In this document: positions 1-64,000 of the stretch, piece by piece | How positions within the stretch are numbered: the first letter of the stretch is position 1 | Layout: each line of letters begins with the position of its first letter | Assembly (NCBI GenBank): GCA_016784445.1 | Contig: JADHUR010000002.1 | Location: 31,092-95,091, forward strand | DNA length: 64,000 nucleotides | Reading direction: 5' to 3' | DNA from: Patescibacteria group bacterium | GTDB taxonomy: Bacteria > Patescibacteriota > Patescibacteriia > UBA1558 | The notes under the pieces: generated by a model | Database searches by the model: none | Told to the model about the DNA's origin: nothing | What the model saw: only the letters and a program-made list of their open reading frames with translations | Position numbers and translations under genes: made by a program

Positions 1-607
1 TCTGAATTTAATTGGTGAGTTTCAAATATATAATGCTATAGCAGCTGCAACAACTGCTAAGGCTTTGGGTATAGATTTTAAAATCAGCAGTGCTGCATTA
101 AAGAAAATAAAAAGTATTCCTGGTAGAGTTGAGTTTATAAATGAGAATCAACCTTTTAAAATACTTGTAGACTATGCCCCAGAAATAGAAAGTTTAAAAA
201 GACTATATCAAGGCATAGATAGTATTAAATATAAAAAGTTAATTCATGTACTTGGATCATGTGGTGGTGGTAGAGATATTGCTCGAAGACCAATCCTTGG
301 ACAAATGGCTGCCACAAAAGCAGATAAAATAATTATTACAAATGAAGATCCATATGATGATGATCCTCAAAAGATTATTGATGATATAGCTGCTGGTGCT
401 AGTAAAGTTGCACAAGTAACTGGTAAAAGTATATATAAAATATTAGATAGACGAGAGGCAATTAATAAAGCATTATCTCTTGCTAAGGAAGATGATCTTG
501 TGCTTATAACGGGTAAAGGTGCTGAGCAAGCAATCTGTGTAGCTGGTGGCAAAAAAGTTGCTTGGGACGATAGAGAAGTAATCAAAGAAGAGTTAAAGAA
601 AATATAA
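1..607 (+). CDS. murE: Mur ligase family protein, C-terminal part (MurE-like); 5' end lies outside the window
   Basis: The reading frame is open from position 2. Motifs PGRVEFI, VDYAPE, GSCGGGRD, DRREAI and LITGKGAEQ match the Mur ligase central and C-terminal domains. Confidence 0.55.
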   Translation, partial: LNLIGEFQIYNAIAAATTAKALGIDFKISSAALKKIKSIPGRVEFINENQPFKILVDYAPEIESLKRLYQGIDSIKYKKLIHVLGSCGGGRDIARRPILGQMAATKADKIIITNEDPYDDDPQKIIDDIAAGASKVAQVTGKSIYKILDRREAINKALSLAKEDDLVLITGKGAEQAICVAGGKKVAWDDREVIKEELKKI

Positions 608-659
608 AGACTATTACATAAAATTAAGAGCAGGAAATTTCTTTCCCGCTCTTTTAATT

Positions 660-1079
660 TTACTTTTCATTTAAATAAATGTAATAGTAGTTAATGCTCC
701 TCATAATATGAGGATCCCTTTCTTGGGAAATATAACCACTAATATCATCTATAAGATCTTGCCTTCGATCAGTTTGCTCGCGACTTAAGGGTAGGCGCAT
801 ACAACGGGGATAATCATTCCCCCACCTTTCTTTAATATTCCTTCTTTTTCTTTCATATAAAGTAAAGGTAATAACTCCAGCAAGAAGCGATACGATCATT
901 GCAATAAATAATATTCCTCCAATATCATTATTGCCAGCAGTACGAAGATTTTCCCACGACATTCTAACCCCTGCATAAGTAATTGCAAAAGTTAGAATTA
1001 TCCAAGTAAGAATATACCACCTTCTTAAATCGATAAACACAAACTGAAAACTTCCATCAGGCTTAACTCTCTTTCTCAC
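660..1079 (-). CDS. hypothetical small membrane protein
   Basis: 139-aa ORF with two predicted hydrophobic helices; no recognisable motif. Confidence 0.4.
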   Translation of the reverse strand: MRKRVKPDGSFQFVFIDLRRWYILTWIILTFAITYAGVRMSWENLRTAGNNDIGGILFIAMIVSLLAGVITFTLYERKRRNIKERWGNDYPRCMRLPLSREQTDRRQDLIDDISGYISQERDPHIMRSINYYYIYLNEK

Positions 1080-1160
1080 AATATACCCTCCATCTTAATG
1101 TTCACAATAATATCTATTTTTAACACATATATTCATACCTGTCAATACTTAAGCAAAATA

Positions 1161-1192
1161 AAAAGCACCAGATTAATTCCGGTGCTTTAAAT
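1161..1192 (-). terminator. rho-independent terminator for the 1208..1993 gene
   Basis: Hairpin aaagcacc / ggtgcttt, followed by a T-run on the minus strand. Confidence 0.5.
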
Positions 1193-1207
1193 TTAAAATA
1201 CTTACTC

Positions 1208-1993
1208 TCATTCTTTCGAAGTATTATAGAAATGGTCAGTACGGTCATCATCCCATCCAATAATAAGTAGTCCTTTAGCAGCTGGTATTCTATTGAGATA
1301 TTCAGCTGAAGAGCTCCCTTCAGAAAATCTATTATACTCATGCCGAGCATATTTCTTCCTATTATAGACTCTCATCCAGAAAATCATTGGCCAATAAACA
1401 AAGAGACTAACCAATATCACTGATGCTATACAAATTAAAAAGAACATGAAAGCTAAAAGAAGAACAAACCAATAGAGCTTTAAATCGTGAGGAATTGTGG
1501 TGTAATGCGGAATAGCATAAACCCTTCCATTGGTTTTCCTTTCATATGTCCATTCTAGGTAAGGATTCCCATCAACAGCAGATAGGTCAGAATATTCATA
1601 AGGAACTGCAATCTTTGAATTCCAGTGTTCCGACCAAAGAACAATCCTATCCCCTGTTAGATAAACACTCCAATCGAAGTGTTTTTCCAATAAATCCTCT
1701 AACTTATAATAAAAATCAATATCATAAGTCTCTCGTTTTTTTGGTGTTGGATCACGAACAAAAGTTGAGCCAATCATGATTTTAGTAAGCAATTCATGCT
1801 TGCAGATATTACCATCTACTAAGTAATCATAATTTTCTACAACTTGTCTTACTTGCTCAATCTCAGGTAAACCATACTCACTCCAAGAAAAGCCCAAAAA
1901 TAATACAATTGCAAGTAGCAAATAAAGAATCTTTGAAGCTAATCCAATATTGATCACCCTTAAGCCGCTTGAATAGCTATCTATTCCTATCAT
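1208..1993 (-). CDS. hypothetical membrane protein
   Basis: 261-aa ORF with an N-terminal and a C-terminal hydrophobic segment; no motif recognised. Confidence 0.45.
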   Translation of the reverse strand: MIGIDSYSSGLRVINIGLASKILYLLLAIVLFLGFSWSEYGLPEIEQVRQVVENYDYLVDGNICKHELLTKIMIGSTFVRDPTPKKRETYDIDFYYKLEDLLEKHFDWSVYLTGDRIVLWSEHWNSKIAVPYEYSDLSAVDGNPYLEWTYERKTNGRVYAIPHYTTIPHDLKLYWFVLLLAFMFFLICIASVILVSLFVYWPMIFWMRVYNRKKYARHEYNRFSEGSSSAEYLNRIPAAKGLLIIGWDDDRTDHFYNTSKE

Positions 1994-2222
1994 ACGCCCT
2001 CCTTTTATATAACCATTATTTTAAAGTTCAAATCATAACATTCAGTATTAAACCTTAGCGCAACAATACCACAAAGTCAATTACATCTAACTAACTGTGG
2101 ATAACTTGGTGGAAAATAGCTAATATTAGCGCTTCAAATTAAGTATTTGACAAAAATATTTTCTTTACTTTCTAAATTATTGGCTCAACTAAGCCAATAT
2201 ATAGTATTTTTCCCTCTAGCCC

Positions 2223-2251
2223 TTGACTAAACAGTCAAAATCAGCTAATAT
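2223..2251 (+). promoter_or_regulatory. sigma70-type promoter upstream of rpoB (TTGACT-17-TAATAT); the -35 element sits in the palindrome TTGACTaaacAGTCAA
   Basis: Hexamers at 2223-2228 and 2246-2251 with a 17-nt spacer, read directly from the sequence. Confidence 0.5.
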
Positions 2252-2298
2252 ATAGTCATGTTTTTTGGGGGTTCGCAAGTAAATTTTAGCTAAAATTA

Positions 2299-2340
2299 CA
2301 GTTTAACTCGTCCACGCAGCTGTGGAGGAGCTTTTTTTGT
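2299..2340 (+). promoter_or_regulatory. terminator-like hairpin in the rpoB leader (possible attenuator)
   Basis: Near-perfect 10-bp stem ctcgtccaca / tgtggaggag followed by cttttttt, lying between the promoter and the rpoB start codon. Confidence 0.35.
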
Positions 2341-2410
2341 GCCCAAGAACTTTCGTATCTTTTGTCAACAAATAATTTTAATATAACTTTAATTTTTTTA
2401 TACTTAAGCT

Positions 2411-5400
2411 ATGCCAATACATCCACTAGGTGAAAGAAAATATTTCTCACCAAATCGCGACGCTATGCCGCTACCGGATCTTACTCAATTGCAGAAAGAT
2501 TCATATAAATGGTTCTTTGATGAAGGTATTAGAGAGTTGTTTGAAGAGGTTAACCCTATTAGTGATTATATAGGTAGAAACCTTGAACTCTATATGATGG
2601 ATTACTATCTTGATGAGCCTAAGTTTGATGAAGCTACAGCAAGAGATAGAAATATAACCTATGAAGCACCGCTTCGAGTAAAGGTTAAGCTAGTTAATAA
2701 AAAAACTGGTGAAATTAAAGAACAAGAAATATACCTTGGAGATTTTCCATTAATGACAAATAAAGGTACTTTTATTGTTAATGGTGTTGAGAGAGTTGTG
2801 GTGTCCCAGTTGATTAGATCAGCTGGTGCTTTTTTTACCTCAAATTTATACAGAGGAAAGAAATTATACGGAGCAAAGATTATTCCTAACCGTGGTGCAT
2901 GGCTTGAAATTGAAACAGAATCTAATAATGGAATCTTTGTTAAGATAGATAGAAAACGTAAGGTTGCAGTGACTGCACTTCTTAGAGCTTTTGGTTATAG
3001 TACTGATCAAGATATTTTAAGCTTGTTCTCAGATATTGATGAGCCTGCTATTAAGAAATATTTAGAAACAACATTATCAAAAGATACATCTAAAAATGAA
3101 GAAGATGGTTTGATTGAAGTATATAAACGTATTAGACCAGGAGACCTAGCTACTGCCGAAAATGCAAAGAGTCTTATTCATGCTATGTTCTTTAACTTTG
3201 ATCGTTATGACTTTGGACCAGTTGGTAGATATAAATTAAATAAACGTTTTGACACTAATTATCCAATAGATAAAACCAATAGAGTATTACTAGTTGATGA
3301 CTTGGTTAGAATTATTAAAGAAATTATTAGACTAAATGTTACCCAAGATGATGCAGATGATATTGATCACTTAGGTAATAGAAGAATTAGAGCAATCGGT
3401 GAACTTATTCAAAATAAATTTAGAATAGGTCTTGCTCGTATGGAAAGAATTATTAGAGATAGAATGAGTACATTAGATATTCATACTTTAACTCCAAATC
3501 AACTTATTAATGCAAGACCAGTTATTGGCACCATTAAAGAGTTCTTTATGAGTTCACAATTATCTCAGTTCATGGACCAAATTAATCCATTGTCTGAGCT
3601 AGAACATAAGAGACGTCTATCTGCTATGGGACCTGGTGGTCTATCTCGTGAAAGAGCTGGATTTGAAGTTCGTGATGTACATAGAACTCATTATGGACGT
3701 ATTTGTCCTATTGCTACTCCAGAGGGTCCAAATATTGGACTAGTTGGACAGCTAGCCTCTTATGCTAGAGTAAATAAATATGGATTCATTGAAACTCCTT
3801 ATAGAAAAGTTATTAGAAATCCAAAAAATAATACTGCTGATGCTATTGGCTATACATTAAGAGAAGATTTAATAGATACAGATTCTGGTAAAATAGTTGC
3901 TAAAAAAGGAACTAATATAGATGAAAAACTAGCTAAGAATTTAGCAGCTTATGAAAATATTAAAACAATTCCAGTAATACCAGTTATTACAAATGAAATT
4001 GAATATATTGATGCTTTCATTGAAGAAAGATCAACTTCAACAGCAGCCACTACAAAGGTGGATGAGAATGGTCATTTCATTAATGAATTTGCTGAAGTTA
4101 GAAAGAATGGTAGACCATCATTTGAAAGAGTAGAAACAATAGATTATGTTGATGTTTCATCTTATCAAATAATTAGTATATCTACAGCTCTTATTCCATT
4201 CATTGAGAATGATGATGCTGTTAGAGCACTTATGGGAACAAATATGCAAAGGCAGGGTGTCTCTGTTATTAAACCTCAGACCCCTATTATTGGAACTGGC
4301 ATTGAAAGAAAAGCTGCTCTTGATTCAGGTCAAGCAATTGCTGCTAAAGAGGATAGTGAAGTTGTTAAAGTTCAATCTAATTTAATTCAAACTAAAACAA
4401 AAGATGGTCATACTCATGACTATCCTTTAAATAAATTTATGCGTTCTAATGCTGGTACTTCTATCAATCAAAAGCCAATAGTAAATGTTGGAGATAAAGT
4501 TGTGGCCGGCGAGGCTATTGCAGATGGCGCATCAACAGAACATGGAGAATTAGCTCTTGGACAAAATATTTTAGTTGCATATATGACTTGGGATGGTGGT
4601 AATTATGAAGATGCTATTCTAATTTCTGAAAGAGTTGTCGAACAAGATAGATACACTTCAGTGCATATTGAAAATTATTCAATAGATATTAGAGATACAA
4701 AACTTGGACCAGAACTTATTACAAAAGATATTCCTAATGTAGGTGAAGAAAAACTCAAAGATTTAGATGAAGAAGGTATTATTCGTATTGGTGCTCAAGT
4801 TTCATCTGGAGATATTCTAGTTGGTAAGATTACACCAAAGGGTGAAACTGAATTATCTGCAGAAGAAAAATTATTAAGAGCTATCTTTGGCGAAAAAGCT
4901 AAAGACGTTAGAGACACCTCACTTTATCTAGAACATGGTGAGCACGGTAAGGTAATTAATATTAAAATCTTCTCAAGAAAGAATGGAGATAAATTACCAG
5001 CTGGTGTTATTAGATCTGTTCAAGTAACAATAGCTCAATTACGTAAAATTCAAGTTGGAGATAAGATGGCTGGACGTCATGGTAATAAAGGTGTTATTTC
5101 TAGAATCATTCCAGTTGAAGATATGCCTTTCTTAGAAGACGGCACTCCAGTAGATATTGTTCTAAATCCACTTGGTGTTATTTCTCGTATGAACCTTGGA
5201 CAGCTTATGGAAACCCATTTAGGTCTTGCTGCTAAAAAACTAGGTTATAGAGTTGCAACTCCTGCACTTAATGGTGTAAAAGCTGAACAAATTGCAGAAG
5301 AGCTTAAAAAAGCAGGATATCCAGAAGACGGTAAGCTTCAATTATTTGATGGCCGTAATGGACAACCTTTCGATAAAAAGACAACGGTTGGTATTACTTA

Positions 5401-5818
5401 TATGTTAAAACTAAATCACCTTGTTGAAGATAAGATTCACCAACGTTCAATCGGACCTTATTCACTTGTTACTCAACAACCTCTTGGTGGTAAAGCACAA
5501 TTTGGTGGTCAGAGATTCGGTGAGATGGAAGTTTGGGCTTTAGAAGCATATGGAGCTGCTCACATGCTACAAGAAATATTGACTATTAAGTCAGATGATG
5601 TGCCGGGAAGAAGTAAGGCCTATGAAGCAATCATTAAAGGCGAACCAATTGATAAAGTTAATATACCTGAATCATTTAATGTTCTCGTTAGAGAGCTTAA
5701 AGGTTTAGGACTTGATGTTGATCTTATGAAAAATAAGAAATCTGCAAATGATGTAAAAGTTGAAGAAAAGGATGAAGCAGAAGAAACAGAAGACAAGCAA
5801 AAAGAAGACAAAGAATAA
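2411..5818 (+). CDS. rpoB: DNA-directed RNA polymerase subunit beta
   Basis: 1135-aa protein with canonical RpoB motifs throughout (for example [13 protein letters not shown] and [10 protein letters not shown]); acidic C-terminal tail. Confidence 0.97.
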
Positions 5819-5844
5819 TATAATTATTTAACTATATATATCAT

Positions 5845-8800
5845 ATGCCTACTCCATCATCAACAAAAACAACCTTCATTCCACAAACAGCAGCCAATAT
5901 AGAATTTGATGCTATCAAATTAAAATTGGCTAGCCCGGAAATAATACATAAATGGTCACATGGTGAAATATTAAAACCTGAGACTATCAATTACCGTACA
6001 CAAAAACCTGAAAAGGATGGCCTATTCTGTGAAAAAATATTTGGCCCATCAAAAGACTGGGAATGTTATTGTGGTAAATATAAACGTATCCGTTATAAGG
6101 GTATTGTTTGTGACAAATGTGGCGTTGAAGTTACACGTGCAATTGTAAGACGTGAACGCATGGGCCATATTGACCTCTCTACTCCTGTTTCACATATTTG
6201 GTTCTTACGTGGCATCCCATCACGTATTGGACTTGTATTAAATATGTCATCTCAAGAATTAGAGAAAGTTATATACTTTGCTTCCTTTGTTATTACAGAT
6301 GTAGACGAAGACTTAAGAGAGCAAACAATGGAACAATTAAAAGGTGAGCTTAAATCTAAAGCTAAAGGTATTAAAAATGAATTCGACCAAAAGGTTGCTC
6401 AAATTAATCAAGTAAGAGCAGATCATTTAAGTAAGGCTAAGGATGACAAAGCAAAGCAAAAGATTGAAAAAGAAGCTCTAGAACAAATTGAAATAATGGA
6501 AACAGCTCGTGAAGATAAATTAACCCATCTTCAAGATGCAGCAGATAGAGCAAAAAAGGAATTGAAAGATTTACAGATTAATCAAATAGTTTCAGAATCT
6601 AAATACCAAGACCTATCTATGAAATATGGTCATGTATTTAATGCAAATATTGGAGCTGAAGCTATTAAATATTTACTTGCAAGAGTAGACCTAGAAAAAC
6701 TTGCTGATGAATTAAAAGAAGAAAAGACAGTTGCTATTCCTTCAAAGCTTAAAAAAATTACAAAGAGATTAAAGCTTATTAAAAACTTAATCGCTAATGA
6801 GATTAGACCTGAGTGGATGATTATGACAGCTATTCCTGTTATTCCACCAGACCTAAGGCCTATGGTAGCTCTTGATGGTGGACGTTTTGCAACATCTGAC
6901 CTTAATGATTTATATAGACGTGTTATCAATAGAAATAATAGATTAAAGCGCTTGAAAGACTTAAGCGCCCCTGAAATCATTCAAAGAAATGAAAAGAGAA
7001 TGTTACAGGAAGCTGTTGATGCCTTAATAGATAATAATGCTAGAAGAAGTAAAACAGTTACTGCTTCAACAGGGCAGAAAAGAACTCTTAAGAGTATTGC
7101 CGACATGTTAAAGGGTAAACAGGGTCGTTTTAGACAGAATCTACTCGGTAAAAGAATTGACTACTCTGGTCGTTCTGTAATTGTAGCGGGACCAAAACTT
7201 AAGATTGAACAATGTGGTATTCCAAAGATCATGGCTTTAGAATTATTTAGACCATTTGTAATTTCACGTTTAATTAAAGATGAGCTTGTACATAATGTAA
7301 GATCAGCAAATAGATATATCGAACAAGATCATCCTGAGGTTTGGGATATTCTTGCAGATATTACAAAAGAATCATATGTTTTGCTTAATCGTGCTCCTAC
7401 TCTTCACCGTTTAGGTATTCAAGCTTTTAAACCAACATTAATTGAAGGTAAGGCTATTCAAATTCACCCTATGGTATGTAAAGCTTTTAATGCAGACTTT
7501 GATGGTGACCAAATGGCAGTTCATGTACCTCTAACAGAAGAAGCTAAGAAAGAAGCGGCAGAACTTATGCTTTCTACTAAGAATGTATTAAAACCTGCAA
7601 CTGGCCAACCTGTTATGTCAGCTGATCAAGATATTGTTTGGGGAAGTTATTATCTAACATATGATAGTGGATTAAAAGATGAAACTCCAAAAGCATTTAC
7701 AGATTATAATGAAGCTAAGATGGCATATGATTTGGAACACATTTCATTACATCAAATAATTAGAATCAAGATAGAGAAGGTAATGACAGAAACAACTGTT
7801 GGAAGATTAATCTTTAATACTATTTTGCCAAAAGAAATTGACTTCGTTAATAAAACATTAACTTCTGGTGATTTAAGAAATATAATTGGTCAAACTATTC
7901 ATTTAGCAGGACCTGAGGAAGCTGTTATTCTTTTAGACAAATTAAAAGATTTAGCTTACAAATATATTACTAAGTCCGGACTATCTTGGAGTATTGCTGA
8001 TGTGCCGATTATTAAAGAAAAGGCTGGTATTATTAAAGGTGGTGAAGTTAGGGTTCAAGAAATTCAACAACAATTCAATGATGGACTTCTTACCAATCAT
8101 GAAAGATATGTAAAGATTATTGAAACCTGGAATGAGATTAAGAATGATATTACAGATGTAAGTAAGGCTTCATTTGATGCTGGTTCATCCCTATACTCTA
8201 TTATTAATTCTGGCGCTCGTGGATCATGGGCTCAATTAATTCAGATTATGGGAATGAAAGGTTCTGTGGTTTCTCCATCTGGTGAAATTATTGAATTACC
8301 TATTAAAGCTAATTTCCGTGAAGGCTTAGATGTTCTTGAATACTTCATTTCAACTCATGGAGCTAGAAAAGGTTTATCAGATACAGCTCTTAGAACTGCT
8401 AGTGCTGGTTATTTAACTAGACGTCTAGTAGATGTTTCTCAAGATTTAATTATAAGTGAGCCAGATTGTGGAGATAAAGAAGGTTTAACACTTACACTTA
8501 AAGATGCTGAAGATATTGGTGAAAAATTAGATGTTCTAATCCTAGGACGTCTTGCTATGACAACTATCAAAAATCCAAAAACAGATGAGATCATTGTTAA
8601 GAAGAATGGAATTATAGACAGAGAAGCAGCAGCAGAGATAATGAAGTCTGAAGTTCCTGAAGTAACTATAAGATCGAATATGACATGTAAAACCAAGCGT
8701 GGTTTATGTCAGAAATGTTATGGTTGGGACCTTGCATATAATAAGCCAGTTGAAAATGGTGTAGCAGTGGGAATTGTTGCAGCTCAAAGTATTGGTGAAC

Positions 8801-9753
8801 CTGGTACTCAGCTTACTATGAGAACCTTCCATACTGGTGGTGTTGCAGCAGCTGGAGATATTACTCAAGGTTTGCCTAGAGTTGAAGAAATTTTTGAAGC
8901 AAGACAACCAAAGAGAAAAGCTATTCTAGCTGAAGAAGATGGTGAGATAGTTATAGATAAAGATATAGACTTAAGTATTAGAAAAGAAAGAACTATTGTT
9001 TACAAATACTTTGGACCAACATTAGAATCTCATCCATTCCATGAAGACTATGAATTGAAAGTAAAGAATGATGCTAAGATTAAAACTGGAGATGTAATCA
9101 TGGCACATATTGGTGGTAAGAAAACTATTACTGCCAAAAATGATGGCCAAATAAGAATTACAAAGACTGAATTACATGTCTTCTCACCTGTTGAGGCTAC
9201 AAAGGAAGTAATTATTCCACCTGGATATAGTCTATGTGTTAAAAATGGAGATAAGCTAAAGGCTGGCGATTCTTTAACAGAGGGAAGTATTGACCTTAAA
9301 GAACTTTATCTAAGAAAAGACAGAAGAGCAACTGAAAAATACATTATTAAAGAAATTATGTGGATATATTCATCTCAAGGACAAAAGATTAATATGAAGC
9401 ATATTGAAATAATTATTAGACAGATGTTCTCAAGAATAATGGTTATTGATTCTGGTGACAGTAATGTGTTACCTGGAGATATTACAACCTATTCAGAATT
9501 TGAAGAGGAAAACCAAAAAATAGCAGATCAAAAGGGTAAAGAATCAATTGGTGATGCTCTATTACTAGGTATTACAAAGGCCTCACTATCTACAGATAGT
9601 TGGCTATCTGCAGCTTCATTCCAAGAAACAGCCAGAGTCTTAATTGATGCAGCTATTACTGGTAAAGTTGACAAATTGAAGGGATTGAAGGAGAATGTAA
9701 TTATTGGTAGATTAATACCAGCAGGAACTGGGCTTATAGACAAGAAGAAATAA
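5845..9753 (+). CDS. rpoC: DNA-directed RNA polymerase subunit beta'
   Basis: 1302-aa protein with a zinc-finger CxxC pair near the N-terminus, the NADFDGD active site, and trigger-loop/bridge-helix regions. Confidence 0.97.
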
Positions 9754-9763
9754 AGCATACACA

Positions 9764-9793
9764 TTATATAGAAAACAGGGTCATTTTTGGCCC
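9764..9793 (+). terminator. rho-independent terminator after rpoC
   Basis: Stem aacaggg / ccctgtt followed by a T-run. Confidence 0.6.
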
Positions 9794-9872
9794 TGTTTTT
9801 GTATATATTTAAGTTGTAGAAAACACCTTAAAATGGTAAAATATACTCTGCTCAACAATATTTAAATTTAAA

Positions 9873-12125
9873 ATGGCTAAACAAAAAAAATCAAAAAAAG
9901 GTAAGAAAAATAGTGAGATCCTGTCTCCTGAGACCAAAAAAGGAATCTTTATTATACTTATATTCCTGATTGCTTTACTTGGACTATTATCTTTATTAGA
10001 TTCAGCTGGTGCCTTTGGCGCAATTGCCAATCAAATACTTGGACTAGTTCTAGGATGGGGTAAATGGATATTCCCATTATTATTATTAATGTGGGGATAC
10101 TTTCTCCTTAATCCTGATAAATATTTACTTAAGCCAAGTAATTATCTTGGGTTGTTTTTCGTAATACTTGGTTATTCTGGACTACTTGAACTTATTCATG
10201 ATTTTAATAATTTACAAGGAGGCTTTTCAGCTAATGAAGGTGGTGGATATATTGGCTATGCCATAACCCAACCATTACAACAAGCAATGGGAGGCTTTGC
10301 CTCTTTTGTAATATTACTAGGACTATTATTAATATCTATATTAATTTCTTTTAATATATCTTTAGATGAGCTTGGCAATAAGGTAAATATATTTAGGCTT
10401 CTATGGCTTAAAATTAAATCATTTTCTTTCAGCAGACCTAAAGTAGATTATGAGGATGATTATGAAGAAGAGGAAGAGTATGAAGAAGATGAATATGAAG
10501 AAGACGATGAAGAAGTTGAAGAAGAAGAGTATGAAGAAGATGAAGTAAATGATGGAAAAGATGAAGATATGAAAGAGCTCATTGAAATGCCTAAACCAAG
10601 GAAAAAAGCTCCACGTGTTAAAGTTCCTATGGATTTATTAGATGAGAATGGTGCTGAACCAACAAGCGGAGATATAGATGCATCGGCTGAGAAAATTAGA
10701 AAAACTTTTGAAAACTTTAATATTGAGGTAGCTATGGGTGAAGCTAATATTGGCCCAACAGTTACACAATTTACATTCAAACCAGCAGACGGAATAAAAC
10801 TATCTCAAATAACTGCCTTAGATAGAGATATAGCCCTTGCTCTTGCTGCTAAACGTATCCGTATTGAAGCCCCAATTCCTGGTAAATCACTAGTTGGAGT
10901 TGAGGTTCCAAATAAGAAAGTAGCTGTAGTTAAATTAAGAGAAATTATTGAATCAGACGCTTTTCAAAAGGGCTCTAAACCCCTTGTTACTGCTCTTGGT
11001 AAAGATGTCTCTGGGGAGTGCAAGGTTACATATATTTCTAAAATGCCTCACTGTTTAATCGCAGGTGCTACAGGCTCTGGTAAAAGTGTTTGTCTTAATG
11101 CTTTTATTATTAGCTTACTATACAAATATCATCCTGAAGAATTGAAATTTATAATGGTAGACCCAAAGAGAGTTGAGCTGTCTATCTATAATAATATTCC
11201 TCATTTACTGACTCCAATTATTACAGAAATTCCGAAAACTATTAATGCCCTGCGCTGGGCTGTTAGCGAAATGGAAGAAAGATATAAGCTATTACAAAGT
11301 GTCGGTAAAAAAGACATTGAATCATATAATAGTAGTGTCTTAGTAAATAGAATGCCATATCTTGTAATAGTAATAGATGAGCTTGCTGAGCTTATGGTTA
11401 TTAATCCAAAAGATGTTGAACCTTCAATTATCAGACTAGCACAACTTGCTAGAGCGGTTGGTATTCACTTAGTAATTGCCACCCAAAGACCTTCAACCAA
11501 TGTTATTACAGGGCTCATTAAGGCTAATATTACAACTAGAATTGCTTTCTCAGTTGCTTCAAATGTTGACTCTCGTACCATTATTGATTCACCTGGAGCA
11601 GAAAAGCTACTTGGCAATGGAGATATGTTATATACCTCTTCTGAATTACCTGAACCAAGAAGAATACAAGGTGCATTTGTAAGTGAAAAAGAAATACAGC
11701 GCGTAGTAAACTTCTGGAAAGAACAAGGTGAGCCAGAATATGATGATGCTATTGTTGAAAGGCAAAAAGTTGGTAGTATGCCAGGAAATGCACTTGGAGG
11801 TGGAAATGATGAAGACGAATTGCTAATGGATGCTCAAGAAGTTGTAGTTAAAGCAGGCAAAGCTTCAGCATCATTACTACAAAGAAGATTAAGGGTTGGT
11901 TATGCTAGGGCTGCTAGTATTTTAGATATGCTAGAAGAAAAAGGAATTGTTGGGCCACCTAATGGAGCTAAGCCTCGTGAAATATTAATAAGACAAGAAG
12001 ACCTAGAAGAGAATTTAGATATGAGAGAATATACAGACGGCTGGGAAGACGAAGAAAAGTCTGAAGAAAACGAAAACCGCACAGAACAAAATGAAGACGA
12101 CGAAGACGAAGAAGATAAAGAATAA
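9873..12125 (+). CDS. ftsK: DNA translocase FtsK/SpoIIIE
   Basis: N-terminal transmembrane segments, an acidic low-complexity linker, a Walker A motif (GATGSGKS), a Walker B motif (VIVIDELAEL), and a C-terminal gamma winged-helix (LLQRRLRVGYARAASILD). Confidence 0.9.
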   Translation: MAKQKKSKKGKKNSEILSPETKKGIFIILIFLIALLGLLSLLDSAGAFGAIANQILGLVLGWGKWIFPLLLLMWGYFLLNPDKYLLKPSNYLGLFFVILGYSGLLELIHDFNNLQGGFSANEGGGYIGYAITQPLQQAMGGFASFVILLGLLLISILISFNISLDELGNKVNIFRLLWLKIKSFSFSRPKVDYEDDYEEEEEYEEDEYEEDDEEVEEEEYEEDEVNDGKDEDMKELIEMPKPRKKAPRVKVPMDLLDENGAEPTSGDIDASAEKIRKTFENFNIEVAMGEANIGPTVTQFTFKPADGIKLSQITALDRDIALALAAKRIRIEAPIPGKSLVGVEVPNKKVAVVKLREIIESDAFQKGSKPLVTALGKDVSGECKVTYISKMPHCLIAGATGSGKSVCLNAFIISLLYKYHPEELKFIMVDPKRVELSIYNNIPHLLTPIITEIPKTINALRWAVSEMEERYKLLQSVGKKDIESYNSSVLVNRMPYLVIVIDELAELMVINPKDVEPSIIRLAQLARAVGIHLVIATQRPSTNVITGLIKANITTRIAFSVASNVDSRTIIDSPGAEKLLGNGDMLYTSSELPEPRRIQGAFVSEKEIQRVVNFWKEQGEPEYDDAIVERQKVGSMPGNALGGGNDEDELLMDAQEVVVKAGKASASLLQRRLRVGYARAASILDMLEEKGIVGPPNGAKPREILIRQEDLEENLDMREYTDGWEDEEKSEENENRTEQNEDDEDEEDKE

Positions 12126-12130
12126 ATAAT

Positions 12131-12847
12131 ATGAATTCATTTATTACAAAAAAAGTAGTCTCACATCAAACAGTTCCAGAAACTCTACGCAAAACTAGAG
12201 AGGAGCAAGGTCTTGATTTGCTTGAAGTTTCAAAAAGTATAAATATTCAACCTAAATATTTACAAGCCCTTGAAGATGGTGCTTATGATATTTTGCCTGG
12301 TGAAATTTATGCTCAACAATGGCTACGCTCATATGGAAAACTTTTAGATTTGGATATACGCTGGCTAATTAAAGAATATGACAGAGAAAAAGGAGTACAG
12401 ATGCAATTTAGTGGCTTTGTCAGACCTGAAATAAATAATAAGAATTGGTTATCATGGCTTAACCCTAAAACATTAAGGGTTGCTGGCATTGCCATAGTAA
12501 CAATTGCCTTTGTATTTTATATAGGTACTGGTGTGTATAATATAATCAAACCCCCTTCACTTTCTGTTAATGAACCATTAAATAATATAACAACCGCAGC
12601 TAGACTGATTACAATTAGTGGTGAAACAGATCCTGAAATAGAATTAACAATAAATAATGAATTAGTACTTGCAGATATTAATGGAGATTTTAGTAAAGAA
12701 ATTAATTTATCCTTGGGGCTTAATGTTCTAGAAGTAACAGCTATAAAAAAACACGGTGCACAAAAACAAATAACAATCTCTGTTTTTAGACAAGAACAAC
12801 AAGTAAACAGAGTTAATACATCATTATCTAAACAATTTGACTTTTAA
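12131..12847 (+). CDS. rodZ: RodZ-like helix-turn-helix membrane protein
   Basis: N-terminal XRE-type HTH followed by an LPGEIYAQQWLRSY segment typical of RodZ, then a single TM helix and a C-terminal domain. Confidence 0.55.
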   Translation: MNSFITKKVVSHQTVPETLRKTREEQGLDLLEVSKSINIQPKYLQALEDGAYDILPGEIYAQQWLRSYGKLLDLDIRWLIKEYDREKGVQMQFSGFVRPEINNKNWLSWLNPKTLRVAGIAIVTIAFVFYIGTGVYNIIKPPSLSVNEPLNNITTAARLITISGETDPEIELTINNELVLADINGDFSKEINLSLGLNVLEVTAIKKHGAQKQITISVFRQEQQVNRVNTSLSKQFDF

Positions 12848-12877
12848 ACAGGGTCTTTAAATATTAATTATGAAATT

Positions 12878-13900
12878 ATGACAAAAAAAGACACTGCCAA
12901 AAAAGATCGTGGTAATGCAGCAATTGCTGCAATCGATCAAATAAATGAAAAGTTTGGTGATGGCGCAATCATGAGATTTGGTGAAGCCAAAATCATGGAA
13001 GTAGATGCTGTATCTACTGGCTGTTTATCACTAGATATATCACTAGGCATAGGTGGAGTTCCTAGAGGCAGAATTATTGAAATCTACGGGCCCGAGGCTT
13101 CTGGTAAAACAACTCTTGCGCAACACATAGTAGCTGAAGTTCAAAAGGCTGGTGGTACAGCAGCATTTGTTGATGCCGAACATGCCCTAGACCCAGAGTA
13201 TGCTAAAAAAATTGGAGTAAATGTTGACGAATTATTAATTTCACAACCAGACACTGGGGAACAAGCATTAGAAATCACTGAAACACTTGTGCGCTCAAAT
13301 GGTATTGATGTCGTTGTGGTAGATTCAGTAGCGGCTCTTGTTCCAAGAAAAGAAATTGAAGGAGAAATGGGAGATTCACATGTTGGTTTGCAAGCAAGAC
13401 TTATGAGTCAGGCTCTAAGAAAATTATCCGGTGTTGTTTCAAAGAGTAATACTGTTCTAATTTTTATTAATCAAACTAGGATGAAGATAGGAATTATGTT
13501 TGGTAATCCAGAAACAACATCTGGTGGCATGGCATTAAAATTCTATTCATCTGTACGTATTGAGGTTCGCAAGGCAGCTCAACTGAAAAAAGGAGAGAAA
13601 TTTATTGGTAATAGAGTTCGCTGTAAGATTGTAAAGAATAAAGTTGCTCCGCCTTTTCAAAATTGTGAATTTGATATTATGTATAATGAAGGTATTTCAA
13701 TTGCAGGAGATATAATAGATCTAGGAGTTGAGAAAGGCATAATCAAGAAAGCGGGCGCTAGCTACAGTTATGGAGAGGAAAAATTGGGTGTAGGCAGAGA
13801 AACGGCTAAACAATACATTAAATCAAACAAGAAATTAATAGATAAAATTAGAGCCGAGATTTGGAAAATTGTTAAAGAAGAGAGAGTAGCTGATAAATAA
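12878..13900 (+). CDS. recA: recombinase RecA
   Basis: Walker A motif GPEASGKTT, plus [10 protein letters not shown] and the L1/L2 loop regions. Confidence 0.97.
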
Positions 13901-13913
13901 ACTATTATTAAAA

Positions 13914-13946
13914 ACCTACTTTTTTCTGAAGTAGGTTTTTTATTTG
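13914..13946 (+). terminator. rho-independent terminator after recA
   Basis: Stem aacctact / agtaggtt followed by a T-run. Confidence 0.6.
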
Positions 13947-13978
13947 ATTTTTAATCCTTTTTTACGTAAAATTAATAC

Positions 13979-15394
13979 ATGTCACTTACAAAAAAAGTAG
14001 CTTACAATACTGCCATGCAGTTTACAGGCAAAATAATAAGCACCATTATTGGTGTTATTATTGTAGGTCTTATAACTAGACATCTTGGTCAATCTGGATA
14101 TGGTCAATATACTACTGTTCTAGCCTTTGTACAGTTCTTTGCTGTTATTGTAGATCTTGGTCTCTACCTTGCCTTGATGCAAGAGATATCAGACCCTGAA
14201 GTAGACGAAAGAAAAGCAGTTAGTAATGTATTCACCATGAAATTAATGAGCGCTTTTGTCTTTTTTGCTCTTGCTCCATTTATTGTATTACTCTTTCCTT
14301 ATGCTCTCATTGTAAAACAAGGCGTGATATTAATGTCGATATCATTTTTCCTATTTACCTTAGCACAGGTTCTTGTAGCAATTTTTCAGAAGAATTTGCG
14401 AATGGATAAAATTATTGGAACAGAAGTTATTGGAAGATTAGCTTTCCTCATAACAGTTATCTTGGTGGTAGTATTTCAAAAGGGTTTACTCTATATAATT
14501 CTAGGTAATGTAGTCTTTAATATAATATATTTTGGTTTAATATTCTTCATGGCCAGAAGTTATACAAAATTTAACTTTGGCTTTGACTTTGTCTATTGGA
14601 AAAAGATTTGGCATAGAGCCTGGCCAATTGCTCTCACTTCATTACTTACTCTTGTTTACTTTAAAGCAGATACATTAATTTTATCTGTATACAGGAGTGA
14701 GGGTGAGGTTGGTATTTATGGGGCAACTTATAAAGTACTGGAAATAATTGGCACTTTCCCTCATATGTTTTTAGGGCTTGTTTTGCCAGTTTTAACAGCA
14801 GCCTATGTTACAAATAATATTGAGAGATTCAAACGTGTGTATCAAAAAGTTTTTGATTTCTTTTTAATGATTTCTATACCTCTTATTGTTGGCACCATGC
14901 TACTTGCAGATAGAGTGATGGTATTGATAGCTGGCGATGAATTTATAGCCTCTGGTGATGTATTAAAAATATTAATCTGGGCAACAGCTATAATATTTTT
15001 TGGTAGTTTATTTGGCTATATTATCTTAGCTATTGATAAACAAAAAAAGATGATACCTTACTATATTATTACAGCAGCTATGGCGCTCATATTATACTTT
15101 GCATTAATCCCTCAATTCTCCTACTGGGCAGCAGCTAGTATAACTGTATTTATTGAATTGCTGTACACCCTATTTGCCTTCTATATTAGCTATAAATACT
15201 CTAAAATAGGTATTAATCTAAGATCCTTTATTAAGATACTATTTGCAAGTTTAATTATGGGACTCTTCATATATGTTCTATTTAGCCTAAACCTAATGCT
15301 ATTAATCTTTCTTGCTTCAATAATTTATATACTAACCCTCTATCTTGTTAAAGGTATAGACAAAAGCATCCTTAATGAATTAAGAGCAAAATAA
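13979..15394 (+). CDS. MOP-superfamily flippase (Wzx/MurJ-like polysaccharide biosynthesis protein)
   Basis: 471 aa with about 12-14 predicted TM helices and the architecture of Wzx-type oligosaccharide flippases. Confidence 0.55.
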   Translation: MSLTKKVAYNTAMQFTGKIISTIIGVIIVGLITRHLGQSGYGQYTTVLAFVQFFAVIVDLGLYLALMQEISDPEVDERKAVSNVFTMKLMSAFVFFALAPFIVLLFPYALIVKQGVILMSISFFLFTLAQVLVAIFQKNLRMDKIIGTEVIGRLAFLITVILVVVFQKGLLYIILGNVVFNIIYFGLIFFMARSYTKFNFGFDFVYWKKIWHRAWPIALTSLLTLVYFKADTLILSVYRSEGEVGIYGATYKVLEIIGTFPHMFLGLVLPVLTAAYVTNNIERFKRVYQKVFDFFLMISIPLIVGTMLLADRVMVLIAGDEFIASGDVLKILIWATAIIFFGSLFGYIILAIDKQKKMIPYYIITAAMALILYFALIPQFSYWAAASITVFIELLYTLFAFYISYKYSKIGINLRSFIKILFASLIMGLFIYVLFSLNLMLLIFLASIIYILTLYLVKGIDKSILNELRAK

Positions 15395-16786
15395 ATGTTA
15401 AATCTTTTACTAATATCAATTTTCTATATCTTCTTTATTGTTTTTGCTTGGCCAAAAATGGAAAGAGGTGTTTATTTAATTATACTTTTATTACCAACAT
15501 ATTTAATACGCTTCCAAATAATTAATATTCCCCTCACATTATTGGAAGGAATGGTTTTATTATTATTCTTAATGTGGTTGATAAAACTATGGCAAAGTAA
15601 AAAATTACACATTGCAATATCTGCTTGGCTTAAAAAAACTTTTAGATCAGAAACTGAAATCGTGGGCACAACAAAGCGTAACTTAATTCCAAAAATTATT
15701 GCTCTACCAATATTTATATTTTTTCTATCCTCAATAGTTGCTCTCACTTTAACTCCTCAAACTATATTAGGGGCAGGAATATGGAAAGCATACTTTCTTG
15801 AACCATTAATGTTTTTAGGGGTAATGCTTTATTATATACGAAAGAATTCTGAAATTAATAAATTGATATACGCCTTTAGCATTTTATCTATAGCAGTTTT
15901 TATTTATGCACTTATTCAAAAATTAACTGGCTGGAATATTCCTACTCTAGATTGGTATTTACCTGAAACAAGAAGAGTAACAACTTTCTTCGGCTATCCG
16001 AATGCAAATGGTCTATTACTAGCACCAATTGGAGCTTTAATTTTTGCAACGCTTTGGATAAAGGAATATACATTTTTAAAGATCTTAAAACTTATTTCAT
16101 TTATTTCTATTATCTTAACAATAATGTGGGCGGGTAGCGAAGGTGCCTTAATTGCATTAAGCCTTGGTGTATTTATAATATTACTTACAAAAAAACACAC
16201 CCGTCTTCTTGCTATTATACTGGCAATTATCTGTTTTGCTGGAATACTATTAACTCCAACACTAAGAACAGTAATGTTTGAGAAATTAACCATATCTGAT
16301 CACTCCGGTCAGATTAGACAAGCACAATGGACTGAAACAATCTCTATGCTAAGAGATAGGCCCATAAACGGAAGCGGGCTCGCTAATTATAAGCAAGCCA
16401 TTGAACCATATCATTCATCTGGTCTTACAATTAACGACAAGTGGCAACCTGTAGAAATATTCCTTTACCCTCATAATATAATTCTAAATTTCTGGGCTGA
16501 GATAGGTATATATGGTCTATTTAGTATTATTTGGCTATTTATTGTCCTAGGGGTGCTTATATACAGGATAAATATTAAGAAAAAATGGCTTCCTAAGTAT
16601 AAAAAAGAATATATTAACCATCTAAGCCTTGGTGTTAGTTCTGCTTTTATAGTAATAATAGTACATGGGCTTGTGGATGTGCCTTACTTTAAAAACGATT
16701 TGAGTATACTTTTCTGGATAATAACAGGTATTACAATAATTCTTTATAACCATACTGTTAATAAAAAGATAGCTGAATTAGAATAG
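15395..16786 (+). CDS. O-antigen ligase/Wzy_C-family membrane protein
   Basis: Polytopic membrane protein with a large external loop carrying an RDRPINGSGLANYKQA motif of the Wzy_C type. Its start codon overlaps the stop codon of the preceding flippase (taaATG). Confidence 0.5.
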   Translation: MLNLLLISIFYIFFIVFAWPKMERGVYLIILLLPTYLIRFQIINIPLTLLEGMVLLLFLMWLIKLWQSKKLHIAISAWLKKTFRSETEIVGTTKRNLIPKIIALPIFIFFLSSIVALTLTPQTILGAGIWKAYFLEPLMFLGVMLYYIRKNSEINKLIYAFSILSIAVFIYALIQKLTGWNIPTLDWYLPETRRVTTFFGYPNANGLLLAPIGALIFATLWIKEYTFLKILKLISFISIILTIMWAGSEGALIALSLGVFIILLTKKHTRLLAIILAIICFAGILLTPTLRTVMFEKLTISDHSGQIRQAQWTETISMLRDRPINGSGLANYKQAIEPYHSSGLTINDKWQPVEIFLYPHNIILNFWAEIGIYGLFSIIWLFIVLGVLIYRINIKKKWLPKYKKEYINHLSLGVSSAFIVIIVHGLVDVPYFKNDLSILFWIITGITIILYNHTVNKKIAELE

Positions 16787-16875
16787 GAGGTGTGGCAGAG
16801 TGGTTTAATGCGCTGCTCTCGAAAAGCAGTGGACCTTAATTGGTCTCGAAGGTTCGAATCCTTCCATCTCCGCCA
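16786..16875 (+). tRNA. tRNA-Ser (anticodon CGA), type II with long variable arm, CCA encoded
   Basis: Cloverleaf folded by hand: acceptor GGAGGTG / CATCTCC, anticodon loop CTCGAAA, T-arm GAAGG-TTCGAAT-CCTTC. Confidence 0.85.
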
Positions 16876-16877
16876 AA

Positions 16878-16907
16878 AAACACTCCCTATAGAGAGTGTT
16901 TTTATTT
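16878..16907 (+). terminator. terminator after tRNA-Ser
   Basis: Stem aacactc / gagtgtt followed by a T-run. Confidence 0.55.
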
Positions 16908-16939
16908 TAAAACTTTATATTATAGATAACTAGCCCACG

Positions 16940-17407
16940 CTAAGTTCGTCCTTCTAAATCCTTAATAACTTCTTCTACGTGCTTACTAGGACTTACTTTT
17001 ATGTAATGCTTCAATACTTTTCCTTTTTTATCTATCAAAAATGAATCTCTTTGTATACCCATATACTTCTTACCAAACATGGTTTTATCTTTCCAAACTC
17101 CATATTTTTTAACAACTTCCTTCTCTTCGTCAGAAAGCAGGGGAAAATTTAACCCATGTCTCTCTGTAAATTTTTGATGCGATTCAATACTATCTATAGA
17201 AACTCCTAATACATACACGCCAAGCTTCTTAAACTCATTATTCTTATCCCTAAAACACTTAGCTTCAATTGTACAGCCAGGCGTCATGTCCTTAGGATAA
17301 AAATATAACAAAACATATTTCCCTTTAAAATCACTCAAACTGACTATTTTATTATTTTGATCTTTTAATTTAAAGCTTGGTGCTTTCTTGTTTTCTAGTT
17401 CTAACAT
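16940..17407 (-). CDS. bcp: thiol peroxidase Bcp (peroxiredoxin Q)
   Basis: FYPKDMTPGCT active-site motif of the AhpC/TSA family; 155 aa. Confidence 0.85.
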   Translation of the reverse strand: MLELENKKAPSFKLKDQNNKIVSLSDFKGKYVLLYFYPKDMTPGCTIEAKCFRDKNNEFKKLGVYVLGVSIDSIESHQKFTERHGLNFPLLSDEEKEVVKKYGVWKDKTMFGKKYMGIQRDSFLIDKKGKVLKHYIKVSPSKHVEEVIKDLEGRT

Positions 17408-17524
17408 ATTTTATTTTATAAATAATTATATATACAGTATATAGTATTTGAGTGATTCAGTCTTTTGTTTTACAAACTGCCCATAAAATTGTATAATTTA
17501 CCTAGTTTTAACAAAAAAACAACT

Positions 17525-18922
17525 ATGATATCTAAAACAAAACTCACAATTCTTACTCTAATTCTTATTTCCATGCCATTGATGGGTTTTGGTTGTAAAT
17601 TCTCTCAGAGTTCTGAGGTTGAACAACTATATAAACCTATTGAATTAAATTGGTGGGGAGTTTGGGAAGAAACGGCTGATGTTGCAACTTTAATTAATGC
17701 ATATCAGACAATTCATCCAAATATTAAAGTAAAATATAGAAAATTTCGTTTTGAAGAATATGAAGCTGAATTAACAAAAGCATGGCTTGAACAAAGAGGG
17801 CCAGAAATATTTTCTATACCCTCTACTCTTTTAAGACAGTATGAGAACTTAATAAAACCTATGCCCTCTTCAATGAGAATTCCTTTCCTTGAAATAAAAA
17901 AAGGTCTTAAAGAAGAACAAATTATTACAGTGAAGACAATCTCTGGTTTAACCCCTAAAAAAGTACAAGAACTATTTGCTCCTGTAGTGCATGAACAAGT
18001 TATTATTAATGATGAGGTTTATGGCCTTCCACTCAGTGTTGATACTTTAGCTCTTTATTATAATAGAGATCTATTAAATAGTGCTAAAATTCCATTACCA
18101 GCTACTACTTGGGCCGAACTTGTAGAACATGTAAAGGATCTTACCACCTATGATAATGATGGTAATATATTGCAATCTGGAATTGCTTTAGGTTCGGCTA
18201 ATAATATTCCTCGTGCTAATGATATACTTTCCTTATTAATGATGCAGAACGGTGCACAAATGACTGGTGATAATAATTATGCAACCTTTAATCAAGCTCC
18301 ACCAGACCAGGGAAGATTTTATCCTGGCAAGGATGCTTTAGAGTTTTATGTAGACTTTATTGATCCTACAAAGGAAGTTTATTCATGGACAGAAGATAAA
18401 CCTGATGCATTAGAGATGTTTACTTCAGGAAAACTTGCTTACTTTATTGGTTATGCTTATCAAGCACCAATTATAAAAGCTCAATCACCTAAATTAAATT
18501 TTAATATATCTCCAATGCTACAAACTGTTCCTGATGTACAAGAAGTTAATTTTGCAGATTTCTGGGCATTAACAACCTATTTTGGTGCTGCAGAAGAGAA
18601 GCTTTCACCTGCTTGGGATTTCATTAGATATATTACTACCACTCCTGAACTTACGAAGAAATACCTTGAAGAAAGCAAACAACCAACCGCATTACTGTCA
18701 CTTATAAATGACCAGATACAAACTGAAAGCATGGGCATTTTTGCAGATCAAGTTTTAAATGCACGTGCTTGGTATAGAGGTTATGACGCAGCAGAAGCAG
18801 ATAATGCTATGAGTGATCTTATTTATCAAGCATATCATAATGTTTCAAGCGAACTGGCAACTATAGATATATTGGACTTAACAGTTCGTAGAATTAATCA
18901 AACAATTAGAAAACCTGAATGA
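17525..18922 (+). CDS. lipoprotein resembling an ABC-type extracellular solute-binding protein (family 1)
   Basis: Lipobox MGFGC. An LNWWGVWEE...IKVKY N-terminal region typical of type-1 SBPs. ATG 17525 is preferred over the upstream TTG of the ORF track. The stop overlaps the start of the first pilin-like gene (ATGA). Confidence 0.5.
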   Translation: MISKTKLTILTLILISMPLMGFGCKFSQSSEVEQLYKPIELNWWGVWEETADVATLINAYQTIHPNIKVKYRKFRFEEYEAELTKAWLEQRGPEIFSIPSTLLRQYENLIKPMPSSMRIPFLEIKKGLKEEQIITVKTISGLTPKKVQELFAPVVHEQVIINDEVYGLPLSVDTLALYYNRDLLNSAKIPLPATTWAELVEHVKDLTTYDNDGNILQSGIALGSANNIPRANDILSLLMMQNGAQMTGDNNYATFNQAPPDQGRFYPGKDALEFYVDFIDPTKEVYSWTEDKPDALEMFTSGKLAYFIGYAYQAPIIKAQSPKLNFNISPMLQTVPDVQEVNFADFWALTTYFGAAEEKLSPAWDFIRYITTTPELTKKYLEESKQPTALLSLINDQIQTESMGIFADQVLNARAWYRGYDAAEADNAMSDLIYQAYHNVSSELATIDILDLTVRRINQTIRKPE

Positions 18923-19587
18923 AGAAATTATTATTAGTTTTATTTTTATTACTTTTGCCAGTTCTTGCAAGCGCATCTGTTTTTCAAGACCCAAGTTACT
19001 ATCCTTACGAGGATCAGGTTGAACATCAAAATGACCCTGGCTTTTTTACAAATCAAGAAAACTATGATCAATCATGCATAGCAGATGGAAGCTGTTCTCT
19101 AGATCAAGGGTTTAATACTTTTGTTGTTTTATCTAAATGGGCCATGGGAATACTTGGTAGTATATCTCTACTATTTTTCATAATCGGTGGAATCATGTGG
19201 CTTACTTCCGGCGGAAAACCAGGCCCAATTCAACAAGGTAAAAGTATAATGATTAGCACAGTAATTGGAATAATAATTGTAATGAGTTCATGGTTAATAG
19301 TTCAGGCCGTCCTCACCTCTCTTTCAGATAGAACTCTGCAAGGTTTAGATGGCGGAAGTCAAACACAAGATCTTTGTTCAACTGAATTAGATGAAGGTGA
19401 TTCATGTCGTGGTAATCTTGGAATTTGTCAGGGTGGTATTTGTGTTGAAAAATGTACCGCAACAAATACCAGACCTCCAGGCGGTGGATATGATTGTAGA
19501 GAATTTACAGATTGCGATGAAGATTCTATTATAAGAATGTATTGCTTCGGTTCAAATAGTACTGTTTGTTGTCAGGCGTCTCAATAA
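18919..19587 (+). CDS. VirB2/TrbC-like two-TM pilin-family protein with a Cys-rich C-terminal extension (array member 1)
   Basis: Signal peptide, then a variable N-terminal segment, then the core GGIMWLTSGG-KPGPIQQGK-second TM, then about 90 aa containing 10 Cys. Confidence 0.5.
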   Translation: MKKLLLVLFLLLLPVLASASVFQDPSYYPYEDQVEHQNDPGFFTNQENYDQSCIADGSCSLDQGFNTFVVLSKWAMGILGSISLLFFIIGGIMWLTSGGKPGPIQQGKSIMISTVIGIIIVMSSWLIVQAVLTSLSDRTLQGLDGGSQTQDLCSTELDEGDSCRGNLGICQGGICVEKCTATNTRPPGGGYDCREFTDCDEDSIIRMYCFGSNSTVCCQASQ

Positions 19588-19603
19588 TAAATAAATAAAA
19601 TAT

Positions 19604-19939
19604 ATGAATAAAAAACTTATTAATTTCATAATAGCTTTCTCAATTCTATTAATAATAGTAGCTATTCCAGTCCAAGCAACAAATATTAACAACCCCCTAA
19701 CTGTAGATAGCCCTCAAGAGTTGGTAGGGGTCATTATTAAGGCGCTACTTGGTCTAACAGGTACAATTTCACTTATTTACTTTATTATTGGTGGTTTTAT
19801 GTGGATGACAGCGGGCGGAAATAAAGATAATGTCCAAAAAGGTAAAAATACACTAGTCTGGGCAACCCTAGGACTTGTTATAATATTCTCTGCTTACAGT
19901 ATTCTAACCTTTGTTTTTGACATATTACCAACCAATTAA
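19604..19939 (+). CDS. VirB2/TrbC-like pilin-family protein (array member 2)
   Basis: Signal peptide (AxA cleavage site), TM1 ending in GGFMWMTAGGN, a basic loop KDNVQKGK, then TM2. Confidence 0.5.
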   Translation: MNKKLINFIIAFSILLIIVAIPVQATNINNPLTVDSPQELVGVIIKALLGLTGTISLIYFIIGGFMWMTAGGNKDNVQKGKNTLVWATLGLVIIFSAYSILTFVFDILPTN

Positions 19940-20028
19940 ATTGTTAAAATCAGTAAATTATAGTATAATATTTCTATAATTAGTGTATAATAATTAAAAT
20001 ATCCTTAATAAAGTGTAATTAAAAAACT

Positions 20029-20418
20029 ATGAGTAAAAAGTTAATTTTTCTTTTGGTGCTAGTTTCTTTACTAGCTCTACCAATGATACAAACAGTTCAC
20101 GCATCTCCATCATCTGGAGACGTAAGAGCTTTAACCGGAATAGATGAAGATGTAACTAATCCCGGACTAGGGGAAGAAGACCTAGATGTTGTTGTACAAG
20201 AAATTATCAAAGTTATTCTTGGCTTCTTAGGCTTAATTGCCGTTGTCATTATATTAGTGGGTGGATTCTTCTGGATGACAGCTGGTGGTAATGAAGATAA
20301 TGTTAAAAAAGGTAGAAAGTGGATTATTAATGGTGTTATTGGCCTTCTTATCGTTCTTTCAGCTTATGCTATTGCAGAATTCGCAATTTCAAACGCTGCT
20401 GACGTAACAACACAATAA
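20029..20418 (+). CDS. VirB2/TrbC-like pilin-family protein (array member 3)
   Basis: Signal peptide, acidic N-terminal ectodomain, GGFFWMTAGGNEDNVKKGR core, TM2. Confidence 0.5.
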   Translation: MSKKLIFLLVLVSLLALPMIQTVHASPSSGDVRALTGIDEDVTNPGLGEEDLDVVVQEIIKVILGFLGLIAVVIILVGGFFWMTAGGNEDNVKKGRKWIINGVIGLLIVLSAYAIAEFAISNAADVTTQ

Positions 20419-20470
20419 AAAATAAATAATTATTAACTTGCCCACGAAAGGGGGCTATATAAATAAATAT

Positions 20471-20830
20471 ATGAACAAAAAAGCATTTGCAATCATTATG
20501 GTTGTAGCAATCATGGCAGTTCCTATGCTAGGCATGGCAGCTCCAGATTTAGGCCTTGACGACGCACAAGCAATTGGCTTAGGCGACGCTGGTGTTAAAG
20601 ATATTGTTAACAATATCATTTCTATTATCCTAGGCTTTCTAGGATTAATAGCTGTTATCCTTATCCTAATTGGTGGATTCTTATGGATGACTGCTGGTGG
20701 TAATGAAGATAGAGTTAAGAAAGGTAGACAGTATATTATTAATGGTGTTATCGGATTGATCATCATTTTAGCTGCTTACGCTATCGCTTCTTTCGTAATT
20801 ACAAACCTTGTAGACGCAACTACAACTTAA
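20471..20830 (+). CDS. VirB2/TrbC-like pilin-family protein (array member 4)
   Basis: Close paralog of member 3 (GGFLWMTAGGNEDRVKKGR). ATG 20471 is preferred over the upstream start in the ORF track. Confidence 0.5.
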   Translation: MNKKAFAIIMVVAIMAVPMLGMAAPDLGLDDAQAIGLGDAGVKDIVNNIISIILGFLGLIAVILILIGGFLWMTAGGNEDRVKKGRQYIINGVIGLIIILAAYAIASFVITNLVDATTT

Positions 20831-20892
20831 ATTTATAGTCTAGACTATAGCGGATCATATTTATATGGTCCGCCTAAGCTTAAACTATATAA

Positions 20893-21279
20893 ATGAAAAT
20901 GACTTCAAAAAAATTAAACCTTTTGATTGTGGCTATATTTGTTATAGTCTTTTTTTCTATCCTATTTACAAGCCCTATACTTGCTATTGAAACAGGGTTA
21001 GACGAAACAGCGGGTATGGCTGGGTTTGAAACAGGAGCAACCGCAAAAACTCCTCCACAAATAGTAGCGAGTGTTATTCAAATAGCTCTAGGTTTTGTAG
21101 GGACACTATTCTTAATCTTTATCATTGTGTCTGGCTTTCAATGGATGACTGCTGGTGGCAATGCTACAACAATTGAAACGGCAAAGAAAAGAATAATAAA
21201 TGCAACTATTGGCCTTGTTATAATACTTGCTGCATATGCAATTACTCAATTCGTTCTAATAGAGATTGTAAACTTATAA
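20893..21279 (+). CDS. VirB2/TrbC-like pilin-family protein (array member 5)
   Basis: Core SGFQWMTAGGNATTIETAKKRIINA; shares blocks that are identical at nucleotide level with members 6-8. Confidence 0.5.
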   Translation: MKMTSKKLNLLIVAIFVIVFFSILFTSPILAIETGLDETAGMAGFETGATAKTPPQIVASVIQIALGFVGTLFLIFIIVSGFQWMTAGGNATTIETAKKRIINATIGLVIILAAYAITQFVLIEIVNL

Positions 21280-21282
21280 TAT

Positions 21283-21711
21283 ATGAAAAAATATTTACTC
21301 TTAATTACTCTTTGTTCTCTAATTCTTTTCTCTTCAGTATTAGTTACTAAAGCTGCATTATTAAACCAAGATGGCCTAACGGCAATAGGTGATCAGACAA
21401 TGGAATTTGGAGCTGATGCTGGCTACAATCCTGATGATATGACTCCATTACCAGTAAGAATAGGGAATATAATACAAATAGCTCTAGGCTTCGTAGGGAC
21501 ACTCTTTCTAATTCTAATCATTGTATCTGGTTTTCAATGGATGACTGCTGGTGGCAATGCTACAACTATAGAAACAGCAAAAAAAAGAATAATAAATGCT
21601 ATTATAGGCTTAGCTATTGTATTGGCCGCCTACAGTATAACCTGGTTTGTCACAGAACAAGTACTAGGTGTTACTGGAGTTATAGAATTACAAGAAGAAG
21701 TATTACAATAA
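21283..21711 (+). CDS. VirB2/TrbC-like pilin-family protein (array member 6)
   Basis: Same core; a 59-nt run identical to member 7; the N-terminal ectodomain is variable. Confidence 0.5.
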   Translation: MKKYLLLITLCSLILFSSVLVTKAALLNQDGLTAIGDQTMEFGADAGYNPDDMTPLPVRIGNIIQIALGFVGTLFLILIIVSGFQWMTAGGNATTIETAKKRIINAIIGLAIVLAAYSITWFVTEQVLGVTGVIELQEEVLQ

Positions 21712-21715
21712 ATAT

Positions 21716-22123
21716 ATGAATAAACACTTATTTTACACAGCAGCCCTACTAACAATCATCGTGCTATCCTCTCTCTTTGTACTAAACCCTTCTGTACAAG
21801 CATCTAATGTACAAGACGGCCTTAGACAAGTTGGCGGTGAAGCATATTACAATGACGGCACTATGGAGCCTGCAGAAGCAAACCCAACCAATATTGTGGG
21901 TAGTATTATAGAAATTGCTTTAGGTTTTTTAGGAATAATTTTCGTAATACTAATTATAGTATCAGGTTATCAATGGATGACTGCTGGTGGCAATGCTACA
22001 ACTATAGAAACAGCAAAAAAAAGAATAATCAATTCTGTAGTCGGACTACTTATTGTTCTAACAGCCTTTACAATAACTCTAGAAGTATTAAATAGAACAG
22101 GCGATATATTAACAAATAATTAA
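21716..22123 (+). CDS. VirB2/TrbC-like pilin-family protein (array member 7)
   Basis: Core SGYQWMTAGGNATTIETAKKRIINS. Confidence 0.5.
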   Translation: MNKHLFYTAALLTIIVLSSLFVLNPSVQASNVQDGLRQVGGEAYYNDGTMEPAEANPTNIVGSIIEIALGFLGIIFVILIIVSGYQWMTAGGNATTIETAKKRIINSVVGLLIVLTAFTITLEVLNRTGDILTNN

Positions 22124-22127
22124 ATCG

Positions 22128-22541
22128 ATGTTAAAAACAAGAAACAAGCAATTCTTCCTAAAAATATTCTTATTTTGTTTTTTGTTTATTATAATTTCTG
22201 CTCCTGCTTTACATGCCTCAGATGAAGTAATAGATAAAAATTTTGTTAAAGTCCTTAATGTTCAGAAGAATGCAATAGGAAACAATGATGAAACATCTGT
22301 ATCAACTATTATTATAAATATTCTTAAAATTGCATTAAGCTTTTTAGGAATACTCTTTGTTATTTTAATTATATGGTCAGGAGCTCAGTGGATGACCGCT
22401 GGTGGCAATGCAACAACAATTGAAACGGCAAAGAAAAGAATAATAAATTCTGTAATAGGCCTGGTAATAGTTTTAGGAGCCTTTGCTATAACAGAGTTTG
22501 TTCTAGACAATTTAATATCTGCTGTTGAAACAGAACAATAA
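22128..22541 (+). CDS. VirB2/TrbC-like pilin-family protein (array member 8)
   Basis: Core SGAQWMTAGGNATTIETAKKRIINS; a 36-nt block identical to member 5. Confidence 0.5.
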   Translation: MLKTRNKQFFLKIFLFCFLFIIISAPALHASDEVIDKNFVKVLNVQKNAIGNNDETSVSTIIINILKIALSFLGILFVILIIWSGAQWMTAGGNATTIETAKKRIINSVIGLVIVLGAFAITEFVLDNLISAVETEQ

Positions 22542-22542
22542 T

Positions 22543-22926
22543 ATGAAATATAAATTTATAACAATAAGCGCCCTATTAATATTTGTTTTTTTATTTAGCA
22601 TACAAGCTCAGGCAAGTGGTCTAAGTGATTTGGTTAATAGTGAGCTCGACACCGTTCAAGAGGGTATTACTGGCTCGACAACAGCAGCAAGTTTAGAAAA
22701 TATTATTATAAATATTGTTCATACGGTTTTAGGTTTTCTTGGATTAATATTTGTTGTTCTAATGATATGGTCAGGCTATCAATGGATGACATCTGGAGGA
22801 AATACAACCGCAATAGAAACTGCTAAGAAAAGAATCATAAATGCAGTAATTGGACTTGCTATTGTACTTGCAGCTTACTCCATAACTGAATTTTTAGTTA
22901 TACAAGTACTAAACGCTGTAAATTAA
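22543..22926 (+). CDS. VirB2/TrbC-like pilin-family protein (array member 9)
   Basis: Core SGYQWMTSGGNTTAIETAKKRIINA. ATG 22543 is preferred, which avoids overlap with member 8. Confidence 0.5.
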   Translation: MKYKFITISALLIFVFLFSIQAQASGLSDLVNSELDTVQEGITGSTTAASLENIIINIVHTVLGFLGLIFVVLMIWSGYQWMTSGGNTTAIETAKKRIINAVIGLAIVLAAYSITEFLVIQVLNAVN

Positions 22927-22971
22927 ATACAATAAAAACAGCTATATAGCTGTTTTTTTATTTACCCCGTT

Positions 22972-24552
22972 TTACTGTACAAAATAGACCCAGGCGTCAT
23001 TATCTTCGTAGACAAGGTCAAAGTATATATTGCCCTCTAACTGCTCATTTAGGGCAGTTTTTTGCTTATTAACGAGTATATAGTCTGCGTCTAGCTTTCC
23101 TTTTAATAGCGCATAGACATTCTTACTACTTTTACCGTTCATAATATCAATATAGTCGTCTTTAGATTGATAATATTTATTACTTATGATGTTTTCGTCA
23201 AGCCCCCACCAATATCTATTATTATCATTATAATAAAATAAAGGTGCCCAATCTTCATAATCACTATTAATAATTAATGCATTATCTGGTGTGTGATAAT
23301 ATAACCACTCTGCTACAGGTTGCATATAATTTAAGCTATATTTATCTTTAATATCATTTAATGCATAATAAGTTGCCATTGGAAAAGACAGAATCACTAT
23401 TAATAAAATAGTTTTTATAGATAATCTTATTGCTTTAGATGAAAACAAATTAATCAGTGCGCTATTGAGACCTCTTCCCTTAAAACCATCTCTTAATATC
23501 AATGAAGATGTTAGAGATAATAGAATTAACAATAATCCCCCTCCCCATTGCACAAAAATATATACAATCGTAAACACCACTGTTAAAACAAATAAATTAA
23601 CGGTTAGTTTGGATAGTCTACTTTTAGAGAATAGTGCCGTTAAAACTCCAGACAAAAAAACCATGAAAATAATTATTGCTCCAGATAATAATTTGCTCAA
23701 ACTAAGTAATGCTCCTCCAGAATCATTATGCGTAGTTCTGTTTACAATTTGCTCTCCATAGAAAGATAAGCTCTCGGGCCAATAAGGATGAGCAATTAGT
23801 CCTATAATAACTCCCGCTAAACAAAATATTAATATTAACCACTTTTTTCTTCCCACCCCACTACGTAATCCTAACTTTCTCATCACCCAATCTTTTAGAT
23901 TTCCAAATCTTGTACCGAAATTATCTAAACTGTACTTGTGATACACAAATTCTATAATAAGCCACACCATAGCAATGAGTAAAAGAAAAACAAATTGGCC
24001 CGTTAACAAGACAATAAGCACACTTAATATTCCTAGTTGCCAATATCTATAATTCACAATCAAGTCCAGGCCTATTAATAAAGATAATAATGATATAGCT
24101 TCCGGTCCAGAAAAACCTATCTCATTTAAAAAGAATATAGAGCTAAATAACAAAAGTACAAATAATTCAGGCCACACCCCTTCGTGTTTTTCTAGCCAAT
24201 AATATACATAGGTTGCCAAAAAACCAATAAATAATGCACCAAATAATTTAACAACCAAAAAGGTAGGTAAAAATCCTATAAATAAACTAAGAAAGAAATG
24301 GTATAGCCAATTATTATCTGCAAATCCATCACTATAATTTGTTGACTCTAACCAATTAAAATTGTCTAATTTTAGCGAATTTTCGGATAATTCTATCATT
24401 TTAGATTGATAGAAGAAATCTGTTGTAAGAAAATTAGGAGTCGCCTGTATCCAGGAGAATAATATAAAGACAATTAAAAAAACCAGTAGGTAATTCAACC
24501 TATGATCTTTAATAAAATGTAATAGTTTTTGCCAATTGTTCTGTACTAGCAT
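22972..24552 (-). CDS. polytopic integral membrane protein, possibly a GT-C-fold glycosyltransferase (ArnT/PMT-like architecture)
   Basis: About 10 N-terminal TM helices plus a roughly 140-aa C-terminal soluble domain. Convergent with the pilin-like array. An extended -10 element (TGaTATAAT) lies 6 nt upstream of the ATG. Confidence 0.3.
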   Translation of the reverse strand: MLVQNNWQKLLHFIKDHRLNYLLVFLIVFILFSWIQATPNFLTTDFFYQSKMIELSENSLKLDNFNWLESTNYSDGFADNNWLYHFFLSLFIGFLPTFLVVKLFGALFIGFLATYVYYWLEKHEGVWPELFVLLLFSSIFFLNEIGFSGPEAISLLSLLIGLDLIVNYRYWQLGILSVLIVLLTGQFVFLLLIAMVWLIIEFVYHKYSLDNFGTRFGNLKDWVMRKLGLRSGVGRKKWLILIFCLAGVIIGLIAHPYWPESLSFYGEQIVNRTTHNDSGGALLSLSKLLSGAIIIFMVFLSGVLTALFSKSRLSKLTVNLFVLTVVFTIVYIFVQWGGGLLLILLSLTSSLILRDGFKGRGLNSALINLFSSKAIRLSIKTILLIVILSFPMATYYALNDIKDKYSLNYMQPVAEWLYYHTPDNALIINSDYEDWAPLFYYNDNNRYWWGLDENIISNKYYQSKDDYIDIMNGKSSKNVYALLKGKLDADYILVNKQKTALNEQLEGNIYFDLVYEDNDAWVYFVQ

Positions 24553-24573
24553 ACTGGTATTATATCACAGGGA

Positions 24574-24606
24574 AACAAAAAATCCCCAACAAGCATGGAA
24601 GTGGGG
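24574..24606 (-). terminator. terminator of the isomerase gene
   Basis: Hairpin atcccca / tggggat followed by a T-run on the minus strand. Confidence 0.5.
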
Positions 24607-24695
24607 ATTTGCCATTGAACCAAAGTAAATTGGCTCAGCATGGGGGCATATATAAAAAAGGATTTCTCCTCCCTTATAATAAAATATAATGTTGT

Positions 24696-25703
24696 TTACT
24701 TTTTCATCTCTTTCTTGAAGAAATCTACTGTTGGTATAGCAATCGGATCAACCTTGTTAACAACACTCATATAATAGCACAAGTAAGATGCAAGTTGCAA
24801 TGTGGATAAGCTGTCTTGAAGTGTCTTTTTCATTCCTGAACTAAGCTCAGCCCATTTAATTCCTTGTTTATTCAAGACCTTCTTTGTAACTTTCAATCTC
24901 TTTTGTATTTTTGATGAATATTTGCCTGAAGCCAAGAACACAACCATAGTCTTGGCCTTAATAAAGCCCTTAGGAAATGAAAATGCCTCCATCAAGTGAT
25001 GGTTTAACTCAGGAAGGGTGAAATATACTGCCATATTATCTGCCGTTTCATTGAGTTGATTACAAAATATGTGTGCATTGCCTTCTAAATGCTCTGCAGC
25101 CATTACTACAATCTGTTTATCTTTAATCTCCTTTGCTAAACTTTGCATTTCTTCATCCTTAACAGAAGAATTAGCCTTCATAATCTCATCTTCACTTATT
25201 TTTACCACTTCTACTTTGTGTAATAGTTGTATAAATGCTCCAATTGAATGTCCCAATCCCCATCTTGGCTCATTTGATGGATTAAAGTCCATGGGCAATA
25301 CAATTCCTGGAATTTTACCAACCATTTTTGAAAGTTTTCCACCTCCAGTAATAATATATCCCTTCAATTTGTTCTCTTGTACTTTCTTAGCCGCACTTAA
25401 AACCTCTTCCGTATTACCGGAATAGCTAGATAATATAACAAGAGTGTTCTTGTCTACAAATTTTGGTAAATTATAATCTGCATGAATAATAATTGGTACG
25501 TTCAATCTTTCGCTGAGGGCTTTTTGTACCATATGGAAACCAATATTAGATCCTCCCATTCCACAAATAACAATATTATTTATCTTTTTATAATTAACTG
25601 GTATTCTTGCTTTTTCCATTACAGTCCAAGCCTGTTCTATTTGAGCTGGTAATAACTCTATTGAACTATATACGCTTGCTCTATTTATTTCTAATTTGTT
25701 CAT
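24696..25703 (-). CDS. SIS-domain bifunctional phosphoglucose/phosphomannose isomerase-like protein
   Basis: 335 aa; VICGMGGSNIG SIS motif; two SIS-like halves. Confidence 0.6.
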   Translation of the reverse strand: MNKLEINRASVYSSIELLPAQIEQAWTVMEKARIPVNYKKINNIVICGMGGSNIGFHMVQKALSERLNVPIIIHADYNLPKFVDKNTLVILSSYSGNTEEVLSAAKKVQENKLKGYIITGGGKLSKMVGKIPGIVLPMDFNPSNEPRWGLGHSIGAFIQLLHKVEVVKISEDEIMKANSSVKDEEMQSLAKEIKDKQIVVMAAEHLEGNAHIFCNQLNETADNMAVYFTLPELNHHLMEAFSFPKGFIKAKTMVVFLASGKYSSKIQKRLKVTKKVLNKQGIKWAELSSGMKKTLQDSLSTLQLASYLCYYMSVVNKVDPIAIPTVDFFKKEMKK

Positions 25704-25813
25704 GTATATATTTTACAGTTTTTTTAGTACTTCTACAACCATTAAATAGCTATATTTCTTGCCTTTTAGACTGTATTTTGCTAATATTACAACGTTATTA
25801 TTAATATAAAGAG

Positions 25814-26521
25814 ATGTCCGGACACTCCAAATGGGCCACTACAAAACGTGCCAAAGAAGGTAAAGACGCAAAACGAAGCGGTCTTTTTACTAAATTAGCT
25901 AAAGCAATTTCTATTGCCGCTAGAGATGGTGGCGATCCAGAAATGAATTTCAAACTTCGAATGGCCATAGATAGAGCTAAAAAGCTGAGCCTTCCAAAAG
26001 ATAATATTGATCGTGCAATTAAATCTGGAACAGGCGAAAATGGTGGAGCAATAATTGAAGAAATTACCTATGAGGGTTATGGACCTGGTGGAATAGCTCT
26101 TATTATTGAAACGATTACTGATAATAAAAATAGAACCGTTGGTGAGGTTAAACATATGCTCAGTAAATATGGTGGTAATTTGGGTGGGAGCGGAAGTGTA
26201 ATGTGGATGTTTGATAGAAAAGGAGTCATCTATTTAGAAAGCTCTTCCATAAATGAAGAGCAAGAATTAATAATAATTGATGCGGGTGCTGAAGATATTA
26301 TTACTGATGACAATTCTGTTATTATATACACCTTAGATAGCGACCTTCATAAAATTAAGGAGCAATTAGAAAAAAATGGTTTTGATATTTCTGACAGTAA
26401 ATTAGAATTTGTTCCAAAAGACAAAGCTGCAGTTGAAAGTGAAGAAAAAGTACTTAGAATACTAGACGCTCTTGATGATCTTGATGATGTTCAAAATATT
26501 TATACTAATGCAGACATTTAA
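25814..26521 (+). CDS. yebC: YebC/PmpR-family transcriptional regulator
   Basis: MSGHSKWATTKRAKEGKDAKRSGLFTKLAKAISIAARDGGDPEMNFKLR is the canonical YebC N-terminus. Confidence 0.9.
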   Translation: MSGHSKWATTKRAKEGKDAKRSGLFTKLAKAISIAARDGGDPEMNFKLRMAIDRAKKLSLPKDNIDRAIKSGTGENGGAIIEEITYEGYGPGGIALIIETITDNKNRTVGEVKHMLSKYGGNLGGSGSVMWMFDRKGVIYLESSSINEEQELIIIDAGAEDIITDDNSVIIYTLDSDLHKIKEQLEKNGFDISDSKLEFVPKDKAAVESEEKVLRILDALDDLDDVQNIYTNADI

Positions 26522-27027
26522 TGTTTAAAAAGAAGAAACAAATAATTTTAGGAATTGATCCTGGCTTTGCAGATACCGGTTATGGTATTATTGAATTTGA
26601 AGGAAGCAAGTCTAAGATGCTTGACTATGGTTCTATTCAAACTCCAGCCAAACAAGATTTTGCTGATCGTTTAGAATATATATACAATGAACTTGTTGAA
26701 ATAATAAAAAAATACAAACCTCAAAGTATTGGAATTGAAAAACTTTTTTTTAATAAGAATGTAACGAGCGCTATTAAAGTAAGTCAAGCACGTGGAATTG
26801 TACTACTAGCTGCTAAACAATATGGTCTTAAAATACACGAATATACACCTCTTCAGATTAAACAATCTTTAACCGGCTATGGAAGAGCAGATAAGAACCA
26901 AATGCAACAAATGGTAAAAACTATACTGTCTCTAAAAGAAATTCCCAAACCTGATGATGCTGCAGATGCCCTAGCAATAGCACTTTGTTGCTCTGCTAGT
27001 CAAAAACTTGAAAATTTAAGCAAATAA
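26521..27027 (+). CDS. ruvC: crossover junction endodeoxyribonuclease RuvC
   Basis: ILGIDPGFADTGYGII and DDAADALAIAL catalytic motifs; classic yebC-ruvC linkage. Confidence 0.9.
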   Translation: MFKKKKQIILGIDPGFADTGYGIIEFEGSKSKMLDYGSIQTPAKQDFADRLEYIYNELVEIIKKYKPQSIGIEKLFFNKNVTSAIKVSQARGIVLLAAKQYGLKIHEYTPLQIKQSLTGYGRADKNQMQQMVKTILSLKEIPKPDDAADALAIALCCSASQKLENLSK

Positions 27028-27065
27028 AAACACATTAGAAAGACTAAGGTGTTTTTTAATTTTAT

Positions 27066-28256
27066 TTATTTTAATTCAACAAACTTTCTCTTGCCAACTT
27101 GTATAATATCTCCTGACTTATAATCATCTTTATCCCAACTCTCAACTATTATATCATTTACTTTAACTCCTTTTTGTTCAACCAATCTTCGTCCTTCACT
27201 CTTAGATATTGCCATCTCTAACTCTATTAATAAGTCTAATGTGTTTAAACCTTTCGTAAAGTTTTTCTTTTCAATGTCTACAGGCTTTTGTTTATTACTA
27301 AATATATTTACAAATTCTTCGGCAGCTTTTTCAGCATCTTTTTCACTATGATAAATCTTAATAATCTCCTTTGCTAATTTAATTTTTATATCTCTAGGGT
27401 TCGCGTCAGATTTTAACAATTGTTCCACCTCAGCCAGTTCATTTTCAGAAACTCTTGTACATAATTCAAAATAACTATAAATTAATTCATCGGGTATAGA
27501 CATAAGTTTACCAAACATTTCATTAGCAGAATCACTTATGCCAATATAATTTCCTAAAGACTGACTCATTTTCATAGTACCGTCTGTTCCAACAAGAAGC
27601 GGCATAATAACAATATCCTGTGGCTCTTGACCAGCTTCTTCTTGTAATGGTCTCGCTTGAAGTTCATTAAACTTTTGATCTGACCCAATAACTGTTAAGT
27701 CCGATTTTAATTCTACAGAATCATAACCTTGCAAAATTGGATACACAGGTTCATGATAATATATTTCCTTCTCCTCTTTAATTCTTTTTTGAAACATATC
27801 TCTTTCAAGCATACGGGCAACTGTAAATTTAGACATAAGTTTTAACATGTCTTCTCCTGAAAATTTGTCATACCACTCTCCATTATATCTAATCTCTACT
27901 TTCTTAATGTCTAAAATCTTACTCAATTGCTTGACATAGTTCTTGCCCATTTCCAAAACCTCTTTCTTCCCTCTCATTTCCCTAGCCTTACCTTTATCTG
28001 TAGGATCGCCAAAACGAGCGGTAAAAGAACCGACTAAAAACACAATCTTATGTCCAAGCTCCTGAAATTGTCTGAGTTTTTCATAAACAACAGCATGTCC
28101 CAGGGTTAAATCTTTAGAAGTTGGGTCCACTCCGTGCTTTACTCTTAATTGCTTGCCAGATAATAGTTTTTTTCTAAGTTCCTTGTCCACCACAATTTCC
28201 TGCACCCCTCTAGTTAAAACTGCTTCAACGGCTGCTTTGTCATTATTTACTTTCAT
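27066..28256 (-). CDS. tyrS: tyrosine--tRNA ligase
   Basis: Class I tRNA synthetase with HIGH-like LTLGH and KMSQS motifs, and a C-terminal S4 RNA-binding domain. Confidence 0.85.
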   Translation of the reverse strand: MKVNNDKAAVEAVLTRGVQEIVVDKELRKKLLSGKQLRVKHGVDPTSKDLTLGHAVVYEKLRQFQELGHKIVFLVGSFTARFGDPTDKGKAREMRGKKEVLEMGKNYVKQLSKILDIKKVEIRYNGEWYDKFSGEDMLKLMSKFTVARMLERDMFQKRIKEEKEIYYHEPVYPILQGYDSVELKSDLTVIGSDQKFNELQARPLQEEAGQEPQDIVIMPLLVGTDGTMKMSQSLGNYIGISDSANEMFGKLMSIPDELIYSYFELCTRVSENELAEVEQLLKSDANPRDIKIKLAKEIIKIYHSEKDAEKAAEEFVNIFSNKQKPVDIEKKNFTKGLNTLDLLIELEMAISKSEGRRLVEQKGVKVNDIIVESWDKDDYKSGDIIQVGKRKFVELK

Positions 28257-28370
28257 TGCTACTTTTTAATTGTTATTTAATAACCCTATTATAACAGATA
28301 ATGTTTCATTGAAAAAACCCTTGTAAAATGGTAATATTTATGATGAAAAGATATTTTTATAGAAATTGTA

Positions 28371-31286
28371 ATGCCTATACCTCAACTTGCTATGAAATCT
28401 CCACAGAGCTGGAAACAACATAAGCAAAAACCAAAGAGAAGAAAAAAACAAAGTAAGATTCCTAAACTGCGAAGACCTAAAAAGAGCACTTCAAAGAATA
28501 GACCCGCTTTAATAAAAAAGCTTTTAAAGTTGTTTAAGAACAACTCTCGTTTTTTAATTAAGCTTGGACTCTCAGTTGTGCTTGTTGGTTTTGTTTCCGT
28601 AACCCTTTTATTTGCTTATTATGCAAAAGATTTACCTGATCCTAATAAAATAATTGATAGGACAGTGGCACAAAGCACCAAAATATATGATCGAACAGGA
28701 GAGGAATTATTATATGAAATATCTGGTGATCAAAAAAGAACATTAGTTGATCTTGATCAAATACAAGACCACACAATTAATGCAACTATATCTATAGAGG
28801 ATAAGAATTTTTATAAACACGGTGGTATATCTATATGGGGAATTATTCGTGGTCAAATTGTTCCGAGATTACAAGGAAAGCCTGCTCAGGGCGGATCAAC
28901 ACTAACACAACAACTTGTTAAAAATGCTATATTAACAAATGAAAGAAAAATCTCTCGTAAAATAAAAGAGTGGATCTTATCTTATAGAATTGAACAGAAA
29001 TTCACTAAAGATGAAATCTTAAAACTATATTTTAATGAGATTCCTTATGGGTCAAATGTCTATGGAGTGGAAGCGGCTTCAAATTATTATTTTGGTAAAC
29101 ATTCTAGTGAATTAGTTATTGCTGAGTCTGCAATTCTCGCCGCCCTCCCACAAGCTCCTTCTTTCTATTCTCCTTATGGCTCAAACAAAGATCGTCTAAT
29201 AGGCAGGCAACAATATATTATTGATTTAATGGTTGACCAAGGATATATACAAGAAGATGAAGCGCTCACAGCTAAAGAATATGAATTAGATTTTAAAAAT
29301 CGTATAACAAATATTACGGCTCCTCACTTTGTTCTTTATATTAAAGAATATTTAGCAAATAAATATGGTGATCAAATGATTGAGCAAGGTGGTCTTAAAA
29401 TTATTACCACCCTCGATCTTGATGCTCAAACTGCAGCTGAGGAGGCTATATCAGAGAGAGTCGAGAGAAATGAAACAAATTACAATGCTACCAATGCCGC
29501 CCTTGTTGCAATAGATGTTCAGTCTGGTCAAATTATTTCAATGGTAGGTTCTAGAGATTATTTTGATGACGAAATTGATGGTCAGGTTAATGTTACAGTA
29601 CAACAAAGGCAACCAGGTAGTTCTTTTAAGCCTCTTGTATATTTAACAGGTTTTACTAAAGGTTATACCCCTGAATCAATACTCTTTGATTTAAACACTT
29701 CCTTTAAAGCAGAGCCTAATGCTTATGAACCAAAAAACTATGACCTAAAAGAGCATGGTCCGGTTTCTGTTCGTAAGGCATTAGCCGGTTCATTAAATAC
29801 TCCTGCTGTTAAAATGATATATTTAGCAGGTGTTAGTAATGTTTTAGACCTCGCTGATTCATTGGGCTATTCAAGTTTTGGAGACAGGTCACGCTTTGGA
29901 TTATCTTTAGTTTTAGGTGGTGGAGAAGTACAATTACTTGAGCATGTAAACTCTTTTGCAGCCTTCTCAAGAGAAGGTGTTTGGTATCCATATTCAAGCA
30001 TATTAAGAGTAGAAGATGGCGATGGTAGAGTTCTTGAAGAATATCACAAACCTAAAGGAGAAAGAGTTGTTGATGCCAATTATACTCGCATGTTGTCTGA
30101 CGTCTTATCTGACAACCCTGCACGTGCTTATGCCTTTGGGGAGTCCAATTACCTAACTCTTGCTAATAGGCCAGTAGCGGCCAAAACAGGTACCACAGAC
30201 GACTATAGAGATGCTTGGACAGTTGGTTATACTCCCTATCAAGTAGCGGCTGGTGTTTGGGTTGGTAATAATGACAATTCGGAAATGAAACTTGGTGCCG
30301 CAGGTGGTGTTGTAGCTGCTCCAATCTGGCAAGCTTTCTTAAATAAATATTTAGCAAATAAAGAGATAAAGTCTTTCACTAAACCTTCCATTATTAATTC
30401 TGACAAACCAATGATCGGTGGTTTTATGGAAGGTGGCGATTCTATCTCAATAGATAAATTCTCTGGCAAACTTGCTACAGAATTTACACCCGATGAAGCT
30501 ATTATAGAAAAGAAGTTTTTAGAAGTTCATAATATATTACATTATGTAGAAAGAGGAGACCCAACGGGGCCTAGTCCTTTAAACCCAGAAGACAATTATC
30601 AATATGAAAATTGGGAAGAGCCTGTTATTAAATGGGCCACCGAACAAGATATTATAGCTGAGAAAGCACCAACAGATTTTGATAATGTTCATCTACCCCA
30701 AGACAAGCCATCAATAAATATTACCTCCCCTTCTCATAATTATAAAGTTACAAATGGTCAATTATCTATTACGGTTAATGCCGGTGCTCCGCGCGGAGCA
30801 AGAAAGGTTACCTATTTATTGGATAATAAAATCATAGGTGAAATATCCGTTCAACCCTTTACTTTTACTTATACAATTTATCCTAATATACAAAACGGTG
30901 AGCACACTTTAACGGCTAAAGTTTATGATGACTTATTGAACAATAATGAAGACTCTATTATATTAATTTTTGACAGAGAAGAATATATAAAATCTTCGTG
31001 GGTTTCTCCTAGTAGTGGAATAACTTTAGATTCGTTTGACTTTCCTTACTCCTTAAGTTTAAGTGTTGATAATTTTGAAATCTTAAGACAGGTAGACTTT
31101 TATTATAAATTAGATTCTTCCAATCAATCTAGTTGGCTGGGCGCAGTTAAAAACATAAATAATAAATTAATTACTTTAACTTGGGCAAATAAGCCAGAGA
31201 TTGGAATATATAAAGCCTATCCGGTGTTTACAGATATTTATAATCAAGTTGTGCAAGGAGATAATATAACAATTAATATAGAATAA
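28371..31286 (+). CDS. class A penicillin-binding protein (bifunctional glycosyltransferase/transpeptidase, PBP1A-like) with a long C-terminal extension
   Basis: GT51 motifs (EDKNFYKHGGI, QGGSTLTQQL), and transpeptidase motifs SSFK, SLN and KTGTT. Confidence 0.9.
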   Translation: MPIPQLAMKSPQSWKQHKQKPKRRKKQSKIPKLRRPKKSTSKNRPALIKKLLKLFKNNSRFLIKLGLSVVLVGFVSVTLLFAYYAKDLPDPNKIIDRTVAQSTKIYDRTGEELLYEISGDQKRTLVDLDQIQDHTINATISIEDKNFYKHGGISIWGIIRGQIVPRLQGKPAQGGSTLTQQLVKNAILTNERKISRKIKEWILSYRIEQKFTKDEILKLYFNEIPYGSNVYGVEAASNYYFGKHSSELVIAESAILAALPQAPSFYSPYGSNKDRLIGRQQYIIDLMVDQGYIQEDEALTAKEYELDFKNRITNITAPHFVLYIKEYLANKYGDQMIEQGGLKIITTLDLDAQTAAEEAISERVERNETNYNATNAALVAIDVQSGQIISMVGSRDYFDDEIDGQVNVTVQQRQPGSSFKPLVYLTGFTKGYTPESILFDLNTSFKAEPNAYEPKNYDLKEHGPVSVRKALAGSLNTPAVKMIYLAGVSNVLDLADSLGYSSFGDRSRFGLSLVLGGGEVQLLEHVNSFAAFSREGVWYPYSSILRVEDGDGRVLEEYHKPKGERVVDANYTRMLSDVLSDNPARAYAFGESNYLTLANRPVAAKTGTTDDYRDAWTVGYTPYQVAAGVWVGNNDNSEMKLGAAGGVVAAPIWQAFLNKYLANKEIKSFTKPSIINSDKPMIGGFMEGGDSISIDKFSGKLATEFTPDEAIIEKKFLEVHNILHYVERGDPTGPSPLNPEDNYQYENWEEPVIKWATEQDIIAEKAPTDFDNVHLPQDKPSINITSPSHNYKVTNGQLSITVNAGAPRGARKVTYLLDNKIIGEISVQPFTFTYTIYPNIQNGEHTLTAKVYDDLLNNNEDSIILIFDREEYIKSSWVSPSSGITLDSFDFPYSLSLSVDNFEILRQVDFYYKLDSSNQSSWLGAVKNINNKLITLTWANKPEIGIYKAYPVFTDIYNQVVQGDNITINIE

Positions 31287-31308
31287 TAAATATTTCTTTC
31301 AACCAAAA

Positions 31309-31340
31309 AACCGACTCTTATAAAGGGTCGGTTTTTTAGG
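31309..31340. terminator. bidirectional terminator between the PBP gene and dnaN
   Basis: Stem aaccgac / gtcggtt flanked by an A-run and a T-run. Confidence 0.55.
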
Positions 31341-31428
31341 TAGCCCCCATGCCTGAGAACTATATCTTAAAAGGAAGTGGTGAGCGACTGAGCAAGCTCT
31401 GTCGCCATACCGCCCCAGATAAGTAAAA

Positions 31429-32529
31429 TTATTGCCGGATCGGCATTACTATATACAAGTATCCCTCTTTATTATCCGGTACAAAAACCCCTGGAGCACC
31501 TTGATTGGAGGTTTTTATTATCACTTGTTCTGATTGTAAGTTATTTAGGCCATCAAGTAAATAGCGATAATTAAAGACTATTTCCACCTCTTCACCCTTA
31601 ATTTCGGCCCCTATATTGGTTATGTTCTCTCCTAATCCACTGTTTGTTGACAGGATAACCACTTCATTCTTTGAAGGTATAATAGTCATTTTTATATCAT
31701 TAATCCCTGTCTTACAGAACAATGCAGCACCTTTAATCGCCTTGATTAAATCCTCTGCCTTTACTCTAGTTATTGTCTTTTCGTCGCTGGGTATAATTTG
31801 TTCATAATCTGGGTAATTTCCGTCAATTAAACGAGATGTTAGAACTATATTACTTGAGCTAAACGCAACTTGATTCTCATTTAAATATAAACTAATATTC
31901 TTTTCTGTGCTGTTTGCTAATATTCTACCAAGCTCCTGAAGTGTCTTAAGTGGAATAATAATCTTCTGATCAATGCTACCATCTACCTTTATTTTCTTTT
32001 CTGCTAATCTATAACTGTCTGTTGCAGCAACTGTTAAGTCTTGACCTTTAAAGTTAAAAAATACTCCACTAATTTCTGGCCTATTATCGTCTAGCGTTGC
32101 AGCAAATACTGTTTGACTCAAAACTTCTTTAAAAGTTTGCATATCTATATTAACTTTTTTCTCTGAACTAACATCTGGTATTAGAGGGTAGTCCTCTGAA
32201 AGCATTCCTTTAATTTGAGTTTGAGAATTTTTACAACTTACATTTAGTCCATCCGTTTCTAAATCTATATCTACATTCTCATTCGGTAATAATGAAACAA
32301 AGTCAGAAAATAAACGAGCCGGAACAGTATATGAACCTTCTATTTCTATTTTTCCTCTCACCGTAACTTTGATACCAATTTCTAAGTTGGTTGTAGATAA
32401 TGTAATTATTCCATCTTTAGCATCTATTAAAACATTATTCAAGATTGGAAGGTTTGCATTATGAGAAGCTAAATGATTTACAATGTTTAAACCATTATTT
32501 AAATTTTCTCTTGTGCATATGAATTTCAT
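31429..32529 (-). CDS. dnaN: DNA polymerase III beta sliding clamp
   Basis: 366 aa with a three-domain clamp pattern; the N-terminal MKFICTRENL...NLPILNNVLI is typical of DnaN; immediately downstream of dnaA. Confidence 0.9.
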   Translation of the reverse strand: MKFICTRENLNNGLNIVNHLASHNANLPILNNVLIDAKDGIITLSTTNLEIGIKVTVRGKIEIEGSYTVPARLFSDFVSLLPNENVDIDLETDGLNVSCKNSQTQIKGMLSEDYPLIPDVSSEKKVNIDMQTFKEVLSQTVFAATLDDNRPEISGVFFNFKGQDLTVAATDSYRLAEKKIKVDGSIDQKIIIPLKTLQELGRILANSTEKNISLYLNENQVAFSSSNIVLTSRLIDGNYPDYEQIIPSDEKTITRVKAEDLIKAIKGAALFCKTGINDIKMTIIPSKNEVVILSTNSGLGENITNIGAEIKGEEVEIVFNYRYLLDGLNNLQSEQVIIKTSNQGAPGVFVPDNKEGYLYIVMPIRQ

Positions 32530-32786
32530 TATTATTATATTAATTTATTATATTTTATATAGTTATAGTAGTAAGGGCTGTTGATATGTTGATAAGCTAC
32601 TATATAGCTGTATGGGGAAGGGCTTTTATGATGGTCCTTTGAGTTGATAAACAGGGAGGAAAAATTTAATGATTTGTTAGTAACTTTTATTTTATCTTTA
32701 TCTGTGTGTATAAGTTTATTTTTATAAACAGTTATGTGTGATTTATCAACGAGGCTAGGGTTTTAATAAACAGACTTATTAACAAT
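32530..32786. promoter_or_regulatory. candidate oriC segment: DnaA-box cluster plus an AT-rich unwinding element in the dnaA-dnaN spacer
   Basis: At least five 9-mers match TTATCAACA / TGTTGATAA with zero or one mismatch, for example at 32579-32587, 32587-32595, 32643-32651 and 32748-32756. A near-pure A/T stretch lies at 32530-32570. Confidence 0.5.
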
Positions 32787-34172
32787 TTATGATGCGTATA
32801 GTTGTTGTCTTATTAATTCTATATCACTTTTTGTCTTGCTGTCATTCTTGATTTGGCCAGTTATTTTATTACATGCGTGTATTGCTGTGGTGTGATCTCT
32901 GCCTCCGAGCTCCTGCCCAATAGAAGGATATGAGCTTTTTAATTCTTCTCTCATAAGCCACATAGTAATCTGTCTTGGGAAGACTAATTCCTTTCTTCTG
33001 CTACTACCCATTAGATCTGCCATTGATATGTCGTAGAAATCAGCCACCTTTGTAGCTATCTTTTTTGGAGTTAAACCACTTTTCTTTGCACTAAGAGATA
33101 AAGAGCCTAATACACTTTTAACTGATTCTAATGTAATTTCTGAGTTGTTTAGTTGTTGATAGGCAATTATTCTGTTTAAAGCACCCTCCAATTCTCTAAT
33201 ATTGCTTTGTATGTTTTCAGAGACAAAAGCAAGTACATCTGGAGAAAGGGTAATTCCCTTTTCGTGGCACTTAGCCTCTAAAATAGCATATCTTGTTTCC
33301 ATATCAGGAGCACCAATATCTGCAATCATTCCCCATTCAAAACGAGAGATTAATCTCTGCTCAACTTCAGCAATAGCTTTTGGAGGCCTATCGGAAGTCA
33401 TAACAATCTGCTTATTCTTCTGATGCAATTCATTAAAGGTGTGAAAGAACTCTTCTTGAGTTTGTTCCTTGCCAGCTATAAATTGAATATCATCTATTAA
33501 TAATACATCAACTGTACGATAATATTTTTTCAACTCATCAGTAGTTCCCTTTTTAATTGAGTTAATAAAATCATTAACAAACTTTTCTGTATTTAAATAA
33601 ACAATTCTAATTTTCGGATCCTTAGCAAGAAGAGAGTTTCCAATAGCTTGTAATAAATGAGTTTTACCCAGTCCAACTCCTCCATATAAGAAGAGGGGGT
33701 TATATACTTCTCCTGGTTTATTAACCACTGCATTAGCAGCAGCTGTCGCTAAGTCATTTCCTTTTCCAACAATGAAAGAGTCAAACGTATATTTAGGATT
33801 TAAATTAAAATTATTTTGTGCTGGCTTAGGAGCCTCATTAGTGGAAGATTTCGATTCATCAGCTTGATCATCTTTAGTTGAATTTGCTACATGATTTTTT
33901 ATTTGATCAGGATTCTGATCTTTATTAGAAGCTACTTTATATATAACAGAATCAATTTTACCTTGGCTGCTTTTATTTAAAGCAGTTAGGATGTGATCAT
34001 GATACTTATTTTCAAGCCAAGCTTTTGTAAAGGCATTTGGCACACCAACCACTATATTACTTTCATCAACAGAGTGAATAAAAGTATTTTTAAACCAAGT
34101 AGTAAAGTTAGCTTTAGAAATTGTCAGTTCAAGTTCGCCTAGTACAGCGTCCCACAATTGATTTGTTAACAT
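32787..34172 (-). CDS. dnaA: chromosomal replication initiator DnaA
   Basis: AAA+ Walker A motif GGVGLGKTHL, the sensor and box VII regions, and a C-terminal DNA-binding helix-turn-helix. Confidence 0.95.
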   Translation of the reverse strand: MLTNQLWDAVLGELELTISKANFTTWFKNTFIHSVDESNIVVGVPNAFTKAWLENKYHDHILTALNKSSQGKIDSVIYKVASNKDQNPDQIKNHVANSTKDDQADESKSSTNEAPKPAQNNFNLNPKYTFDSFIVGKGNDLATAAANAVVNKPGEVYNPLFLYGGVGLGKTHLLQAIGNSLLAKDPKIRIVYLNTEKFVNDFINSIKKGTTDELKKYYRTVDVLLIDDIQFIAGKEQTQEEFFHTFNELHQKNKQIVMTSDRPPKAIAEVEQRLISRFEWGMIADIGAPDMETRYAILEAKCHEKGITLSPDVLAFVSENIQSNIRELEGALNRIIAYQQLNNSEITLESVKSVLGSLSLSAKKSGLTPKKIATKVADFYDISMADLMGSSRRKELVFPRQITMWLMREELKSSYPSIGQELGGRDHTTAIHACNKITGQIKNDSKTKSDIELIRQQLYAS

Positions 34173-34392
34173 TTATTTTTTTTGTTTATTAAATTAATAA
34201 CTTTTAAATAAAACGAGTGACGGTAATAATTTTAACACAAAGGGATGATTAAAAAAACATAGTTAAAAGGAGCGATTTGTTTACAACATGTTGATAATAA
34301 GTTGATAATCTTTTATGTAGGCAAGGGTCTTTACAAGACGCTAAATAGTTGGTACACTACCGTTGCAAAATTTTTTAATAATAGATTAGATA
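34173..34392. promoter_or_regulatory. divergent dnaA/rpmH control region with tandem DnaA boxes
   Basis: Direct repeat TGTTGATAAtaaGTTGATAAT around 34299-34319. Confidence 0.4.
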
Positions 34393-34545
34393 TATGCCTA
34401 AAAGAACATATCAACCTAAAAAAAGACACAGACTTAAAAAGCACGGCTTTATGGCTCGTCAGGCTACTGTTGGTGGTAAGAAAACACTAAAAAGAAGAAG
34501 AGCTAAAGGACGCGTAAAAGTTGCGGCTACAAATGAGAAAAAATA
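34393..34545 (+). CDS. rpmH: 50S ribosomal protein L34
   Basis: Hand translation gives [50 protein letters not shown]. It is missing from the ORF track because it is under 60 aa. Confidence 0.85.
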
Positions 34546-34865
34546 GTTTATCCAAAGAAAAAGATATTATACGGGCCTTAAAGGGAAGGCCCTTTTTTTC
34601 GAGCTATTTAACTATAAAAGCTAAGAAAAATAGTGAAAATAAGGAGTATAGATATACCGTTATCGTTTCAAAAAAAACGCTAAAATTAGCAGTAGATAGG
34701 AATAAATTTAAGAGAAGAGTGAGAAGTATTATATCTAAATATGCAGACTTAATAGGAAAAGAGTGGGATTTTGCTATACTGGCTAAAAAAGGAGTTGAAA
34801 AAGCTGATTTCATTACCATTCAAGAGGAAATACACAAGGGATTGAAATCTTTAAGGATTATTTAA
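34533..34865 (+). CDS. rnpA: ribonuclease P protein component
   Basis: [10 protein letters not shown] basic motif. Overlaps the rpmH stop, which is the classic rpmH-rnpA arrangement. ATG 34533 is preferred over TTG 34521. Confidence 0.8.
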
Positions 34866-35107
34866 TGTTTAAGAAAATATCATTGTATTTAATAAGAGGT
34901 TATCAAAAGCTCTTATCTCCAGATACGGGTATTTTAAAGGTTTTGTTTCCATTTGGCGCTTGCCGCTATTATCCTACATGTTCTGAGTATGGCCACCAGT
35001 CAATTAAAGAACACGGGACAATCAAAGGCATTATATATACAATTTGGAGAATATTAAGATGTAACCCATTGTCAAAAGGTGGTTATGACCCTATAATTAA
35101 AAAATAA
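34865..35107 (+). CDS. yidD: membrane protein insertion efficiency factor YidD
   Basis: CRYYPTCSEYG...RILRCNPLSKGGYDP is the YidD/DUF37 signature. Confidence 0.85.
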   Translation: MFKKISLYLIRGYQKLLSPDTGILKVLFPFGACRYYPTCSEYGHQSIKEHGTIKGIIYTIWRILRCNPLSKGGYDPIIKK

Positions 35108-35115
35108 AATAAACT

Positions 35116-35859
35116 ATGCTAATAGATCTATACAATACAATACTATACGAACCATTATTTAACATTTTAATGTTTTTTTATAATGTTGTTCCAATTAAAG
35201 ATATTGGTTTTTCAATAATACTGATTACAATTCTAGTAAGACTATTACTCTACCCTCTTTCAAAAAGTTCAATACAATCACAGAAGAAGCTGCAAGAACT
35301 CAAACCTCAAATAGATGAGCTTAAAGCAAAACACAAGGATGATAAGGAAGCTTTTGGTAAGGCAACTATGGAGCTGTATAAAAGAGAGAAAATTAATCCA
35401 GCATCATCTTGCTTGCCATTATTAATTCAATTGCCAATCTTAATTGCTGTTTACCAGGTGTTCCGTTTGGGGTTGTCTAATGAATCATTTGATGTTTTAT
35501 ATTCATTTATTGCTCACCCTGGAACAATTAATAGTATGTTCTTAGGATTTGTAAATTTAGCAGAACCAAACACAATACTTGCCGTGCTTGCTGGCGCTAG
35601 TCAATATGTTCAATCTAAAATGATTATGAACATAAAAGGTGAAGAAGGAAAGCCTAAAGAAAAGAAAGAAGGTAATGAAATAATGGATTCAATGGGAAAG
35701 CAAATGCTGTACATGATGCCACTATTTACAGTTTTTATTGGAATGTCTCTGCCAAGTGGCCTTGTGCTCTATTGGCTTATATCTATTGTGTTAACAGTTC
35801 TGCAACAGTATTTAATATTTTCTAAGAAGAAAAAAGATACAATAGAAGTAATAGGATAA
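35116..35859 (+). CDS. yidC: membrane protein insertase YidC (short form)
   Basis: 247-aa YidC/Oxa1 core with 5 TM helices, in the conserved rnpA-yidD-yidC gene order. Confidence 0.8.
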   Translation: MLIDLYNTILYEPLFNILMFFYNVVPIKDIGFSIILITILVRLLLYPLSKSSIQSQKKLQELKPQIDELKAKHKDDKEAFGKATMELYKREKINPASSCLPLLIQLPILIAVYQVFRLGLSNESFDVLYSFIAHPGTINSMFLGFVNLAEPNTILAVLAGASQYVQSKMIMNIKGEEGKPKEKKEGNEIMDSMGKQMLYMMPLFTVFIGMSLPSGLVLYWLISIVLTVLQQYLIFSKKKKDTIEVIG

Positions 35860-35874
35860 ATATATTATATATTA

Positions 35875-35903
35875 AAAAAGCCGCTAAAAATAGCGGTTTT
35901 TTG
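35875..35903 (+). terminator. terminator after yidC
   Basis: Stem aagccgcta / tagcggttt followed by a T-run. Confidence 0.55.
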
Positions 35904-35918
35904 TTTATATAGACTAGT

Positions 35919-36665
35919 TTAGAATAAACGTTTATTACCAACAATAACTTTCAATTTTTTAGAAACAACGGAAACAATTGCGGGTGGTTTAAGTTTTGTG
36001 ACCTGATCTGCAATAATAAATGCACCAGGCTTAGAGCACTCAACCTTTACTTCTTTAAATGGAATAATTGTAAGATCGCTCCCCTTCTTTAAAGTATCTT
36101 TTGTTGAGTTCATTACAAGTTCAAGTTGATTATCTGTTGGATCAAAATTGAATTTAGTTTCTTCATTAGCAGTAAATATTCCTAAATTATTAAAGGAAAC
36201 AATATTTTGTGGTCCAGTAGGTTTAATTTTATAGCTTGGCATATGAACAGTAGTGTCCTCATTTTTAATAACAGCAGAATCTATAAAATAATAATTTCCG
36301 ACTTTACCAAGGTCAACATTTTTAATAATTCTTTGAGCTAAAACTTCACAGGCTGCACCAAGCGGTGGTATGCCCAATATTTTTCCTATCTTAGATTTAT
36401 TATCTACCGGCACGATACCAAGAACAACATTTTTATCGGCAACAATATTAATGATTTTTGAAAAACTTACATCATTACCAACAACCACAACAGTTTTCAC
36501 TCCTTGTTTTATTCCATCTTCAACAACCTCTGCCATGTTTTTTAAGATATTAAGCCTAACTACCCTACCCTTAATACCTAAATCTACTAAACGGTTTTCA
36601 ATTTTGTATAGTTGACTTTGATATTTCTTCTCAGTTAAAAAATTGTCGTATATGTATAAATACAT
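35919..36665 (-). CDS. NAD-kinase / diacylglycerol-kinase-fold protein with a degenerate GGDGT motif
   Basis: VVVVGNDVSF and LGIVPVDNKSKIGKILGI resemble the DAGK_cat/NadK glycine-rich loops, but the catalytic residues are altered. Confidence 0.3.
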   Translation of the reverse strand: MYLYIYDNFLTEKKYQSQLYKIENRLVDLGIKGRVVRLNILKNMAEVVEDGIKQGVKTVVVVGNDVSFSKIINIVADKNVVLGIVPVDNKSKIGKILGIPPLGAACEVLAQRIIKNVDLGKVGNYYFIDSAVIKNEDTTVHMPSYKIKPTGPQNIVSFNNLGIFTANEETKFNFDPTDNQLELVMNSTKDTLKKGSDLTIIPFKEVKVECSKPGAFIIADQVTKLKPPAIVSVVSKKLKVIVGNKRLF

Positions 36666-36676
36666 TAACTAAGAAT

Positions 36677-37072
36677 TTATTTAGTTTCTTTCTCAATCTT
36701 TTCTGGGGCTTTACTTTCAGGAACAGAAGTTACCTTACATTGTCCTATAAGTGATGCGCCCGGCTCAACTTCCAAAATCTTTGCTGAGACATTACCCTTG
36801 ATGGTTGCTGATTCTGTTATTTTTAGCTTATCTTTTACAGATACATTACCTATAACCTTTCCAGAGATATAAGCGTTCTTAGCGTCAATTTTAGCCTTTA
36901 CAACGGCTCCTTTGCCAATACGTAGATTATTAGCCGTGCTAATATTACCAACAACTTCTCCATCAATAATGATGTCGTGTTCACTATTAAAGTCACCTTC
37001 AACTCTAACCGATGGCCCAATAATAGTTTCTGCCGATTTTATATCCTTAGCTGGATTTTCTTCTTTAAACAT
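36677..37072 (-). CDS. bactofilin (polymer-forming cytoskeletal protein)
   Basis: Repetitive beta-helix pattern (G.V.G.I/V repeats) typical of the DUF583/CcmA family; 131 aa. Confidence 0.7.
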   Translation of the reverse strand: MFKEENPAKDIKSAETIIGPSVRVEGDFNSEHDIIIDGEVVGNISTANNLRIGKGAVVKAKIDAKNAYISGKVIGNVSVKDKLKITESATIKGNVSAKILEVEPGASLIGQCKVTSVPESKAPEKIEKETK

Positions 37073-37364
37073 AGGTTTTAATATATTAATTAATGTGTAT
37101 TACCCTTAGACAAATCTAAGTGAATATATTATAGTATAAACACTAAAAAAATAACAATTGATTTATGAATGATTTGTATTATAAAAAGGACTTGAGACTG
37201 ATTGCAATACTAGCGATAGTGTTTGTAGCGTTGTTTGTTATAATTAGGCAATTTATATAGTATTTACGTTTTACGACACATATAATTTAGTAAGATTAGC
37301 CAAATAAATACTATATGACAGTAGAATGTTCAAAATAGAGCATTTTTTTAATAGATTGTACCCT

Positions 37365-37439
37365 GCCCCTGTAGTTCAATGGATAGAACGGGACACTCCT
37401 AACGTCTAAATGTAGGTTCGATTCCTACCGGGGGCACCA
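37365..37439 (+). tRNA. tRNA-Arg (anticodon CCT)
   Basis: Acceptor GCCCCTG / CGGGGGC, T-arm GTAGG-TTCGATT-CCTAC, anticodon loop CTCCTAA. There is one A.C mismatch in the anticodon stem. Confidence 0.75.
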
Positions 37440-37465
37440 GAAAAGCACCAAGGGGTGTTTTTTTT

Positions 37466-37479
37466 GTTCTACGTGGAAC
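37466..37479. promoter_or_regulatory. near-palindromic box GTTCTACGTGGAAC, copy 1
   Basis: Lies immediately after the tRNA-Arg terminator T-run and upstream of the 37550 gene. Its exact reverse complement occurs at 38039-38052. Confidence 0.35.
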
Positions 37480-37549
37480 AATTTGCAGTTTGTTTAAATA
37501 TATGATTAACTAAGCTTAACGTACGTTAATAATTTGAAAAGGAGAATAT

Positions 37550-37999
37550 ATGAGCGAAAATAGCGATTTATTACGAAATGAGCTAGCTGACCTTATTTCA
37601 GCTGGAGCCATTTTTTTAGCACTTTTACTCCTTGTGGGTTTGGGTGGGTTCATTTCTGGGGAGTTCAATAATGTGTCATATTCTACACCCCTTACAATTG
37701 CGCTGATTATGTATGCAGTAAATATTATTTTTAAATTTTCTAAATACCCGTTTAGGTTATCTAGTTTAGGTTATTATGGAATTTGCATGGGAATATGTAT
37801 AAGCGCGTTGACTTCATACGTTATGGGGCAACAGCCTGCATCACTAATTTTTATAATTTTCGCTGCAATATTAATACTATTAGCTGTATATAGGAAAATT
37901 TACACACTTAACCTTGAAAAGCCAACATTGTATATAAATGTTGCGCTTGAGTCTGCAGTGGTTGCGTTGTTTGTTTTTTTGTATGTGACCCTCTTTTAA
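37550..37999 (+). CDS. hypothetical membrane protein (4 TM)
   Basis: 149-aa hydrophobic ORF, flanked by the inverted 14-bp boxes and by terminators. Confidence 0.45.
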   Translation: MSENSDLLRNELADLISAGAIFLALLLLVGLGGFISGEFNNVSYSTPLTIALIMYAVNIIFKFSKYPFRLSSLGYYGICMGICISALTSYVMGQQPASLIFIIFAAILILLAVYRKIYTLNLEKPTLYINVALESAVVALFVFLYVTLF

Positions 38000-38000
38000 A

Positions 38001-38038
38001 GCACATTAGCCCCTATTGATAATCATAGGGGCTTTTAT
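38001..38038 (+). terminator. terminator after the 37550 gene
   Basis: Stem agcccctat / ataggggct followed by ttttat. Confidence 0.55.
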
Positions 38039-38052
38039 GTTCCACGTAGAAC
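38039..38052. promoter_or_regulatory. near-palindromic box GTTCCACGTAGAAC, copy 2
   Basis: Exact reverse complement of copy 1; sits 4 nt upstream of the -35 element of the tRNA-Ala promoter. Confidence 0.35.
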
Positions 38053-38056
38053 ATTA

Positions 38057-38085
38057 TTGACCAAGTTATATATATAACATATAAT
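38057..38085 (+). promoter_or_regulatory. consensus promoter TTGACC-17-TATAAT driving tRNA-Ala
   Basis: Hexamers at 38057-38062 and 38080-38085. Confidence 0.55.
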
Positions 38086-38102
38086 TTTCCAGTCAGTTAT
38101 TT

Positions 38103-38179
38103 GGGCCCGTAGCTCAGTTGGTTAGAGCGCTTGCATGGCATGCAAGAGGTCGCTGGTTCGAATCCAGTCGGGTCCACCA
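38103..38179 (+). tRNA. tRNA-Ala (anticodon GGC) with the G3:U70 identity pair
   Basis: Acceptor GGGCCCG / CGGGTCC, anticodon loop ATGGCAT, T-loop TTCGAAT, CCA encoded. Confidence 0.85.
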
Positions 38180-38217
38180 CCTATTTGGTGGTTTTTTTAT
38201 TAGCTAAATTATGATAT

Positions 38218-38475
38218 TATTCAAATGTTCATTGTGCTGAAAGGCTAAATAGGTAGGGTAGTTTAAAATTACCAAAAATAACAGCTTGATCTGGAGCTGT
38301 GCTGAAGCCTAAAGGGAGGCAAGAAGGTCAACCCAGACTAGAAGCTAAGGTAAAATTTCATTTTAAGAATACCGAAGCTCTAGGTGACACATGACAACGG
38401 ACAGTCATTATATGGTCGCGGTAGGCCAATGAACATTTTTAAGAGCCATCACAAAGGTGGCTCTTTTCATTTGTC
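38218..38475 (+). ncRNA. candidate structured ncRNA or long regulatory leader of unknown family
   Basis: About 250 nt without any ORF. The 5' tgttcattg and the 3' caatgaaca can pair at long range. Several internal hairpins and a repeated gtgctgaa motif are present. The region ends in an intrinsic terminator (agagccatc / ggtggctct followed by tttt). Confidence 0.3.
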
Positions 38476-38527
38476 TTAGAATCCTATTCGACATATAATT
38501 GGTATACTAAATTTTTAAAATTATATT

Positions 38528-38977
38528 ATGTATTTTCCATCTCACGTTGCAGCGGGACTTGTTATTGGTAAATTGACAGGTGACTATACAACTGCTGTCA
38601 TTGCGTCTGTGTTTCCAGACACAGATCATCTCTATGCTTTTTTTAAGCACGGTTATTTTAAGAACTGGAAAAAGTTTATTGATACTGTAGTTAGGAAAGA
38701 GGATCCGTTTGATGATCAAAGAAATTATTTTCATAACATTTTTATAGCAATGGGGTTTTGGATTATTGTAATGCTTATAAACTTTCAAGTGGGCCTAGTA
38801 TTTTCAATTGCATATTTTGTTCACCTAGTATTTGATTCATTAGACGGAGCGGAATATTATCCCTTATACCCAAATAAGAAAATAAATCTTAAAGGACCGA
38901 TTGGATATTTTTCAAAGTATGACATGGCTGTTAGTATATTTCTAATTATAGTATTTGTAGCTTTGACCCTTATATAA
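38528..38977 (+). CDS. membrane-bound metal-dependent hydrolase-like protein (YdjM/DUF457-like)
   Basis: N-terminal ...PSHVAAGLVIG and a conserved-looking VHLVFDSLDG, with 3-4 TM helices. Confidence 0.4.
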   Translation: MYFPSHVAAGLVIGKLTGDYTTAVIASVFPDTDHLYAFFKHGYFKNWKKFIDTVVRKEDPFDDQRNYFHNIFIAMGFWIIVMLINFQVGLVFSIAYFVHLVFDSLDGAEYYPLYPNKKINLKGPIGYFSKYDMAVSIFLIIVFVALTLI

Positions 38978-38978
38978 T

Positions 38979-39007
38979 TTGACATATATACCCCCAGGGG
39001 GTATAAT
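38979..39007 (+). promoter_or_regulatory. consensus promoter TTGACA-17-TATAAT carrying a CsoR-type operator palindrome in its spacer and -10 region
   Basis: ATACCCCCAGGGGGTAT (38988-39004) is a perfect 17-bp palindrome. The -10 element ends 6 nt before the ATG at 39014, which implies a leaderless mRNA. Confidence 0.6.
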
Positions 39008-39013
39008 ACTTTT

Positions 39014-39271
39014 ATGGTAAAAAAAGATATAGAAAATAAGAAATTGAAGTCTAGAGTAGCCCGTATAAAGGGGCAGCTTAATGGCTTAGAACAAATGCTA
39101 GATGATAAAAAAGATTGTCTTGAAATATTGAATCAATTAGCAGCTATTAAAGGTGCCTTGTCTGCCTTGGGACTTGCCATAACCGAAGAAGAAACAGGAT
39201 GCTTACGAATTCATAAGGGGGATGAAAAAAAACTTCAAGATATATTAAATAGATTTTTAAAAATTAATTAA
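39014..39271 (+). CDS. CsoR/RcnR/FrmR-family (DUF156) metal- or thiol-sensing transcriptional repressor
   Basis: 85-aa all-helical protein. The RIKGQLNGLEQML segment matches the family N-terminus. Candidate ligand residues are Cys35, Cys63 and His67 (C-x27-C-x3-H). Confidence 0.75.
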   Translation: MVKKDIENKKLKSRVARIKGQLNGLEQMLDDKKDCLEILNQLAAIKGALSALGLAITEEETGCLRIHKGDEKKLQDILNRFLKIN

Positions 39272-39275
39272 GATT

Positions 39276-40199
39276 ATGAATAAATATGATGTAATAATTA
39301 TTGGCTCAGGGCCAGCTGGTTATTCAGCTGCTATTTATACAACAAGAGCTGAACTTAAAACCTTAATTCTACTTGGTGCTGAAGTCGGGGGACAATTAAC
39401 AACTACTACTGATGTGGAAAATTATCCGGGTTTTCCAGAGGGAATTATGGGGCCAGAATTAATGATGAAAATGAAAGAGCAGGCAGAAAGATTTGGAGCA
39501 GAAACAGTAAGTAAAACAGCAACTAATATAGAAGTAAAAGGAGAAAAAGATTTTATTGTAAAAACAGAAGATGAAAGTTATGCAGCAAAGTCTATTATCA
39601 TTGCAACAGGTGCTTCAGCTAAGTGGCTAGGACTTGAAAGTGAACAAAAATTAAGAGGTCATGGAGTGTCAGCTTGTGCAACTTGTGACGGTTTCTTTTT
39701 TAAAGGGAAAACAATAGCAGTAGTAGGAGCTGGAGATGCTGCTATGGAAGAAGCAAATTTTTTAACAACTTTTGCTACAAAGGTTTATCTACTTGTTCGT
39801 AAAAGTAAAGATGAAATGAAGGCCAGTAAGATTATGCAAGAACGTGCACTTAATAATCCAAAGATTGAGTTTGTTTTTAATACAGAAGTAAAAGAAGTTT
39901 TAGGTGAGAATAAAGTATCTGGGGTTAGGGTTATTAATAATAAAACTAAAGAAGAGAAAGAAATAGAGCTAGAAGGCTTATTTATTGCTATTGGACACAA
40001 GCCTAATACAGATTTTTTAAAGGATGTGGTAAAATTAGACAGCAAAGGCTATCTTGAGATTACAGATAATACAAAGACAAGTCAGGAGGGTATTTTTGCT
40101 GGCGGAGATGTAGCAGATTATAGATATCGCCAGGCAATAACGGCTGCTGGTACCGGATGTATGGCGTCTCTGGATGTAATAAACTATTTAAGTAAATAA
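39276..40199 (+). CDS. trxB: thioredoxin-disulfide reductase
   Basis: GSGPAG FAD-binding motif, CATCDG redox-active disulfide, and a GAGDAAMEEA NADPH-binding motif. Confidence 0.92.
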   Translation: MNKYDVIIIGSGPAGYSAAIYTTRAELKTLILLGAEVGGQLTTTTDVENYPGFPEGIMGPELMMKMKEQAERFGAETVSKTATNIEVKGEKDFIVKTEDESYAAKSIIIATGASAKWLGLESEQKLRGHGVSACATCDGFFFKGKTIAVVGAGDAAMEEANFLTTFATKVYLLVRKSKDEMKASKIMQERALNNPKIEFVFNTEVKEVLGENKVSGVRVINNKTKEEKEIELEGLFIAIGHKPNTDFLKDVVKLDSKGYLEITDNTKTSQEGIFAGGDVADYRYRQAITAAGTGCMASLDVINYLSK

Positions 40200-40222
40200 A
40201 TTAAAAATTAAGAAAAAATATT

Positions 40223-40540
40223 ATGGCAGAATTTGTAACAGATCAAAACTTTGAAGCAGAAGTTTTAAAATCAGACACACCCGTATTAGTAGATTTCTAT
40301 GCAGAATGGTGTGGTCCTTGTAAAATGATGAGTCCAGTTATTGATGAACTTTCAAAAGAATATGAGGGTAAGGTTAAAATAGTTAAACTCAATGTTGATG
40401 AAAATCAGGAGACAGCTGGTAAATATCAAGTTATGAGTATACCAACTTTATTTATTTTTAAGGGTGGAGAGATTGTAGAGCAAATGGTTGGCTTTCAAGA
40501 TAAGAACGCTCTTAAAGATAGAATAGATAATATTAAGTAA
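40223..40540 (+). CDS. trxA: thioredoxin
   Basis: WCGPCK active site; 105 aa. Confidence 0.92.
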   Translation: MAEFVTDQNFEAEVLKSDTPVLVDFYAEWCGPCKMMSPVIDELSKEYEGKVKIVKLNVDENQETAGKYQVMSIPTLFIFKGGEIVEQMVGFQDKNALKDRIDNIK

Positions 40541-40607
40541 TGAATAGATTAAAAAATATTTTGAATTGTAAATAATAACAAATGAGCTGGGTTTAAGGCC
40601 CAGTCTT

Positions 40608-41804
40608 TTGTCGCTATTTAAGGATTATTATTTAAAAAATAATATGGACTATTATAAAGAAAGCTTAAAATTACATAAAGCAAAAAAAGGAAAACTAGAA
40701 GTAAAGTCCAAGGTAAAAATAAAAAACAGGACAGATCTTTCTTTAGCATATACTCCAGGTGTAGCAGAGCCATGTAGAGTTATTGCAAAAGATAAAAATA
40801 AAGTTTATGAGTATACAGCAAAAGCAAACACTGTAGCTGTTATAACTGACGGAAGTGCTGTACTTGGACTTGGGAATATTGGAGCAGAAGCATCTATACC
40901 AGTTATGGAAGGAAAGGCAATTTTATTTAAAGAGTTTGCAGGAATTGATGCGTGGCCAATTGCTCTTGCTAGTCAAGATGTAAAAAAGAACATTGAAACA
41001 ATAAAGAATATTGCACCAATGTTTGGAGGTATAAATCTTGAAGATATTAAAGCGCCAGAGTGTTTTGAAATTGAAAATGCATTGCAAGATTTAGGAATAC
41101 CAGTTATGCATGATGATCAACATGGAACGGCTATTGTAACATTAGCTGCCATTATAAATGGACTTAAAGTTGTTAATAAAAAAATACAGGATGTAAAAAT
41201 TATTTTAAGCGGAGCTGGTTCAGCTGGAATGGCAATAGCAAAATTATTTATAGCATACGGAGTAAATTCAAAAAATATTATAATGCTAGATAGTAAGGGT
41301 GCTTTACATAAAAACAGGAAAGATATAAAAAATAATAAAGCCAAAATAGAAATAGCTAGAATATCCAATGGCAAAAATTTAATTGGTGGCTTAAGAGAGG
41401 TTATTGTTGATGCGGATATATTTATTGGAGTGTCAAAGGGCGGACTATTAAAAGCTCCAATGGTAAGGAAAATGAATAAAGACTCAATTGTAATAGCAAT
41501 GGCAAATCCAATACCAGAAATAATGCCGGATATTGCAAAGTCAGCGGGGGCTAGAATTGTTGCTACTGGAAGGAGCGACTTCCCAAATCAGGTTAATAAT
41601 GTTTTAGCTTTTCCAGGTGTATTTAGGGGAGCTTTAGATATTAGAGCTAGGCAAATAACCACATCAATGAAACTAGAAGCTGCCAAAGCTCTAGCTGATT
41701 GTGTGAGCAGGCCAACAGCTGACAATATCATCCCTAACCCTTTTAATAAGCGTGTGGTGAAATGTGTAGCAAATGCAGTTAAAAAGGAATGGTTGAGAAA
41801 GTAG
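40608..41804 (+). CDS. NAD(P)-dependent malic enzyme (short form)
   Basis: LSLAYTPGVAEPC, ITDGSAVLGLGNIG and GAGSAGMAIA Rossmann motifs. Confidence 0.8.
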   Translation: MSLFKDYYLKNNMDYYKESLKLHKAKKGKLEVKSKVKIKNRTDLSLAYTPGVAEPCRVIAKDKNKVYEYTAKANTVAVITDGSAVLGLGNIGAEASIPVMEGKAILFKEFAGIDAWPIALASQDVKKNIETIKNIAPMFGGINLEDIKAPECFEIENALQDLGIPVMHDDQHGTAIVTLAAIINGLKVVNKKIQDVKIILSGAGSAGMAIAKLFIAYGVNSKNIIMLDSKGALHKNRKDIKNNKAKIEIARISNGKNLIGGLREVIVDADIFIGVSKGGLLKAPMVRKMNKDSIVIAMANPIPEIMPDIAKSAGARIVATGRSDFPNQVNNVLAFPGVFRGALDIRARQITTSMKLEAAKALADCVSRPTADNIIPNPFNKRVVKCVANAVKKEWLRK

Positions 41805-42153
41805 AACATTAATGTGTAACAGAATCGAACATCATCCGTCTAATATTATAGAAGGGTATAAATGAATATTTTCAAAGCCACAAATGTGTAAAAACAAAAA
41901 CCAAAACACGATTGTGGTTTTTTGTAAATATAAAATATATGAATATTAAATTAAACAAAAGAAAAGTTAGTAAAACCAACACTTGTTGGTATATTTTGCT
42001 GCACTTTAAAATTAAAGGAGGATCAGGGTTTGTACTATAATATTTAATTAAAAAATAAAAGACTATTATTCAAGGCTCTGATGCATTCAGAGTCTTTATT
42101 GATTGCCAATGAAGATATAAAGGTCGAGTTTATTAACCAATTTAGCTGGGTAT

Positions 42154-42357
42154 ATGAATAAGAAAGATGTACAATTAAATATAAAGGTAGCAACTCCAGT
42201 AGATCAAAGCGGCGGTTTCTTAAATAAGCTATTTATTGCACTGGGCCTATCCTTATCAACAACAGTTACAGACAGTTTAGATTTTAGCAATCCCTTCATA
42301 ACTGTTTCGTTAATAATTATTATGATAGTAATAGCATTTATTTCAAGTAAGAAATAA
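42154..42357 (+). CDS. hypothetical small protein with a C-terminal TM helix
   Basis: 67-aa ORF upstream of rnhB; weak support. Confidence 0.25.
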   Translation: MNKKDVQLNIKVATPVDQSGGFLNKLFIALGLSLSTTVTDSLDFSNPFITVSLIIIMIVIAFISSKK

Positions 42358-42393
42358 TTAGCCTAGATTTAAGTATCTTAGTATAATGCCATT

Positions 42394-42960
42394 ATGAGTA
42401 AAATAAATATTGCTGGTGTAGATGAGGTTGGGCGTGGAGCATGGGCTGGTCCCATGGTTGCCTCAGCTGTTATATTTAAAAAGAAAATAGATTTTGATTT
42501 AAAAGATTCGAAAGCTTTAACCTTCGAGCAAAGAAAAAAATTAGCAGTTAAGATAAAACAAGTTGCGCATTGGTCCATTGGTGTGGTTAGCCATTTTGAA
42601 ATAGATAAGTTTGGCTTGCAGAAAGCAAATATAATGGTAGCAGGAAGAGCTATAGCTGCTTTACCTATTAAACCCTCTGCTTTAAAATTGGACATGATAA
42701 GAGGTTTTAGCCACAACTTACCTTTTGAATTAATAATTAGAGGTGATAGTAAGGTTTTGGAGATAATGGCAGCATCAATTATTGCTAAAGATTATAGAGA
42801 CAATATGATGATTGAGTTAGATAAGCACTATAAACAGTACAGTTTCTCAGCACATAAGGGTTATGGAACAAAGCTTCATCAAGAGGCATTAGCTACTCAT
42901 GGGGTGAGTGTTCTACATAGAACTTCATATGCTCCTATTAAAAGATTTCTTAAAGAGTAA
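42394..42960 (+). CDS. rnhB: ribonuclease HII
   Basis: IAGVDEVGRGAWAGPMVASAV catalytic N-terminus (DEDD). Confidence 0.9.
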   Translation: MSKINIAGVDEVGRGAWAGPMVASAVIFKKKIDFDLKDSKALTFEQRKKLAVKIKQVAHWSIGVVSHFEIDKFGLQKANIMVAGRAIAALPIKPSALKLDMIRGFSHNLPFELIIRGDSKVLEIMAASIIAKDYRDNMMIELDKHYKQYSFSAHKGYGTKLHQEALATHGVSVLHRTSYAPIKRFLKE

Positions 42961-42995
42961 CAAAAACTAATAATTTTTGGTATAATAGTATACAT

Positions 42996-43550
42996 ATGGA
43001 AAAGATAAAAACATCAGATACGAGCTTAATGGATCCAACACAGATTTTAAAGGAAACTGTACATTTAGACTACGGTTCTAAGGTTGCAGATCTTGGTTGT
43101 GGAGCTATGGCATATTTTACATTGGCAGCATCAAAAATTGTTGGTAATAATGGTTTGGTATATGCAGTGGATATTCAAAAAGAAGTCTTATCCTCTGTAG
43201 AAAGTAAGGCAAAGCTTGAAGGCTTGCCAAATATTAAAACAGTATGGAGTGATTTAGAAATTGCTGGAGCTACTAAAGTTCCAGAAGGAATAAACCTTTG
43301 CCTCTTAGTAACTACACTTTTTCAGAATAATAACCACTTGCAAATGATGAAAGAGTCTGTTAGATTACTTGAAAAGGGTGGTAAGCTTTTAGTAATTGAA
43401 TGGTTGCCTCAACAAACTGCTATTGGCCCAGATGTTTCAAAGAGAATTGATGCAGATATTATTAAAAAACACGCTGAAGAATTAGGGCTTAGCCTTGATA
43501 AAGAGTTTTCTGCTGGCCCCTATCATTACGGTTTAATATTCACTAAATAA
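42996..43550 (+). CDS. class I SAM-dependent methyltransferase
   Basis: VADLGCGAMAY motif I, plus motif II and motif III spacing. Confidence 0.55.
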   Translation: MEKIKTSDTSLMDPTQILKETVHLDYGSKVADLGCGAMAYFTLAASKIVGNNGLVYAVDIQKEVLSSVESKAKLEGLPNIKTVWSDLEIAGATKVPEGINLCLLVTTLFQNNNHLQMMKESVRLLEKGGKLLVIEWLPQQTAIGPDVSKRIDADIIKKHAEELGLSLDKEFSAGPYHYGLIFTK

Positions 43551-43946
43551 ATGATTAATTGGTTTAAATTAGATTATCTATTCTCAAATAATTTGTGGCC
43601 TATCACCACAAATGTTTTTAGAGCTGCTGTTGGCATATATATTTTAATATTTGTCTTAGCTATTATATTTTCAATATTAAGAAAAAAAGATAGATTCTCC
43701 GGACCATATAAAAGGGCTATGCAGAAAATATCCACTTGGTGCTTTTCATTTAGTATTGTTGGTTTAATACTAATGTTTTTTAGACATCAGTTAATACCAT
43801 ATTTAGGAATGCGTGCTTGGACTATGATTTGGTTTATCATTTGCATTGCCTGGATGATATATATAATTAAGTATATTGTTATAAATATTCCGAAACAAAA
43901 GAAAGATTTAAAAATTAGGGAAGAATTTGAAAAATATCTTCCATAA
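43551..43946 (+). CDS. hypothetical membrane protein
   Basis: 131 aa with 3 TM helices; start overlaps the methyltransferase stop (TAAATG). Confidence 0.4.
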   Translation: MINWFKLDYLFSNNLWPITTNVFRAAVGIYILIFVLAIIFSILRKKDRFSGPYKRAMQKISTWCFSFSIVGLILMFFRHQLIPYLGMRAWTMIWFIICIAWMIYIIKYIVINIPKQKKDLKIREEFEKYLP

Positions 43947-43996
43947 ATAATTTCCGTCCCTAAATATGCAGGGAGAACACCCGACAAGCCCCATTG

Positions 43997-44027
43997 AGCA
44001 ATCAATGGGGAATTTTTTGATATTTTA
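43997..44027 (+). terminator. terminator
   Basis: Stem ccccattga / tcaatgggg followed by aatttttt. Confidence 0.5.
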
Positions 44028-44134
44028 ATATCGGTTAACAGGTAATGAAGAGGTTTTAAACAGCTTATTAACTTGCTTAATTACTGTATTTTAATTAAAT
44101 TATATTAGCGAATTTTAATAAATAAGTATTAATT

Positions 44135-45145
44135 ATGAAAAGAAAAATAATTCTATTAGGAGGGTTGTTTTTTTTAATATCAATAGCATTTTTAGGAAGT
44201 ATTAATGTTGCGGTAGCAGCAGAGGATTCCTGTCTTTTAGATAAAGACTGTTTAGTCCCAGCCCCAACACTTGTCGTGCCTGAAAACAATTCATCAAGTT
44301 ATGCAAGTAATTTAGTAATTACAGGCCTTTCTTGGAATGAGACTTTAGTAGATGTATATGTTGATGGTATATATAATGGTAGAGCAGAGCTAAATATAGA
44401 AGATTCTGGTATAGGAAACTTTGCCTATAGGACTTTCATGCCACTAGCTCCAGGAGAACATATTATCTATACCGTGGCTCGTAATTTAAATGAAAAGGAA
44501 AGATCTGTTGAATCTTCACATATAGCTATATATATTCTTTCCGCACCATTTGAGGTGCTAGAAGAGGAAATTACCGAAGAGACAGCGGAACAAGTGGTTG
44601 AATCAGAAGAAATTATTGAAGAAATGGAAGAAATTGTAGAACAGGATATAGAAAACGATCAGCAAGAACAAGAAGGAATTGTTGCTGTAAGCACAAATAT
44701 AGATGATCCAGATATTAATATTGCTCCAGAACAAGAAGGTGAAGTTAATGTTAATGAAGGCGGTCAAATTGAAGGTGGAGTTTGGGAGCAAGATGAGAAT
44801 AAGGTTAGTGAATTGCAAAGAACAGTAGATAGAGATGAAATTATTAATGAATTCTTTACAGAAGACGCTGAACTCGTTTCAGAGCAAAGAAGTTTAAGAG
44901 AAAAGCAAAATCGTCAAATTGGACTAGAAATGTTAGGCATTATAATTGTTATTAGCATTGTTTGGTTAATATTTGGTAAACGTGATAATCCGCAGAGAGT
45001 AGTCTTAACATTTTTTGAGGGCATTAAGAAAGGTTTTAAAACTGAAGAAAAGATTATTGAGGCTAAAGATAAGGTAATGGTGAAGACTGAAACGGAGGAA
45101 AAGACACAAGATAAGATGGATGATGAATTGGATAGATTAGTGTAA
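44135..45145 (+). CDS. hypothetical cell-surface protein (signal peptide, Ig-like region, acidic linker, C-terminal TM anchor)
   Basis: N-terminal signal peptide, acidic EEIIEEMEEIVEQ linker and a hydrophobic helix near the C-terminus. Confidence 0.45.
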   Translation: MKRKIILLGGLFFLISIAFLGSINVAVAAEDSCLLDKDCLVPAPTLVVPENNSSSYASNLVITGLSWNETLVDVYVDGIYNGRAELNIEDSGIGNFAYRTFMPLAPGEHIIYTVARNLNEKERSVESSHIAIYILSAPFEVLEEEITEETAEQVVESEEIIEEMEEIVEQDIENDQQEQEGIVAVSTNIDDPDINIAPEQEGEVNVNEGGQIEGGVWEQDENKVSELQRTVDRDEIINEFFTEDAELVSEQRSLREKQNRQIGLEMLGIIIVISIVWLIFGKRDNPQRVVLTFFEGIKKGFKTEEKIIEAKDKVMVKTETEEKTQDKMDDELDRLV

Positions 45146-45238
45146 TTTATGTTTGACAGAATAGAATTTTAGTTGTAATATCATAGTAGGCTAGTATTTT
45201 CATACTAGCCTTTATTATTAAAAATTTACGATACTACT

Positions 45239-46534
45239 ATGGAGGATGCAAAGCAAATAAAGCAGGCTATACAGCAGATTTGTGAGGAAAAGAACATTCC
45301 TTATGACTCTGTAATAGAGACTATAGAGGCAGCTCTTGCTGCGGCCTATAGAAAAGATTTTGGTGAAAAAAACCAGAATGTTAAATCAGAATTTAACCCA
45401 GAAACAGCTGAGGTTAAGGTTTTTGATGTTAAAACAGTTGTAGATAATATGGATCTTGAGGAGCTTGAAGCTGTTTTAGAAGCAGTTAGAGAAAGAAGAG
45501 AAGCTGGTGAAGAAGTAGATGAAGAAGCAGAAGGAATTATTCGTTTCAATCCAAAAACTGAGATTATGGTTAAAGATGCTAAAGAGATTAAGAAAACAGT
45601 TAAGATTGGTGATGAGTTGATTCAAGAGCTAACTATTCCAGATGAATTTGGACGCATGGCAGCACAAACAGCAAAGCAGGTTATTATTCAAAGATTAAGA
45701 GAAGTTGAAAGAGATACAATATATAATTCATTCAAAGATAAAGAAGGCGCTTTGGTTGTTGGAACAGTACAGAGACGTGAAGGAAGAATTGTTATGATAG
45801 ATATAGACAATGCAATGGGAATCTTACCACCAGAAGAACAAATTTCTTCTGAGAATTATCAATCAGGTCAAAGAATTAAAGTTTTAATTATGTCTGTTGA
45901 GATGAGCGGCAGAGGTCCTCAGATTATTCTTTCTAGAAGTCATCCGGATTTCTTAAAAGAATTATTTATAATGGAAGTACCAGAAATAAGCGCAGGCACT
46001 GTTGAGATTAAGGCTATTGCAAGAGAAGCTGGTCAAAGAAGTAAGGTTGCTGTTTGGACAGAAGAAGAAAATATTGATCCCGTTGGATCTTGTGTTGGTC
46101 AAAGAGGTGCTCGTGTTCAAACAATTATTGCAGAGCTTGGTGGTGAGAAAATAGATATTATTGAATGGGATGAAAATGTAGAAGCTTTTATTAGCAATGC
46201 ATTGTCACCAGCTAAAGTTAAAAAAATTGAGCTTAATGAAGAAGAAAAAGTAGCTAAAGTTGAAGTTAAAGAGGATCAATTATCACTTGCTATTGGTAAG
46301 GCTGGTCAGAATGTTAGATTGGCAGCAAAACTTACTGATTGGAAAATAGACATTGCTGGTACTGACGGACCAGAAGAAGGTGAAGAAGATTCTGAAGATG
46401 AAGGAAAGGACAATAAGGAAGAGAAGAAAGAAAAGAAAGCAAAGAAAAAAGAAGATAAAGAAGAAATAACTGAAGAAAAGGATGATGAATCTAAAGCAGA
46501 AGAAGTGGCTGAAAACACAGAAGAGGAAAAATAA
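45239..46534 (+). CDS. nusA: transcription termination/antitermination factor NusA
   Basis: N-terminal domain, an S1 domain, and two KH domains (GSCVGQRGARVQ, LAIGKAGQNVRLA); acidic C-terminal tail. Confidence 0.85.
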   Translation: MEDAKQIKQAIQQICEEKNIPYDSVIETIEAALAAAYRKDFGEKNQNVKSEFNPETAEVKVFDVKTVVDNMDLEELEAVLEAVRERREAGEEVDEEAEGIIRFNPKTEIMVKDAKEIKKTVKIGDELIQELTIPDEFGRMAAQTAKQVIIQRLREVERDTIYNSFKDKEGALVVGTVQRREGRIVMIDIDNAMGILPPEEQISSENYQSGQRIKVLIMSVEMSGRGPQIILSRSHPDFLKELFIMEVPEISAGTVEIKAIAREAGQRSKVAVWTEEENIDPVGSCVGQRGARVQTIIAELGGEKIDIIEWDENVEAFISNALSPAKVKKIELNEEEKVAKVEVKEDQLSLAIGKAGQNVRLAAKLTDWKIDIAGTDGPEEGEEDSEDEGKDNKEEKKEKKAKKKEDKEEITEEKDDESKAEEVAENTEEEK

Positions 46535-46579
46535 TATATATTAGGGGGGTTAAATAATAATTAATTTATAATTAAAATT

Positions 46580-48574
46580 ATGACAGACGGATCATTATTT
46601 GCACTTATTGTGGCCATTGTCGCAATTGTGTATGGATTTATTTTAGCTAAGCTAATTTTGAAAAAGCCTGCAGGCGGAGATAAGATGAAGGAAATTGCAG
46701 AAGCTATTCAAGTTGGTGCCAAAGCATATTTAAATAGACAATATAAAACAGTAGCTGTTATTGCAGTAATATTGTTTTTTGTCTTAGGCTTTGCGCTTGA
46801 TTGGGCAACAGCAATTGGATTTGTTATTGGTGCAGTACTATCTGCACTTGCAGGATATATTGGCATGAATGTTTCTGTTCGAGCTAATGTTAGAACCTGT
46901 GAAGCTGCTAAAAGTGGACTTTCACAAGCTATGAATATTGCTGTTCAGGGTGGAGCTGTTACAGGATTACTTGTTGTAGGACTTGGACTTTTAGGAGTTA
47001 CTAGCTTATTCATAATCTCGGGATCTTTTAAAGCTTTAATAGGCCTTGGATTTGGCGGTAGTTTAATATCTGTCTTTGCTAGACTCGGTGGAGGTATTTT
47101 TACAAAAGCTGCAGACGTTGGAGCCGATCTTGTTGGTAAGGTTGAGGCTGGTATTCCGGAAGATGATCCACGTAACCCAGCAGTTATCGCAGATAATGTT
47201 GGAGATAATGTTGGTGATTGCGCAGGCATGGCAGCGGATCTTTTTGAAACATATTCTGTAACAACTGTTGCAACCATGCTTCTTGGTTCATTGTTATTTG
47301 CCACTTATCCAAATGCAATCATATACCCACTAGTTATTGGGGCTATCTCAGTTATTACAAGTATTATTGGTACTTGGTTTATTAAACTTGGGAAGAAAAA
47401 GAATATAATGGGAGCCCTATATAAAGGTTTGTCTATCACCGGTGTTTTGTCAGCAATTCTTTTATGGCCAGTTACAAACAGATTAATGGGAGATTTAACA
47501 ATCTATAGTGCTAAAGATATTTATCTGTCAGCACTTGTTGGAATTGTTGTTACTGCCCTTATGGTTATTATCACTGAATATTATACTTCAGGAGATTATA
47601 AGCCAGTTAAAGATATCGCTAAGGCTTCAGAAAGTGGTCACGGTACAAATATTATTGCAGGACTTGCTATTTCAATGAAGTCAACAGTATTGCCAGTTTT
47701 AGTAATTGTTTTAGGAATACTCTTCTCATATAATTTAGCTGGTATGTATGGTATTGCAATTGCTGCAACAGCCATGCTTTCACTGGCTGGTATTATTGTG
47801 ACAATAGATTCTTATGGCCCAATTACAGACAATGCTGGAGGCATTGCTGAGATGGCAGGACTTTCAGACGATGTTAGGGCTATTACAGATCCTTTAGACG
47901 CTGTTGGTAATACAACAAAAGCAGTTACTAAAGGCTATGCAATTGCATCGGCTGGACTAGCTGCATTAGTATTATTCGCAGCTTATGTTCAGGAGTTTAT
48001 TGGACATGGTTTAAATTTAGAATTTTCATTAATGGACCCACTAGTTATAGCTGGACTATTCATCGGTGGACTATTACCTTTCTGGTTTGGAGCTCTTGCA
48101 ATGGAAGCTGTTGGTAAAACAGCTGGCGAGGTTGTAGAAGAGGTTAGGCGCCAATTTAGAGAGATACCAGGTATTATGGATAGAACAGCAAAGCCAGACT
48201 ATAATAAAGCAGTAGACATTGTTACAAAGAGTGCTCTTAAGCAAATGATACTACCAGCGCTTATCCCCGTTCTTGTTCCAATTCTAGTTGGTTTCATTTT
48301 AGGACCAATTGCTTTAGGTGGTGTGCTTGTTGGTAGTATTGTTACCGGTATATTTGTAGCTATTTCAATGACTACAGGTGGTGGTGCTTGGGATAATGCT
48401 AAGAAATATATTGAAGATGGTAATTATGGTGGTAAGAATTCTCTAGCTCATCAAGCAGCGGTTACTGGAGATACAGTTGGCGATCCATATAAAGATACTG
48501 CTGGGCCAGCAATCAACCCAATGATTAAAATAATAAATATTGTAGCCTTATTATTAGTTGCATTATTAATCTAA
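46580..48574 (+). CDS. hppA: membrane-bound H+/Na+-translocating pyrophosphatase
   Basis: [38 protein letters not shown] and about 16 TM helices. Confidence 0.92.
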
Positions 48575-48589
48575 GATTAAAAAAATATT

Positions 48590-49876
48590 ATGGATGTTAA
48601 AAAAAAGGAATTAGATAAAAATGAATTAGAGCTTTCTATTACTGTCACACCGGCAGAGATGGAAAAGTTTTTAAAACTTTCTGCAGAACGATTGTCTAAG
48701 GATGCAAAGATTCCTGGCTTTAGACCAGGTAAGGCACCCTATGACACAATAGTTAAAGAGCTTGGTGAAATGAAGATTCATGAAGCAGCTTTAGATGATA
48801 TTTTAACTCACTATTTCTGGCAAGCTATTGAAGAAAATAAAGTAGATGCAATCGGACAACCAAAGATAGATATTGTAAAGTTTGCACCTGGTAATAATTT
48901 GGAATTTAAAGCAACGGTTGCTTTATTGCCTCAAGTTAAGATAGGAAAGTATACAGGTCTAAAACTAAAGAAGAATGAGGTTAAGGTAGATAAGGCGGAG
49001 GTAGATAAAATTGTAGATGATTTAAGAGAAATGAGAGTAAAAGAAATTGCTACAAAGGAAGCGGCAGCTAAAGGCAATAAGGCGCAAGTAGATTTCAAAG
49101 TTAAATGTGATGGGAAACCAATTGAAAATGGTACAGCTGAAAAGTATCCACTTATTATTGGCAATAGTCGCATGATTCCAGGTTTTGAAGAAGAAATTAT
49201 CGGACTTAAAGCAGGAGAAGAAAAAACATTTACATTAAAATTTCCTGAAAATTATCACGATAAATCAGTAGCTGGAAAAGACTGTGAATTTGAAGTTAAG
49301 GTTCACGATGTCTTTGTTAGAGAATTACCAAAGCTTGATAATGAATTTATTAAGTCTCTTGGTCAATTTAAAGACGTTAAAGATTTCATGGCTAAAGTTG
49401 AAGAGAATATTAAATCTGAAAAAAATTTTAAAGAGTCTCAAAGAGTTGAAATTGAAATGCTTGAGAAGATCATAGATGGTTCAGAATTTGAAAGCATTCC
49501 AGATATTTTAATTGATGCCGAGAGTCATAAAATGGTTCATGAGCTTCAAGGTTCTATTGAGCAACAAGGCATGTCTTGGGATCAGTATTTAGAGAGCATC
49601 AAAAAAGATCATGACGGCCTGCAAGCTGAAATGAGAGATGGTGCTGAGCGTAGAGTTAAGACTTCATTAATCATGAGGGAAATTACAGATAAGGAAAAGT
49701 TGAAAGTTGAACCAGGTGAAGTAGACAAACAATTAGAACAAATGAAGGAAGAGTATAAGGATAATCCTCAAGCACAAGAGAATCTTAAGAGCGATGGTTA
49801 TAAAAAGTATCTAGAAAGCAATATGAACAATGAAAAGGTACTTAACTTCTTAAGAGAAAAGAATATAGCTGAATAA
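48590..49876 (+). CDS. tig: trigger factor
   Basis: GFRPGKAP ribosome-binding signature, an FKBP-type PPIase domain (IPGFEEEIIGLKAGEEK), and a C-terminal arm. Confidence 0.85.
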   Translation: MDVKKKELDKNELELSITVTPAEMEKFLKLSAERLSKDAKIPGFRPGKAPYDTIVKELGEMKIHEAALDDILTHYFWQAIEENKVDAIGQPKIDIVKFAPGNNLEFKATVALLPQVKIGKYTGLKLKKNEVKVDKAEVDKIVDDLREMRVKEIATKEAAAKGNKAQVDFKVKCDGKPIENGTAEKYPLIIGNSRMIPGFEEEIIGLKAGEEKTFTLKFPENYHDKSVAGKDCEFEVKVHDVFVRELPKLDNEFIKSLGQFKDVKDFMAKVEENIKSEKNFKESQRVEIEMLEKIIDGSEFESIPDILIDAESHKMVHELQGSIEQQGMSWDQYLESIKKDHDGLQAEMRDGAERRVKTSLIMREITDKEKLKVEPGEVDKQLEQMKEEYKDNPQAQENLKSDGYKKYLESNMNNEKVLNFLREKNIAE

Positions 49877-49890
49877 TACAAAGAATATAT

Positions 49891-49925
49891 GAAAACACCT
49901 CAATTGTCTTGAGGTGTTTTTGTTT
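49891..49925 (+). terminator. terminator after tig
   Basis: Stem aacacctcaa / ttgaggtgtt followed by a T-run. Confidence 0.55.
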
Positions 49926-49941
49926 ATGATATAATTCCAGT

Positions 49942-50445
49942 ATGAAAATATTAATTATATCTGATATACACGATAATTTATTAAATTTAGATAAGGTTTT
50001 AAATTATGCTAAAGAGCACAAAATAGATAGGATGATTTGTTGCGGAGATTTTGGATCAAAAGAGACAATTTCATATCTATCTAAAAACTTTGAAGGTATT
50101 ATAAGAGCCGTCTTAGGAAATGCAGACAGAGATCATTTAGATATTGAAAAGATTATAAATAAATATTTAAATATTAAATTATCTGAAAATATTAGCACCT
50201 TTATTATAGACAGTAAACAAGTATTAGTTGTTCATGAGCCAAGGTATTATGAAAAATATCTGGATAATGATGAGCTTAAGTATATATTTCATGGACACAC
50301 TCATAAACCGTGGCAAGAGTATAAGAGGGGTAAATTAGTACTAAATCCAGGCAATGTGAGTAATTATGGTTACCCCCCGACATTTGCAGTTTGGGAGACA
50401 GAAAATGATAAGTTCTCTCTAATACAACTAAACACTATAAAATAG
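49942..50445 (+). CDS. metallophosphoesterase (YfcE-like MPP family)
   Basis: ISDIHDN, GDFGS, GNAD and GHTH metal-binding motifs in the canonical order. Confidence 0.7.
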   Translation: MKILIISDIHDNLLNLDKVLNYAKEHKIDRMICCGDFGSKETISYLSKNFEGIIRAVLGNADRDHLDIEKIINKYLNIKLSENISTFIIDSKQVLVVHEPRYYEKYLDNDELKYIFHGHTHKPWQEYKRGKLVLNPGNVSNYGYPPTFAVWETENDKFSLIQLNTIK

Positions 50446-50475
50446 CTAGGAATAGCTATTTTTTAGATGAGTATA

Positions 50476-50504
50476 TTGACAAATCTATAAATATAGTATA
50501 TAAT
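50476..50504 (+). promoter_or_regulatory. perfect consensus promoter TTGACA-17-TATAAT
   Basis: Hexamers at 50476-50481 and 50499-50504. A strong Shine-Dalgarno sequence (AAGGGAG) lies upstream of the 50550 ATG. Confidence 0.5.
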
Positions 50505-50549
50505 ATATTATTAACTTGAAACTTGAAAATAGAATAAAGGGAGTATAAA

Positions 50550-50984
50550 ATGGATTATCTTACTTTAGTGGGAGTTTTATCGTTATTAATGGTACTTACG
50601 AGAGTTGTTTTAGTAGCTAAGTATTCTTATTGGAAGATTATGTTTGAAAAAGCTTATTCAGCTCAGCAAGACGTTCCTGTTGTTGGTTATTCATCTTTAG
50701 GATGCAAACAGGAGACTCGGGAATTTAGCGAGTTGGTGGGTAAGTTGAATAAAATGGGATATTTATTCCAGCAAACATGGTGTCATGCTCCTGTAATACA
50801 GAGGGTGTATCGGCCGCTAACTTCAATTGATTCTAGCGTGATGGATGTAAAAGATATTATATGTACTTATGGTATAAGTATATTATTTTTCAGTCTAATT
50901 GCTGTTTCAATTTTTCTTGAGATTAACCTCTTTGTATTAATTGCAATAGTTGGTACCTTTAAGATGATTAGTATAGCTGAGTAG
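50550..50984 (+). CDS. hypothetical membrane protein (G+C-elevated cassette, gene 1)
   Basis: 144 aa: an N-terminal TM helix, a Cys-containing soluble middle, and 2 C-terminal TM helices. Confidence 0.4.
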   Translation: MDYLTLVGVLSLLMVLTRVVLVAKYSYWKIMFEKAYSAQQDVPVVGYSSLGCKQETREFSELVGKLNKMGYLFQQTWCHAPVIQRVYRPLTSIDSSVMDVKDIICTYGISILFFSLIAVSIFLEINLFVLIAIVGTFKMISIAE

Positions 50985-51007
50985 CAGCTAAGAAAAGGAG
51001 ACTTAAA

Positions 51008-51433
51008 GTGAGTGCATTCACAAATTATGAAATGATGGAAATGGCGCTTGTGGTCATATTAATCATTACCGGCTTTGTTTACAGAGTAGCGCGTCCTATT
51101 TGGACCACTCTTCGCAGAAGTTTAATAGCTATTTCAATTGGACTGGCCGAGCTTGTTATAGTTGCTAGTATTGAAAGAGCCCTAGAGGAGGTTCTAATAG
51201 CGGTGGGAGTAATGGTAAGCGGTGCTTTATTGCCAGACATTGCAACTTCGTTCTCAGCCTGGCTGCGTAGACCTCAGAACATTCCTCGTGGATTAATAGC
51301 TGCTATAGTGGGGCTAGTAATTTATGTAGTTGCGTTCAGGCCAGATCTTGCCAACTCTATTGTCTCTCCTATTATATTCATCGTGGTAATGATAGCTATT
51401 ATCAGGTGGATGATAAGAAGGATATTTAGGTAG
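51008..51433 (+). CDS. hypothetical membrane protein (G+C-elevated cassette, gene 2)
   Basis: 141 aa with 4 TM helices and a GTG start. A terminator at about 51443-51480 follows. Confidence 0.4.
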   Translation: MSAFTNYEMMEMALVVILIITGFVYRVARPIWTTLRRSLIAISIGLAELVIVASIERALEEVLIAVGVMVSGALLPDIATSFSAWLRRPQNIPRGLIAAIVGLVIYVVAFRPDLANSIVSPIIFIVVMIAIIRWMIRRIFR

Positions 51434-51524
51434 TCCAACAATTAAAAGCGGAAACGTTAACACGTTCTCCGCTTTTTTATTTATTTGGTATAATATAGTA
51501 ACTAAATAGTAATATTATTAATAT

Positions 51525-52319
51525 ATGACAAGAGAACAATTAGCAAAGAAATTAGCTAAAGAAGCAGGAGAATACTTACTTAAGCATTTTTATACTTTTA
51601 AGCCAAAAGAGAAAAGCTATAAAGCTAATCGTACGACCGTTACAAAATATGACAAGGGTGCAGAAAAAATTATTCTTACAGCAATAAAAAAGTATTTCCC
51701 TAATGATGCGATTCTTTCCGAAGAAGCAGGTGCTAATAATAAAAAGTCAGAGTATTTATGGATTGTAGATCCACTTGATGGTACTAGGAATTTTACAATG
51801 CGAAATCCAGTATTTTCTGTGGCTATTGCTGTTCTTTATTTGCCAGATATGGATAGTAAGAAAGCAGAAGTGCAGCATGGATTTATTTATGTGCCAGTTC
51901 TTAAAGATATGTATGAGAGTTCCTTAGGAAAAGGAACAAGGCTTAATGGTAAAAAAGTATATGTATCAGGGGTTTCAAAAATGAATGATGCTCAGCATAC
52001 ATTTTGTCATGGGCAAGGTTCTGGATATATGAGTAAATCTGGCAGATATAACTTGGCATTAAAGAAAAAGAGAATTGATGCAAGGCAATTGGGGTCAGCA
52101 GCTATTGAACTTGCTCTTGTATCTTCTGGTAGAAGTGAAAGCATTGTTATACCTGGTGCAAATTCTTGGGATGTAGCAGCTGGTGTTTTACTTGTTAGAG
52201 AAGCTGGCGGGACAGTAACAGATGCTAGTGGTAATATGTGGAGACTTGGTAGTCAGGACATGCTTGCTAGTAATGGCAAAATACACAGCAAAATATTAAA
52301 GGTATTTAAAGATGCATAA
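51525..52319 (+). CDS. inositol monophosphatase family protein
   Basis: WIVDPLDGTRNF and the wider IMPase signature. Confidence 0.8.
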   Translation: MTREQLAKKLAKEAGEYLLKHFYTFKPKEKSYKANRTTVTKYDKGAEKIILTAIKKYFPNDAILSEEAGANNKKSEYLWIVDPLDGTRNFTMRNPVFSVAIAVLYLPDMDSKKAEVQHGFIYVPVLKDMYESSLGKGTRLNGKKVYVSGVSKMNDAQHTFCHGQGSGYMSKSGRYNLALKKKRIDARQLGSAAIELALVSSGRSESIVIPGANSWDVAAGVLLVREAGGTVTDASGNMWRLGSQDMLASNGKIHSKILKVFKDA

Positions 52320-52542
52320 AATATATAATATAAAAGTTGTGCCGAGAGCTAAGCATAATAGGGTGGAAAAATTGAATGAAGATTCGCTTAAAATTTGGTT
52401 AATAGCAGCTCCGGTAGATAATAAGGCTAACTTTTTACTATTGGAAGTAGTGGCAGACTATTTAAATGTTAAACAAAGGCAAATAAGCTTTATAAAAGGT
52501 ATAAGAAGTAGAGATAAGCAAATAATGGTAGCTGATTACTAA
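52312..52542 (+). CDS. DUF167/YggU-family protein
   Basis: VVPRAKHNRVEK...AAPVDNKANFLL pattern of UPF0235. Confidence 0.65.
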   Translation: MHKIYNIKVVPRAKHNRVEKLNEDSLKIWLIAAPVDNKANFLLLEVVADYLNVKQRQISFIKGIRSRDKQIMVADY

Positions 52543-52602
52543 AACTCTTTACAAATTTATATAATTTGATATACTGCTTGTGCTAATTTATAGCGTTGTT
52601 AT

Positions 52603-52679
52603 GCGGGTGTAGTTCAGTTGGCTAGAACACCTCCTTGCCAAGGAGAAGGTCGCCAGTTCGAATCTGGTCACCCGCTCCA
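52603..52679 (+). tRNA. tRNA-Gly (anticodon GCC)
   Basis: Acceptor GCGGGTG / CACCCGC, discriminator U, anticodon loop TTGCCAA. Confidence 0.8.
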
Positions 52680-52723
52680 CTTTTAATCCCAGCTGCTTTG
52701 GCGGGATTATTTAATATAACAAC

Positions 52724-52811
52724 GGGCGAGTGGCGGAACTGGTAGACGCGTTGGACTTAAAATCCAATGAGCTTAACACTCGTGAGGGTTCGAGTCCCTC
52801 CTCGCCCACCA
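52724..52811 (+). tRNA. tRNA-Leu (anticodon TAA), type II
   Basis: Acceptor GGGCGAG / CTCGCCC, anticodon loop CTTAAAA, long variable arm. Confidence 0.85.
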
Positions 52812-52812
52812 C

Positions 52813-52845
52813 AAAGACAACTCATTATGAGTTGTCTTTTTGATT
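52813..52845 (+). terminator. terminator after tRNA-Leu
   Basis: Stem aagacaactc / gagttgtctt followed by a T-run. Confidence 0.55.
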
Positions 52846-53137
52846 CATTAAATTTTTTGTGCTAAGATACTATGAAAATTGAGAAAGGGATATGTAAATC
52901 GGGGTCGCCGATTCTCCAAAAAATAAAATAAACAGTACGTTTATTATAAGCCGTCGGACGATTAAGAAGTCGTTTGATGTGTATATAAAGTGTAAAGTCC
53001 TGGGGTTAACCAGGACTTTACGGGGTTTGCTAAATCTGCCAAAGGCAGCTAGCTAATACATTATTAAGTAATTTAATTAGAATGTCAATGGCTAAGACTA
53101 TCTTTGGAGATAGTTTTAATTATTTAATAATAAAGAG

Positions 53138-53551
53138 ATGAATTTGAACAAAGCAACATTGATCGGTAATTTGGTTGCCGATCCAGAAGCGAAGAAAATG
53201 CCATCAGGTATTGATTTGTCCGTATTCCGTGTAGCAACAAATCATACATGGAAGGACAAGAAGACAAAAGAGGTTAAAGAAAGTGTTGAGTATCACCATG
53301 TTATTGCATGGGGTAAACTAGCAGGTATTATTAACAAGTATTTAAAGAAAGGAAGTAGCGTTTATTTAGAAGGTAGAATTGTTACTAGATCTTGGGAAGA
53401 TGACAAGGGAATAAAAAGATATATGACAGAGATTATTGCTGATCAGTTAATAATGCTTGGACATAAGAATAAAGAAGAGAAACAACCGGATGAGCTGACA
53501 GAGGAAGATATTACTGTTGAGGAAGTTAAGGAAGAGGAGATAAAGAATTAG
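53138..53551 (+). CDS. ssb: single-stranded DNA-binding protein
   Basis: MNLNKATLIGNLVADPE OB-fold N-terminus; acidic C-terminal tail. Confidence 0.85.
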   Translation: MNLNKATLIGNLVADPEAKKMPSGIDLSVFRVATNHTWKDKKTKEVKESVEYHHVIAWGKLAGIINKYLKKGSSVYLEGRIVTRSWEDDKGIKRYMTEIIADQLIMLGHKNKEEKQPDELTEEDITVEEVKEEEIKN

Positions 53552-53633
53552 TATTAGTCGGGGGTTAATTATTGGTTAACGACCCTGGCTGATAATTAAC
53601 CCCTCTAATATATTAACTATTTATGTTAAGAAT

Positions 53634-55550
53634 ATGTATTTAGAGGATATTAAATTAACTGTATTTATATTATTGGTGGGATTATTTGTGATAGTCTTTC
53701 TTTCAAGTATTCAGGTCGTAGTAGCTCAAGTAAATTCCTCAATAATATTTACAGAGATCATGTATGATTTAGAGGGAGCAGATGATGGTTATGAATGGGT
53801 AGAAATATATAATGGTAGTGATGTAGATTATGTAATAGATAGTAGTTGGAGGTTCTATGATGGGAGTAATCACGTAGTGACCGTTACTCAAGGCGATGGA
53901 ATTCTATCTGCAGGTGAAGTTATTATTATTGCAGATAATACAGAGAATTATATTTTAACCCATCCAGACTATACTGAGGATCTATTAGATTCAGTTGTTA
54001 AATTAAATAATACAGGAGAAACCTTAAAATTGAGTTTGGATGGTGGAGAAACCTGGATTATAGAAGTAGAGTATTCAAGTTCTGTAGGAGCTGCAGGAGA
54101 TGGCAATACGTTAGAATATAATGGAGACGCTTGGCAGCAAAGTTTAATTGTTGGGGGTTCGCCGGGAGCCTATTTGGCAAATGATGAAGAAATAGAATGT
54201 TGTGATTGTAACTCATGTAATGTTATAGACATTATTCCAGACAATAATGAAGAAGCAGTAGAGATTATTGAAGAAGAAATTGAAGAAATAGTTGAAGAAG
54301 AGATTACAGATAATGGCAGCACTAGCATAACAAATCAGGAGGTTATAAAGGTGGTATACAGTGAAGTAATTATTATAAATGAGTTAATTCCAGATCCAGC
54401 GGGTAGCGATGAAGAGGGCGAATATATTGAATTGTTTAATAAAGGATCGGAATCTGTTGACATGGTGGGCTGGTACTTAATTGATGCTAGTGGCAAGAAA
54501 TTTGAATTGATAGGTAGTATTAATGGGCAGGAGTATTTAGTTATTTATAGAACAGAATCTAAAATAACATTAAATAATAGTGCAGGTGATAGTATTAGAT
54601 TATTGAATCCCATAGATGAAGTTGTATCGGAAGTTATGTACAGTGAATCGGTTGGTGGAGAAAGCTATTCGTATATAGATTCTGAATGGGTATGGACAGA
54701 TCAATTAACCCCAGGAGAGATTAATATTAGGGCTGTTGCTATAGAGATTGCTGAAGATGAGCCTGAAGAAGATGTCGATATAGAAATAAAGGAAGAAACA
54801 ATGGAATTACAATTGATATCTGAAATAAAGAATTTAGATAAGGATACAGAGGTATATGTGCGAGGAATTGTTACAGCACTCCCTGGACAATTTGCAGATA
54901 CATACTTTTATATATCAGAAATAGATTTTGATGGAGAAATAAACCTAAGTACAGGTATTCAAATTTATTCTTCTAAAAAATATTTTCCAGATTTAGAAAT
55001 TGGAGATATTATTAAAGTTTTTGGAAAATTATCAGAGACCAGTGGAGAGAAAAGAATCAAGATATTAGCAGAGGACGATATTCAATTTATTGAATCATAT
55101 AGCCTTCCTCAACCAGAAGAAGTTTTAACAGGAGAGATCTCTGATGATTATGAAGGGGGTCTTGTCTATGTGCAGGCTGATCTTATAGATAAGAAATCTA
55201 CCTCATGGTATTTAGATGACGATTCGGGAGAAATACGTGTATATATAAGCTCTAAGACAGGCATTGAAAAACCAATCGTAGAATTGGGACAACAAGTATT
55301 AGTGATAGGTATTATTAGTGAAACTAAGAGTGGCTTCCGTTTATTACCTAGATTCGATGAGGATATTGTTGTAGAAAAACTCGTTTTAGAGGAATTAGAA
55401 CCGGAGATAAATGTAATAAATAAATCTACAGATAAGTATATTAATTCAGAAGAGGGAACAAATGAAGATAGGGGTGATTTTGTTGGGTATGGCTTAGGAG
55501 TTGTTAGTCTTACAATGGTTTCCTGGGTATTAAAGTTAAAGTTAGTATAA
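53634..55550 (+). CDS. membrane-anchored surface protein with two lamin-tail-domain (LTD)-like modules
   Basis: IIFTEIMYDLEGADDGYEWVEIYNGSDVD and IIINELIPDPAGSDEEGEYIELFNKGSESVDMVGWYL match the LTD pattern; acidic EEIEEIVEEE linker; C-terminal TM helix. Confidence 0.55.
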   Translation: MYLEDIKLTVFILLVGLFVIVFLSSIQVVVAQVNSSIIFTEIMYDLEGADDGYEWVEIYNGSDVDYVIDSSWRFYDGSNHVVTVTQGDGILSAGEVIIIADNTENYILTHPDYTEDLLDSVVKLNNTGETLKLSLDGGETWIIEVEYSSSVGAAGDGNTLEYNGDAWQQSLIVGGSPGAYLANDEEIECCDCNSCNVIDIIPDNNEEAVEIIEEEIEEIVEEEITDNGSTSITNQEVIKVVYSEVIIINELIPDPAGSDEEGEYIELFNKGSESVDMVGWYLIDASGKKFELIGSINGQEYLVIYRTESKITLNNSAGDSIRLLNPIDEVVSEVMYSESVGGESYSYIDSEWVWTDQLTPGEINIRAVAIEIAEDEPEEDVDIEIKEETMELQLISEIKNLDKDTEVYVRGIVTALPGQFADTYFYISEIDFDGEINLSTGIQIYSSKKYFPDLEIGDIIKVFGKLSETSGEKRIKILAEDDIQFIESYSLPQPEEVLTGEISDDYEGGLVYVQADLIDKKSTSWYLDDDSGEIRVYISSKTGIEKPIVELGQQVLVIGIISETKSGFRLLPRFDEDIVVEKLVLEELEPEINVINKSTDKYINSEEGTNEDRGDFVGYGLGVVSLTMVSWVLKLKLV

Positions 55551-55817
55551 AATAAAAAACCAGCTTTTTAGCTGAGTTTATAATTGGATTTATTAATTAC
55601 CGTTTTAGCTCCCTCCTTCCAACTCTGCAATAGAATTATAAAGAGGGAGTATAAAAAGGGAATATCTTCTTAATACTCGACTCTCGAGTGTTTTGATAAA
55701 GAAGATATCAATGGAATTGTAATACAAAAGTTATTAACAGTCAAATGGTAATTGATATTTTTTTGTTTATATTGACTTTGTTAAGGAAATAAAGTATAAA
55801 TTATTACAGTTAAATAA

Positions 55818-55902
55818 GCCGGGGTGGTGGAATTGGTAGACACGCGTGGTTTAGGACCACGTGTCGCAAGGCGTGCAGGTTCAAGTCCTGTCCCCGGCAC
55901 CA
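55818..55902 (+). tRNA. tRNA-Leu (anticodon TAG), type II
   Basis: Acceptor GCCGGGG / CCCCGGC, anticodon loop TTTAGGA. Confidence 0.85.
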
Positions 55903-55989
55903 CACACGTTTCATTGCGCGTGTTTTTTTATAAAAAGAAAACCACCCCGAATCGTTAATCCGATTCGGGATGGTGGTTTGTAGTTTAGA

Positions 55990-57018
55990 TTAGTCTTCTC
56001 CAATCCAAACACCTGATACGCCGGTAGTCACCAGCTCGTCTTCGAAGGTGAATGCGTATGGTTGATTTCTTTCGCTTCCCAGGATAATAAGCTCGCCCGA
56101 TTCTCCAGACGTGGCGTAGTTATCTCCGCGGAGAATACCACTCAAGTTGAGCGATTCCGACCCTTGAATTAGGCTATCCAAAGCAACCGAGTTCTCATTT
56201 GAGAATACTATCCTAACTCGCAGAGGTGCGTTCCCACTGTTTGATATTAATACAGTGTCTAGGTCAGCGGAGCTTAAGCCGTAATAACTTTGAAAATCAA
56301 AGTTGTAGCCCGGCATGTTGAACGTGTTGATATTAAGAGGGTATTCTATTAAAGATTGTCCAGATATCTCCAGATTAATAATAGCGCCCATCTTGGTTCC
56401 AGCAACGTCATATTCATCAGTAACCGTAACAGTGTCACCGCCTAGGGTATAGCTGTAGGACAGGGTAAGGGTGTCGGTAAATTCACCAATCTCCATTTCA
56501 AGTAGACTACCAATTCCAGCCAAAGGTGTTACGTGTTCTTTCACGATATTTACAATTGGCAGGGCGGTTACTTCGGTTCCCTGTTCAGAGGCCTGTATGA
56601 GACTGATGGCACCAGGAAAGATCTCAAGATTGTTGGCGGTAAAATCGATATCAAAGATATCTTGATTACCAACGTTCATAATTACGTATTGTAGAGTTCT
56701 CGTGTTAAGAACTTCACCGTAGTCAATCATTGCTGCCGCTATTTTGGCTAAACTGCCTTCTGTTAAATCCTCAAGTCGAATCGCAAGGCGACCCATTTTT
56801 TTCAGATTTTCCATAGCAGCTTCGCGCGGAAGATACTCTTTCCCGTCTGTTCCGGTAAATTTCTTTGCCAGAGCTTCGTTGCTCAACGGAACAAGGATTA
56901 ACTTGCTCATTGTTTCAGGCGGATCATCGTTTGGACCGGTGGGTCCGTTGTCGCAGCCGGTCATCACCATGACTACCAGCAATACGGTTGTCAGTAAAAA
57001 ACTCATCTTTTTTCTCAT
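55990..57018 (-). CDS. hypothetical lipoprotein with strongly elevated G+C, probably horizontally acquired
   Basis: Lipobox VMTGC. Composition is visibly more G+C-rich than its flanks. Its own long GC-rich terminator hairpin lies at 55931-55985. Confidence 0.5.
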   Translation of the reverse strand: MRKKMSFLLTTVLLVVMVMTGCDNGPTGPNDDPPETMSKLILVPLSNEALAKKFTGTDGKEYLPREAAMENLKKMGRLAIRLEDLTEGSLAKIAAAMIDYGEVLNTRTLQYVIMNVGNQDIFDIDFTANNLEIFPGAISLIQASEQGTEVTALPIVNIVKEHVTPLAGIGSLLEMEIGEFTDTLTLSYSYTLGGDTVTVTDEYDVAGTKMGAIINLEISGQSLIEYPLNINTFNMPGYNFDFQSYYGLSSADLDTVLISNSGNAPLRVRIVFSNENSVALDSLIQGSESLNLSGILRGDNYATSGESGELIILGSERNQPYAFTFEDELVTTGVSGVWIGED

Positions 57019-57182
57019 GATGGTTCTCCTTTTCTATATTTTTGGATTTGTTAAGGATCGAATCATTTCTTTCCTTTCTTAATTATTACACAGAAATTGA
57101 TTATGTAATAGCCTATAGTAGCTTATTTTCAGCATTTTGTCAAGGGTATATTCAGTGTATAACTATTTAAACCTGTTTCTCT

Positions 57183-57378
57183 TGACATTATATAGAATTT
57201 AATATATTATACATGTGCTATTGAGAGGGTTATTAACACCCTGTAAGTAGCAAAAATAAGAGATTTAGAGCAAATAGAGAAATATGAAGAAATTTCATTT
57301 AATTCGAAACCGACCAGGCAGTTAAGTTGAGGATTTTTCCTACACGTAACTCCGCTTGGTAACAAGCGGTTTTTTGTT
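57183..57378 (+). ncRNA. short promoter-to-terminator transcription unit (rRNA leader/attenuator or small RNA)
   Basis: TTGACA-17-TATTAT at 57183-57211, an internal hairpin agggt / accct, and an intrinsic terminator ccgcttg / caagcgg followed by a T-run at 57352-57378. No credible ORF. Confidence 0.3.
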
Positions 57379-57471
57379 CCTAAATTGATCATTAATAATT
57401 GCATAGGTAACATAACGAGCATTTGTAATAAAAATAAATGTGCTACTTTTAGTAACCTAGCCAAAATATTT

Positions 57472-60597
<3,126 letters not shown>

Positions 60598-60775
60598 ATT
60601 ATTTTGTTTAGGTTAAATAAAATAATAACTAAAAGTAAAAGTTATGTTACCTTATACAGGCAGTATTAAGCTTGTAATGGTGTTTATTTTCTTAATAGCC
60701 ATCATATGTGTTAGTTTCATCGTATTTCCTATAATATAATCGTCGGTAGTTAGTTAATAATATATTGTTAATTAG

Positions 60776-60892
60776 CTTCCGGTGATTCTTGCGAAGGGGA
60801 AACACCCGATCCCATTTCGAACTCGGTAGTTAAGCTCTTCAGCGCCGATGATACTTGCCCCTGTGGTGTGGGAAAGTAGGCCATTGCCGGTT
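60776..60892 (+). rRNA. 5S ribosomal RNA
   Basis: ccgatcccatttcgaactcggtagttaagc...gtgggaaagtaggc matches the bacterial 5S core; the ends are approximate. Confidence 0.8.
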
Positions 60893-60896
60893 TTAT

Positions 60897-60930
60897 GAAG
60901 AAGGCGTTCCATTTTGGAACGCTTTTTTCT
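60897..60930 (+). terminator. terminator after 5S
   Basis: Stem aaggcgttcca / tggaacgcttt followed by a T-run. Confidence 0.55.
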
Positions 60931-61402
60931 TTCTTCAATTAATTTTATAAAAATATTTATATATGTATTATAATAAATTGTAAATTTTAAAAAGATATGT
61001 CTATGAATAATTGTTAAATAAAATCAAAAAGATATCCACAGTTTGTATAATTATACGATTTCATTTATTTACTTTCACAATATACTTTTATAATTTTTAT
61101 AAGGTTATTTTTAAAAATAGTTTTAGAATAGAATAAATAGTAAATTGTAAAATCAATAATGGGATGATGTAATAAGATTATGAGTATAAAAGATAAACTT
61201 AAATTTAAATATGAAAAGCACTCAACAGCTTTCTATAAAATAGAGCTGGCTAAAAATAGATATTCTTTTTAACAATAAGTGAGAAGCACTCGGTCAGTTA
61301 AAAATAATCGTACTATTAACTATTGCAGTATTATCAAATCTAATATTAATTAGGGGTAGAACGCCGTTTAGTAGCAGCTGTTATGAGTGTTCATTATAAA
61401 CC

Positions 61403-61430
61403 AAAAATCCCGTAAAAAGCGGGATTTTTG
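61403..61430 (-). terminator. terminator of the Lys-rich protein gene
   Basis: Hairpin atcccg / cgggat flanked by an A-run and a T-run. Confidence 0.5.
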
Positions 61431-61453
61431 ATTCTATCTAGATAGAATTGAAG

Positions 61454-61723
61454 TTATTTTCTCTTCTTTCTCTTAGCAGGTTTTTTCTTAGCTACTTTCT
61501 TTTTCTTTGGAGCAGCTTTTTTCTTCTTAGCTACTTTCTTTTTCTTTGGAGCAGCTTTCTTCTTCTTAGCTACTTTCTTTCTCTTTGGAGCAGCTTTTTT
61601 CTTAGCCACTTTCTTTTTCTTTGGAGCAGCTTTTTTCTTAGCCACTTTCTTCTTAGCTACTTTTTTCTTTGGAGCAGCTTTTTTCTTAGCTACTTTTCTT
61701 TTTTTTGCTGGCATAATTGTCAC
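61454..61723 (-). CDS. histone H1-like Lys/Ala/Pro-rich basic DNA-binding protein
   Basis: 89 aa made almost entirely of KKVAKKKAAPKKK-type repeats. A strong Shine-Dalgarno sequence (AAGGAGGTG) lies 5 nt upstream of the ATG. Confidence 0.65.
   Translation of the reverse strand: MTIMPAKKRKVAKKKAAPKKKVAKKKVAKKKAAPKKKKVAKKKAAPKRKKVAKKKKAAPKKKKVAKKKKAAPKKKKVAKKKPAKRKKRK
61474..61705. repeat. imperfect tandem repeats of about 33-39 bp (ttagctactttctttttctttggagcagctttttt...) encoding the K/A/P repeats
   Basis: About six head-to-tail copies are visible in the sequence. Confidence 0.7.
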
Positions 61724-61862
61724 CTCCTTCTTTTTTAGAATAAAATAATTTTATAAATTATTTTTATATGTATATATTATACAACTTTTTGACAACTCAA
61801 ACAATAATTATTTTAATATTTTTACAAATAAAAAATCACCAACTAAGTAGTTGATGATTTTT

Positions 61863-61939
61863 TGGTGGACCCGACTGGATTCGAACCAGCGACCCCCTGC
61901 TTGCAAAGCAGGTGCTCTAACCAGCTGAGCTACGGGCCC
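61863..61939 (-). tRNA. tRNA-Ala (anticodon TGC) with G3:U70
   Basis: The reverse complement folds with acceptor GGGCCCG / CGGGTCC and anticodon loop TTTGCAA. Confidence 0.85.
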
Positions 61940-61946
61940 GAAATAT

Positions 61947-62186
61947 TTATCTCACTAAAGGACCGGTGGCAGTTCCTAACACATCGTCATAAAGACCAGT
62001 AACAAGTAACATACCAATAACAATTCCCAGGAGACCAATTAATTTGTAAAACAATCTACTACCTCCACCTGTTCCTAAATACTTTTCAGCAAAAGCTATT
62101 CTTCCGAAGAAGTTAAACCAACTTTCTGTTTTCCAAATCATTGTAAATCCTATACCTATAAGGATTAATCCAAAAATGAATTTCAT
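61947..62186 (-). CDS. hypothetical small membrane protein (2 TM)
   Basis: 79-aa ORF sandwiched between the tRNA genes. Confidence 0.4.
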   Translation of the reverse strand: MKFIFGLILIGIGFTMIWKTESWFNFFGRIAFAEKYLGTGGGSRLFYKLIGLLGIVIGMLLVTGLYDDVLGTATGPLVR

Positions 62187-62196
62187 AATTTTAAAA

Positions 62197-62273
62197 TGGT
62201 GGGCGCTGAGGGATTCGAACCCCCGACCCTCTGGATGTAAACCAGATGCTCTAACCAGCTGAGCTAAGCGCCC
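62197..62273 (-). tRNA. tRNA-Val (anticodon TAC)
   Basis: Acceptor GGGCGCT / AGCGCCC, anticodon loop TTTACAT. Confidence 0.85.
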
Positions 62274-62305
62274 TTTTTGTTAAAGTGTTCTCAGTTTATT
62301 CGTGG

Positions 62306-62396
<91 letters not shown>

Positions 62397-62412
62397 AAGA
62401 AGTAGATGTGAA

Positions 62413-62814
62413 TTAACCGAGAAGTTTTTCTTTTAGACGTTTCTTATAATCTCTTAAGAAATATAGTTTTGAACGTCTAACCTTTGCTTCTTTCTTAATC
62501 TCTATTTTATCTATGTTTGGTGAAAAAATTGGAAATATCTTTTCTACACCAATACCCTCAGATATTTTACGAACTGTAATAGTCGCCCCCGGTTCTAAAC
62601 CATGTTTCATTGCAATGATACGACCTTCAAAAACTTGAACTCTCTCTTTCATTTCACCCTTAGCATTATTTTCTCTAATCTTTTGGTGAACACGAACAGT
62701 TAGTCCAGATCTTAAGTTAAGTGTTCTAGGGTCATATTTTGGAGCTTCAGATGATACTTTCTTTTCATCATTTACAGCTTCTTTAGGAGTTTGTTTTGCT
62801 GTTTTTTCTGACAT
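62413..62814 (-). CDS. rplS: 50S ribosomal protein L19
   Basis: VQVFEGRIIAMKHGLEPGATITVRKISEGIGVEKIFPIFSPNIDKIEI...RRSKLYFLR is the canonical L19 sequence, here with an N-terminal extension. Confidence 0.9.
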   Translation of the reverse strand: MSEKTAKQTPKEAVNDEKKVSSEAPKYDPRTLNLRSGLTVRVHQKIRENNAKGEMKERVQVFEGRIIAMKHGLEPGATITVRKISEGIGVEKIFPIFSPNIDKIEIKKEAKVRRSKLYFLRDYKKRLKEKLLG

Positions 62815-62888
62815 ATTATTAATATTAGTAATTTATTTGCCTCAATATTTTACTTGAAAAGCTAAATAAAGTCAAGGGTTTTTGGCTA

Positions 62889-63473
62889 TTATATGTTATA
62901 GTCTTCTTTTTTTAGAATATCTATTATATTTTGCATAGCTTCCTCTAATTTGTCTCTTTCATTCGTAATTACATAGTCATAGTGTGGCATTTCATTGTCT
63001 AATTCCTGTTTGGCAGACTGGAGACGTTTTTTTACATCTTCATCACTAATGGATTCATCTCGTCTTCTTAATCTTCTTTCAATTTCCTCAAGGCCACCCG
63101 GATCAATAAATATTGTTGTAGCATTATAATTTTCCTTATAGAATTTAGCACCAACAAGGTCTGGATTAATTATTATGTTCTTTCCCGCTTCAAGTTTTGT
63201 TTCTAAATCTTTTTTATAACTACCATAACAAGTGCCGGTACCTTCTAATTTGGTGTGTTCAAGAATATTTCCATTATCTATATGTTGTTGGAATTCTTCT
63301 GGACTGAAAAAATAATAATCTACTTTATCTTTTTCATTTAATCTGGGAGGTCTTGTGGTTGCTGTTATTAGTCTTGTGAATTTTGGATATAATTCTATTA
63401 ATTTATTTGTAATTGTACTTTCTCCCGCAGTTGTTGGACCTGCAATAACGAGAACTCTTTTTTCTTTTGTCAT
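62889..63473 (-). CDS. gmk: guanylate kinase
   Basis: P-loop GPTTAGEST and an ATTRPPR...YYF region of the guanylate kinase family. Confidence 0.8.
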   Translation of the reverse strand: MTKEKRVLVIAGPTTAGESTITNKLIELYPKFTRLITATTRPPRLNEKDKVDYYFFSPEEFQQHIDNGNILEHTKLEGTGTCYGSYKKDLETKLEAGKNIIINPDLVGAKFYKENYNATTIFIDPGGLEEIERRLRRRDESISDEDVKKRLQSAKQELDNEMPHYDYVITNERDKLEEAMQNIIDILKKEDYNI

Positions 63474-64000
63474 TTATTTTACTAAGGATGTTAATAGTTC
63501 TTCTAAGTCTTTTGGCAATTCAGAAGTGTATGAAACTCTATCTCCAGAGGGTAATGTAAATTCTAGCATACTAGCATGTAAAAACACTCTACCCAAATCA
63601 ATTGGATTCATTATATTCCTTGTTGTATATAGAGTGTCTCCAACTAGACTATGCCCAAGGGCTTGGAAATGTACTCTTATTTGATTCGTTCTTCCAGTAG
63701 ATATTTGAACTTTCAATAGACTATGATTAACATATCTTTGAATAATTTCAAAATGTGTTGATGCTCGTTTGCCGCCCTGCTCAATTGAGTGAGCTGCCAT
63801 TCTACCAGTATTCTTTGAACGACTGATTGGTAAATTAATCTCTCCTTCAACATCTTCAAAGTTTCCATAAGCAAGAGCGGTGTATTCCTTTTTTACTTTA
63901 CGAAGTTTAAATTCCATCCTTAAGTAATCTAACATATCTTGCGTTAAGGGAATAACCATCAGTCCTGAAACTTCTTTATCTAGTCTGTGCACGAGAGCTG
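63474..64000 (-). CDS. RluA-family pseudouridine synthase, partial (N-terminus beyond the window end)
   Basis: HRLDKEVSGLMVI catalytic-Asp motif; the reading frame is open to the window edge. Confidence 0.75.
   Translation of the reverse strand, partial: ALVHRLDKEVSGLMVIPLTQDMLDYLRMEFKLRKVKKEYTALAYGNFEDVEGEINLPISRSKNTGRMAAHSIEQGGKRASTHFEIIQRYVNHSLLKVQISTGRTNQIRVHFQALGHSLVGDTLYTTRNIMNPIDLGRVFLHASMLEFTLPSGDRVSYTSELPKDLEELLTSLVK

Follow-up and report, generated by a model that had tools for sequence, protein, structure and literature searches.

A chromosomal array of nine VirB2/TrbC-type pilin genes, led by the gene of a sugar-binding-type lipoprotein, lies in a 64-kb window (the whole stretch of DNA that was analysed) from a Komeilibacteria-like patescibacterium of the class ABY1, a tiny bacterium of the episymbiont type. 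Judged by its sequence, the array belongs with the VirB2-like pilin arrays already published for Patescibacteria, which comprise 2-11 diverged genes (Quinonero-Coronel et al. 2025, PMC12102498). The original prediction had taken the arrangement to be undescribed, which does not hold since such arrays have appeared in several papers (PMC12102498; PMC10633639; PMC12857230; PMC7427843). The undescribed part is the lipoprotein gene at the head of the array, a pairing that is kept in almost all related loci sampled. The lipoprotein and pilin genes seem to form one operon, and the pilin-like proteins are probably subunits of a filament or conduit that would be built by a type IV secretion system (T4SS) encoded elsewhere.

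Family, topology and layout of the nine pilins

The nine + strand ORFs (18919-22926) lie head to tail and share one architecture, as originally described. The HMM search proposed at that time assigns all of them to the T4SS_pilin family: every copy passes the PF18895 gathering cut-off of 26.6 bits (31.2-42.4 bits), a family match far beyond chance with which the existing annotation of the identical contig agrees. The cut-off of PF04956 (TrbC/VirB2, 27.9 bits) is passed by two of the nine (pilins 2 and 9); six others stay below it at 15-26 bits, and pilin 1 gave no match in this search. Weak sub-threshold matches point to a mycoplasma ICE pilin-like family, and no plasmid matches were obtained with tblastn. 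Neither profile nor single-sequence searches matched a solved VirB2 or TraA pilin in the PDB, and Foldseek with the model of pilin 1 returned only noise, without a solved-pilin fold; matches to helical hairpins this short are difficult to obtain, so these missing matches are weak negative evidence.

Hydropathy analysis finds three hydrophobic stretches per protein in all nine, namely a signal peptide and two transmembrane helices. The ectodomains have a net charge of -2 to -9 and the loop has +2 in every copy, so that an N-out/C-out orientation fits the positive-inside rule. AF2 predicts a two-helix hairpin for pilin 1, and taken together these analyses predict a VirB2-type architecture for the array proteins (signal peptide, two transmembrane helices, short basic loop, termini outside), in line with the N-out hairpin suggested for all nine copies. 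Some details of the original prediction need to be revised. Within the motif said to be invariant, G..W.T.GG is so, but copies 5-9 have S for the first G, and copy 1 has K for the N. The ectodomains measure ~16-49 aa rather than 25-60 aa, and a strict AxA cleavage site, claimed for all, is present in few copies, most having V/L/I/T-x-A.

Similar proteins of TM7x, noticed as a 'secreted protein array' by McLean et al. 2020 (PMC7427843), were first proposed to be secreted effectors or toxin subunits in analogy to pertussis toxin. The N-terminal Sec signal peptides would agree with such proteins being exported via a T4SS. For the present array this is very improbable, because the mature proteins retain two strongly hydrophobic helices and match pilin HMMs, no enzymatic domain was detected in them, and later work reinterpreted the array proteins as VirB2-like pilins (PMC12102498; PMC12857230).

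The gaps between the pilin genes are 1-89 nt long (Table 1), and those among copies 5-9 (1-4 nt) imply co-transcription. For pilin 4 the ATG at 20471 is preferred because the MNKK N-terminus is conserved. Pilin 1 has 12 Cys in total, two in the ectodomain plus a C-terminal Cys-rich domain, and the orthologs of pilin 9 in the related loci L005 and L006 have an additional Cys-rich tail. The best promoter-like match of the region precedes the lipoprotein gene. The sequence named earlier as an internal promoter, TTGTTA-17-TATAAT, is present at 19941-19969, but the region's count of promoter-like matches does not exceed that of shuffled sequences (42 vs 36.5 +/- 6.7), which leaves internal promoters unproven. 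The array is located ~10 kb from dnaA/dnaN, and a similar placement has been reported for patescibacterial T4SS genes (PMC12102498).

Table 1. Features of the array and its flanks (coordinates in the window).
Feature	Position	Strand	Properties
Putative operon promoter TTTACA-17-TATAAT	17469..17497	+	sigma-70-like, 11/12; 28 nt 5' of SBP start; consensus match only
MalE-like SBP lipoprotein	17525..18922	+	465 aa; SBP_bac_1/SBP_bac_8; lipobox Cys at residue 24
Pilin 1	18919..19587	+	222 aa; PF18895 core; SBP-adjacent subtype
Pilin 2	19604..19939	+	111 aa; PF18895 36.8 bits and TrbC PF04956 33.8 bits, both passed
Pilin 3	20029..20418	+	129 aa; ortholog in L008, none in L005/L006
Pilin 4	20471..20830	+	119 aa; gene caller's start 20498
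Pilin 5	20893..21279	+	128 aa; 78.9% identity to L093 counterpart
Homogenised loop segment WMTAGGNATTIETAKKRIIN, pilin 5	21142..21201	+	60 nt
Pilin 6	21283..21711	+	142 aa; 67.6% identity to close strain L093, most divergent copy
Pilin 7	21716..22123	+	135 aa; PF18895 passed
Pilin 8	22128..22541	+	137 aa; PF18895 passed
Pilin 9	22543..22926	+	127 aa; PF18895 38.4 bits and TrbC 34.8 bits, both passed
Palindromic hairpin AAAAACAGCTATATAGCTGTTTTT	22934..22957		between convergent stops; likely bidirectional terminator
STT3/AglB/PglB-like GT-C	22972..24552	-	526 aa; polytopic membrane and C-terminal soluble domain

The lipoprotein and its pairing with the first pilin

The lipoprotein is a solute-binding protein (SBP) by its HMM scores (SBP_bac_1/8, 81.7 and 59.4 bits, above cut-off) and by its PDB relatives, which are sugar SBPs, and the lipobox C24 is invariant in 16 homologs. 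It shares these features and aromatic-rich conserved positions with the MalE/UgpB-type carbohydrate SBPs of ABC importers. However, its gene has no permease or ATPase gene nearby: none is annotated beside it in the loci L001, L006, L008 and L010-L012, and no ABC ATPase or permease was found within +/-10 kb across 83 SBP-pilin loci. All ORFs that combine LSGGQ and Walker-A motifs in the related loci (961 kb) are 880-1100 aa long, and the one scanned with Pfam is an SMC protein. The SBP thus appears to be an orphan dedicated to the pilin cluster.

The invariable neighbour of this SBP gene is instead a pilin gene, situated directly 3' in 66 of 68 independent metagenomic loci with a homolog of the SBP. 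Here the stop codon of the SBP gene overlaps the start of pilin 1 (ATGA), and the same 4-nt overlap is repeated in L005, L006, L008 and L011. Both the SBP-like lipoprotein and its coupling to pilin 1 had been proposed from the window; the wider sample makes the link to the pilin stronger than could be known then. The first pilins are a subtype of their own, with at least two N-terminal Cys in 60/69 compared with 29/210 of the other pilins. The co-translated SBP and Cys-bearing pilin 1 constitute the module's conserved core and probably act together, for instance as an adaptor for binding or assembly. The pairing is not mentioned in PMC12102498 and is absent from the corresponding locus of Ca. 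Southlakia epibionticum.

Divergence and sequence exchange among the copies

Relatives are named Komeilibacteria or Patescibacteria. In a comparison of four Komeilibacteria-like genomes (the present one, L005, L006 and L008), orthology of the nine positions is one-to-one, and the close strain L093 has nine copies in the same order. Within the array, copy 1 is 22-30% identical to the others and the closest pair reaches 58%. In L005, L006 and L008 most pilins have diverged further than their neighbours, the best ortholog matches showing 47-87% identity, compared to 66-90% for neighbouring non-pilin genes. Towards L093, pilins 5, 6 and 9 are 68-84% identical, the other six 90-96% and the neighbours 91-98%; dS is raised in several pilins (up to ~1.05), most housekeeping neighbours having 0.25-0.37, Bcp 0.65 and the SBP 0.41. 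dN/dS is below 1 everywhere in this comparison (0.71 in the N-terminal part of pilin 6), and the exposed N-terminal parts diverge faster. These comparisons suggest a fast turnover, from strain to strain, of the exposed parts as well as of entire alleles, as would be expected of a surface exposed to hosts or phages.

Copies 5-8 share a homogenised loop segment of 60 nt. In pilin 5 and at the equivalent positions 21538-21597, 21974-22033 and 22389-22448 (a less similar patch is found at 22783-22842), copies 5-8 are 88-98% identical in nucleotide sequence, compared with 47-76% in the flanking transmembrane helices, and the codon is shared at ~79% of the identical residues vs ~35% in the helices. 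Copies 5-8 hence do exchange sequence. Together with the high strain-level divergence, the raised dS and paralog ectodomains that are essentially unalignable (~29% identity including the signal peptide), this exchange could reflect programmed antigenic or phase variation, in which one copy or a few would be active at any given moment and new surface variants would arise by recombination among the copies; a parallel to the virB2 paralogs of Bartonella and Anaplasma has been drawn in the discussion of PMC12102498. We consider this improbable. The homogenised patch lies in the conserved loop rather than the variable part, all copies are intact and have a start of their own, and the array contains no truncated or silent copies and no convincing inverted repeats. 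The implied co-transcription of copies 5-9, promoter-like sites that are not enriched, dN/dS values below 1 and the constant order in L093 argue against it as well, as does an orthology that remains one-to-one in genomes with just 66-90% identity between neighbouring housekeeping proteins. The nine paralogs are old and keep their individual positions, which makes non-redundant or alternative subunits likelier than a cassette system. Of the antigenically variable filament suggested at first, the faster divergence of the exposed parts stands, but programmed variation as such lacks support.

T4SS context, known systems and possible function

The patescibacterial arrays described so far are reported to be most common in Microgenomatia and Saccharimonadia (PMC12102498), and a six-gene PF18895 array, SEML1_0014-0019, is essential in Ca. 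Southlakia epibionticum (Wang et al. 2023, PMC10633639; PMC12857230). The present array resembles these in its PF18895 membership, a tandem copy number within the 2-11 range, low identity between copies and a chromosomal location near dnaA. It differs in its ABY1 host and in the translationally coupled SBP lipoprotein and Cys-bearing first pilin that lead it, a pair lacking at the Southlakia array. It also does not lie beside virB4, virB6 or prgI, whereas arrays in ring 5 of Fig. S9 of PMC12102498 are located near virB4 and the Southlakia array next to VirB6-like, PrgI and VirB4 genes. The diderm conjugative pilins VirB2, TrbC and TraA (PF04956) likewise have a signal peptide, two hydrophobic helices, a short basic loop and a mature core of ~70-100 aa, similar in the array, two copies of which pass PF04956. 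In contrast, the array proteins have long variable N-terminal ectodomains and occur in nine copies, without adjacent T4SS genes, detectable similarity to solved pilins or a sign of cyclisation or acetylation machinery. The patescibacterial host is reported to be monoderm, unlike the diderm T4SS hosts. In Bartonella, Anaplasma and Rickettsia, several diverged virB2 copies also stand in a row and are thought to vary the exposed surface. Those arrays lie in or near the vir operons of intracellular Proteobacteria, whereas the copies here are ancient positional orthologs in an operon containing an SBP gene.

As the original prediction stated for VirB4 and VirD4, no VirB4/VirD4, VirB6 or other T4SS genes were found in the window among all ORFs of at least 350 aa and most of 100-350 aa. 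The search of related loci that it suggested yielded further pilin copies (in the 66 of 68 loci), but no VirB4-like ORF or VirB6-type T4SS gene within +/-10 kb of the 83 SBP-pilin loci (crude Walker-A/size filter and Pfam). In the rows of Table S1 of PMC12102498 covered here, the Komeilibacteria assemblies are all VirB4-positive. No observation of a T4SS pilus on a patescibacterium turned up in the literature searches.

The conserved partners of the array (SBP, sugar-nucleotidyl transferase and glycosyltransferases) are not T4SS parts. The SBP, the pilin-like two-transmembrane proteins and the neighbouring glycosyl-transfer genes could constitute a T4SS-independent envelope module, either an uptake pore or channel of oligomerised hairpins fed by the SBP or a scaffold that makes or anchors a surface glycan. 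The SBP-pilin adjacency, the orphan SBP and the lack of VirB4-like ORFs near the 83 loci would fit, as would the conservation of the SBP in relatives (73-80% identity, dN/dS 0.06), expected for a fixed ligand. An NTP_transferase gene is located directly 5' in 24/59 loci, and DUF2079, GT2, GT28-like or STT3-like genes lie beside or inside many arrays. Nevertheless, we hold such a module to be unlikely: only ~1/3 of the loci have a glycosyl-transfer gene within the first two genes downstream, in Southlakia the PF18895 family belongs to a genuine T4SS cluster, where it is essential, and an SBP-dependent transporter built of VirB2-like hairpins has no precedent known to us.

In the favoured reading, T4SS-built filament or conduit subunits, each pilin would leave the cytoplasm through Sec, lose its signal peptide to signal peptidase I and stay in the membrane as a two-helix hairpin, with the acidic N-terminal ectodomain, and in pilin 1 also the disulfide-rich C-terminal domain, outside and the basic loop on the cytoplasmic side. 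A T4SS of the VirB4/VirB6/PrgI type, with its genes at another site of the genome, would extract the hairpins and polymerise them. The resulting surface filament or conduit would serve the contact with a host cell, the ectodomains coating its outside and the KK(R) loops lining its lumen. The STT3-like GT-C encoded convergently may add glycans to the exposed domains, which is the weakest step; no conserved N-x-S/T sequon was found in the pilins, and a functional link of this protein to the array is only suggestive.

This 526-aa protein has no Pfam match, STT3 included. Its AF2 model (pLDDT 80) retrieved STT3 with Foldseek (E = 8e-7), then DPY19, ALG12, PglB, AftA and ArnT, with TM-scores of 0.55-0.60, normalised to the query, against STT3/AglB/PglB structures, and its family profile matches A. 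fulgidus AglB (3WAJ, E = 1.1e-9), so that the early description as GT-C-like was apt. The GT-C fold, the C-terminal soluble domain and the AglB match are shared with STT3/AglB/PglB oligosaccharyltransferases, but no clear WWDYG motif was recognised. D79 is conserved in 11/12 sequences, and the membrane domain is followed by a candidate D-[WY]-x-D-[WF] motif. A convergent pair of STT3-like GT-C and pilin genes is also present in Southlakia (SEML1_0023/0024).

The pilin array and its family

The window is AT-rich (GC about 33%) and its content is core chromosomal genes, with rpoB/rpoC, ftsK, a RodZ-like gene, recA, genes for a Wzx-like flippase and a Wzy_C protein, tRNA-Ser, bcp, pgi, yebC, ruvC, tyrS, a class A PBP gene, dnaN, dnaA and yidC, as well as an unlinked 23S-5S rRNA pair. 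An ENA metagenome contig is identical to it across 17465-24552. The nearest named relatives of the locus are Candidatus Komeilibacteria and 'Patescibacteria group' MAGs, and Komeilibacteria are assigned to the GTDB class ABY1 in a published genome table.

All nine pilins of the array (pilins 1-9, or P1-P9) share one layout. An N-terminal hydrophobic signal segment with a small-x-A site at its end leads into an acidic stretch (about 16-49 residues, net charge -2 to -9), and two hydrophobic helices come next, the first terminating in G..W.T.GG and separated from the second by a KKGR- or AKKRIIN-type loop with a net charge of +2. The nine-gene array described in the original prediction was accurate with small exceptions only, as judged by ORFs, hydropathy and charge, and Pfam: ectodomain lengths and the 'AxA' site had been overstated, and of a motif said to be wholly invariant only G..W.T.GG is common to all copies. 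Its family assignments were largely right, since the gathering score of PF18895 (T4SS_pilin) is exceeded by all nine proteins and that of PF04956 (TrbC/VirB2) by two, and the absence of VirB4 and VirD4 from the window extends to every other recognisable T4SS gene among the ORFs scanned (all of at least 350 aa and most of 100-350 aa). In NCBIfam the pilins reach sub-threshold scores only, with the 'Mbov_0395 pilin-like' family of mycoplasma ICEs (23-37 bits against a cut-off of 40), which are treated here as a resemblance and not as membership. Neither a nine-copy profile, nor pilin 2 alone, nor a Foldseek search with the AF2 model of pilin 1 revealed meaningful relatives of solved structure, and tblastn with pilin 9 against 72,556 plasmids gave no match, leaving the array without a direct link to conjugative plasmids. 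A type IV (class III signal) pilin reading was rejected because the signals are Sec-type and not N-methyl, and a holin or small-transporter reading because there is no phage context.

The array of pilin-type genes is real. It had been presented as an undescribed arrangement, a claim of novelty that was too high because arrays of this class are already published (PMC12102498, PMC10633639). In a search of 3,035 Patescibacteria genomes by means of PF18895 and PF04956, Quinonero-Coronel et al. counted 441 VirB2-like pilin arrays, each of 2-11 genes, spread over 383 assemblies; identity between copies averaged 25% and reached 54% at most. T4SS genes were often near dnaA, and versatility in host range or antigenicity was discussed (PMC12102498). 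In Southlakia epibionticum, Tn-seq showed that a predicted pilin series within the T4SS cluster is essential; according to the tables of that study, these genes (SEML1_0014-0019) are PF18895 members adjoining VirB6-like, PrgI and VirB4 genes (Wang et al., PMC10633639). A 2025 review regards the system as potentially the first pilus-forming T4SS of a monoderm (PMC12857230). The array had earlier been seen by McLean et al. (2020), who took its products for possible secreted effectors (PMC7427843), a reading that we consider very improbable. The window array is not in itself a new kind of system, and three aspects of it are undescribed: the near-invariable pairing of a solute-binding lipoprotein with a pilin, genetically apart from virB4, in ABY1-type lineages; positional orthology together with strain-level hyperdivergence; and a homogenised loop patch.

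Features of the window and of related loci (L numbers), in the coordinates of the respective sequence
Feature	Coordinates	Strand	Remarks
Wzx-like flippase and Wzy_C (O-antigen-ligase/PglL-type) genes	13979-16875		two genes 5' of SBP gene
SBP gene (MalE-like solute-binding lipoprotein)	17525-18922	+	SBP_bac_8/SBP_bac_1 domains
Nine pilin ORFs	18919-22926	+	spacers 1-89 nt
Antisense ORF (example)	20455-20766	-	overlaps pilin genes
Loop patch of pilin 5	21142-21201	+	60 nt
Palindromic hairpin	22934-22957		3' of pilin 9
GT-C gene	22972-24552	-	526 aa, convergent with array
LTD/OB-fold protein gene	53634-55550		638 aa, ssb adjoins
Unannotated ORF	55990-57018	-	342 aa, just ahead of 23S gene
23S rRNA match	57470-60600		3131 nt
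5S rRNA	60778-60892
L005, last pilin	11632-12102		Cys-rich tail
L006, last pilin	11647-12123		Cys-rich tail
L007, distant GT-C homolog	10001-11497		24% identical, without pilins
L079, array interruption	11669-16264		also L027, L040, L067, L091
L089, stretch with type IV minor-pilin-like genes	5271-9070		also L082, L083, L088

The solute-binding lipoprotein and glycosyl-transfer genes

The solved relatives of the lipoprotein encoded directly upstream of pilin 1 (SBP) are maltose- and oligosaccharide-binding proteins. Its stop codon overlaps the pilin 1 start (ATGA), the top promoter-like site of the region, a consensus match, lies 28 nt upstream of its gene, and a palindromic hairpin follows pilin 9, which together suggest that SBP and the nine pilins form one transcription unit. 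Internal promoters had also been proposed; the cited motif is present, but promoter-like sites are no commoner than in shuffled sequences (42 against 36.5 +/- 6.7), which leaves the proposal without statistical support. Inverted repeats considered as invertible elements were long-range, imperfect and AT-rich, and were judged to be due to chance.

SBP homologs of about 43% identity occur in MAGs named Falkowbacteria, Buchananbacteria and Kuenenbacteria and in other Patescibacteria, and in three such genomes the gene order is NTP_transferase, SBP, 7-10 PF18895 genes and a DUF2079 membrane protein. A metagenome scan with the SBP alignment as its only seed returned 80 loci. Among the 68 with at least 600 bp of downstream sequence, 66 have a same-strand pilin ORF starting within 300 bp past SBP, and loci with at least 9 kb of downstream DNA contain 0-13 pilins. 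The SBP-adjacent pilin forms a distinct subtype by sequence, with at least two Cys before helix 1 in 60 of 69 cases (29 of 210 for other pilins) and frequently a Cys-rich tail. Across 83 loci (961 kb) there was no ATPase of ABC-transporter size and, by a crude Walker-A/size filter, no VirB4-like ORF; the large P-loop ORFs that were scanned with Pfam are SMC, FtsH, ClpB and IF-2. Komeilibacteria assemblies are listed as VirB4-positive in Table S1 of PMC12102498. We consider it unlikely that SBP and its pilins constitute an envelope or uptake module that works independently of a T4SS. Solute-binding proteins, DUF2079 and glycosyltransferases are not mentioned in the patescibacterial T4SS paper (PMC12102498), and a full-text search returned no paper with these terms together.

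In L089 and similar loci, N_methyl and PilX_N type IV minor-pilin-like genes lie directly 5' of the NTP_transferase-SBP-pilin array, a GT28/MGDG-synthase-like or GT2 gene precedes the last pilin, and rpsO and pnp come after it. In L079 and similar loci, about 4.5 kb separate SBP and the first pilin from six more pilins; this stretch contains RodZ-like and YraN-like genes along with those for a methyltransferase and a small membrane protein, and all of these loci but L067 also have a convergent pair of GT2 and 545-aa GT-C-like genes there.

The 526-aa protein encoded convergently with the window array has no Pfam match. Its AlphaFold model (pLDDT 80) resembles STT3/OST, DPY19, ALG12, PglB, AftA and ArnT, and its family profile matches the A. 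fulgidus oligosaccharyltransferase AglB by sequence (E = 1.1e-9), so the earlier guess of a GT-C-like protein can be narrowed to an STT3/AglB-like GT-C. The family is related to that of the 545-aa proteins (hhalign, 96% probability). DUF2079, which we take to be a member of the Pfam GT-C clan, showed no significant hhalign similarity to the 526-aa GT-C and no sequence match in the PDB. Around the arrays, DUF2079 genes lie on the same strand and STT3-like or related GT-C genes are convergent, and GT2 or GT28-like genes occur within or beside arrays; only about one third of loci have a glycosyl-transfer gene among the first two downstream genes. In Southlakia, SEML1_0023, which encodes an STT3/PglB/AglB-like GT-C, faces the gene of a seventh PF18895 pilin (SEML1_0024) in convergent orientation, with rpsO next, and both genes are non-essential, unlike the six-gene array (PMC10633639). 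This pair mirrors pilin 9 and the GT-C of the window; the pairing occurs in two distant classes, and a functional link between the two genes is hypothetical. A distant GT-C homolog in L007 lies amid genes of polysaccharide synthesis (GT4, epimerase, GT1) and IS elements, which shows that the GT-C family is not limited to pilin loci. N-glycosylation sequons were rejected, as orthologs do not keep the N-A-T that copies 5-9 have in their loop, a part with a predicted cytoplasmic location.

Orthology and divergence between genomes

The order SBP, 7 to 9 pilins and GT-C is syntenic in three more Komeilibacteria-like genomes (L005, L006 and L008). The pilins are one-to-one positional orthologs, with copy 3 absent from two genomes and copies 8-9 from one, which indicates old paralogs, each maintained in its own right; those of the window form four groups (P1; P2; P3-4; P5-9). 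Best ortholog identities are 47-87% for the pilins and 43-57% for GT-C, compared with 73-80% for SBP and 66-90% for neighbouring non-pilin genes, so that by sequence comparison pilins and GT-C evolve faster than their neighbours, and the N-terminal parts of the pilins are more diverged than their cores. The last pilin of L005 and of L006 ends in an additional Cys-rich tail (about 30 aa), which is missing from window pilin 9; Cys-rich modules come and go at different array positions.

The close strain L093 has all nine copies in unchanged order. Between this strain and the window, neighbouring genes share 91-98% identity, whereas P5, P6 and P9 share only 68-84% and the other six pilins 90-96%. 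P5 and P6 have a dS of about 1.05, compared with 0.25-0.37 in most housekeeping neighbours, 0.65 in Bcp and 0.41 in SBP, while dN/dS is below 1 everywhere (maximum 0.71, in the N-terminal part of P6). The elevated dS is indicative of recombination or allele replacement and not of selection on the protein alone. Programmed antigenic variation is an improbable reading of the array.

A 60-nt stretch coding for WMTAGGNATTIETAKKRIIN has 88-98% DNA identity among copies 5-8, compared with 47-76% in the flanking helices. Each related genome has its own homogenised version of the same loop, differing in sequence between genomes, which indicates local gene conversion or co-evolution of a lumen/cytoplasmic loop.

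A possible filament and further features of the window

What the sequence analysis shows is family membership, predicted topology, operon-like packing and the patterns of conservation and divergence. The full explanation that we regard as probable is an array of the known class whose pilins are polymerised by a T4SS encoded elsewhere; membership of the patescibacterial array class is highly probable, and T4SS-dependent filament formation is somewhat favoured. The pilins would be exported by Sec and cleaved by signal peptidase, giving a membrane pool of hairpins with their ectodomains outside, from which the distant T4SS would extract and polymerise them. In the F- and T-pilus structures of VirB2/TraA pili both termini face outward and the loop lines a lumen with bound phospholipid. 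By analogy, the filament surface would be formed here by the variable acidic ectodomains together with the Cys-rich domain of pilin 1, and the lining of the channel by the KK(R) loops. SBP and pilin 1 probably act together because they are co-translated and co-conserved, and the strong conservation of SBP argues for a fixed ligand and not for a variable host receptor.

A more tentative possibility is that SBP, the Cys-bearing first pilin and the VirB2-like pilins make up a dedicated, phylum-specific surface apparatus of ABY1-type Patescibacteria, uncoupled genetically from the virB4 locus, with SBP integral to the filament or conduit. Glycosyl-transfer genes (STT3-like GT-C, DUF2079 or GT2, and the upstream sugar-nucleotidyl transferase) would often be its companions and the pilins may be glycosylated; SBP could be a lectin-like tip or base adaptor or, alternatively, the capture step in pilus-mediated uptake of host-derived carbohydrates. 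A dependence on host cells is reported for Patescibacteria, and no T4SS other than theirs, with its pilin array, has yet been shown to be essential to the bacterium that encodes it. If such an apparatus exists, it would be a new use of T4SS pilins and would offer a concrete starting point for understanding how auxotrophic episymbionts take up material from hosts. In one large class the array appears always to be headed by an orphan sugar-binding lipoprotein, and it is a hotspot of divergence between strains, often flanked by glycosyl-transfer genes. This raises testable hypotheses on an SBP-pilin complex, on glycosylated pilins and on uptake versus adhesion, and makes the SBP-pilin pair a simple genomic marker for comparative and structural work.

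Pilin O-glycosylases occur among Wzy_C enzymes; in the window, tRNA-Ser begins at the final base of the Wzy_C stop codon. The antisense ORFs overlapping the pilin genes (50-103 aa) have no support as genes and are most likely by-products of sense-strand composition. No 16S gene lies upstream of the 23S gene within the window. The 23S match exceeds the 2925-position model, probably owing to an insertion of about 200 nt. In the 638-aa protein, two lamin-tail domains (LTD) accompany an OB-fold nucleic-acid-binding domain, and it could act outside the cell in DNA binding or as a nuclease-type protein.

Follow-up and report, generated by a model that had tools for sequence, protein, structure and literature searches.

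A VirB2/TrbC-like pilin with a conserved ten-cysteine C-terminal domain at the head of a Patescibacterial pilin array

In the genome of an ultrasmall member of the Patescibacteria (CPR), a 222-aa protein joins a two-helix core of the T4SS pilin type to a C-terminal domain with ten cysteines, and its gene is the first of a nine-gene array coding for T4SS pilin-like membrane proteins. An earlier note on this DNA had proposed that a pilin-like core with two TM helices is fused to a Cys-rich domain at its C-terminal end; the fusion is real and is conserved across homologues. On balance, we favour the view that the Cys-rich pilin is a specialised minor component within a Patescibacterial array of VirB2/TrbC-like pilins and that it displays a disulfide-rich contact module. 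Positions are those of the window, that is, the whole 64-kb stretch of DNA analysed.

Layout and topology of the cysteine-rich pilin

The gene and the parts of its product are as follows.

18919..19587, + strand: Cys-rich pilin gene, an uninterrupted ORF of 222 aa, VirB2/TrbC-like (PF18895) with a C-terminal Cys-rich ectodomain
18919..18975, + strand: type I signal peptide (MKKLLLVLFLLLLPVLASA, with S at +1); Ala19 at -1 is invariant across the family
19069..19122, + strand: N-ectodomain motif SCIADGSCSLDQGFNTF with the C53-x5-C59 pair, from the alignment of homologues
19129..19311, + strand: two-helix pilin core, TM1, short basic loop TSGGKPGPIQQGK and TM2, from the PF18895 match, hydropathy and charge
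19318..19374, + strand: linker after TM2, SLSDRTLQGLDGGSQTQDL (pLDDT <50 at residues 137-148; column identity 0.62)
19375..19572, + strand: ten-Cys domain, framework C-x9-C-x6-C-x4-C-x3-C-x13-C-x5-C-x9-C-x7-CC

The ORF runs without a break through the second TM helix into the ten-Cys tail, as had been claimed, and both of the Cys motifs quoted earlier (CRGNLGICQGGICVEKC and MYCFGSNSTVCCQ) are found in its product. Two of the 12 cysteines lie in the N-ectodomain (residues 53 and 59) and the other ten within the final 70 residues (153, 163, 170, 175, 179, 193, 199, 209, 217 and 218). Cysteine accounts for 11% of the tail (residues 134-222) versus a background of 0.54% in the 35 window ORFs of at least 150 aa; at this background about 0.5 Cys would be expected in 89 residues, where 10 are observed. 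The same protein, identical, is present on four independent contigs, and the tail cysteines are invariant in 14 diverged homologues from independent metagenomes. The evidence in hand thus refutes a reading of the Cys-rich stretch as chance, assembly chimera or frame artefact, the last of which the earlier note had raised as a doubt; we give it practically no credence.

The core matches the Pfam family PF18895 (T4SS_pilin) over residues 71-131 with 42.4 bits against a cut-off of 26.6 (E 7.5e-11). Homologues carry the same annotation in precomputed records, and all eight downstream paralogs match the model. Hydropathy and charge give the layout typical of PF18895, in which a signal peptide precedes a hairpin of two TM helices joined by a short basic loop; the three hydrophobic segments are residues 1-19 (signal peptide), about 69-95 (TM1) and about 111-133 (TM2). 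When the core is aligned with the eight paralogs, the invariant columns are G, W, T, GG and G. What had been called a pilin-like core is therefore a member of a pilin family, but this family is the VirB2/TrbC-like T4SS_pilin and not that of type IV pilus pilins; the latter were rejected on the type I signal, the lack of an N_methyl match and the two further TM helices. The Cys-rich pilin had no match to PF04956 (TrbC/VirB2) at E up to 1 and is not assigned to that family; two paralogs pass its cut-off of 27.9 (19604-19939 with 33.8 bits and 22525-22926 with 37.3 bits) and the other paralogs score below it. As to similarity to the solved VirB2, TraA and CedA pilins, a profile built from the array alignment found nothing among PDB sequences, and a low-confidence full-length model gave a single Foldseek match, the Aeropyrum conjugation pilus 8dfu, which is not significant (E 7.9, TMt 0.44). 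No Pfam, NCBIfam or PDB match indicated any likeness to VirB5/TraC/TrwJ.

The earlier note had also placed both termini outside the cell. Since the signal peptide is followed by two further hydrophobic segments, the C-terminus is predicted to lie outside whether the signal peptide is cleaved or not. Comparison of 52 array proteins supports this topology. Their inter-helix loops contain no Cys in 1032 residues and carry a net charge of +0.08 per residue; their ectodomains are acidic and hold 38 Cys on the N-terminal and 98 on the C-terminal side; Cys-rich modules sit on either terminus, never in the loop; and the Cys count is even in all 19 Cys-containing ectodomain segments. Both termini of the Cys-rich pilin should consequently be extracytoplasmic. 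Ten invariant cysteines could in principle ligate metals, and with an inverted topology the tail would be a cytoplasmic Zn or Fe-S cluster. We regard this as very improbable, given the signal peptide with its invariant -1 Ala and the two hydrophobic segments behind it, the basic loop and acidic ends, the even Cys counts, and the absence of CxxC, CxxH and conserved His from the family alignments. In addition, a distant relative (L010) has Cys-rich modules that are also N-terminal, directly after signal peptides.

As to the formation of disulfides, CPR bacteria show an enrichment of VKOR and of an MdbA-like oxidoreductase (PMC6744442). No Dsb or VKOR gene was found among the scanned window ORFs. 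An adjacent peroxiredoxin (16940-17407, - strand) was rejected as a disulfide catalyst; it is a cytoplasmic Bcp/PrxQ-type thiol peroxidase with no signal peptide.

Conservation and predicted fold of the ten-cysteine domain

All 12 cysteines are invariant in 12 full-length homologues (56-69% identity), and those of the tail are invariant in two distant relatives as well, so that 15 sequences in total have all ten. The best-conserved stretch of the whole protein is the N-ectodomain motif SCIADGSCSLDQGFNTF (mean column identity 0.91). The earlier note had suggested looking for the tail's Cys pattern in other genomes. In an exhaustive phmmer search of 1.84 billion representative proteins the tail had three matches, every one of them a pilin fusion, and no tail-like relative was found beyond such fusions; the tail occurs in 2 of 185,579 species genomes, both Ca. 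Komeilibacteria, and exclusively on a pilin core. Word-index searches with the tail alone or with a tail profile came back empty and missed even known family members, and we give them little weight. The ten-Cys domain is a previously undescribed Cys-rich family with no detectable relatives.

Structure prediction of the tail, also proposed earlier, gave a confident AF2 model of a small beta-rich fold (pLDDT 88.5, pTM 0.72; all five models at least 85.8) that resembles no known fold. Foldseek found no significant match to it in the PDB or BFVD; its weak matches are to small inhibitors and toxins that are secreted and rich in disulfides, and among small proteins of the PDB the best one had E 6.4 and probability 0.08. 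A profile of the tail alignment likewise found nothing among PDB sequences, and no Pfam match to the tail rose above threshold. The sole recurrent weak Pfam match, to the knottin family PF11410, was obtained with 4 of the 15 family members, the window protein not among them, and scored 18.2 bits against a cut-off of 22 in one of them (E 0.0024; lowest E of any member, 7.4e-4). These matches fall on the first half of the tail (C-x6-C-x4-C-x3-C) and, being below the gathering threshold, do not establish membership. The Defensin and EGF models of Pfam did not match the tail even at E up to 10.

The likeness to EGF-like, defensin-like or disulfide-knot folds claimed earlier was therefore not borne out by Pfam or by Foldseek against PDB and BFVD. 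With no Pfam match above threshold and no significant Foldseek match, an EGF, defensin, knottin or WAP identity is unsupported; for the beta-defensins and EGF-like domains in particular, neither a Pfam model nor a structure matched significantly. General features are shared with small disulfide-rich folds, namely small size, dense cysteines and beta-hairpin content. The second half of the tail closes with a CC doublet, as do the six-Cys frameworks of beta-defensins (C...C...C...C...CC), with spacings of x13, x5, x9 and x7 versus roughly x6, x4, x9 and x6 in beta-defensins. From the Foldseek, PDB profile and Pfam searches no ligand or binding function could be read off the fold. In P0014, an extra C-terminal module aligns in register with the second half of the domain by hhalign (E 0.064, 35% identity over 31 columns; BLAST E 6.1), which is suggestive only of a possible internal duplication of that half.

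The low pLDDT of the linker presumably reflects flexibility, and after TM2 it carries a moderately conserved S-I-S-x-[RK]-[TS]-L. A cut at such a linker after insertion would leave an ordinary pilin behind and make the tail a pro-domain or a released peptide, a small disulfide-rich toxin, antimicrobial or signal sent towards the host. The TrbC/VirB2 pilins of RP4 and Ti are known to be trimmed at the C-terminus, and the weak resemblance of the first half to PF11410, a family of knottin-type antifungal peptides, and of the model to secreted inhibitors and toxins points the same way. These matches are all below significance, however. Moreover, neither the operon nor the window contains a gene for a TraF-like maturation peptidase, the plain paralogs have no C-terminal pro-peptides, and the domain is never a free-standing secreted protein among the 1.84 billion representatives. 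The equally conserved Cys loop of the N-ectodomain suggests instead that both ectodomains cooperate on a membrane-bound protein. Release of the tail is thus quite unlikely, and we retain the reading of the tail as a displayed module.

The array, its neighbourhood and its relatives

The features surrounding the Cys-rich pilin gene are as follows.

17469..17497, + strand: candidate operon promoter, TTTACA-17-TATAAT (11/12), the best sigma-70-like match
17525..18922, + strand: gene for a sugar-type solute-binding lipoprotein (SBP_bac_8/SBP_bac_1; Pfam E 1e-22), lipobox-like ...PLMGFGC
19604..22926, + strand: eight plain PF18895 paralogs of 111-142 aa with 0-1 Cys each, always within the signal peptide
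22934..22957, no strand assigned: terminator-like hairpin, palindromic and bidirectional, separating the last pilin gene from a convergent membrane-protein gene
22972..24552, - strand: gene for a 526-aa polytopic membrane protein, no Pfam or NCBIfam match

The binding lipoprotein has weak GanS/MalE-like matches. Its stop codon overlaps the ATG of the Cys-rich pilin by 4 nt (ATGA), an overlap kept in all eight contexts that include an upstream gene (window, L001, L002, L004, L008, L012, L013 and L014), which suggests translational coupling. No ABC permease or ATPase partner lies near the binding-protein gene. The sigma-70-like match sits immediately 5' of the ATG that is probably the true start of the binding-protein gene; as a candidate operon promoter it is suggestive only, promoter-like matches in the region overall not exceeding the number expected from shuffling. 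The gene for the 526-aa membrane protein converges on the array end and is conserved in relatives, and its product may be part of the pilin system.

Array order is kept in relatives, whose members are positional orthologs. The earlier note had suggested testing whether the Cys-rich pilin always comes first in such arrays; it does so in 9 of 9 close relatives, but its homologue in the distant L010 array ranks 6th of 12. Nor is it always the single modified subunit that the earlier note described. In the window it stands beside eight plain paralogs, but the arrays of three relatives end in a member that has a four-Cys tail as well, and in L010 six of the 12 members bear Cys-rich ectodomains. An L010 member of 236 aa has a tail with no detectable relation to the ten-Cys domain. 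The L010 layout is more in keeping with variable decoration of the surface than with a unique tip subunit. A binding-protein gene is again embedded in this array, flanked by two Cys-decorated members.

This recurrent association raises the alternative that the Cys-rich pilin is not a fibre subunit but the membrane anchor or docking partner of the co-translated lipoprotein, its Cys-rich ectodomain and N-terminal Cys loop binding the binding protein to form a surface unit that senses or captures host-derived glycans. The invariable 4-nt overlap, the L010 arrangement, the want of a nearby ABC permease or ATPase and that of T4SS machinery in the window would all agree with such a unit. However, the core clearly belongs to a pilin family and heads eight plain paralogs in the same operon, a binding protein on a VirB2-like protein has no precedent, and adjacency of genes is no proof of physical interaction. 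Docking would also be compatible with display on a fibre. We therefore consider a docking partner in place of a fibre subunit unlikely, and continue with the minor-pilin reading.

In a published survey of Patescibacteria, 1135 of 1948 assemblies had pilin genes close to virB4. In the 64-kb window, where ORFs of at least 120 aa were scanned with Pfam, there was no VirB4, VirB6 or VirB3 among the scanned ORFs, and no unscanned one is big enough for VirB4. With no T4SS machinery within the window, assembly of the array by a T4SS is putative.

Known systems and the proposed role

Patescibacteria are known to have VirB2-like pilin arrays, which rank with the most abundant gene sets specific to the phylum and which, in the only species subjected to genetic tests, are required for epibiotic growth: Ca. 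Southlakia epibionticum ML1 has an essential six-pilin cluster in its T4SS locus, and TM7x has a 'Sec-secreted array' (PMC12102498, PMC10633639, PMC12857230). No adhesin has been identified in the phylum, VirB5 homologues have been found only in a rare Gram-negative-type system, and the accounts of these arrays do not mention Cys-rich or ectodomain-bearing members (PMC12102498, PMC10633639, PMC12857230). The window array shares with these arrays the Pfam family (PF18895/PF04956), a monoderm host lineage, the tandem arrangement of 2-11 divergent paralogs that all combine a signal peptide with two TM helices, and a chromosomal site near the replication origin (dnaA and dnaN are about 9-10 kb away). 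It differs from them in that neither virB4 nor any other T4SS gene adjoins it within 64 kb, that a binding-lipoprotein gene stands at its head, and that its first member has a 10-Cys C-terminal ectodomain.

The idea that a single modified subunit is a tip or adhesin minor pilin was borrowed from type IV and chaperone-usher pili, whereas this family is VirB2-like. In VirB2-like systems the tip protein is VirB5, and we know of no visualised pilus of PF18895 proteins. By analogy, the Cys-rich pilin might share the role of VirB5/TrwJ in Gram-negative T4SSs, a low-copy protein responsible for nucleating or capping the VirB2 fibre and for making contact. VirB5/TrwJ is, however, a soluble helical protein, whereas the Cys-rich pilin is a VirB2-type hairpin with a grafted domain, and the two have no relation in sequence or structure. 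That the Patescibacteria survey found VirB5 homologues only in a rare system leaves the tip role vacant, and a tip or adhesin function is plausible but unproven.

Multiple variable pilin paralogs are likewise found in the Bartonella Trw T4SS, whose tandem variant VirB2/VirB5 genes are proposed to diversify surface binding. The Trw copies diversify fast and differ by substitutions, whereas the window paralogs are stable positional orthologs across genomes and differ by a grafted disulfide-rich domain. Streptococcus sanguinis PilB and PilC are reportedly modular type IV pilins with a functional module grafted on the pilin C-terminus. The design is the same, a polymerisable pilin module with a globular ectodomain on a minor subunit beside plain major ones, but superfamily and machine are different: PilB/PilC have a class III signal (FxxxE following the G at the cleavage site) and a single N-terminal helix, the window protein a type I signal and a two-TM hairpin. 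The PamA/PamB proteins of a 'novel CPR pilus' (bioRxiv) are an unrelated Ig-fold donor-strand system and were set aside. The RP4 TrbC and Ti VirB2 pro-pilins carry C-terminal extensions, and F-pilin allows display of peptides at its C-terminus. All have the same two-helix core and an extracytoplasmic C-terminus on the outer fibre face that tolerates extra residues. The extensions of TrbC and VirB2 are, however, Cys-free, only 4-27 aa long and removed before cyclisation, in contrast to a conserved, folded extension of 90 aa.

Judging from its sequence, the Cys-rich pilin would be inserted Sec-dependently and, after cleavage of the signal peptide, would form a helical hairpin in the cytoplasmic membrane with the basic loop in the cytoplasm. 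Two parts would be exposed outside the cell: the acidic N-ectodomain, in which C53 and C59 close one small disulfide loop, and, on a flexible linker of about 20 residues, a compact domain some 70 residues long with five disulfides. The disulfides are probably made by the MdbA/VKOR-type oxidoreductases that the literature reports as enriched in CPR. The subunits of VirB2-type fibres line the lumen with their hairpin loop and point their termini outward; the Cys-rich domain would thus be displayed on the exterior of the structure built by the array, or on the cell surface. Its single copy, the conserved gene order and the overlap with the binding-lipoprotein gene make a low-stoichiometry contact or recognition module its most likely function. 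Such a module could sit at a tip or cap and stand in for the VirB5 or adhesin missing from these systems, or it could be a surface anchor cooperating with the binding protein. The Cys-rich pilin probably does not make up the bulk of a fibre. Steric demands would be high if every subunit carried a 70-aa domain, and its role as a minor subunit is a proposal.

The absence of recognisable adhesins and the general lack of VirB5 in monoderm Patescibacteria provide the setting for a recognition domain borne by a pilin. One can go further and propose that these bacteria contact their hosts through disulfide-rich modules on the outward termini of selected paralogs in the essential T4SS-associated pilin array, the 10-Cys tail being a new fold that sets host or ligand specificity, possibly together with the sugar-binding lipoprotein. 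We put this forward as a possible but doubtful extension; if true, host range would be tuned by how many paralogs are decorated (1-2 in Komeilibacteria, 6 of 12 in L010) and by their type. The ten-Cys domain is a candidate contact module for a machine that is essential in related epibiotic bacteria. As a conserved, outward-facing and disulfide-stabilised domain on one array member, it offers a handle on the structure of the array and on host recognition: it could be expressed alone, used as an epitope for localisation to tip, shaft or cell surface, and tested for binding to host envelopes or glycans. The decorated arrays also show that both termini of VirB2-type pilins can bear grafted modules, a design hitherto described only for type IV pilins.

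A cysteine-rich VirB2-like pilin and its probable topology

The ORF at 18919..19587 (+) is an uninterrupted frame of 222 aa. It contains 12 cysteines, two in the N-terminal ectodomain (C53, C59) and ten in the last 70 residues (C153, 163, 170, 175, 179, 193, 199, 209, 217 and 218), which, together with both quoted motifs, bears out the composition claimed in the earlier note. Cysteine makes up 11% of the tail (residues 134-222) versus 0.54% across window ORFs of at least 150 aa (n=35); this enrichment far exceeds chance. The eight downstream paralogs have 0-1 cysteine apiece, confined to their signal peptides. With the frame unbroken over 222 aa, the probability that the cysteine-rich tail is an artefact is practically nil.

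An identical protein is labelled [quoted passage not shown] in the database. Residues 71-131 matched PF18895 (T4SS_pilin; Pfam, 42.4 bits against a cut-off of 26.6), as did all eight downstream ORFs (19604-22926), two of which additionally pass TrbC/VirB2 PF04956; NCBIfam gave sub-threshold matches to a mycoplasma ICE pilin-like family and nothing else. A type I signal peptide (MKKLLLVLFLLLLPVLASA/S) opens the sequence; its position -1, Ala19, is invariant among homologues. Because of the PF18895 match and this signal peptide, we class the protein with the VirB2/TrbC-like pilins of type IV secretion. The alternative of a type IV pilus pilin was ruled out, since the signal peptide is of type I and a prepilin-peptidase site is absent.

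Three hydrophobic segments were found (signal peptide, TM1 and TM2), which places the C-terminus outside with the signal peptide either cleaved or retained. We then segmented 52 proteins of the arrays in the window and at six related loci.

Cysteines and net charge per residue in segments of 52 array proteins
TM1-TM2 loop (1032 residues): 0 Cys, +0.08
N-ectodomains: 38 Cys, -0.09
C-tails: 98 Cys, -0.05

The number of cysteines was even in 19 of 19 cysteine-containing ectodomain segments. This distribution is the pattern expected of extracytoplasmic disulfide-bonded modules carried on a hairpin with a cytoplasmic loop. Thus the hydrophobic segments, the cysteine-free basic loop, the acidic ends and the even counts support the proposed N-out, two-TM topology with both termini extracytoplasmic, and an inverted topology with a metal-binding tail is very improbable. 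Since CPR bacteria are reported to be enriched in an MdbA-like thiol-disulfide oxidoreductase, often adjoining VKOR (PMC6744442), oxidative folding outside the cell is plausible. Judged from its sequence, the protein is very probably a VirB2-like membrane protein whose disulfide-rich ectodomain is exported.

Conservation and fold of the ten-cysteine domain

A full-length search recovered 12 homologues (56-69% identity, approximately full coverage), in whose alignment all 12 cysteines are invariant. An exhaustive phmmer search of 1.84 billion cluster representatives with the tail alone gave three hits: the family representative and two distant homologues, P0014 and P0015, both PF18895-type pilins with the ten-cysteine domain at the C-terminus. 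The fusion of a pilin-like core to a cysteine-rich tail is thus conserved in the 12 full-length homologues and in these two proteins, and the ten tail cysteines are invariant across the 15-sequence tail alignment. Among 185,579 species-representative genomes, a back-translated motif scan located the domain in two, both Ca. Komeilibacteria; five metagenomic contigs also had it. Taken together, these searches and the invariant cysteines indicate that the domain is rare and lineage-restricted, does not occur free-standing and is clearly constrained. Conservation within the protein peaks at the N-ectodomain motif SCIADGSCSLDQGFNTF, with a column identity of 0.91, followed by TM2 (0.86), TM1 (0.83), the loop (0.72), the cysteine domain (0.66) and the linker (0.62).

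The full-length AF2 model was mediocre (pLDDT 68); it showed a long hairpin of helices, and the linker was disordered at residues 137-148. Structure prediction of the tail, which the earlier note had proposed, gave a confident model when the tail was modelled alone with the 15-sequence alignment (pLDDT 88.5, pTM 0.72, all five models at least 85.8). Numbered from protein residue 146 as residue 1, the model comprises a short helix (7-10), a beta-hairpin (23-26/29-32) and two more strands (47-50, 70-73). Foldseek with this model found no match in PDB or BFVD at E ≤0.001; the best small-protein neighbours, a tick carboxypeptidase inhibitor (E 6.4) and a sea-anemone toxin (E 8.4), were insignificant. 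A tail profile search of PDB sequences found no match. With Pfam at E up to 10, the tail family matched PF11410 (a knottin-type antifungal peptide) alone, sub-threshold, in 4 of 15 members and over the first half only; the window protein had no PF11410 match, and EGF and defensin models matched no member. The EGF-like, defensin-like and disulfide-knot labels of the earlier note are unsupported resemblances on present evidence, with no known fold assigned to the tail, and the family is one without detectable relatives in these comparisons. P0014 carries an extra C-terminal 6-Cys module whose weak in-register match to the second half of the domain (Y-x-C-x-E-x3-C...C...VCC; hhalign E 0.064, BLAST E 6.1) hints at an organisation into 4-Cys and 6-Cys subdomains.

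Operon and array in close and distant relatives

Layouts were compared between the window and all close relatives with sufficient sequence (L001, L002, L004, L007, L008, L012, L013 and L014). The conserved order is binding lipoprotein, Cys-rich pilin, six to eight plain pilins and a convergent polytopic membrane protein. The features concerned are as follows.

17525-18922 (+), sugar-type binding lipoprotein gene (SBP_bac_8/1; weak GanS/MalE-like)
22934-22957, palindromic terminator-like hairpin, 3' of the last pilin gene
22972-24552 (-), polytopic membrane protein (494-533 aa across the loci), no Pfam or NCBIfam match
L001:11092-11562, L002:11234-11710, L004:10981-11481, Cys-tailed last pilins of three Komeilibacteria relatives
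L010:4357-12735, 12-gene PF18895 array of the distant relative GCA_964597575.1

The ATG of the Cys-rich pilin gene (18919) overlaps the binding-protein stop by 4 nt (ATGA) in the window and in all seven related loci that include the binding-protein gene, which suggests that the two genes are translationally coupled and functionally linked; neither an ABC permease nor an ATPase was found near the lipoprotein gene. It is unlikely that the pilin only docks the binding protein and stays out of a fibre. The best promoter-like site (11/12) lies directly upstream of the likely binding-protein ATG (17525) and, with the terminator-like hairpin, fits a single operon of about 5.4 kb. The polytopic membrane protein is always convergent to the array end (window, L001, L002, L004, L007) and is a candidate for a so far unrecognised factor in assembly or modification.

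Across genomes the array is a set of positional orthologs: each member has its best match in the member at the same position (48-85% identity), generally above the identities between paralogs (31-71%), so the paralogs are individually maintained and not rapidly diversifying. Members 3 and 4 (20029-20830) are a duplicated pair (58% identity) with two counterparts in L004 and L007 and one in L001 and L002, so copy number varies between close lineages. The five successive paralogs at 20893-22926 share a nearly identical loop, QWMTAGGNATTIETAKKRIIN, and a 182-nt core repeat (68-81% DNA identity), and their N-ectodomains have diverged. Strong constraint on the core could explain this, as could gene conversion there, with the exposed part diversifying.

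The Cys-rich pilin was said to come first in the array, which holds in nine of nine close contexts but not in the distant L010, where its homologue, P0015, is the 6th of 12 pilin genes. Similarly, a single modified subunit beside plain ones describes the window and L007, whose last members (22525-22926 in the window) are without a 4-Cys tail, but not L001, L002, L004 or L010. In L001, L002 and L004 the last member has a short 4-Cys C-terminal tail (C-x5-C-x5/6-C-x6/9-C; e.g. ECSSDSDCPSGFHCWTNGLDESRCVIN), with sub-threshold WAP, Lustrin or Dickkopf-like matches only, so that Cys-tailed members bracket the array. In L010, 6 of 12 pilins bear Cys-rich ectodomains, three N-terminal (4, 18 and 6 Cys) and three C-terminal (16, 10 and 4 Cys); the segmented proteins had no Cys-rich module in the TM1-TM2 loop. 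The binding-protein gene (SBP_bac_1/8) is here embedded after array member 1, and type IV pilus-like genes (N_methyl, faint PilX_N) lie directly upstream of the array.

Genomic surroundings and possible role

The window is core chromosome (rpoB/rpoC, ftsK, recA, class A PBP, dnaN/dnaA, yidC, H+-PPase, 23S/5S rRNA); no T4SS gene, VirB4-sized or otherwise recognisable, was found within its 64 kb.

13979-16786 (+), Wzx-type flippase and Wzy_C/O-antigen-ligase-like protein, just upstream of the operon
31429-34172 (31.4-34.2 kb; -), dnaN and dnaA, about 9-10 kb downstream of the pilin array

The flippase, whose best NCBIfam match is a weak one to an O-glycosylation flippase, and the Wzy_C protein precede the operon at four loci (window, L001, L002, L012). 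Because Wzy_C proteins include pilin O-oligosaccharyltransferases, glycosylation of the array pilins is a possibility. The position of dnaN/dnaA agrees with the published observation that Patescibacterial T4SS-related genes tend toward the replication origin. Elsewhere, the 23S rRNA match (57470-60892) spans 3131 nt versus a 2925-position model, with an insertion of about 200 nt possible; 5S rRNA follows it, an unannotated 342-aa ORF (55990-57018, -) lies just upstream, and the window contains no 16S rRNA. A 638-aa protein adjoining ssb (53634-55550, +), with Lamin Tail Domain repeats and an OB-fold nucleic-acid-binding domain, may be a surface DNA-binding or uptake protein.

The Cys-rich pilin belongs to the VirB2-like family, and its fusion and operon structure are conserved. 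Fibres of the VirB2/TraA type have the loop of the hairpin on the lumen side and both termini on the outside, and F-pilin accepts display at its C-terminus. By this geometry the 70-aa domain, on its flexible linker, would be displayed on the exterior of any structure made by the array, or else at the surface of the cell. Cleavage and release of the tail as a Cys-rich peptide, by analogy with TrbC C-terminal processing, seems quite improbable. According to a review, the current view is that VirB5 nucleates the fibre and comes to lie at its tip; Patescibacteria are without recognisable adhesins and generally without VirB5 (published survey). Since the gene is also single-copy and coupled to a binding lipoprotein, the best-supported mechanism, and one we somewhat favour, is that the Cys-rich pilin acts as a low-stoichiometry contact or recognition subunit, which would either sit at the tip or cap or serve as a surface anchor; a tip adhesin specifically is a tentative proposal.

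Arrays of 2-11 VirB2-like pilin genes have already been described in Patescibacteria (441 arrays in 383 assemblies), one being essential in Ca. Southlakia epibionticum; Cys-rich or ectodomain-bearing members are unmentioned in these accounts (PMC12102498, PMC10633639, PMC12857230), and a full-text literature search for cysteine-rich VirB2 in Patescibacteria gave no match. The "modular" type IV pilin is the closest design analogue, but belongs to a different superfamily. Hence the array itself is known, and what is new is the ten-cysteine domain family on an array member. With its putative role and putative T4SS link, the Cys-rich pilin gives experiments a concrete way into the question of how an essential apparatus of Patescibacteria, as yet without structural characterisation, makes contact with its target.

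Follow-up and report, generated by a model that had tools for sequence, protein, structure and literature searches.

Evidence for short-tract gene conversion at the inter-helix turn of tandem type IV secretion pilin genes in a Patescibacteria genome

INTRODUCTION

Tandem pilin genes of one Patescibacteria genome carry identical stretches of DNA in otherwise dissimilar sequences. Were these stretches copied from gene to gene, are they kept by selection, or do they serve to vary pili in a living population? We address this question for an array of nine genes within a 64-kb stretch of DNA, hereafter the window.

Arrays of VirB2-like genes are widespread in Patescibacteria and essential in the one genetically tractable species (PMC12102498, PMC12857230). 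Tandem arrays of 2–11 divergent VirB2-like pilins were described in 383 assemblies, and a pilin gene was found near virB4 in only 1135 of 1948 assemblies (PMC12102498). Recombination between the copies is unmentioned in that study, where the term ‘gene conversion’ has no occurrence. A six-pilin array is essential in Ca. Southlakia epibionticum (Wang et al. 2023, via PMC12857230). In Bartonella, the Trw type IV secretion system (T4SS) includes tandem trwL (VirB2) and trwJ (VirB5) paralogs, and ortholog assignment is described as difficult because of recombination or concerted evolution among the copies (Nystedt et al.; PMC2883598).

RESULTS

An origin-proximal array of nine T4SS pilin genes

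The ORF list of the window contains nine tandem, co-oriented VirB2/TrbC-like pilin genes of similar length on the + strand (m1–m9, Table 1). All nine proteins match PF18895 (T4SS_pilin) with 31.2–42.4 bits, for a curated gathering cut-off of 26.6; m2 and m9 also pass the cut-off of PF04956 (TrbC-VirB2), and none of the nine matched a type IV pilin family of Pfam. All nine genes are complete: every ORF has a start codon and encodes a signal peptide and the two helices. The start codon of m1 overlaps the stop codon of the solute-binding-protein gene upstream.

The host genome is that of a Komeilibacteria-like member of the Patescibacteria, with 34% GC and skewed codon usage. The array is chromosomal and close to the origin, lying about 10 kb from dnaA, and dnaN is known from precomputed Pfam matches on the contig of another assembly (L001). 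The 20 large ORFs scanned in the window include rpoBC, ftsK, recA, dnaA, yidC, nusA and the genes for the solute-binding protein and an H+-pyrophosphatase; no T4SS machinery gene (VirB4, VirB6, VirB3) was found among them. With recA and ruvC nearby, homologous-recombination machinery is present, which is permissive for conversion and nothing more.

In the alignment, the proteins show a signal peptide and, after it, two hydrophobic helices that form a hairpin around a short polar or basic loop. The AlphaFold2 model of m7 has helices at 3–22, 57–89 and 94–134, a turn at 90–93 (AGGN) and a hairpin pLDDT of 80–94. The same layout (signal peptide, two-helix hydrophobic hairpin, short basic loop) is that of the F-pilus TraA/VirB2 pilins. 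The TraA loop is cytoplasmic while the protein resides in the membrane and lines the lumen of the assembled pilus, with the termini outward (PMC5018250). A PDB sequence search with a profile of m5–m9 returned nothing at E <= 1, and Foldseek of the model against the PDB returned unrelated helical proteins (best E = 0.94), helical hairpins not being discriminating. The membrane and pilus topology of these pilins would be that of the family, to which it is assigned via homology only.

Table 1. Features of the array and its surroundings (window positions)
Feature	Position	Strand	Description	Support
recA	12878..13900	+		PF00154 E = 1.3e-134
m1	18919..19587	+	T4SS_pilin paralog with Cys-rich C-terminal extension	PF18895 E = 7.5e-11
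m2	19604..19939	+	T4SS_pilin/TrbC paralog	PF18895 E = 4.1e-9, PF04956 E = 4e-8
m3	20029..20418	+	T4SS_pilin paralog, m3/m4 subgroup, loop EDNVKKGR	
m4	20471..20830	+	T4SS_pilin paralog; L016 ortholog nearly identical	
m5	20893..21279	+	T4SS_pilin paralog; 3′ block half probably received from m8-type sequence	
63-nt block, m5 copy	21139..21201	+		
35-nt exact tract, m5/m6	21136..21170 = 21532-21566	+	m5 copy = m6 copy	
36-nt exact tract, m5/m8	21166..21201 = 22413..22448	+	m5 copy = m8 copy	
m6	21283..21711	+	T4SS_pilin paralog; block probably homogenised with m7 block	
63-nt block, m6 copy	21535..21597	+		
60-nt exact tract, m6/m7	21534..21593 = 21970..22029	+	m6 copy = m7 copy; m6 copy is the junction of hybrid contig L071	
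m7	21716..22123	+	T4SS_pilin paralog; block probably homogenised with m6 block	
63-nt block, m7 copy	21971..22033	+		
m8	22128..22541	+	T4SS_pilin paralog; likely donor type	
63-nt block, m8 copy	22386..22448	+		
m9	22543..22926	+	T4SS_pilin paralog; outside recent conversions	
Terminator-like hairpin, then T run	22934..22957	+	array end, 3′ of m9	
ruvC	about 26521-27027			precomputed Pfam annotation of L001 contig
dnaA	32787-34172			

Exact tracts fall on one 63-nt block

All exact tracts of at least 30 nt in the window array lie on one conserved block of 63 nt coding QWMTAGGNATTIETAKKRIIN, which comprises the final part of helix 1, the AGGN turn and the basic beginning of helix 2. The encoded 21-residue peptide is invariant in m5–m8. 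The first-pass annotation of this DNA had reported an identical run of 59 nt in m6 and m7; the run is real, occurs at 21535–21593 and 21971–22029 only, and has a true length of 60 nt (Table 1). The 36-nt run that it reported in m5 and m8 was found as described. For m5 and m6, near-identity over about 100 nt had been claimed. An exact core of 35 nt stands, but the claim was overstated, since the similar stretch (21076–21213 vs 21472–21609) is 87% identical over 138 nt; its helix-1 part holds short exact patches only, with mostly synonymous differences. The 35-nt tract represents the 5′ half of the block in its m5-type form, and 33 nt of it are also present in m7. The 5′ parts of the genes are indeed unalignable, with 32–42% nucleotide identity among m5–m9 and 28–53% over all nine genes in protein-guided alignment, and no tract is shared between the variable parts of m5–m9.

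Neither the 60-nt nor the 36-nt run arose in 100 dinucleotide shuffles. Assembly chimerism was considered and discarded as their source. Both repeat copies are spanned by three assemblies, which agree with the window. The L001 assembly has one mismatch to the window, lying outside the array.

Synonymous identity in the block exceeds that expected from codon usage

At positions of the block with identical amino acids, codons were the same at 18/19 for m6/m7, 16/19 for m5/m8, 15/19 for m5/m6 and 14/19 for m5/m7, compared with 8.8/19 expected from codon usage (a chance of about 0.46 per codon). In the flanking helices, only 5–12 of 26–33 synonymous codons were identical, at or under expectation. 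Given the same amino acids and the codon usage of the window, the probability of 20 identical codons is P = 3.5e-7, and that of the 12 identical codons TTIETAKKRIIN is P = 9e-5 under the same model. Fisher tests of block vs flank on synonymous codons gave P values from 1.2e-5 to 3e-3, the lowest being those of m6/m7 and m5/m8 (1.2e-5 and 1.8e-5, respectively). In a GENECONV-like permutation, the m6/m7 tract alone was globally significant (P about 0.002–0.003), m5/m8 reaching a pairwise P of 0.02 only.

The block of m5 is a mosaic, matching m6/m7 over 21136–21170 and m8 over 21166–21201. At codons 117–122, four consecutive informative sites group m5 and m8 against m6 and m7, while sites upstream group m5 with m6. 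The block of m9, on the other hand, shares 7–8 of 16 codons with m5–m8, which is the chance level.

Orthology switches inside the block

The closest relative found, L016, is 89% identical to the window at the nucleotide level over 10.6 kb and has the same nine syntenic genes (W and X denote genes of the window and of L016, respectively). Gene order and positional orthologs are common to both, the L016 genes being complete as well, save for a 14-codon deletion in X.5; 8–9 genes are shared with L003, L004 and L006. The array itself is old: 8–9 syntenic genes are present in several related genomes. Between the window and L016, m1 orthologs are 87% identical at the nucleotide level.

In the block, W6 and W7 differ at 1/63 positions, as opposed to 12/63 for W6-X6 and 13/63 for W7-X7. 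The reverse is seen in helix 1, where W7 differs from X7 at 6/81 positions and from W6 at 27/81. The m7 orthologs have a dS of 0.31 across helix 1 and 0.54 across helix 2, with saturation in the block only. Quartet sites supporting orthology and concerted evolution, respectively, were 21:2 in the flanks and 0:4 in the block for m6/m7 (P = 8.5e-4), 14:1 vs 1:4 for m5/m6 and 13:0 vs 1:3 for m5/m7, informative sites being few (4–10 per comparison). Ten block sites have W5 = W8 = X8 but not X5, and none has the reverse pattern. Block codon identity is 0.75 within W paralogs, 0.49 within X and 0.56 for W.i vs X.j. The outgroups L003 and L017 retain ortholog-specific loop residues that are kept in X and lost in W. 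Polarity is taken from one close relative, L016, whose m5 and m6 are unusually divergent.

Since the flanks match orthologs and the block matches paralogs, at least three short-tract conversions are required in the window lineage after the L016 split: a transfer of m8-type sequence to m5, covering the 3′ half of its block, a transfer of m5-type sequence to m6 and m7, covering the 5′ half of theirs, and a homogenisation of m6 and m7 that left 60 identical nt. The block of m8 shows background divergence from its L016 ortholog, and m8 is therefore the likely donor type. The donors were presumably m8-type and m5-type sequences, and m9 was uninvolved. For the latter, the block differs from its L016 counterpart at 3/63 positions. 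The mosaic described by the first-pass annotation for paralogs 5–9 consequently holds for m5–m8 but not for m9, with its chance-level codons and its orthologous relation to L016. In the m3/m4 subgroup, 91 quartet sites supported orthology and 3 concerted evolution, and no conversion has therefore occurred there since the L016 split.

Clusters of m5–m9 at 90% identity contained window-identical proteins (some with other start calls), the hybrid P0005 and the m8 ortholog of L016. No strain intermediate between the window and L016 was present in these clusters, so the conversions can be timed no finer than after the L016 split.

Constraint, duplication and import as alternative explanations

Could the tracts be explained by constraint? 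Purifying selection that keeps the peptide invariant, acting together with AT-biased codon usage and without any recombination, would fit the 21 residues common to m5–m8, and 34% GC with skewed codons raises chance identity to about 0.46 per block codon. This falls far short of 20 identical codons (P = 3.5e-7). Moreover, the m9 peptide is nearly the same, yet its codon identity is at chance, and near-identical peptides give 0.49–0.56 codon identity among X paralogs and in W.i/X.j comparisons vs 0.75 within W. We therefore consider such a recombination-free origin highly implausible. The first-pass annotation had favoured recombination between paralogs over purifying selection alone, and the chance-level flanks beside near-identical blocks, together with the orthology switch relative to L016, bear it out. 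Selection at the nucleotide level (mRNA structure, regulatory site or translational pause) is in line with the excess synonymous identity found in the same block of many Patescibacteria arrays. However, two alternative synonymous versions of the block coexist in one array, and the m6/m7 blocks diverge more than their flanks between W and L016, the opposite of what constraint would produce. The block also has no Rfam match, a scan of 18800–23000 at E <= 1 giving two sub-threshold chance matches outside the blocks, and the four blocks are predicted to fold as RNA no better than shuffled sequences do (z from +0.67 to -1.49). On the basis of this folding result, a structural RNA constraint was rejected, and nucleotide-level selection in general is very unlikely.

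Other readings concern the origin of the sequences. Recent tandem duplication followed by very rapid divergence of the variable parts would suit genes that are tandem, co-oriented and similar in length, but the synonymous sites of the flanks are at chance-level identity, the nine-gene order is shared with L016 (and 8–9 genes with L003, L004 and L006), and the pairing of m5 with m8 and of m6 with m7 fits no duplication of a tandem unit, which leaves this scenario hardly credible. The tracts might instead have been imported with DNA from other strains. Indeed, about 650 bp (about 20950–21600, from m5 into the m6 block) show saturated synonymous divergence between W and L016, and m4 is unusually conserved between the two; these two observations suggest that inter-lineage recombination occurs in the array. 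Nevertheless, donor-type block sequences are found in the same array at 0–3 differences, making within-array copying more parsimonious, and no external donor was detected among 55 metagenome and 13 genome loci, so import of the tracts is improbable. Short-tract gene conversion among the tightly packed m5–m8, which repeatedly overwrote a block of about 35–65 nt, is probably the correct explanation.

Assemblies of the population and the question of antigenic variation

In Neisseria, gene conversion between pilin paralogs (pilE/pilS) is non-reciprocal and of RecA type, with conserved stretches serving as homology anchors. The genes encode type IV pilins, with one expressed gene and promoterless silent cassettes, and it is the variable exposed segments that are moved. 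Conversion in the present array would resemble this system in being non-reciprocal, in acting between paralogous pilins and in using conserved homology anchors. It differs in that the members are T4SS pilins encoded by complete genes, and in that a conserved buried turn is homogenised.

The first-pass annotation regarded conversion as ongoing and as the mechanism of pilin antigenic-variation systems. The assemblies do not sustain the former view, since full-length assemblies of the population are identical across the array and a lone hybrid contig may be an artefact. In total, m8 was found in eight contigs, including four with the complete nine-gene array, L002 with m4–m9, and the shorter fragments L073 and L074. 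All aligned m8 contigs carrying the full or partial array match the window exactly across the array, except L071, which differs as a hybrid; no within-population tract polymorphism was seen among the assemblies. Contig L071 joins window positions 19514–21593 to 22030–23444, which fuses m6 and m7 into a hybrid gene and removes 436 bp. Its junction lies inside the 60-nt tract, its coverage is 4x, and it has no further difference from the window. Exact-protein look-ups returned only identical array copies, L071 and fragments broken at the repeat. More generally, 60-nt exact repeats within these arrays break or collapse short-read assemblies, so that metagenome-assembled genomes may show too few pilin copies.

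If antigenic or copy-number variation were programmed, recombination in the living population would use the block as an anchor to exchange or delete variable cassettes. The junction of L071 inside the 60-nt tract would fit, as would the fast evolution of N-terminal parts between W and L016 (dN 0.74 and dS 0.97 for m6) and the role in antigenic or host-range variation proposed for Bartonella and Anaplasma VirB2 arrays (PMC12102498; PMC2883598). But L071 has only 4x coverage and is otherwise identical to the window. Judging from where contigs break, the k-mers were shorter than the 60-nt repeat: L073 begins 55 nt ahead of the point where the m6 repeat copy ends, and L074, a Logan contig, 30 nt ahead of that point in m7. 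A skipped loop in the assembly graph would yield exactly this hybrid. Furthermore, no variable segment is common to any two paralogs, nine complete genes leave no silent cassettes, and the pilin family differs from that of the known pilE/pilS systems. Programmed variation is therefore unlikely. The analogy with antigenic variation fails for T4SS pilins encoded by complete genes whose tracts never carry the variable N-terminal parts: the outcome of conversion here is less variation, not more.

DISCUSSION

Gene conversion among tandem paralogs is a well-known phenomenon, and the case described here is real but ordinary. Like the arrays reported in PMC12102498, this one combines PF18895 and PF04956, and some T4SS genes in that study are close to dnaA as well. 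Those arrays are highly variable, with a mean identity of 25% and a maximum of 54%, whereas pairs in the present array reach 60% and share exact DNA tracts. The trw locus of Bartonella is also similar, with 5–8 tandem VirB2-family genes, variable surface parts and recombination or concerted evolution among copies (PMC2883598). However, Bartonella is an alphaproteobacterial pathogen and its array lies inside a complete trw T4SS operon, in contrast to a Patescibacteria array with no VirB4 or VirB6 in the 64-kb window. Homogenisation here is limited to about 60 nt at the inter-helix turn, positional orthology being otherwise kept.

How could such short tracts arise? Conversion would be a non-reciprocal, RecA-dependent homologous recombination, possibly starting at the almost invariant motif TGG ATG ACN GCN GGN GGN AAT, because this would be the sole stretch identical enough to pair. 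Tracts may remain short as homology collapses on both sides, or selection may remove conversions into the diverged parts. By analogy with F-pilin, the homogenised turn would face the cytoplasm or the pilus lumen, and the unconverted N-termini would be outward. In this way, the side of the paralogs that contacts the assembly machinery or lumen would stay common to all, their surfaces diversifying meanwhile, and a uniform loop may be beneficial. Homogenisation of the turn alone hints that the paralogs share one partner there (machinery, lipid or lumen) and differ outward.

Other Patescibacteria arrays

We tentatively raise the possibility, which we hold to be less likely than its opposite, that turn-targeted conversion recurs across Patescibacteria arrays, imposing one genome-specific, lumen- or cytoplasm-facing loop on all paralogs for a single assembly machine or for co-polymerisation, while exposed N-termini diversify. 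The block might also be a crossover point for hybrids or copy-number variants in natural populations, in which case contig L071, with its m6/m7 hybrid, would be the first such variant.

In 17 other Patescibacteria arrays, exact tracts of at least 30 nt between paralogs fall on the same block, with one exception. A pooled block-vs-flank test on 31 loci, uncorrected for amino-acid composition, was considered biased by the many two-codon residues of the block, and a same-amino-acid comparison was used instead. In this comparison, whose pairs are not independent and whose z values serve as a rough guide only, many Patescibacteria arrays show an excess of synonymous identity in the block and several genomes do not. 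Loop homogenisation across these arrays is only a modest trend: the best loop match lies inside the gene's own array for 22% of genes, vs 9–12% for the helices.

Organization of the pilin array

All nine consecutive genes m1-m9 (see table) exceeded the gathering score of PF18895 (T4SS_pilin) in Pfam, and 2 of the 9 also passed PF04956 (TrbC/VirB2). As judged by these matches, they are type IV secretion system (T4SS) pilins and not type IV pilins. Each gene encodes a signal peptide followed by a variable region of 30-60 residues, a hydrophobic helix, the WMTAGGN motif, a basic stretch and a second hydrophobic helix; in an AlphaFold2 model of m7, helices span residues 57-89 and 94-134 and AGGN forms the turn. 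Genes m5-m9 are separated by 1-4 nt. The array is surrounded by chromosomal housekeeping genes (rpoB, rpoC, ftsK, recA, ruvC, dnaN, dnaA) and a solute-binding-protein gene, and no T4SS machinery gene was present among the scanned window ORFs. The nearest genomes belong to Candidatus Komeilibacteria (Patescibacteria/CPR), and identical proteins are deposited as MBL7021957-61 under 'Patescibacteria group bacterium'.

Coordinates of the array and of the 63-nt blocks coding QWMTAGGNATTIETAKKRIIN
Feature	Position	Strand	Description
Array m1-m9	18919-22926	+	nine consecutive genes
m1	18919-19587	+	first array gene
m9	22543-22926	+	last array gene
m5 block	21139-21201		codes QWMTAGGNATTIETAKKRIIN
m6 block	21535-21597		codes QWMTAGGNATTIETAKKRIIN
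m7 block	21971-22033		codes QWMTAGGNATTIETAKKRIIN
m8 block	22386-22448		codes QWMTAGGNATTIETAKKRIIN
Terminator-like hairpin	22934-22957		after m9

Codon identity in the block exceeds amino-acid constraint

Genes m5, m6, m7 and m8 encode the same 21-residue peptide in a block covering the end of helix 1, the AGGN turn and the start of helix 2. The identical run of m6 and m7 reported in the first-pass annotation exists in exactly two copies (21535-21593 and 21971-22029), the exact tract being in fact 60 nt long (21534-21593 = 21970-22029). The 36-nt run common to m5 and m8 was also recovered (21166-21201 = 22413-22448), as were the unalignable 5′ parts, with 32-42% DNA identity among m5-m9 despite protein-guided alignment. 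The near-identity of m5 and m6 over about 100 nt had been overstated: a 35-nt exact core is present, with an overall identity of 87% over 138 nt and mostly synonymous differences inside helix 1. Gene m9, previously counted in the mosaic, lies outside it, since block codon identity with m9 is at chance level. The shared tracts observed are real and non-random.

Selection on the peptide could by itself maintain similar sequences. However, with codon usage taken from 21 long window ORFs, two independent draws would agree at all of 20 such codons with a probability of only 3.5e-7. Scored at amino-acid-identical codons only, block codon identity was 18/19 for m6/m7, 16/19 for m5/m8, 15/19 for m5/m6 and 14/19 for m5/m7; the expectation was 8.8. 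For the same pairs the flanking helices gave 8/26, 5/26, 12/33 and 6/26, none of them above expectation, and synonymous sites there thus look saturated. The difference between block and flank was significant for each pair (Fisher P = 1.2e-5, 1.8e-5, 3.3e-3 and 9e-4, respectively). In a GENECONV-like permutation of polymorphic sites, the m6/m7 tract was globally significant (P about 0.002-0.003) and the m5/m8 and m5/m6 tracts reached pairwise significance only. Four consecutive informative sites in codons 117-122 group m5 with m8 and m6 with m7; sites upstream of these codons group m5+m6 or m5+m6+m7. The block pattern of m5-m8 is therefore a genuine mosaic.

Comparison with the closest relative

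The closest relative, L016 (FLOH01000161.1, from a metagenome scan), shares 89% identity with the window across 10.6 kb and carries the same nine pilin genes in unchanged order. For helices 1 and 2, the positional ortholog was the closest sequence for every gene. In the block, by contrast, window genes (W) were closest to one another and not to their L016 orthologs (X): W6 and W7 differed at 1/63 positions, compared to 12/63 for W6-X6 and 13/63 for W7-X7, while in helix 1 W7 differed from X7 at 6/81 and from W6 at 27/81. For m7, ortholog dS rose from 0.31 in helix 1 to saturation in the block and was 0.54 after it; block dS stayed at background for m8 (0.51) and m9 (0.16). The ratio of quartet sites for orthology to those for concerted change in m6/m7 was 21:2 for the flanks, compared to 0:4 for the block (P = 8.5e-4), and m5/m6 and m5/m7 showed the same switch. 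At 10 block sites W5 = W8 = X8 but not X5, with no site of the reverse pattern, and the same comparison gave 5:0 for m5-type sequence in m6 and likewise in m7.

Family-wide constraint at the nucleotide level cannot explain the window pattern, since block codon identity was 0.75 among W paralogs, 0.49 among X paralogs and 0.56 between non-orthologous W-X pairs. The codon contrast and the L016 comparison together support gene conversion beyond purifying selection alone, as first proposed. The events fall in the window lineage, after the split from this nearest known relative: loop residues are ortholog-specific in the more distant loci L003 and L017 (RMIN in m6 type, RMVN in m7 type), and L016 keeps them, whereas the window genes carry the m8/m9-type RIIN instead. 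Within the block, paralogs also differ less (1-3 per 63) than the ortholog background (about 7 per 63). Earlier rounds of homogenisation before the split are suggested by TTIE.AKKR, which is common to m5-m9 of both genomes and is not found in L003 and L017.

Other parts of the array also differ in divergence. Between ~20950 and 21600 (m5 N-terminal part to m6 block; L016 ~4850-5480), identity falls from about 90% to 40-75% and synonymous divergence is saturated, with m5 dS > 1.2 in the helix-1, block and helix-2 segments; dS of m6 is saturated as far as the block and 0.52 beyond. In L016, m5 also lacks 14 codons of helix 1 and carries an N-terminal insertion. These features suggest replacement of the segment by recombination with a divergent allele, its right edge lying at the conserved block. 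Gene m4 (20471-20830), in contrast, shares 95.5% identity with its ortholog, including about 120 nt at 100% (20651-20770), and has a dS of 0-0.2, compared to 0.3-2 in the adjoining pilin genes. From one part of the array to another, divergence between the two genomes thus differs greatly, in a mosaic pattern.

Population evidence and a hybrid contig

Conversion had also been described as ongoing, a view that the population data did not bear out. Three other assemblies spanning both repeat copies equal the window across the array; one of them, L001, differs at one position (26769), which is outside the array. A protein-cluster look-up yielded P0005, the m6 N-terminal part fused to the m7 C-terminal part. 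Its contig L071 (ENA ERZ24794656 NODE_204653; 3495 bp) consists of window 19514-21593 and 22030-23444 without further difference, a 436-bp deletion with its junction within the 60-nt m6/m7 tract. Unequal crossing-over would yield exactly this structure, and a natural variant of this kind is unproven. Assembly collapse, in which a de Bruijn assembler skips the loop of a repeat longer than k, is more likely: coverage is low (4x), and two other contigs start 55 nt before the end of the m6 repeat copy (L073) and 30 nt before that of m7 (Logan contig L074). Such breaks exactly at the repeat show that it disturbs assembly.

A trend of loop homogenisation in other Patescibacteria arrays

Related loci contain arrays of 6-12 such pilin genes, frequently with array-specific loops: ST(A/V)ID(S/A)AKKR in L003.6-8, EETIK in L006.5-7, EDA(I/V)TKARKR in L008.2-4 and EETVTKARKR in L025. 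With one exception, exact paralog tracts of at least 30 nt from 17 other arrays also map to the corresponding block. The best loop match was inside the same array for 22% of 224 genes, compared to 9-12% for the helices. These figures point to a moderate trend of loop homogenisation across arrays; several genomes, e.g. L004, gave no such signal.

In a distant locus, L014 (30% match), four consecutive genes of 617-660 residues (3072-10845) each have a weak T4SS_pilin-like hairpin match and look like giant tandem pilin-domain proteins.

Proposed mechanism and relation to known systems

The pattern is one of short-tract, non-reciprocal homologous recombination between neighbouring paralogs, with segmental concerted evolution as the result. 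At least three events are required: overwriting of the 3′ half of the m5 block by m8-type sequence, replacement of the 5′ halves of the m6 and m7 blocks by m5-type sequence, and m6/m7 homogenisation. Conversion is presumably RecA-dependent, since recA and ruvC are encoded nearby. It may initiate at the near-invariant TGG ATG ACN GCN GGN GGN AAT motif, and collapse of homology on both sides could account for the short tracts. In the F pilus, the inter-helix loop lies on the cytoplasmic side while the pilin is in the membrane and lines the lumen of the assembled fibre, with the termini outward (PMC5018250). On the basis of family homology, the converted block would be the inward-facing turn and the unconverted N-termini the exposed parts; paralogs may plausibly keep one shared interface (assembly machine, lipid or lumen) as their surfaces diversify.

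A pilin antigenic-variation mechanism, invoked in the first-pass annotation, is not supported: the array differs from the pilE/pilS type in the three defining features with a clear outcome, namely the class of pilin, the presence of silent cassettes and the transfer of variable segments. For diversifying selection together with concerted evolution in a T4SS pilin array, the established case is the tandem trwL/trwJ genes of Bartonella (Nystedt 2008, cited in PMC2883598). Arrays of 2-11 VirB2-like genes have been reported in 383 Patescibacteria assemblies and were called highly variable, in a survey that makes no mention of inter-copy recombination (PMC12102498). No account of such conversion was found in the literature searched on gene conversion in Patescibacteria and on PF18895/T4SS_pilin. 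The array adds a well-documented new example of a known process, here in a gene family that currently attracts interest.

Other features of the array region

Translational coupling of m1 to the preceding solute-binding-protein gene is suggested by the ATGA at 18919-18922, in which the stop of that gene and the m1 ATG overlap. Beyond the hairpin, m1 has an additional Cys-rich C-terminal tail of ~85 residues (~19330-19584; CSTELDEGDSCRGNLGICQGGICVEKC...), kept in L016 and with a similar tail in L017. Convergent with the array end, 22972-24552 (- strand) encodes a 526-residue hydrophobic, apparently multi-pass membrane-type protein with no Pfam match at E <= 1e-3 and none on record for L001, from the same population. 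The dnaN and dnaA genes (31429-34172, - strand) lie ~9-10 kb downstream and the array is therefore origin-proximal, as are T4SS genes in some Patescibacteria (PMC12102498). A 62-nt m4-m5 spacer, 96-98% identical in L016, divides m1-m4 from the close-packed m5-m9; it carries an inverted repeat of 11 bp, including one G-U pair, around a 2-nt loop (20851-20874; GCGGATCATAT-TT-ATATGGTCCGC), and no T run follows.

Follow-up and report, generated by a model that had tools for sequence, protein, structure and literature searches.

A CsoR-family repressor encoded just upstream of the thioredoxin genes trxB and trxA in a Patescibacteria genome probably forms, together with a palindromic operator in its own promoter, an autoregulated switch for the cell's thioredoxin system. 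Judged from sequence, this protein and its nearest relatives make up a candidate redox-sensing branch of the CsoR family, not previously described. The DNA analyzed, here termed the window, is a single stretch of 64 kb; Table 1 lists the features of interest.

Table 1. Features of the regulator-thioredoxin locus, in window coordinates
Feature	Position	Strand	Basis
-35 hexamer TTGACA	38979..38984	+	12/12 promoter match with TATAAT; conserved 5' of all orthologous loci
Operator (predicted), 19-bp palindrome TATACCCCCAGGGGGTATA	38987..39005	.	Core ATACCCC-N3-GGGGTAT
-10 hexamer TATAAT	39002..39007	+	12/12 promoter match; 6 nt (ACTTTT), then ATG at 39014
CsoR/RcnR-family repressor (85 aa)	39014..39271	+	PF02583, 63.6 bits; fingerprint x-C-E-C
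trxB, thioredoxin-disulfide reductase	39276..40199	+	TIGR01292, 397.8 bits (cut-off 343.45); CATC motif; Pyr_redox_2 match
trxA, thioredoxin	40223..40540	+	TIGR01068, 140.5 bits (cut-off 96.8); WCGPC; PF00085 match
Relic of deleted glutamate dehydrogenase 5' end	40541..40643	+	Aligns with gdh coding sequence of L028
Malic enzyme, NAD(P)H-producing dehydrogenase	40644..41804	+	PF00390 and PF03949 matches

Operon, promoter and operator

Three genes appear to form the core of the operon. The identities first given to trxB and trxA stand: each product scores above its family cut-off, and the CATC and WCGPC motifs are present. The trxB gene begins 4 nt after the regulator stop codon, and trxA 23 nt after trxB (corrected from 5 and 24 nt); a promoter scan found no promoter-like site between the regulator's promoter and trxB. 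Co-transcription of the three genes, as originally proposed, is predicted from these gaps and from the scan. TrxB has a VRKSKDEMK stretch where HRRDxFR is expected; an unusual cofactor specificity was considered on this account and set aside, the basic residues being kept, as judged by eye.

Downstream of trxA the window retains only a relic of the glutamate dehydrogenase gene (gdh), which in a 93%-identical relative (L028) overlaps the trxA stop codon. The malic enzyme gene (mae) belongs to an ancestral cluster, reg-trxB-trxA-gdh-mae, a membership supported by gaps of 0-3 nt in the L006 and L010 clusters. Scanning located a terminator-like hairpin within the relic (40586-40604), and here the operon of this genome probably ends; malic enzyme co-transcription in the window is therefore uncertain. 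Across loci, the neighbors of the regulator are ydjM (upstream), trxB, trxA, gdh, and the malic enzyme gene. The reported lack of copper genes beside the regulator holds for its 8-kb neighborhood: the genes called within about 4 kb on each side include neither an HMA protein nor a P-type ATPase (copA/copZ).

The regulator gene follows a consensus sigma-70-type TTGACA-17-TATAAT promoter (38979-39007; 17-nt spacer), within which lies a 17-bp palindrome, ATACCCCCAGGGGGTAT, at 38988-39004. Both read from the sequence as the preliminary description had claimed. Lengthened to 19 bp, the palindrome covers the promoter spacer and reaches 4 nt into the -10 hexamer. Both elements are rare: the window contains just two perfect 12/12 promoters (0.17 expected from Markov-1 randomizations), and ATACCCCCAGGGGGTAT, allowing up to three mismatches, has one site in 64 kb (0.04 expected from shuffles). 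The operator site also holds the single C5..G5 tract pair in the window, and a looser scan of the full 64 kb for TACCC-N5-GGGTA found no second credible site.

Conservation points to the same element. The sequence ATACCCC..GGGGTATA is invariant 5' of the ortholog in seven lineages, its flanks diverge (mean column identity 60%), and a TACCC-N5-GGGTA site precedes nearly all of the related regulator genes retrieved. Within the 64 kb searched, the palindrome is no widespread repeat unrelated to the regulator, an objection raised at the outset: it occurs once there and tracks the regulator gene. It is of the same type as validated CstR and CsoR operators (PMC8643695, PMC10318464), including the S. 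mitis cst operator used experimentally, ATATACCCTTATGGGGTATAT (PMC8643695). Operators of the family are described as pseudo-palindromes that carry a G/C tract of 4 or more and adjoin the regulator's own gene (PMC10318464); ATACCCCCAGGGGGTAT has this form, located in the regulator's own promoter and kept in orthologs. Its invariance in seven lineages and its likeness to the cst operator support the original prediction of a cognate operator inside the promoter.

The palindrome might instead function primarily as an RNA hairpin that ends the ydjM transcript. It begins 10 nt past the ydjM stop codon; was flagged as terminator-like, with an 8-bp stem that includes 4 G-C pairs and is followed by ATACTTTTAT; and folds with a minimum free energy of -10.7 kcal/mol. 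However, such a fold is unexceptional at this base composition (z = -1.24; 24 of 200 shuffled sequences do equally well), and the T-run, which is short, stands apart from the stem. Moreover, the motif precedes the regulator in L032, whose upstream gene is divergent; in the Syntrophomonadaceae it is followed by a Shine-Dalgarno-containing leader without a T-run; and it tracks the regulator gene across phyla. The fold statistic, L032, the Syntrophomonadaceae leaders, and the cross-phylum tracking together led us to reject termination of ydjM as the main role, which we consider very improbable. A dual role, as operator and terminator, is possible and compatible with the autoregulated switch. An Rfam scan of 38.9-40.6 kb found no RNA family.

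The first A of the regulator ATG lies 7 nt past the -10 hexamer; the other strong promoters in the window are 18-105 nt from their ATG. Judged from promoter geometry alone, a leaderless regulator mRNA is plausible, in which case transcription would start at that A. This geometry is present in only three of seven lineages (L006 and L011 are among the loci that share it). The other four place the operator after a different -10 hexamer, implying a leader of about 25-35 nt. A further argument for a leaderless mRNA, from the missing Shine-Dalgarno sequence, was dropped: this sequence precedes just 3 of the window's 35 long ORFs, so its absence is uninformative in a genome that hardly uses it.

Regulator fold and fingerprint

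Three lines of evidence agree on the CsoR/DUF156 family first assigned. The protein exceeds the PF02583 (CsoR/RcnR, DUF156) cut-off of 22.8 bits; the AF2 monomer model (pLDDT 82.6) has three helices, at residues 2-30, 35-60, and 68-82; and the top 19 Foldseek matches in the PDB are all CsoR, FrmR, InrS, or CstR (TM 0.6-0.7). A tblastn search of plasmids returned distant FrmR/RcnR-type genes only.

Positions in the ligand fingerprint were assigned by three independent alignments to solved structures (GtCsoR, InrS, and SpCstR). Cys35, which opens helix 2, is X and matches the X Cys of every reference; Cys63, which closely follows helix 2, is Z rather than Y, and aligns with SpCstR Cys59; and Glu60 fills the Y column. 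All three residues are invariant down to 37% identity. With Cys63 at Z and Glu60 at Y, the fingerprint is therefore x-C-E-C: by alignment to characterized family members, the regulator has a putative CstR-like dithiol pair without the metal-type His.

This assignment bears on the sensing site proposed in the preliminary description, an atypical three-ligand set (C-C-H) of Cys35, Cys63, and His67. All three residues are found in the window protein at those positions, and Cys63 and His67 are spaced i, i+4. However, His67 is present in P0001 and P0002 only, and the other 8 of 10 orthologs have N, S, K, or D there; in the model it falls in the loop between helices 2 and 3; and Cys63 occupies the wrong column. 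A three-ligand site is hardly credible. The C-C pattern of CstR, cited originally as a contrast, is the one whose two-Cys arrangement fits.

Other known fingerprints agree less well. The RcnR and InrS types (H-C-H-H and H-C-H-C) have an N-terminal His, which is missing here (MVKKD), and Y is Glu. As for FrmR (P-C-H-x), residue 2 is Val rather than Pro, Y again is Glu, and the NCBIfam FrmR score is 49.3 bits against a cut-off of 133. In Cu(I) sensors, the Tyr before Cys X has a role in a second-shell network, known for MtCsoR. The regulator has neither this Tyr nor a His at Y, the marks of the copper-type x-C-H-C arrangement.

Copper was also considered as the signal, acting at a two-thiolate site, with thioredoxin induced to repair copper-driven thiol damage. 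The Cu(I) CsoR proteins of M. tuberculosis, B. subtilis, and G. thermodenitrificans (4m1p) share the family, the fold, and the X and Z Cys residues with the regulator, as well as a GC-tract palindromic operator, identical in type, that overlaps the promoter and provides autoregulation (inferred for the regulator). Indeed, 4m1p is the best single-sequence PDB match, and trxA-linked relatives in the Syntrophomonadaceae hold the full x-C-H-C fingerprint. The regulator differs in its Glu at Y; in its Asp34 at X-1, where GtCsoR has Tyr; in the lack of copA/copZ nearby; and in its target, the thioredoxin system. Moreover, the Cys pair is shared with CstR, whose Cu(I) binding is weak and which shows no response to Cu(I) in cells (PMC8643695, PMC11672702). 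Direct Cu(I) sensing by the window protein is improbable. Metal input to trx control may occur in the wider trx-linked set, because the Syntrophomonadaceae trxA-linked regulators keep His at Y.

CstR itself, studied in S. aureus, E. faecalis, and S. pneumoniae/S. mitis (PMC8643695), offers another close comparison. Both it and the regulator are PF02583 three-helix proteins of about 85 aa, with conserved Cys at X and Z, no His at Y, and Asp before Cys X; each has, within its own operon's promoter, an operator of the type ATATACCC-N-GGGGTATAT. Presumably, interprotomer Cys-Cys crosslinking is the off-switch in both. The regulator might therefore be a true CstR-type sensor specific for persulfides (RSS), inducing thioredoxin as a persulfide/polysulfide reductase in sulfidic habitats rather than in a general response to oxidative or disulfide stress. 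The x-C-x-C fingerprint characterizes three persulfide-sensor SSN clusters (3, 4, and 10; PMC8643695), Asp34 matches SpCstR, and a residue resembling the CstR wedge Asn is found at Z-4 in P0009 and P0010. Related loci come from sediment and hydrothermal-vent metagenomes, and S. aureus thioredoxin-like proteins are reported to reduce protein persulfides (PMC6196236).

Several features run counter to persulfide specificity. The wedge Asn at Y that defines firmicute CstR (x-C-N-C; PMC11672702) is replaced by an invariant Glu within a conserved Glu-Thr-x-Cys motif, and the Asn at Z-4 is confined to those two orthologs; this residue is Glu59 in the window protein and E, D, N, Q, or R among relatives. 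The regulator also has a one-residue deletion and a shorter helix 2-helix 3 loop. Its clade, hosted by Patescibacteria, appears to be separate: the ortholog profile scores InrS at 56.3 bits, GtCsoR at 55.5, and SpCstR at 51.5. Because the profile is no closer to CstR than to these metal sensors, similarity lends no specific support to persulfide chemistry. The predicted regulon is trxB/trxA, with or without gdh and malic enzyme; the CstR regulon of rhodaneses, SQR, CoA-persulfide reductase, and sulfite exporter (TauE) is represented in none of the loci. CstR itself reacts with H2O2 in vitro (PMC11672702), and the chemistry therefore does not discriminate. On balance, a sensor devoted to persulfides is a serious possibility but a doubtful one.

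Thioredoxin linkage among relatives

The association of the regulator with thioredoxin genes extends well beyond the window. The arrangement reg-trxB-trxA is found in all eight ortholog lineages. Linkage recurs in four of five Falkowbacteria lineages, as reg-trxA-trxB or reg-gdh-trxA-trxB; in a Kerfeldbacteria locus, as reg-trxA-trxB-gdh; and in all four further nearest representatives sampled, in which trx genes adjoin the regulator. Gene order is thus shuffled among these loci, and the same cluster often includes an NAD(P)H-producing enzyme, glutamate dehydrogenase or malic enzyme. More distant regulators from Syntrophomonadaceae (x-C-H-C) and Anaerolineae also are trx-linked. By contrast, control groups with the same operator type and an x-C-H-H or H-C-H-H fingerprint have no trx genes nearby.

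Descent of all of the trx-linked groups from one ancestor was considered and is unsupported: with the ortholog profile, scores are about 63 bits for group C, about 48 for group E, and about 50 for groups without trx linkage. The suggestion that thioredoxin control is an unusual use of the family is borne out, although the window is no singular case; rather, it belongs to a recurrent trx-linked CsoR subfamily that apparently is undescribed. A literature search yielded no account of a CsoR-family regulator tied to trxA or trxB, and the superfamily SSN paper (PMC8643695) nowhere uses the word "thioredoxin" in its main text.

A proposed thioredoxin switch and its counterparts

These observations suggest a model for the autoregulated switch. 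The reduced regulator, a dimer of dimers as elsewhere in the family, would bind the palindrome and block RNA polymerase. In the CsoR family, the X and Z residues face each other across the dimer interface; Cys35 and Cys63 are the only invariant candidates for sensing residues. Under disulfide stress, peroxide or other thiol-reactive oxidants, or on exposure to reactive sulfur species, the pair would become linked through di-, tri-, or tetrasulfides, much as happens in CstR, where dithiol crosslinking abolishes operator binding (PMC8643695). Crosslinking would lower DNA affinity and derepress the operon. The induced TrxB and TrxA, drawing on NAD(P)H that the dehydrogenases of the cluster produce, would then restore thiol redox balance, and probably would re-reduce the repressor, closing a negative feedback loop.

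More tentatively, the x-C-E-C clade could be an oxidant- or disulfide-specific branch of the CsoR family, a proposal that we hold somewhat short of even confidence. With a dehydrogenase to supply NAD(P)H gathered into one operon with repressor, TrxB, and TrxA, it would have a minimal, self-resetting thioredoxin homeostat, a main redox-stress circuit of several Patescibacteria classes; Syntrophomonadaceae and Anaerolineae would hold convergent or ancient counterparts.

The same logic is known from unrelated proteins. In the RsrA-SigR system, thioredoxin resets the sensor, which is the homeostat topology proposed here. RsrA-SigR of Streptomyces (PMC4960319) and Spx of Bacillus (PMC3479203) are thiol switches that induce trxB/trxA under disulfide stress; however, RsrA is an anti-sigma factor and Spx an RNA polymerase-binding activator, so neither is a DNA-binding repressor and the proteins are unrelated to the regulator. 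RexT of Nostoc, an experimentally characterized H2O2 sensor of the ArsR-SmtB family that controls trxA2, shows a metal-sensor repressor turned into a Cys redox switch that derepresses a thioredoxin gene (PMC8960804), but with an unrelated winged-helix fold and a different operator. Within the CsoR family, TTHA1953 of Thermus thermophilus, a Sox regulator, also was recruited to non-metal, thiol-based control, and its disulfide-linked form binds DNA less well (PMC10318464). It differs in controlling distant Sox genes, in an operator that lacks a G/C tract, and in having no link to thioredoxin.

The CsoR superfamily serves as a model for the evolution of inducer specificity on a single small scaffold, the inducers being copper, nickel/cobalt, formaldehyde, and persulfide. 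A compact clade with only trxB and trxA as conserved partners is an obvious candidate for comparison within it. Because the operator and the two Cys residues are defined, direct tests in vitro are feasible and need no culture of the host. To our knowledge, stress responses in the Patescibacteria (CPR) are essentially unknown. If the model is correct, the switch would join a short list of concrete regulatory circuits predicted for the group, with glutamate dehydrogenase and malic enzyme indicated as a dedicated reductant supply for its thioredoxin system.

Operator, promoter, and operon layout

The 85-aa regulator matches PF02583 at 63.6 bits (cut-off 22.8). No specific NCBIfam model fits it; the best matches, RcnR, FrmR, and RicR, fall far under their cut-offs. 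The identical protein at NCBI is from uncultured Patescibacteria (CPR), and a 77%-identical protein is from Candidatus Komeilibacteria. Scores for trxB and trxA exceed the curated equivalog cut-offs (thioredoxin-disulfide reductase and thioredoxin, respectively), and the two products contain the redox motifs CATC and WCGPC. Gaps of 4 nt (regulator-trxB) and 23 nt (trxB-trxA) separate the genes, bearing out the preliminary description of a regulator closely followed by both. A scan found no promoter-like site between the regulator's promoter and trxB that would point to separate trxB transcription. TrxB residues ~170-185 include VRKSKDEMK in place of HRRxxxR, the NADPH 2'-phosphate motif of E. 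coli TrxB; the basic residues seem to be kept.

Features of the window (window numbering)
Feature	Coordinates	Remarks
-35 hexamer TTGACA	38979-38984	read from sequence; 17-nt spacer to -10
Palindrome ATACCCCCAGGGGGTAT	38988-39004	extends to 19-bp palindrome, 38987-39005
-10 hexamer TATAAT	39002-39007	read from sequence; 6 nt before ATG
Regulator	39014-39271	+ strand
trxB	39276-40199	
trxA	40223-40540	
trxA-malic enzyme spacer	40541-40643	
Terminator-like hairpin	40586-40604	sequence scan; downstream of trxA
Malic enzyme gene	40644-41804	
Second perfect TTGACA-17-TATAAT promoter	50476-50504	45 nt upstream of 144-aa ORF starting 50550
23S rRNA match	57470-60600	3131 nt vs 2925-position model; may hold ~200 nt of insertions
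5S rRNA	60778-60892	after 23S rRNA

No 16S rRNA gene was found anywhere in the 64-kb window; the rRNA genes therefore appear unlinked.

Direct reading places the promoter and 17-bp palindrome exactly as first described. This operator-in-promoter is no chance product of the 34% G+C composition. With up to three mismatches allowed, the palindrome is a single site in the window (0.04 expected), and it is the only C5..G5 pair there; perfect 12/12 promoters number two (0.17 expected).

Orthologs (64-99% identity) share the synteny ydjM/regulator-trxB-trxA. Across seven lineages the operator core, ATACCCC..GGGGTATA, is invariant, against a mean column identity of 60% in the intergenic sequence around it. 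Two geometries occur. In the window and in L006 and L011 (L numbers denote loci from other genomes or metagenomes), the operator is embedded in a TTGACA-17-TATAAT (or TATACT) promoter, overlapping its spacer and -10; 6 nt separate this -10 from the ATG. In L007, L010, L013, and L030, the promoter (TTGACA-17-TACAAT, TATATT, or TATAAT) is placed further upstream, and the operator falls over the predicted start site and the beginning of the transcript. Both positions would obstruct RNA polymerase. Promoter-operator-operon anatomy and its conservation are shown directly. In type the palindrome matches the S. mitis cst operator ATATACCCTTATGGGGTATAT, a sequence employed for binding assays (PMC8643695), and it follows the general operator rule (PMC10318464): a pseudo-palindrome whose G/C tract counts 4 or more. 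Distant thioredoxin-linked relatives carry palindromes that lack a G/C tract, such as ATATACTATACT-TG-AGTATAGTATAT in L069 (~880-910) and those upstream of the regulator in L071/L072; operator specificity apparently drifted inside this set.

With its start 10 nt past the ydjM stop codon and a folding energy of -10.7 kcal/mol, the palindrome could act as a terminator. We reject termination as its main role: for its composition the fold is ordinary (z = -1.24), the T-run is weak, and the motif tracks the regulator gene even with a divergent upstream gene or without a T-run. A secondary terminator role is possible.

Leaderless regulator mRNA, as originally proposed, is a reasonable prediction from promoter position. 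The A of the ATG sits 7 nt downstream of the -10, the canonical start-site spacing. Other strong promoters of the window lie 18-105 nt from their ATG, which makes the short geometry a peculiarity of the regulator gene; L006 and L011 share it, and the geometry in four other lineages implies a leader of ~25-35 nt. The missing SD motif carries no weight, because such motifs (GGAG, GAGG, or AGGA, -18 to -4) precede only 3 of 35 window ORFs of at least 150 aa. Their upstream regions are A/T-rich instead, and translation initiation in the host genome seems largely SD-independent.

Sensing residues

Residues Cys35, Glu60, Thr61, and Cys63 are invariant among orthologs; Cys35, Glu60, and Cys63 remain so in a 15-sequence alignment down to 37% identity. 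Register was set by aligning the protein with solved structures, both as a single sequence and as a profile, and by a MAFFT alignment using the chain segments from those searches. All agree in placing Cys63 opposite Cys59 of S. pneumoniae CstR and opposite the Z Cys in both G. thermodenitrificans CsoR and Synechocystis InrS. One residue is deleted between Y and Z. With Cys35 at X, Glu60 at Y, Cys63 at Z, and neither an N-terminal His nor Pro2, the W-X-Y-Z fingerprint read from these alignments is x-C-E-C. The C-C-H set initially suggested (Cys35-Cys63-His67) is rejected in favor of two Cys, as Cys63 falls at Z and His67 occurs in just two proteins, that of the window and a relative 92% identical to it (other orthologs have Asn, Ser, Lys, or Asp). 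In the AF2 model (pLDDT 82.6; helices 2-30, 35-60, and 68-82), Cys35 starts helix 2; the loop after that helix holds Cys63 and His67. Foldseek against the PDB gave CsoR-family chains for all of its top 19 matches.

A Cu(I) sensor is unlikely for the window protein: the Y column holds Glu60 rather than the His of metal sensors, the residue preceding Cys X is Asp, as in CstR, rather than the Tyr of GtCsoR, and no cop genes lie nearby. For the wider thioredoxin-linked set, the His of the Syntrophomonadaceae group makes a metal input conceivable. A standard, persulfide-specific CstR stays under consideration, given the habitat and the x-C-x-C pattern; against it, the wedge Asn (Asn55 in SpCstR) is replaced by an invariant Glu-Thr-x-Cys motif, and sulfur-detoxification genes are absent from the loci.

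Thioredoxin linkage across relatives

A profile search run exhaustively over 1.84 billion representatives returned 5161 family matches. Scores drop from 140 to 104 and 101, and then to 78 bits, so that the orthologs and their sister group stand out as a small and compact clade. Gene order was surveyed through genome and metagenome scans and context look-ups.

Regulator groups (reg, regulator; identity, to the window protein; bits, approximate score against the ortholog profile; P numbers, representative proteins)
Group	Identity	Fingerprint or motif	Gene order	Thioredoxin-linked	Bits
A, orthologs (Komeilibacteria-like)	64-99%	x-C-E-C	reg-trxB-trxA	8/8 lineages	
B, Candidatus Falkowbacteria (81 aa)	48-57%	Gln-Glu-Thr-x-Cys	reg-trxA-trxB or reg-gdh-trxA-trxB	4/5 lineages	~100
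Candidatus Kerfeldbacteria (P0023)		His-Asp-Glu-Thr-Ser-Tyr-Cys	reg-trxA-trxB-gdh-rnhB	yes	
Other nearest (P0014, P0016, P0020, P0021)	37-44% (without P0020)	E-x-x-C; P0020 E-x-x-x-C	reg-trxA or reg-(Trx-Grx fusion)-trxB	4/4	
C, Syntrophomonadaceae	34-39%	x-C-H-C; Asp/Asn/Glu, not Tyr, before Cys X	operator, SD, reg-trxA bicistron	13/13 distinct sequences	~63
E, Anaerolineae	~38%	x-C-x-C	operator-trxA-trx-like-Zn-ribbon-reg	2/2 informative loci	~48
Controls		CPR x-C-H-H; RcnR-like H-C-H-H; actinobacterial CsoR	same operator type upstream	none	~50

Linkage that persists through repeated gene-order reshuffling is a classical signature of functional coupling. Thioredoxin control had been considered an unusual use of the CsoR family; the linkage stands, but recurs in several groups and is no one-off. 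Group E is no closer to the ortholog profile than the controls, so either the linkage is ancient or it had more than one origin. In the Syntrophomonadaceae, either copper controls thioredoxin or the copper-type x-C-H-C fingerprint misleads. Ahead of their conserved bicistron (L037-L049, L053, L057, L058, L062, and L068) come a TTGACA-17-TATAAT promoter, an operator of the form GATACCC-N-GGGGTATA, and an SD. In L070 (489-1073), a 194-aa thioredoxin-glutaredoxin fusion (CQPC, CPWC) lies between a related x-C-E-C regulator and trxB.

Genes for glutamate dehydrogenase (gdh) and/or malic enzyme follow trxA in most group A lineages, and both do so in L006 and L010 with gaps of 0-3 nt. In L028 (93% identical), a 404-aa glutamate dehydrogenase (4527-5741) overlaps the trxA stop and occupies the slot held by malic enzyme in the window; more distant relatives have both. 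The window's trxA-malic enzyme spacer aligns with the 5' coding part of L028 gdh, and the hairpin within it looks like a relic of gdh deletion, strengthened by G-C pairs. The thioredoxin cluster includes gdh in L006, L010, L011, L028, L031-L036, and L073. This tight clustering of NAD(P)H-producing dehydrogenases with trxB/trxA, in three CPR classes and varied gene orders, suggests a dedicated reductant-supply module for thioredoxin reductase.

Proposed mechanism

By family precedent, the reduced regulator, as tetramers, would bind the palindrome and repress its own operon. The sensory pair would be Cys35 and Cys63' of the partner protomer, which oxidants or reactive sulfur species would crosslink, releasing DNA. 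CstR has been shown to release DNA on crosslinking (PMC8643695), and TTHA1953 is suggested to do so (PMC10318464). Induced TrxB/TrxA would then probably re-reduce the repressor, a homeostat resembling RsrA-SigR/trxBA (PMC4960319) or RexT/trxA2 (PMC8960804); glutamate dehydrogenase and malic enzyme would supply the NAD(P)H. The regulator may be either a persulfide-specific or a general oxidant/disulfide sensor.

The CsoR family, operator type, and dithiol switch are already known. There appears to be no earlier description of the x-C-E-C clade, of its dedicated link to the thioredoxin system and NAD(P)H-producing dehydrogenases, or of its prevalence in Patescibacteria. Full-text literature searches found no report of the x-C-E-C/thioredoxin pairing. 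The superfamily SSN paper (PMC8643695) leaves thioredoxin unmentioned in its main text and clusters 6-9 uncharacterized; a 2024 review notes that an H2O2-specific sensor from the CsoR family has yet to be characterized. What makes the finding of interest is that a small protein and a defined 19-bp site allow a direct test.
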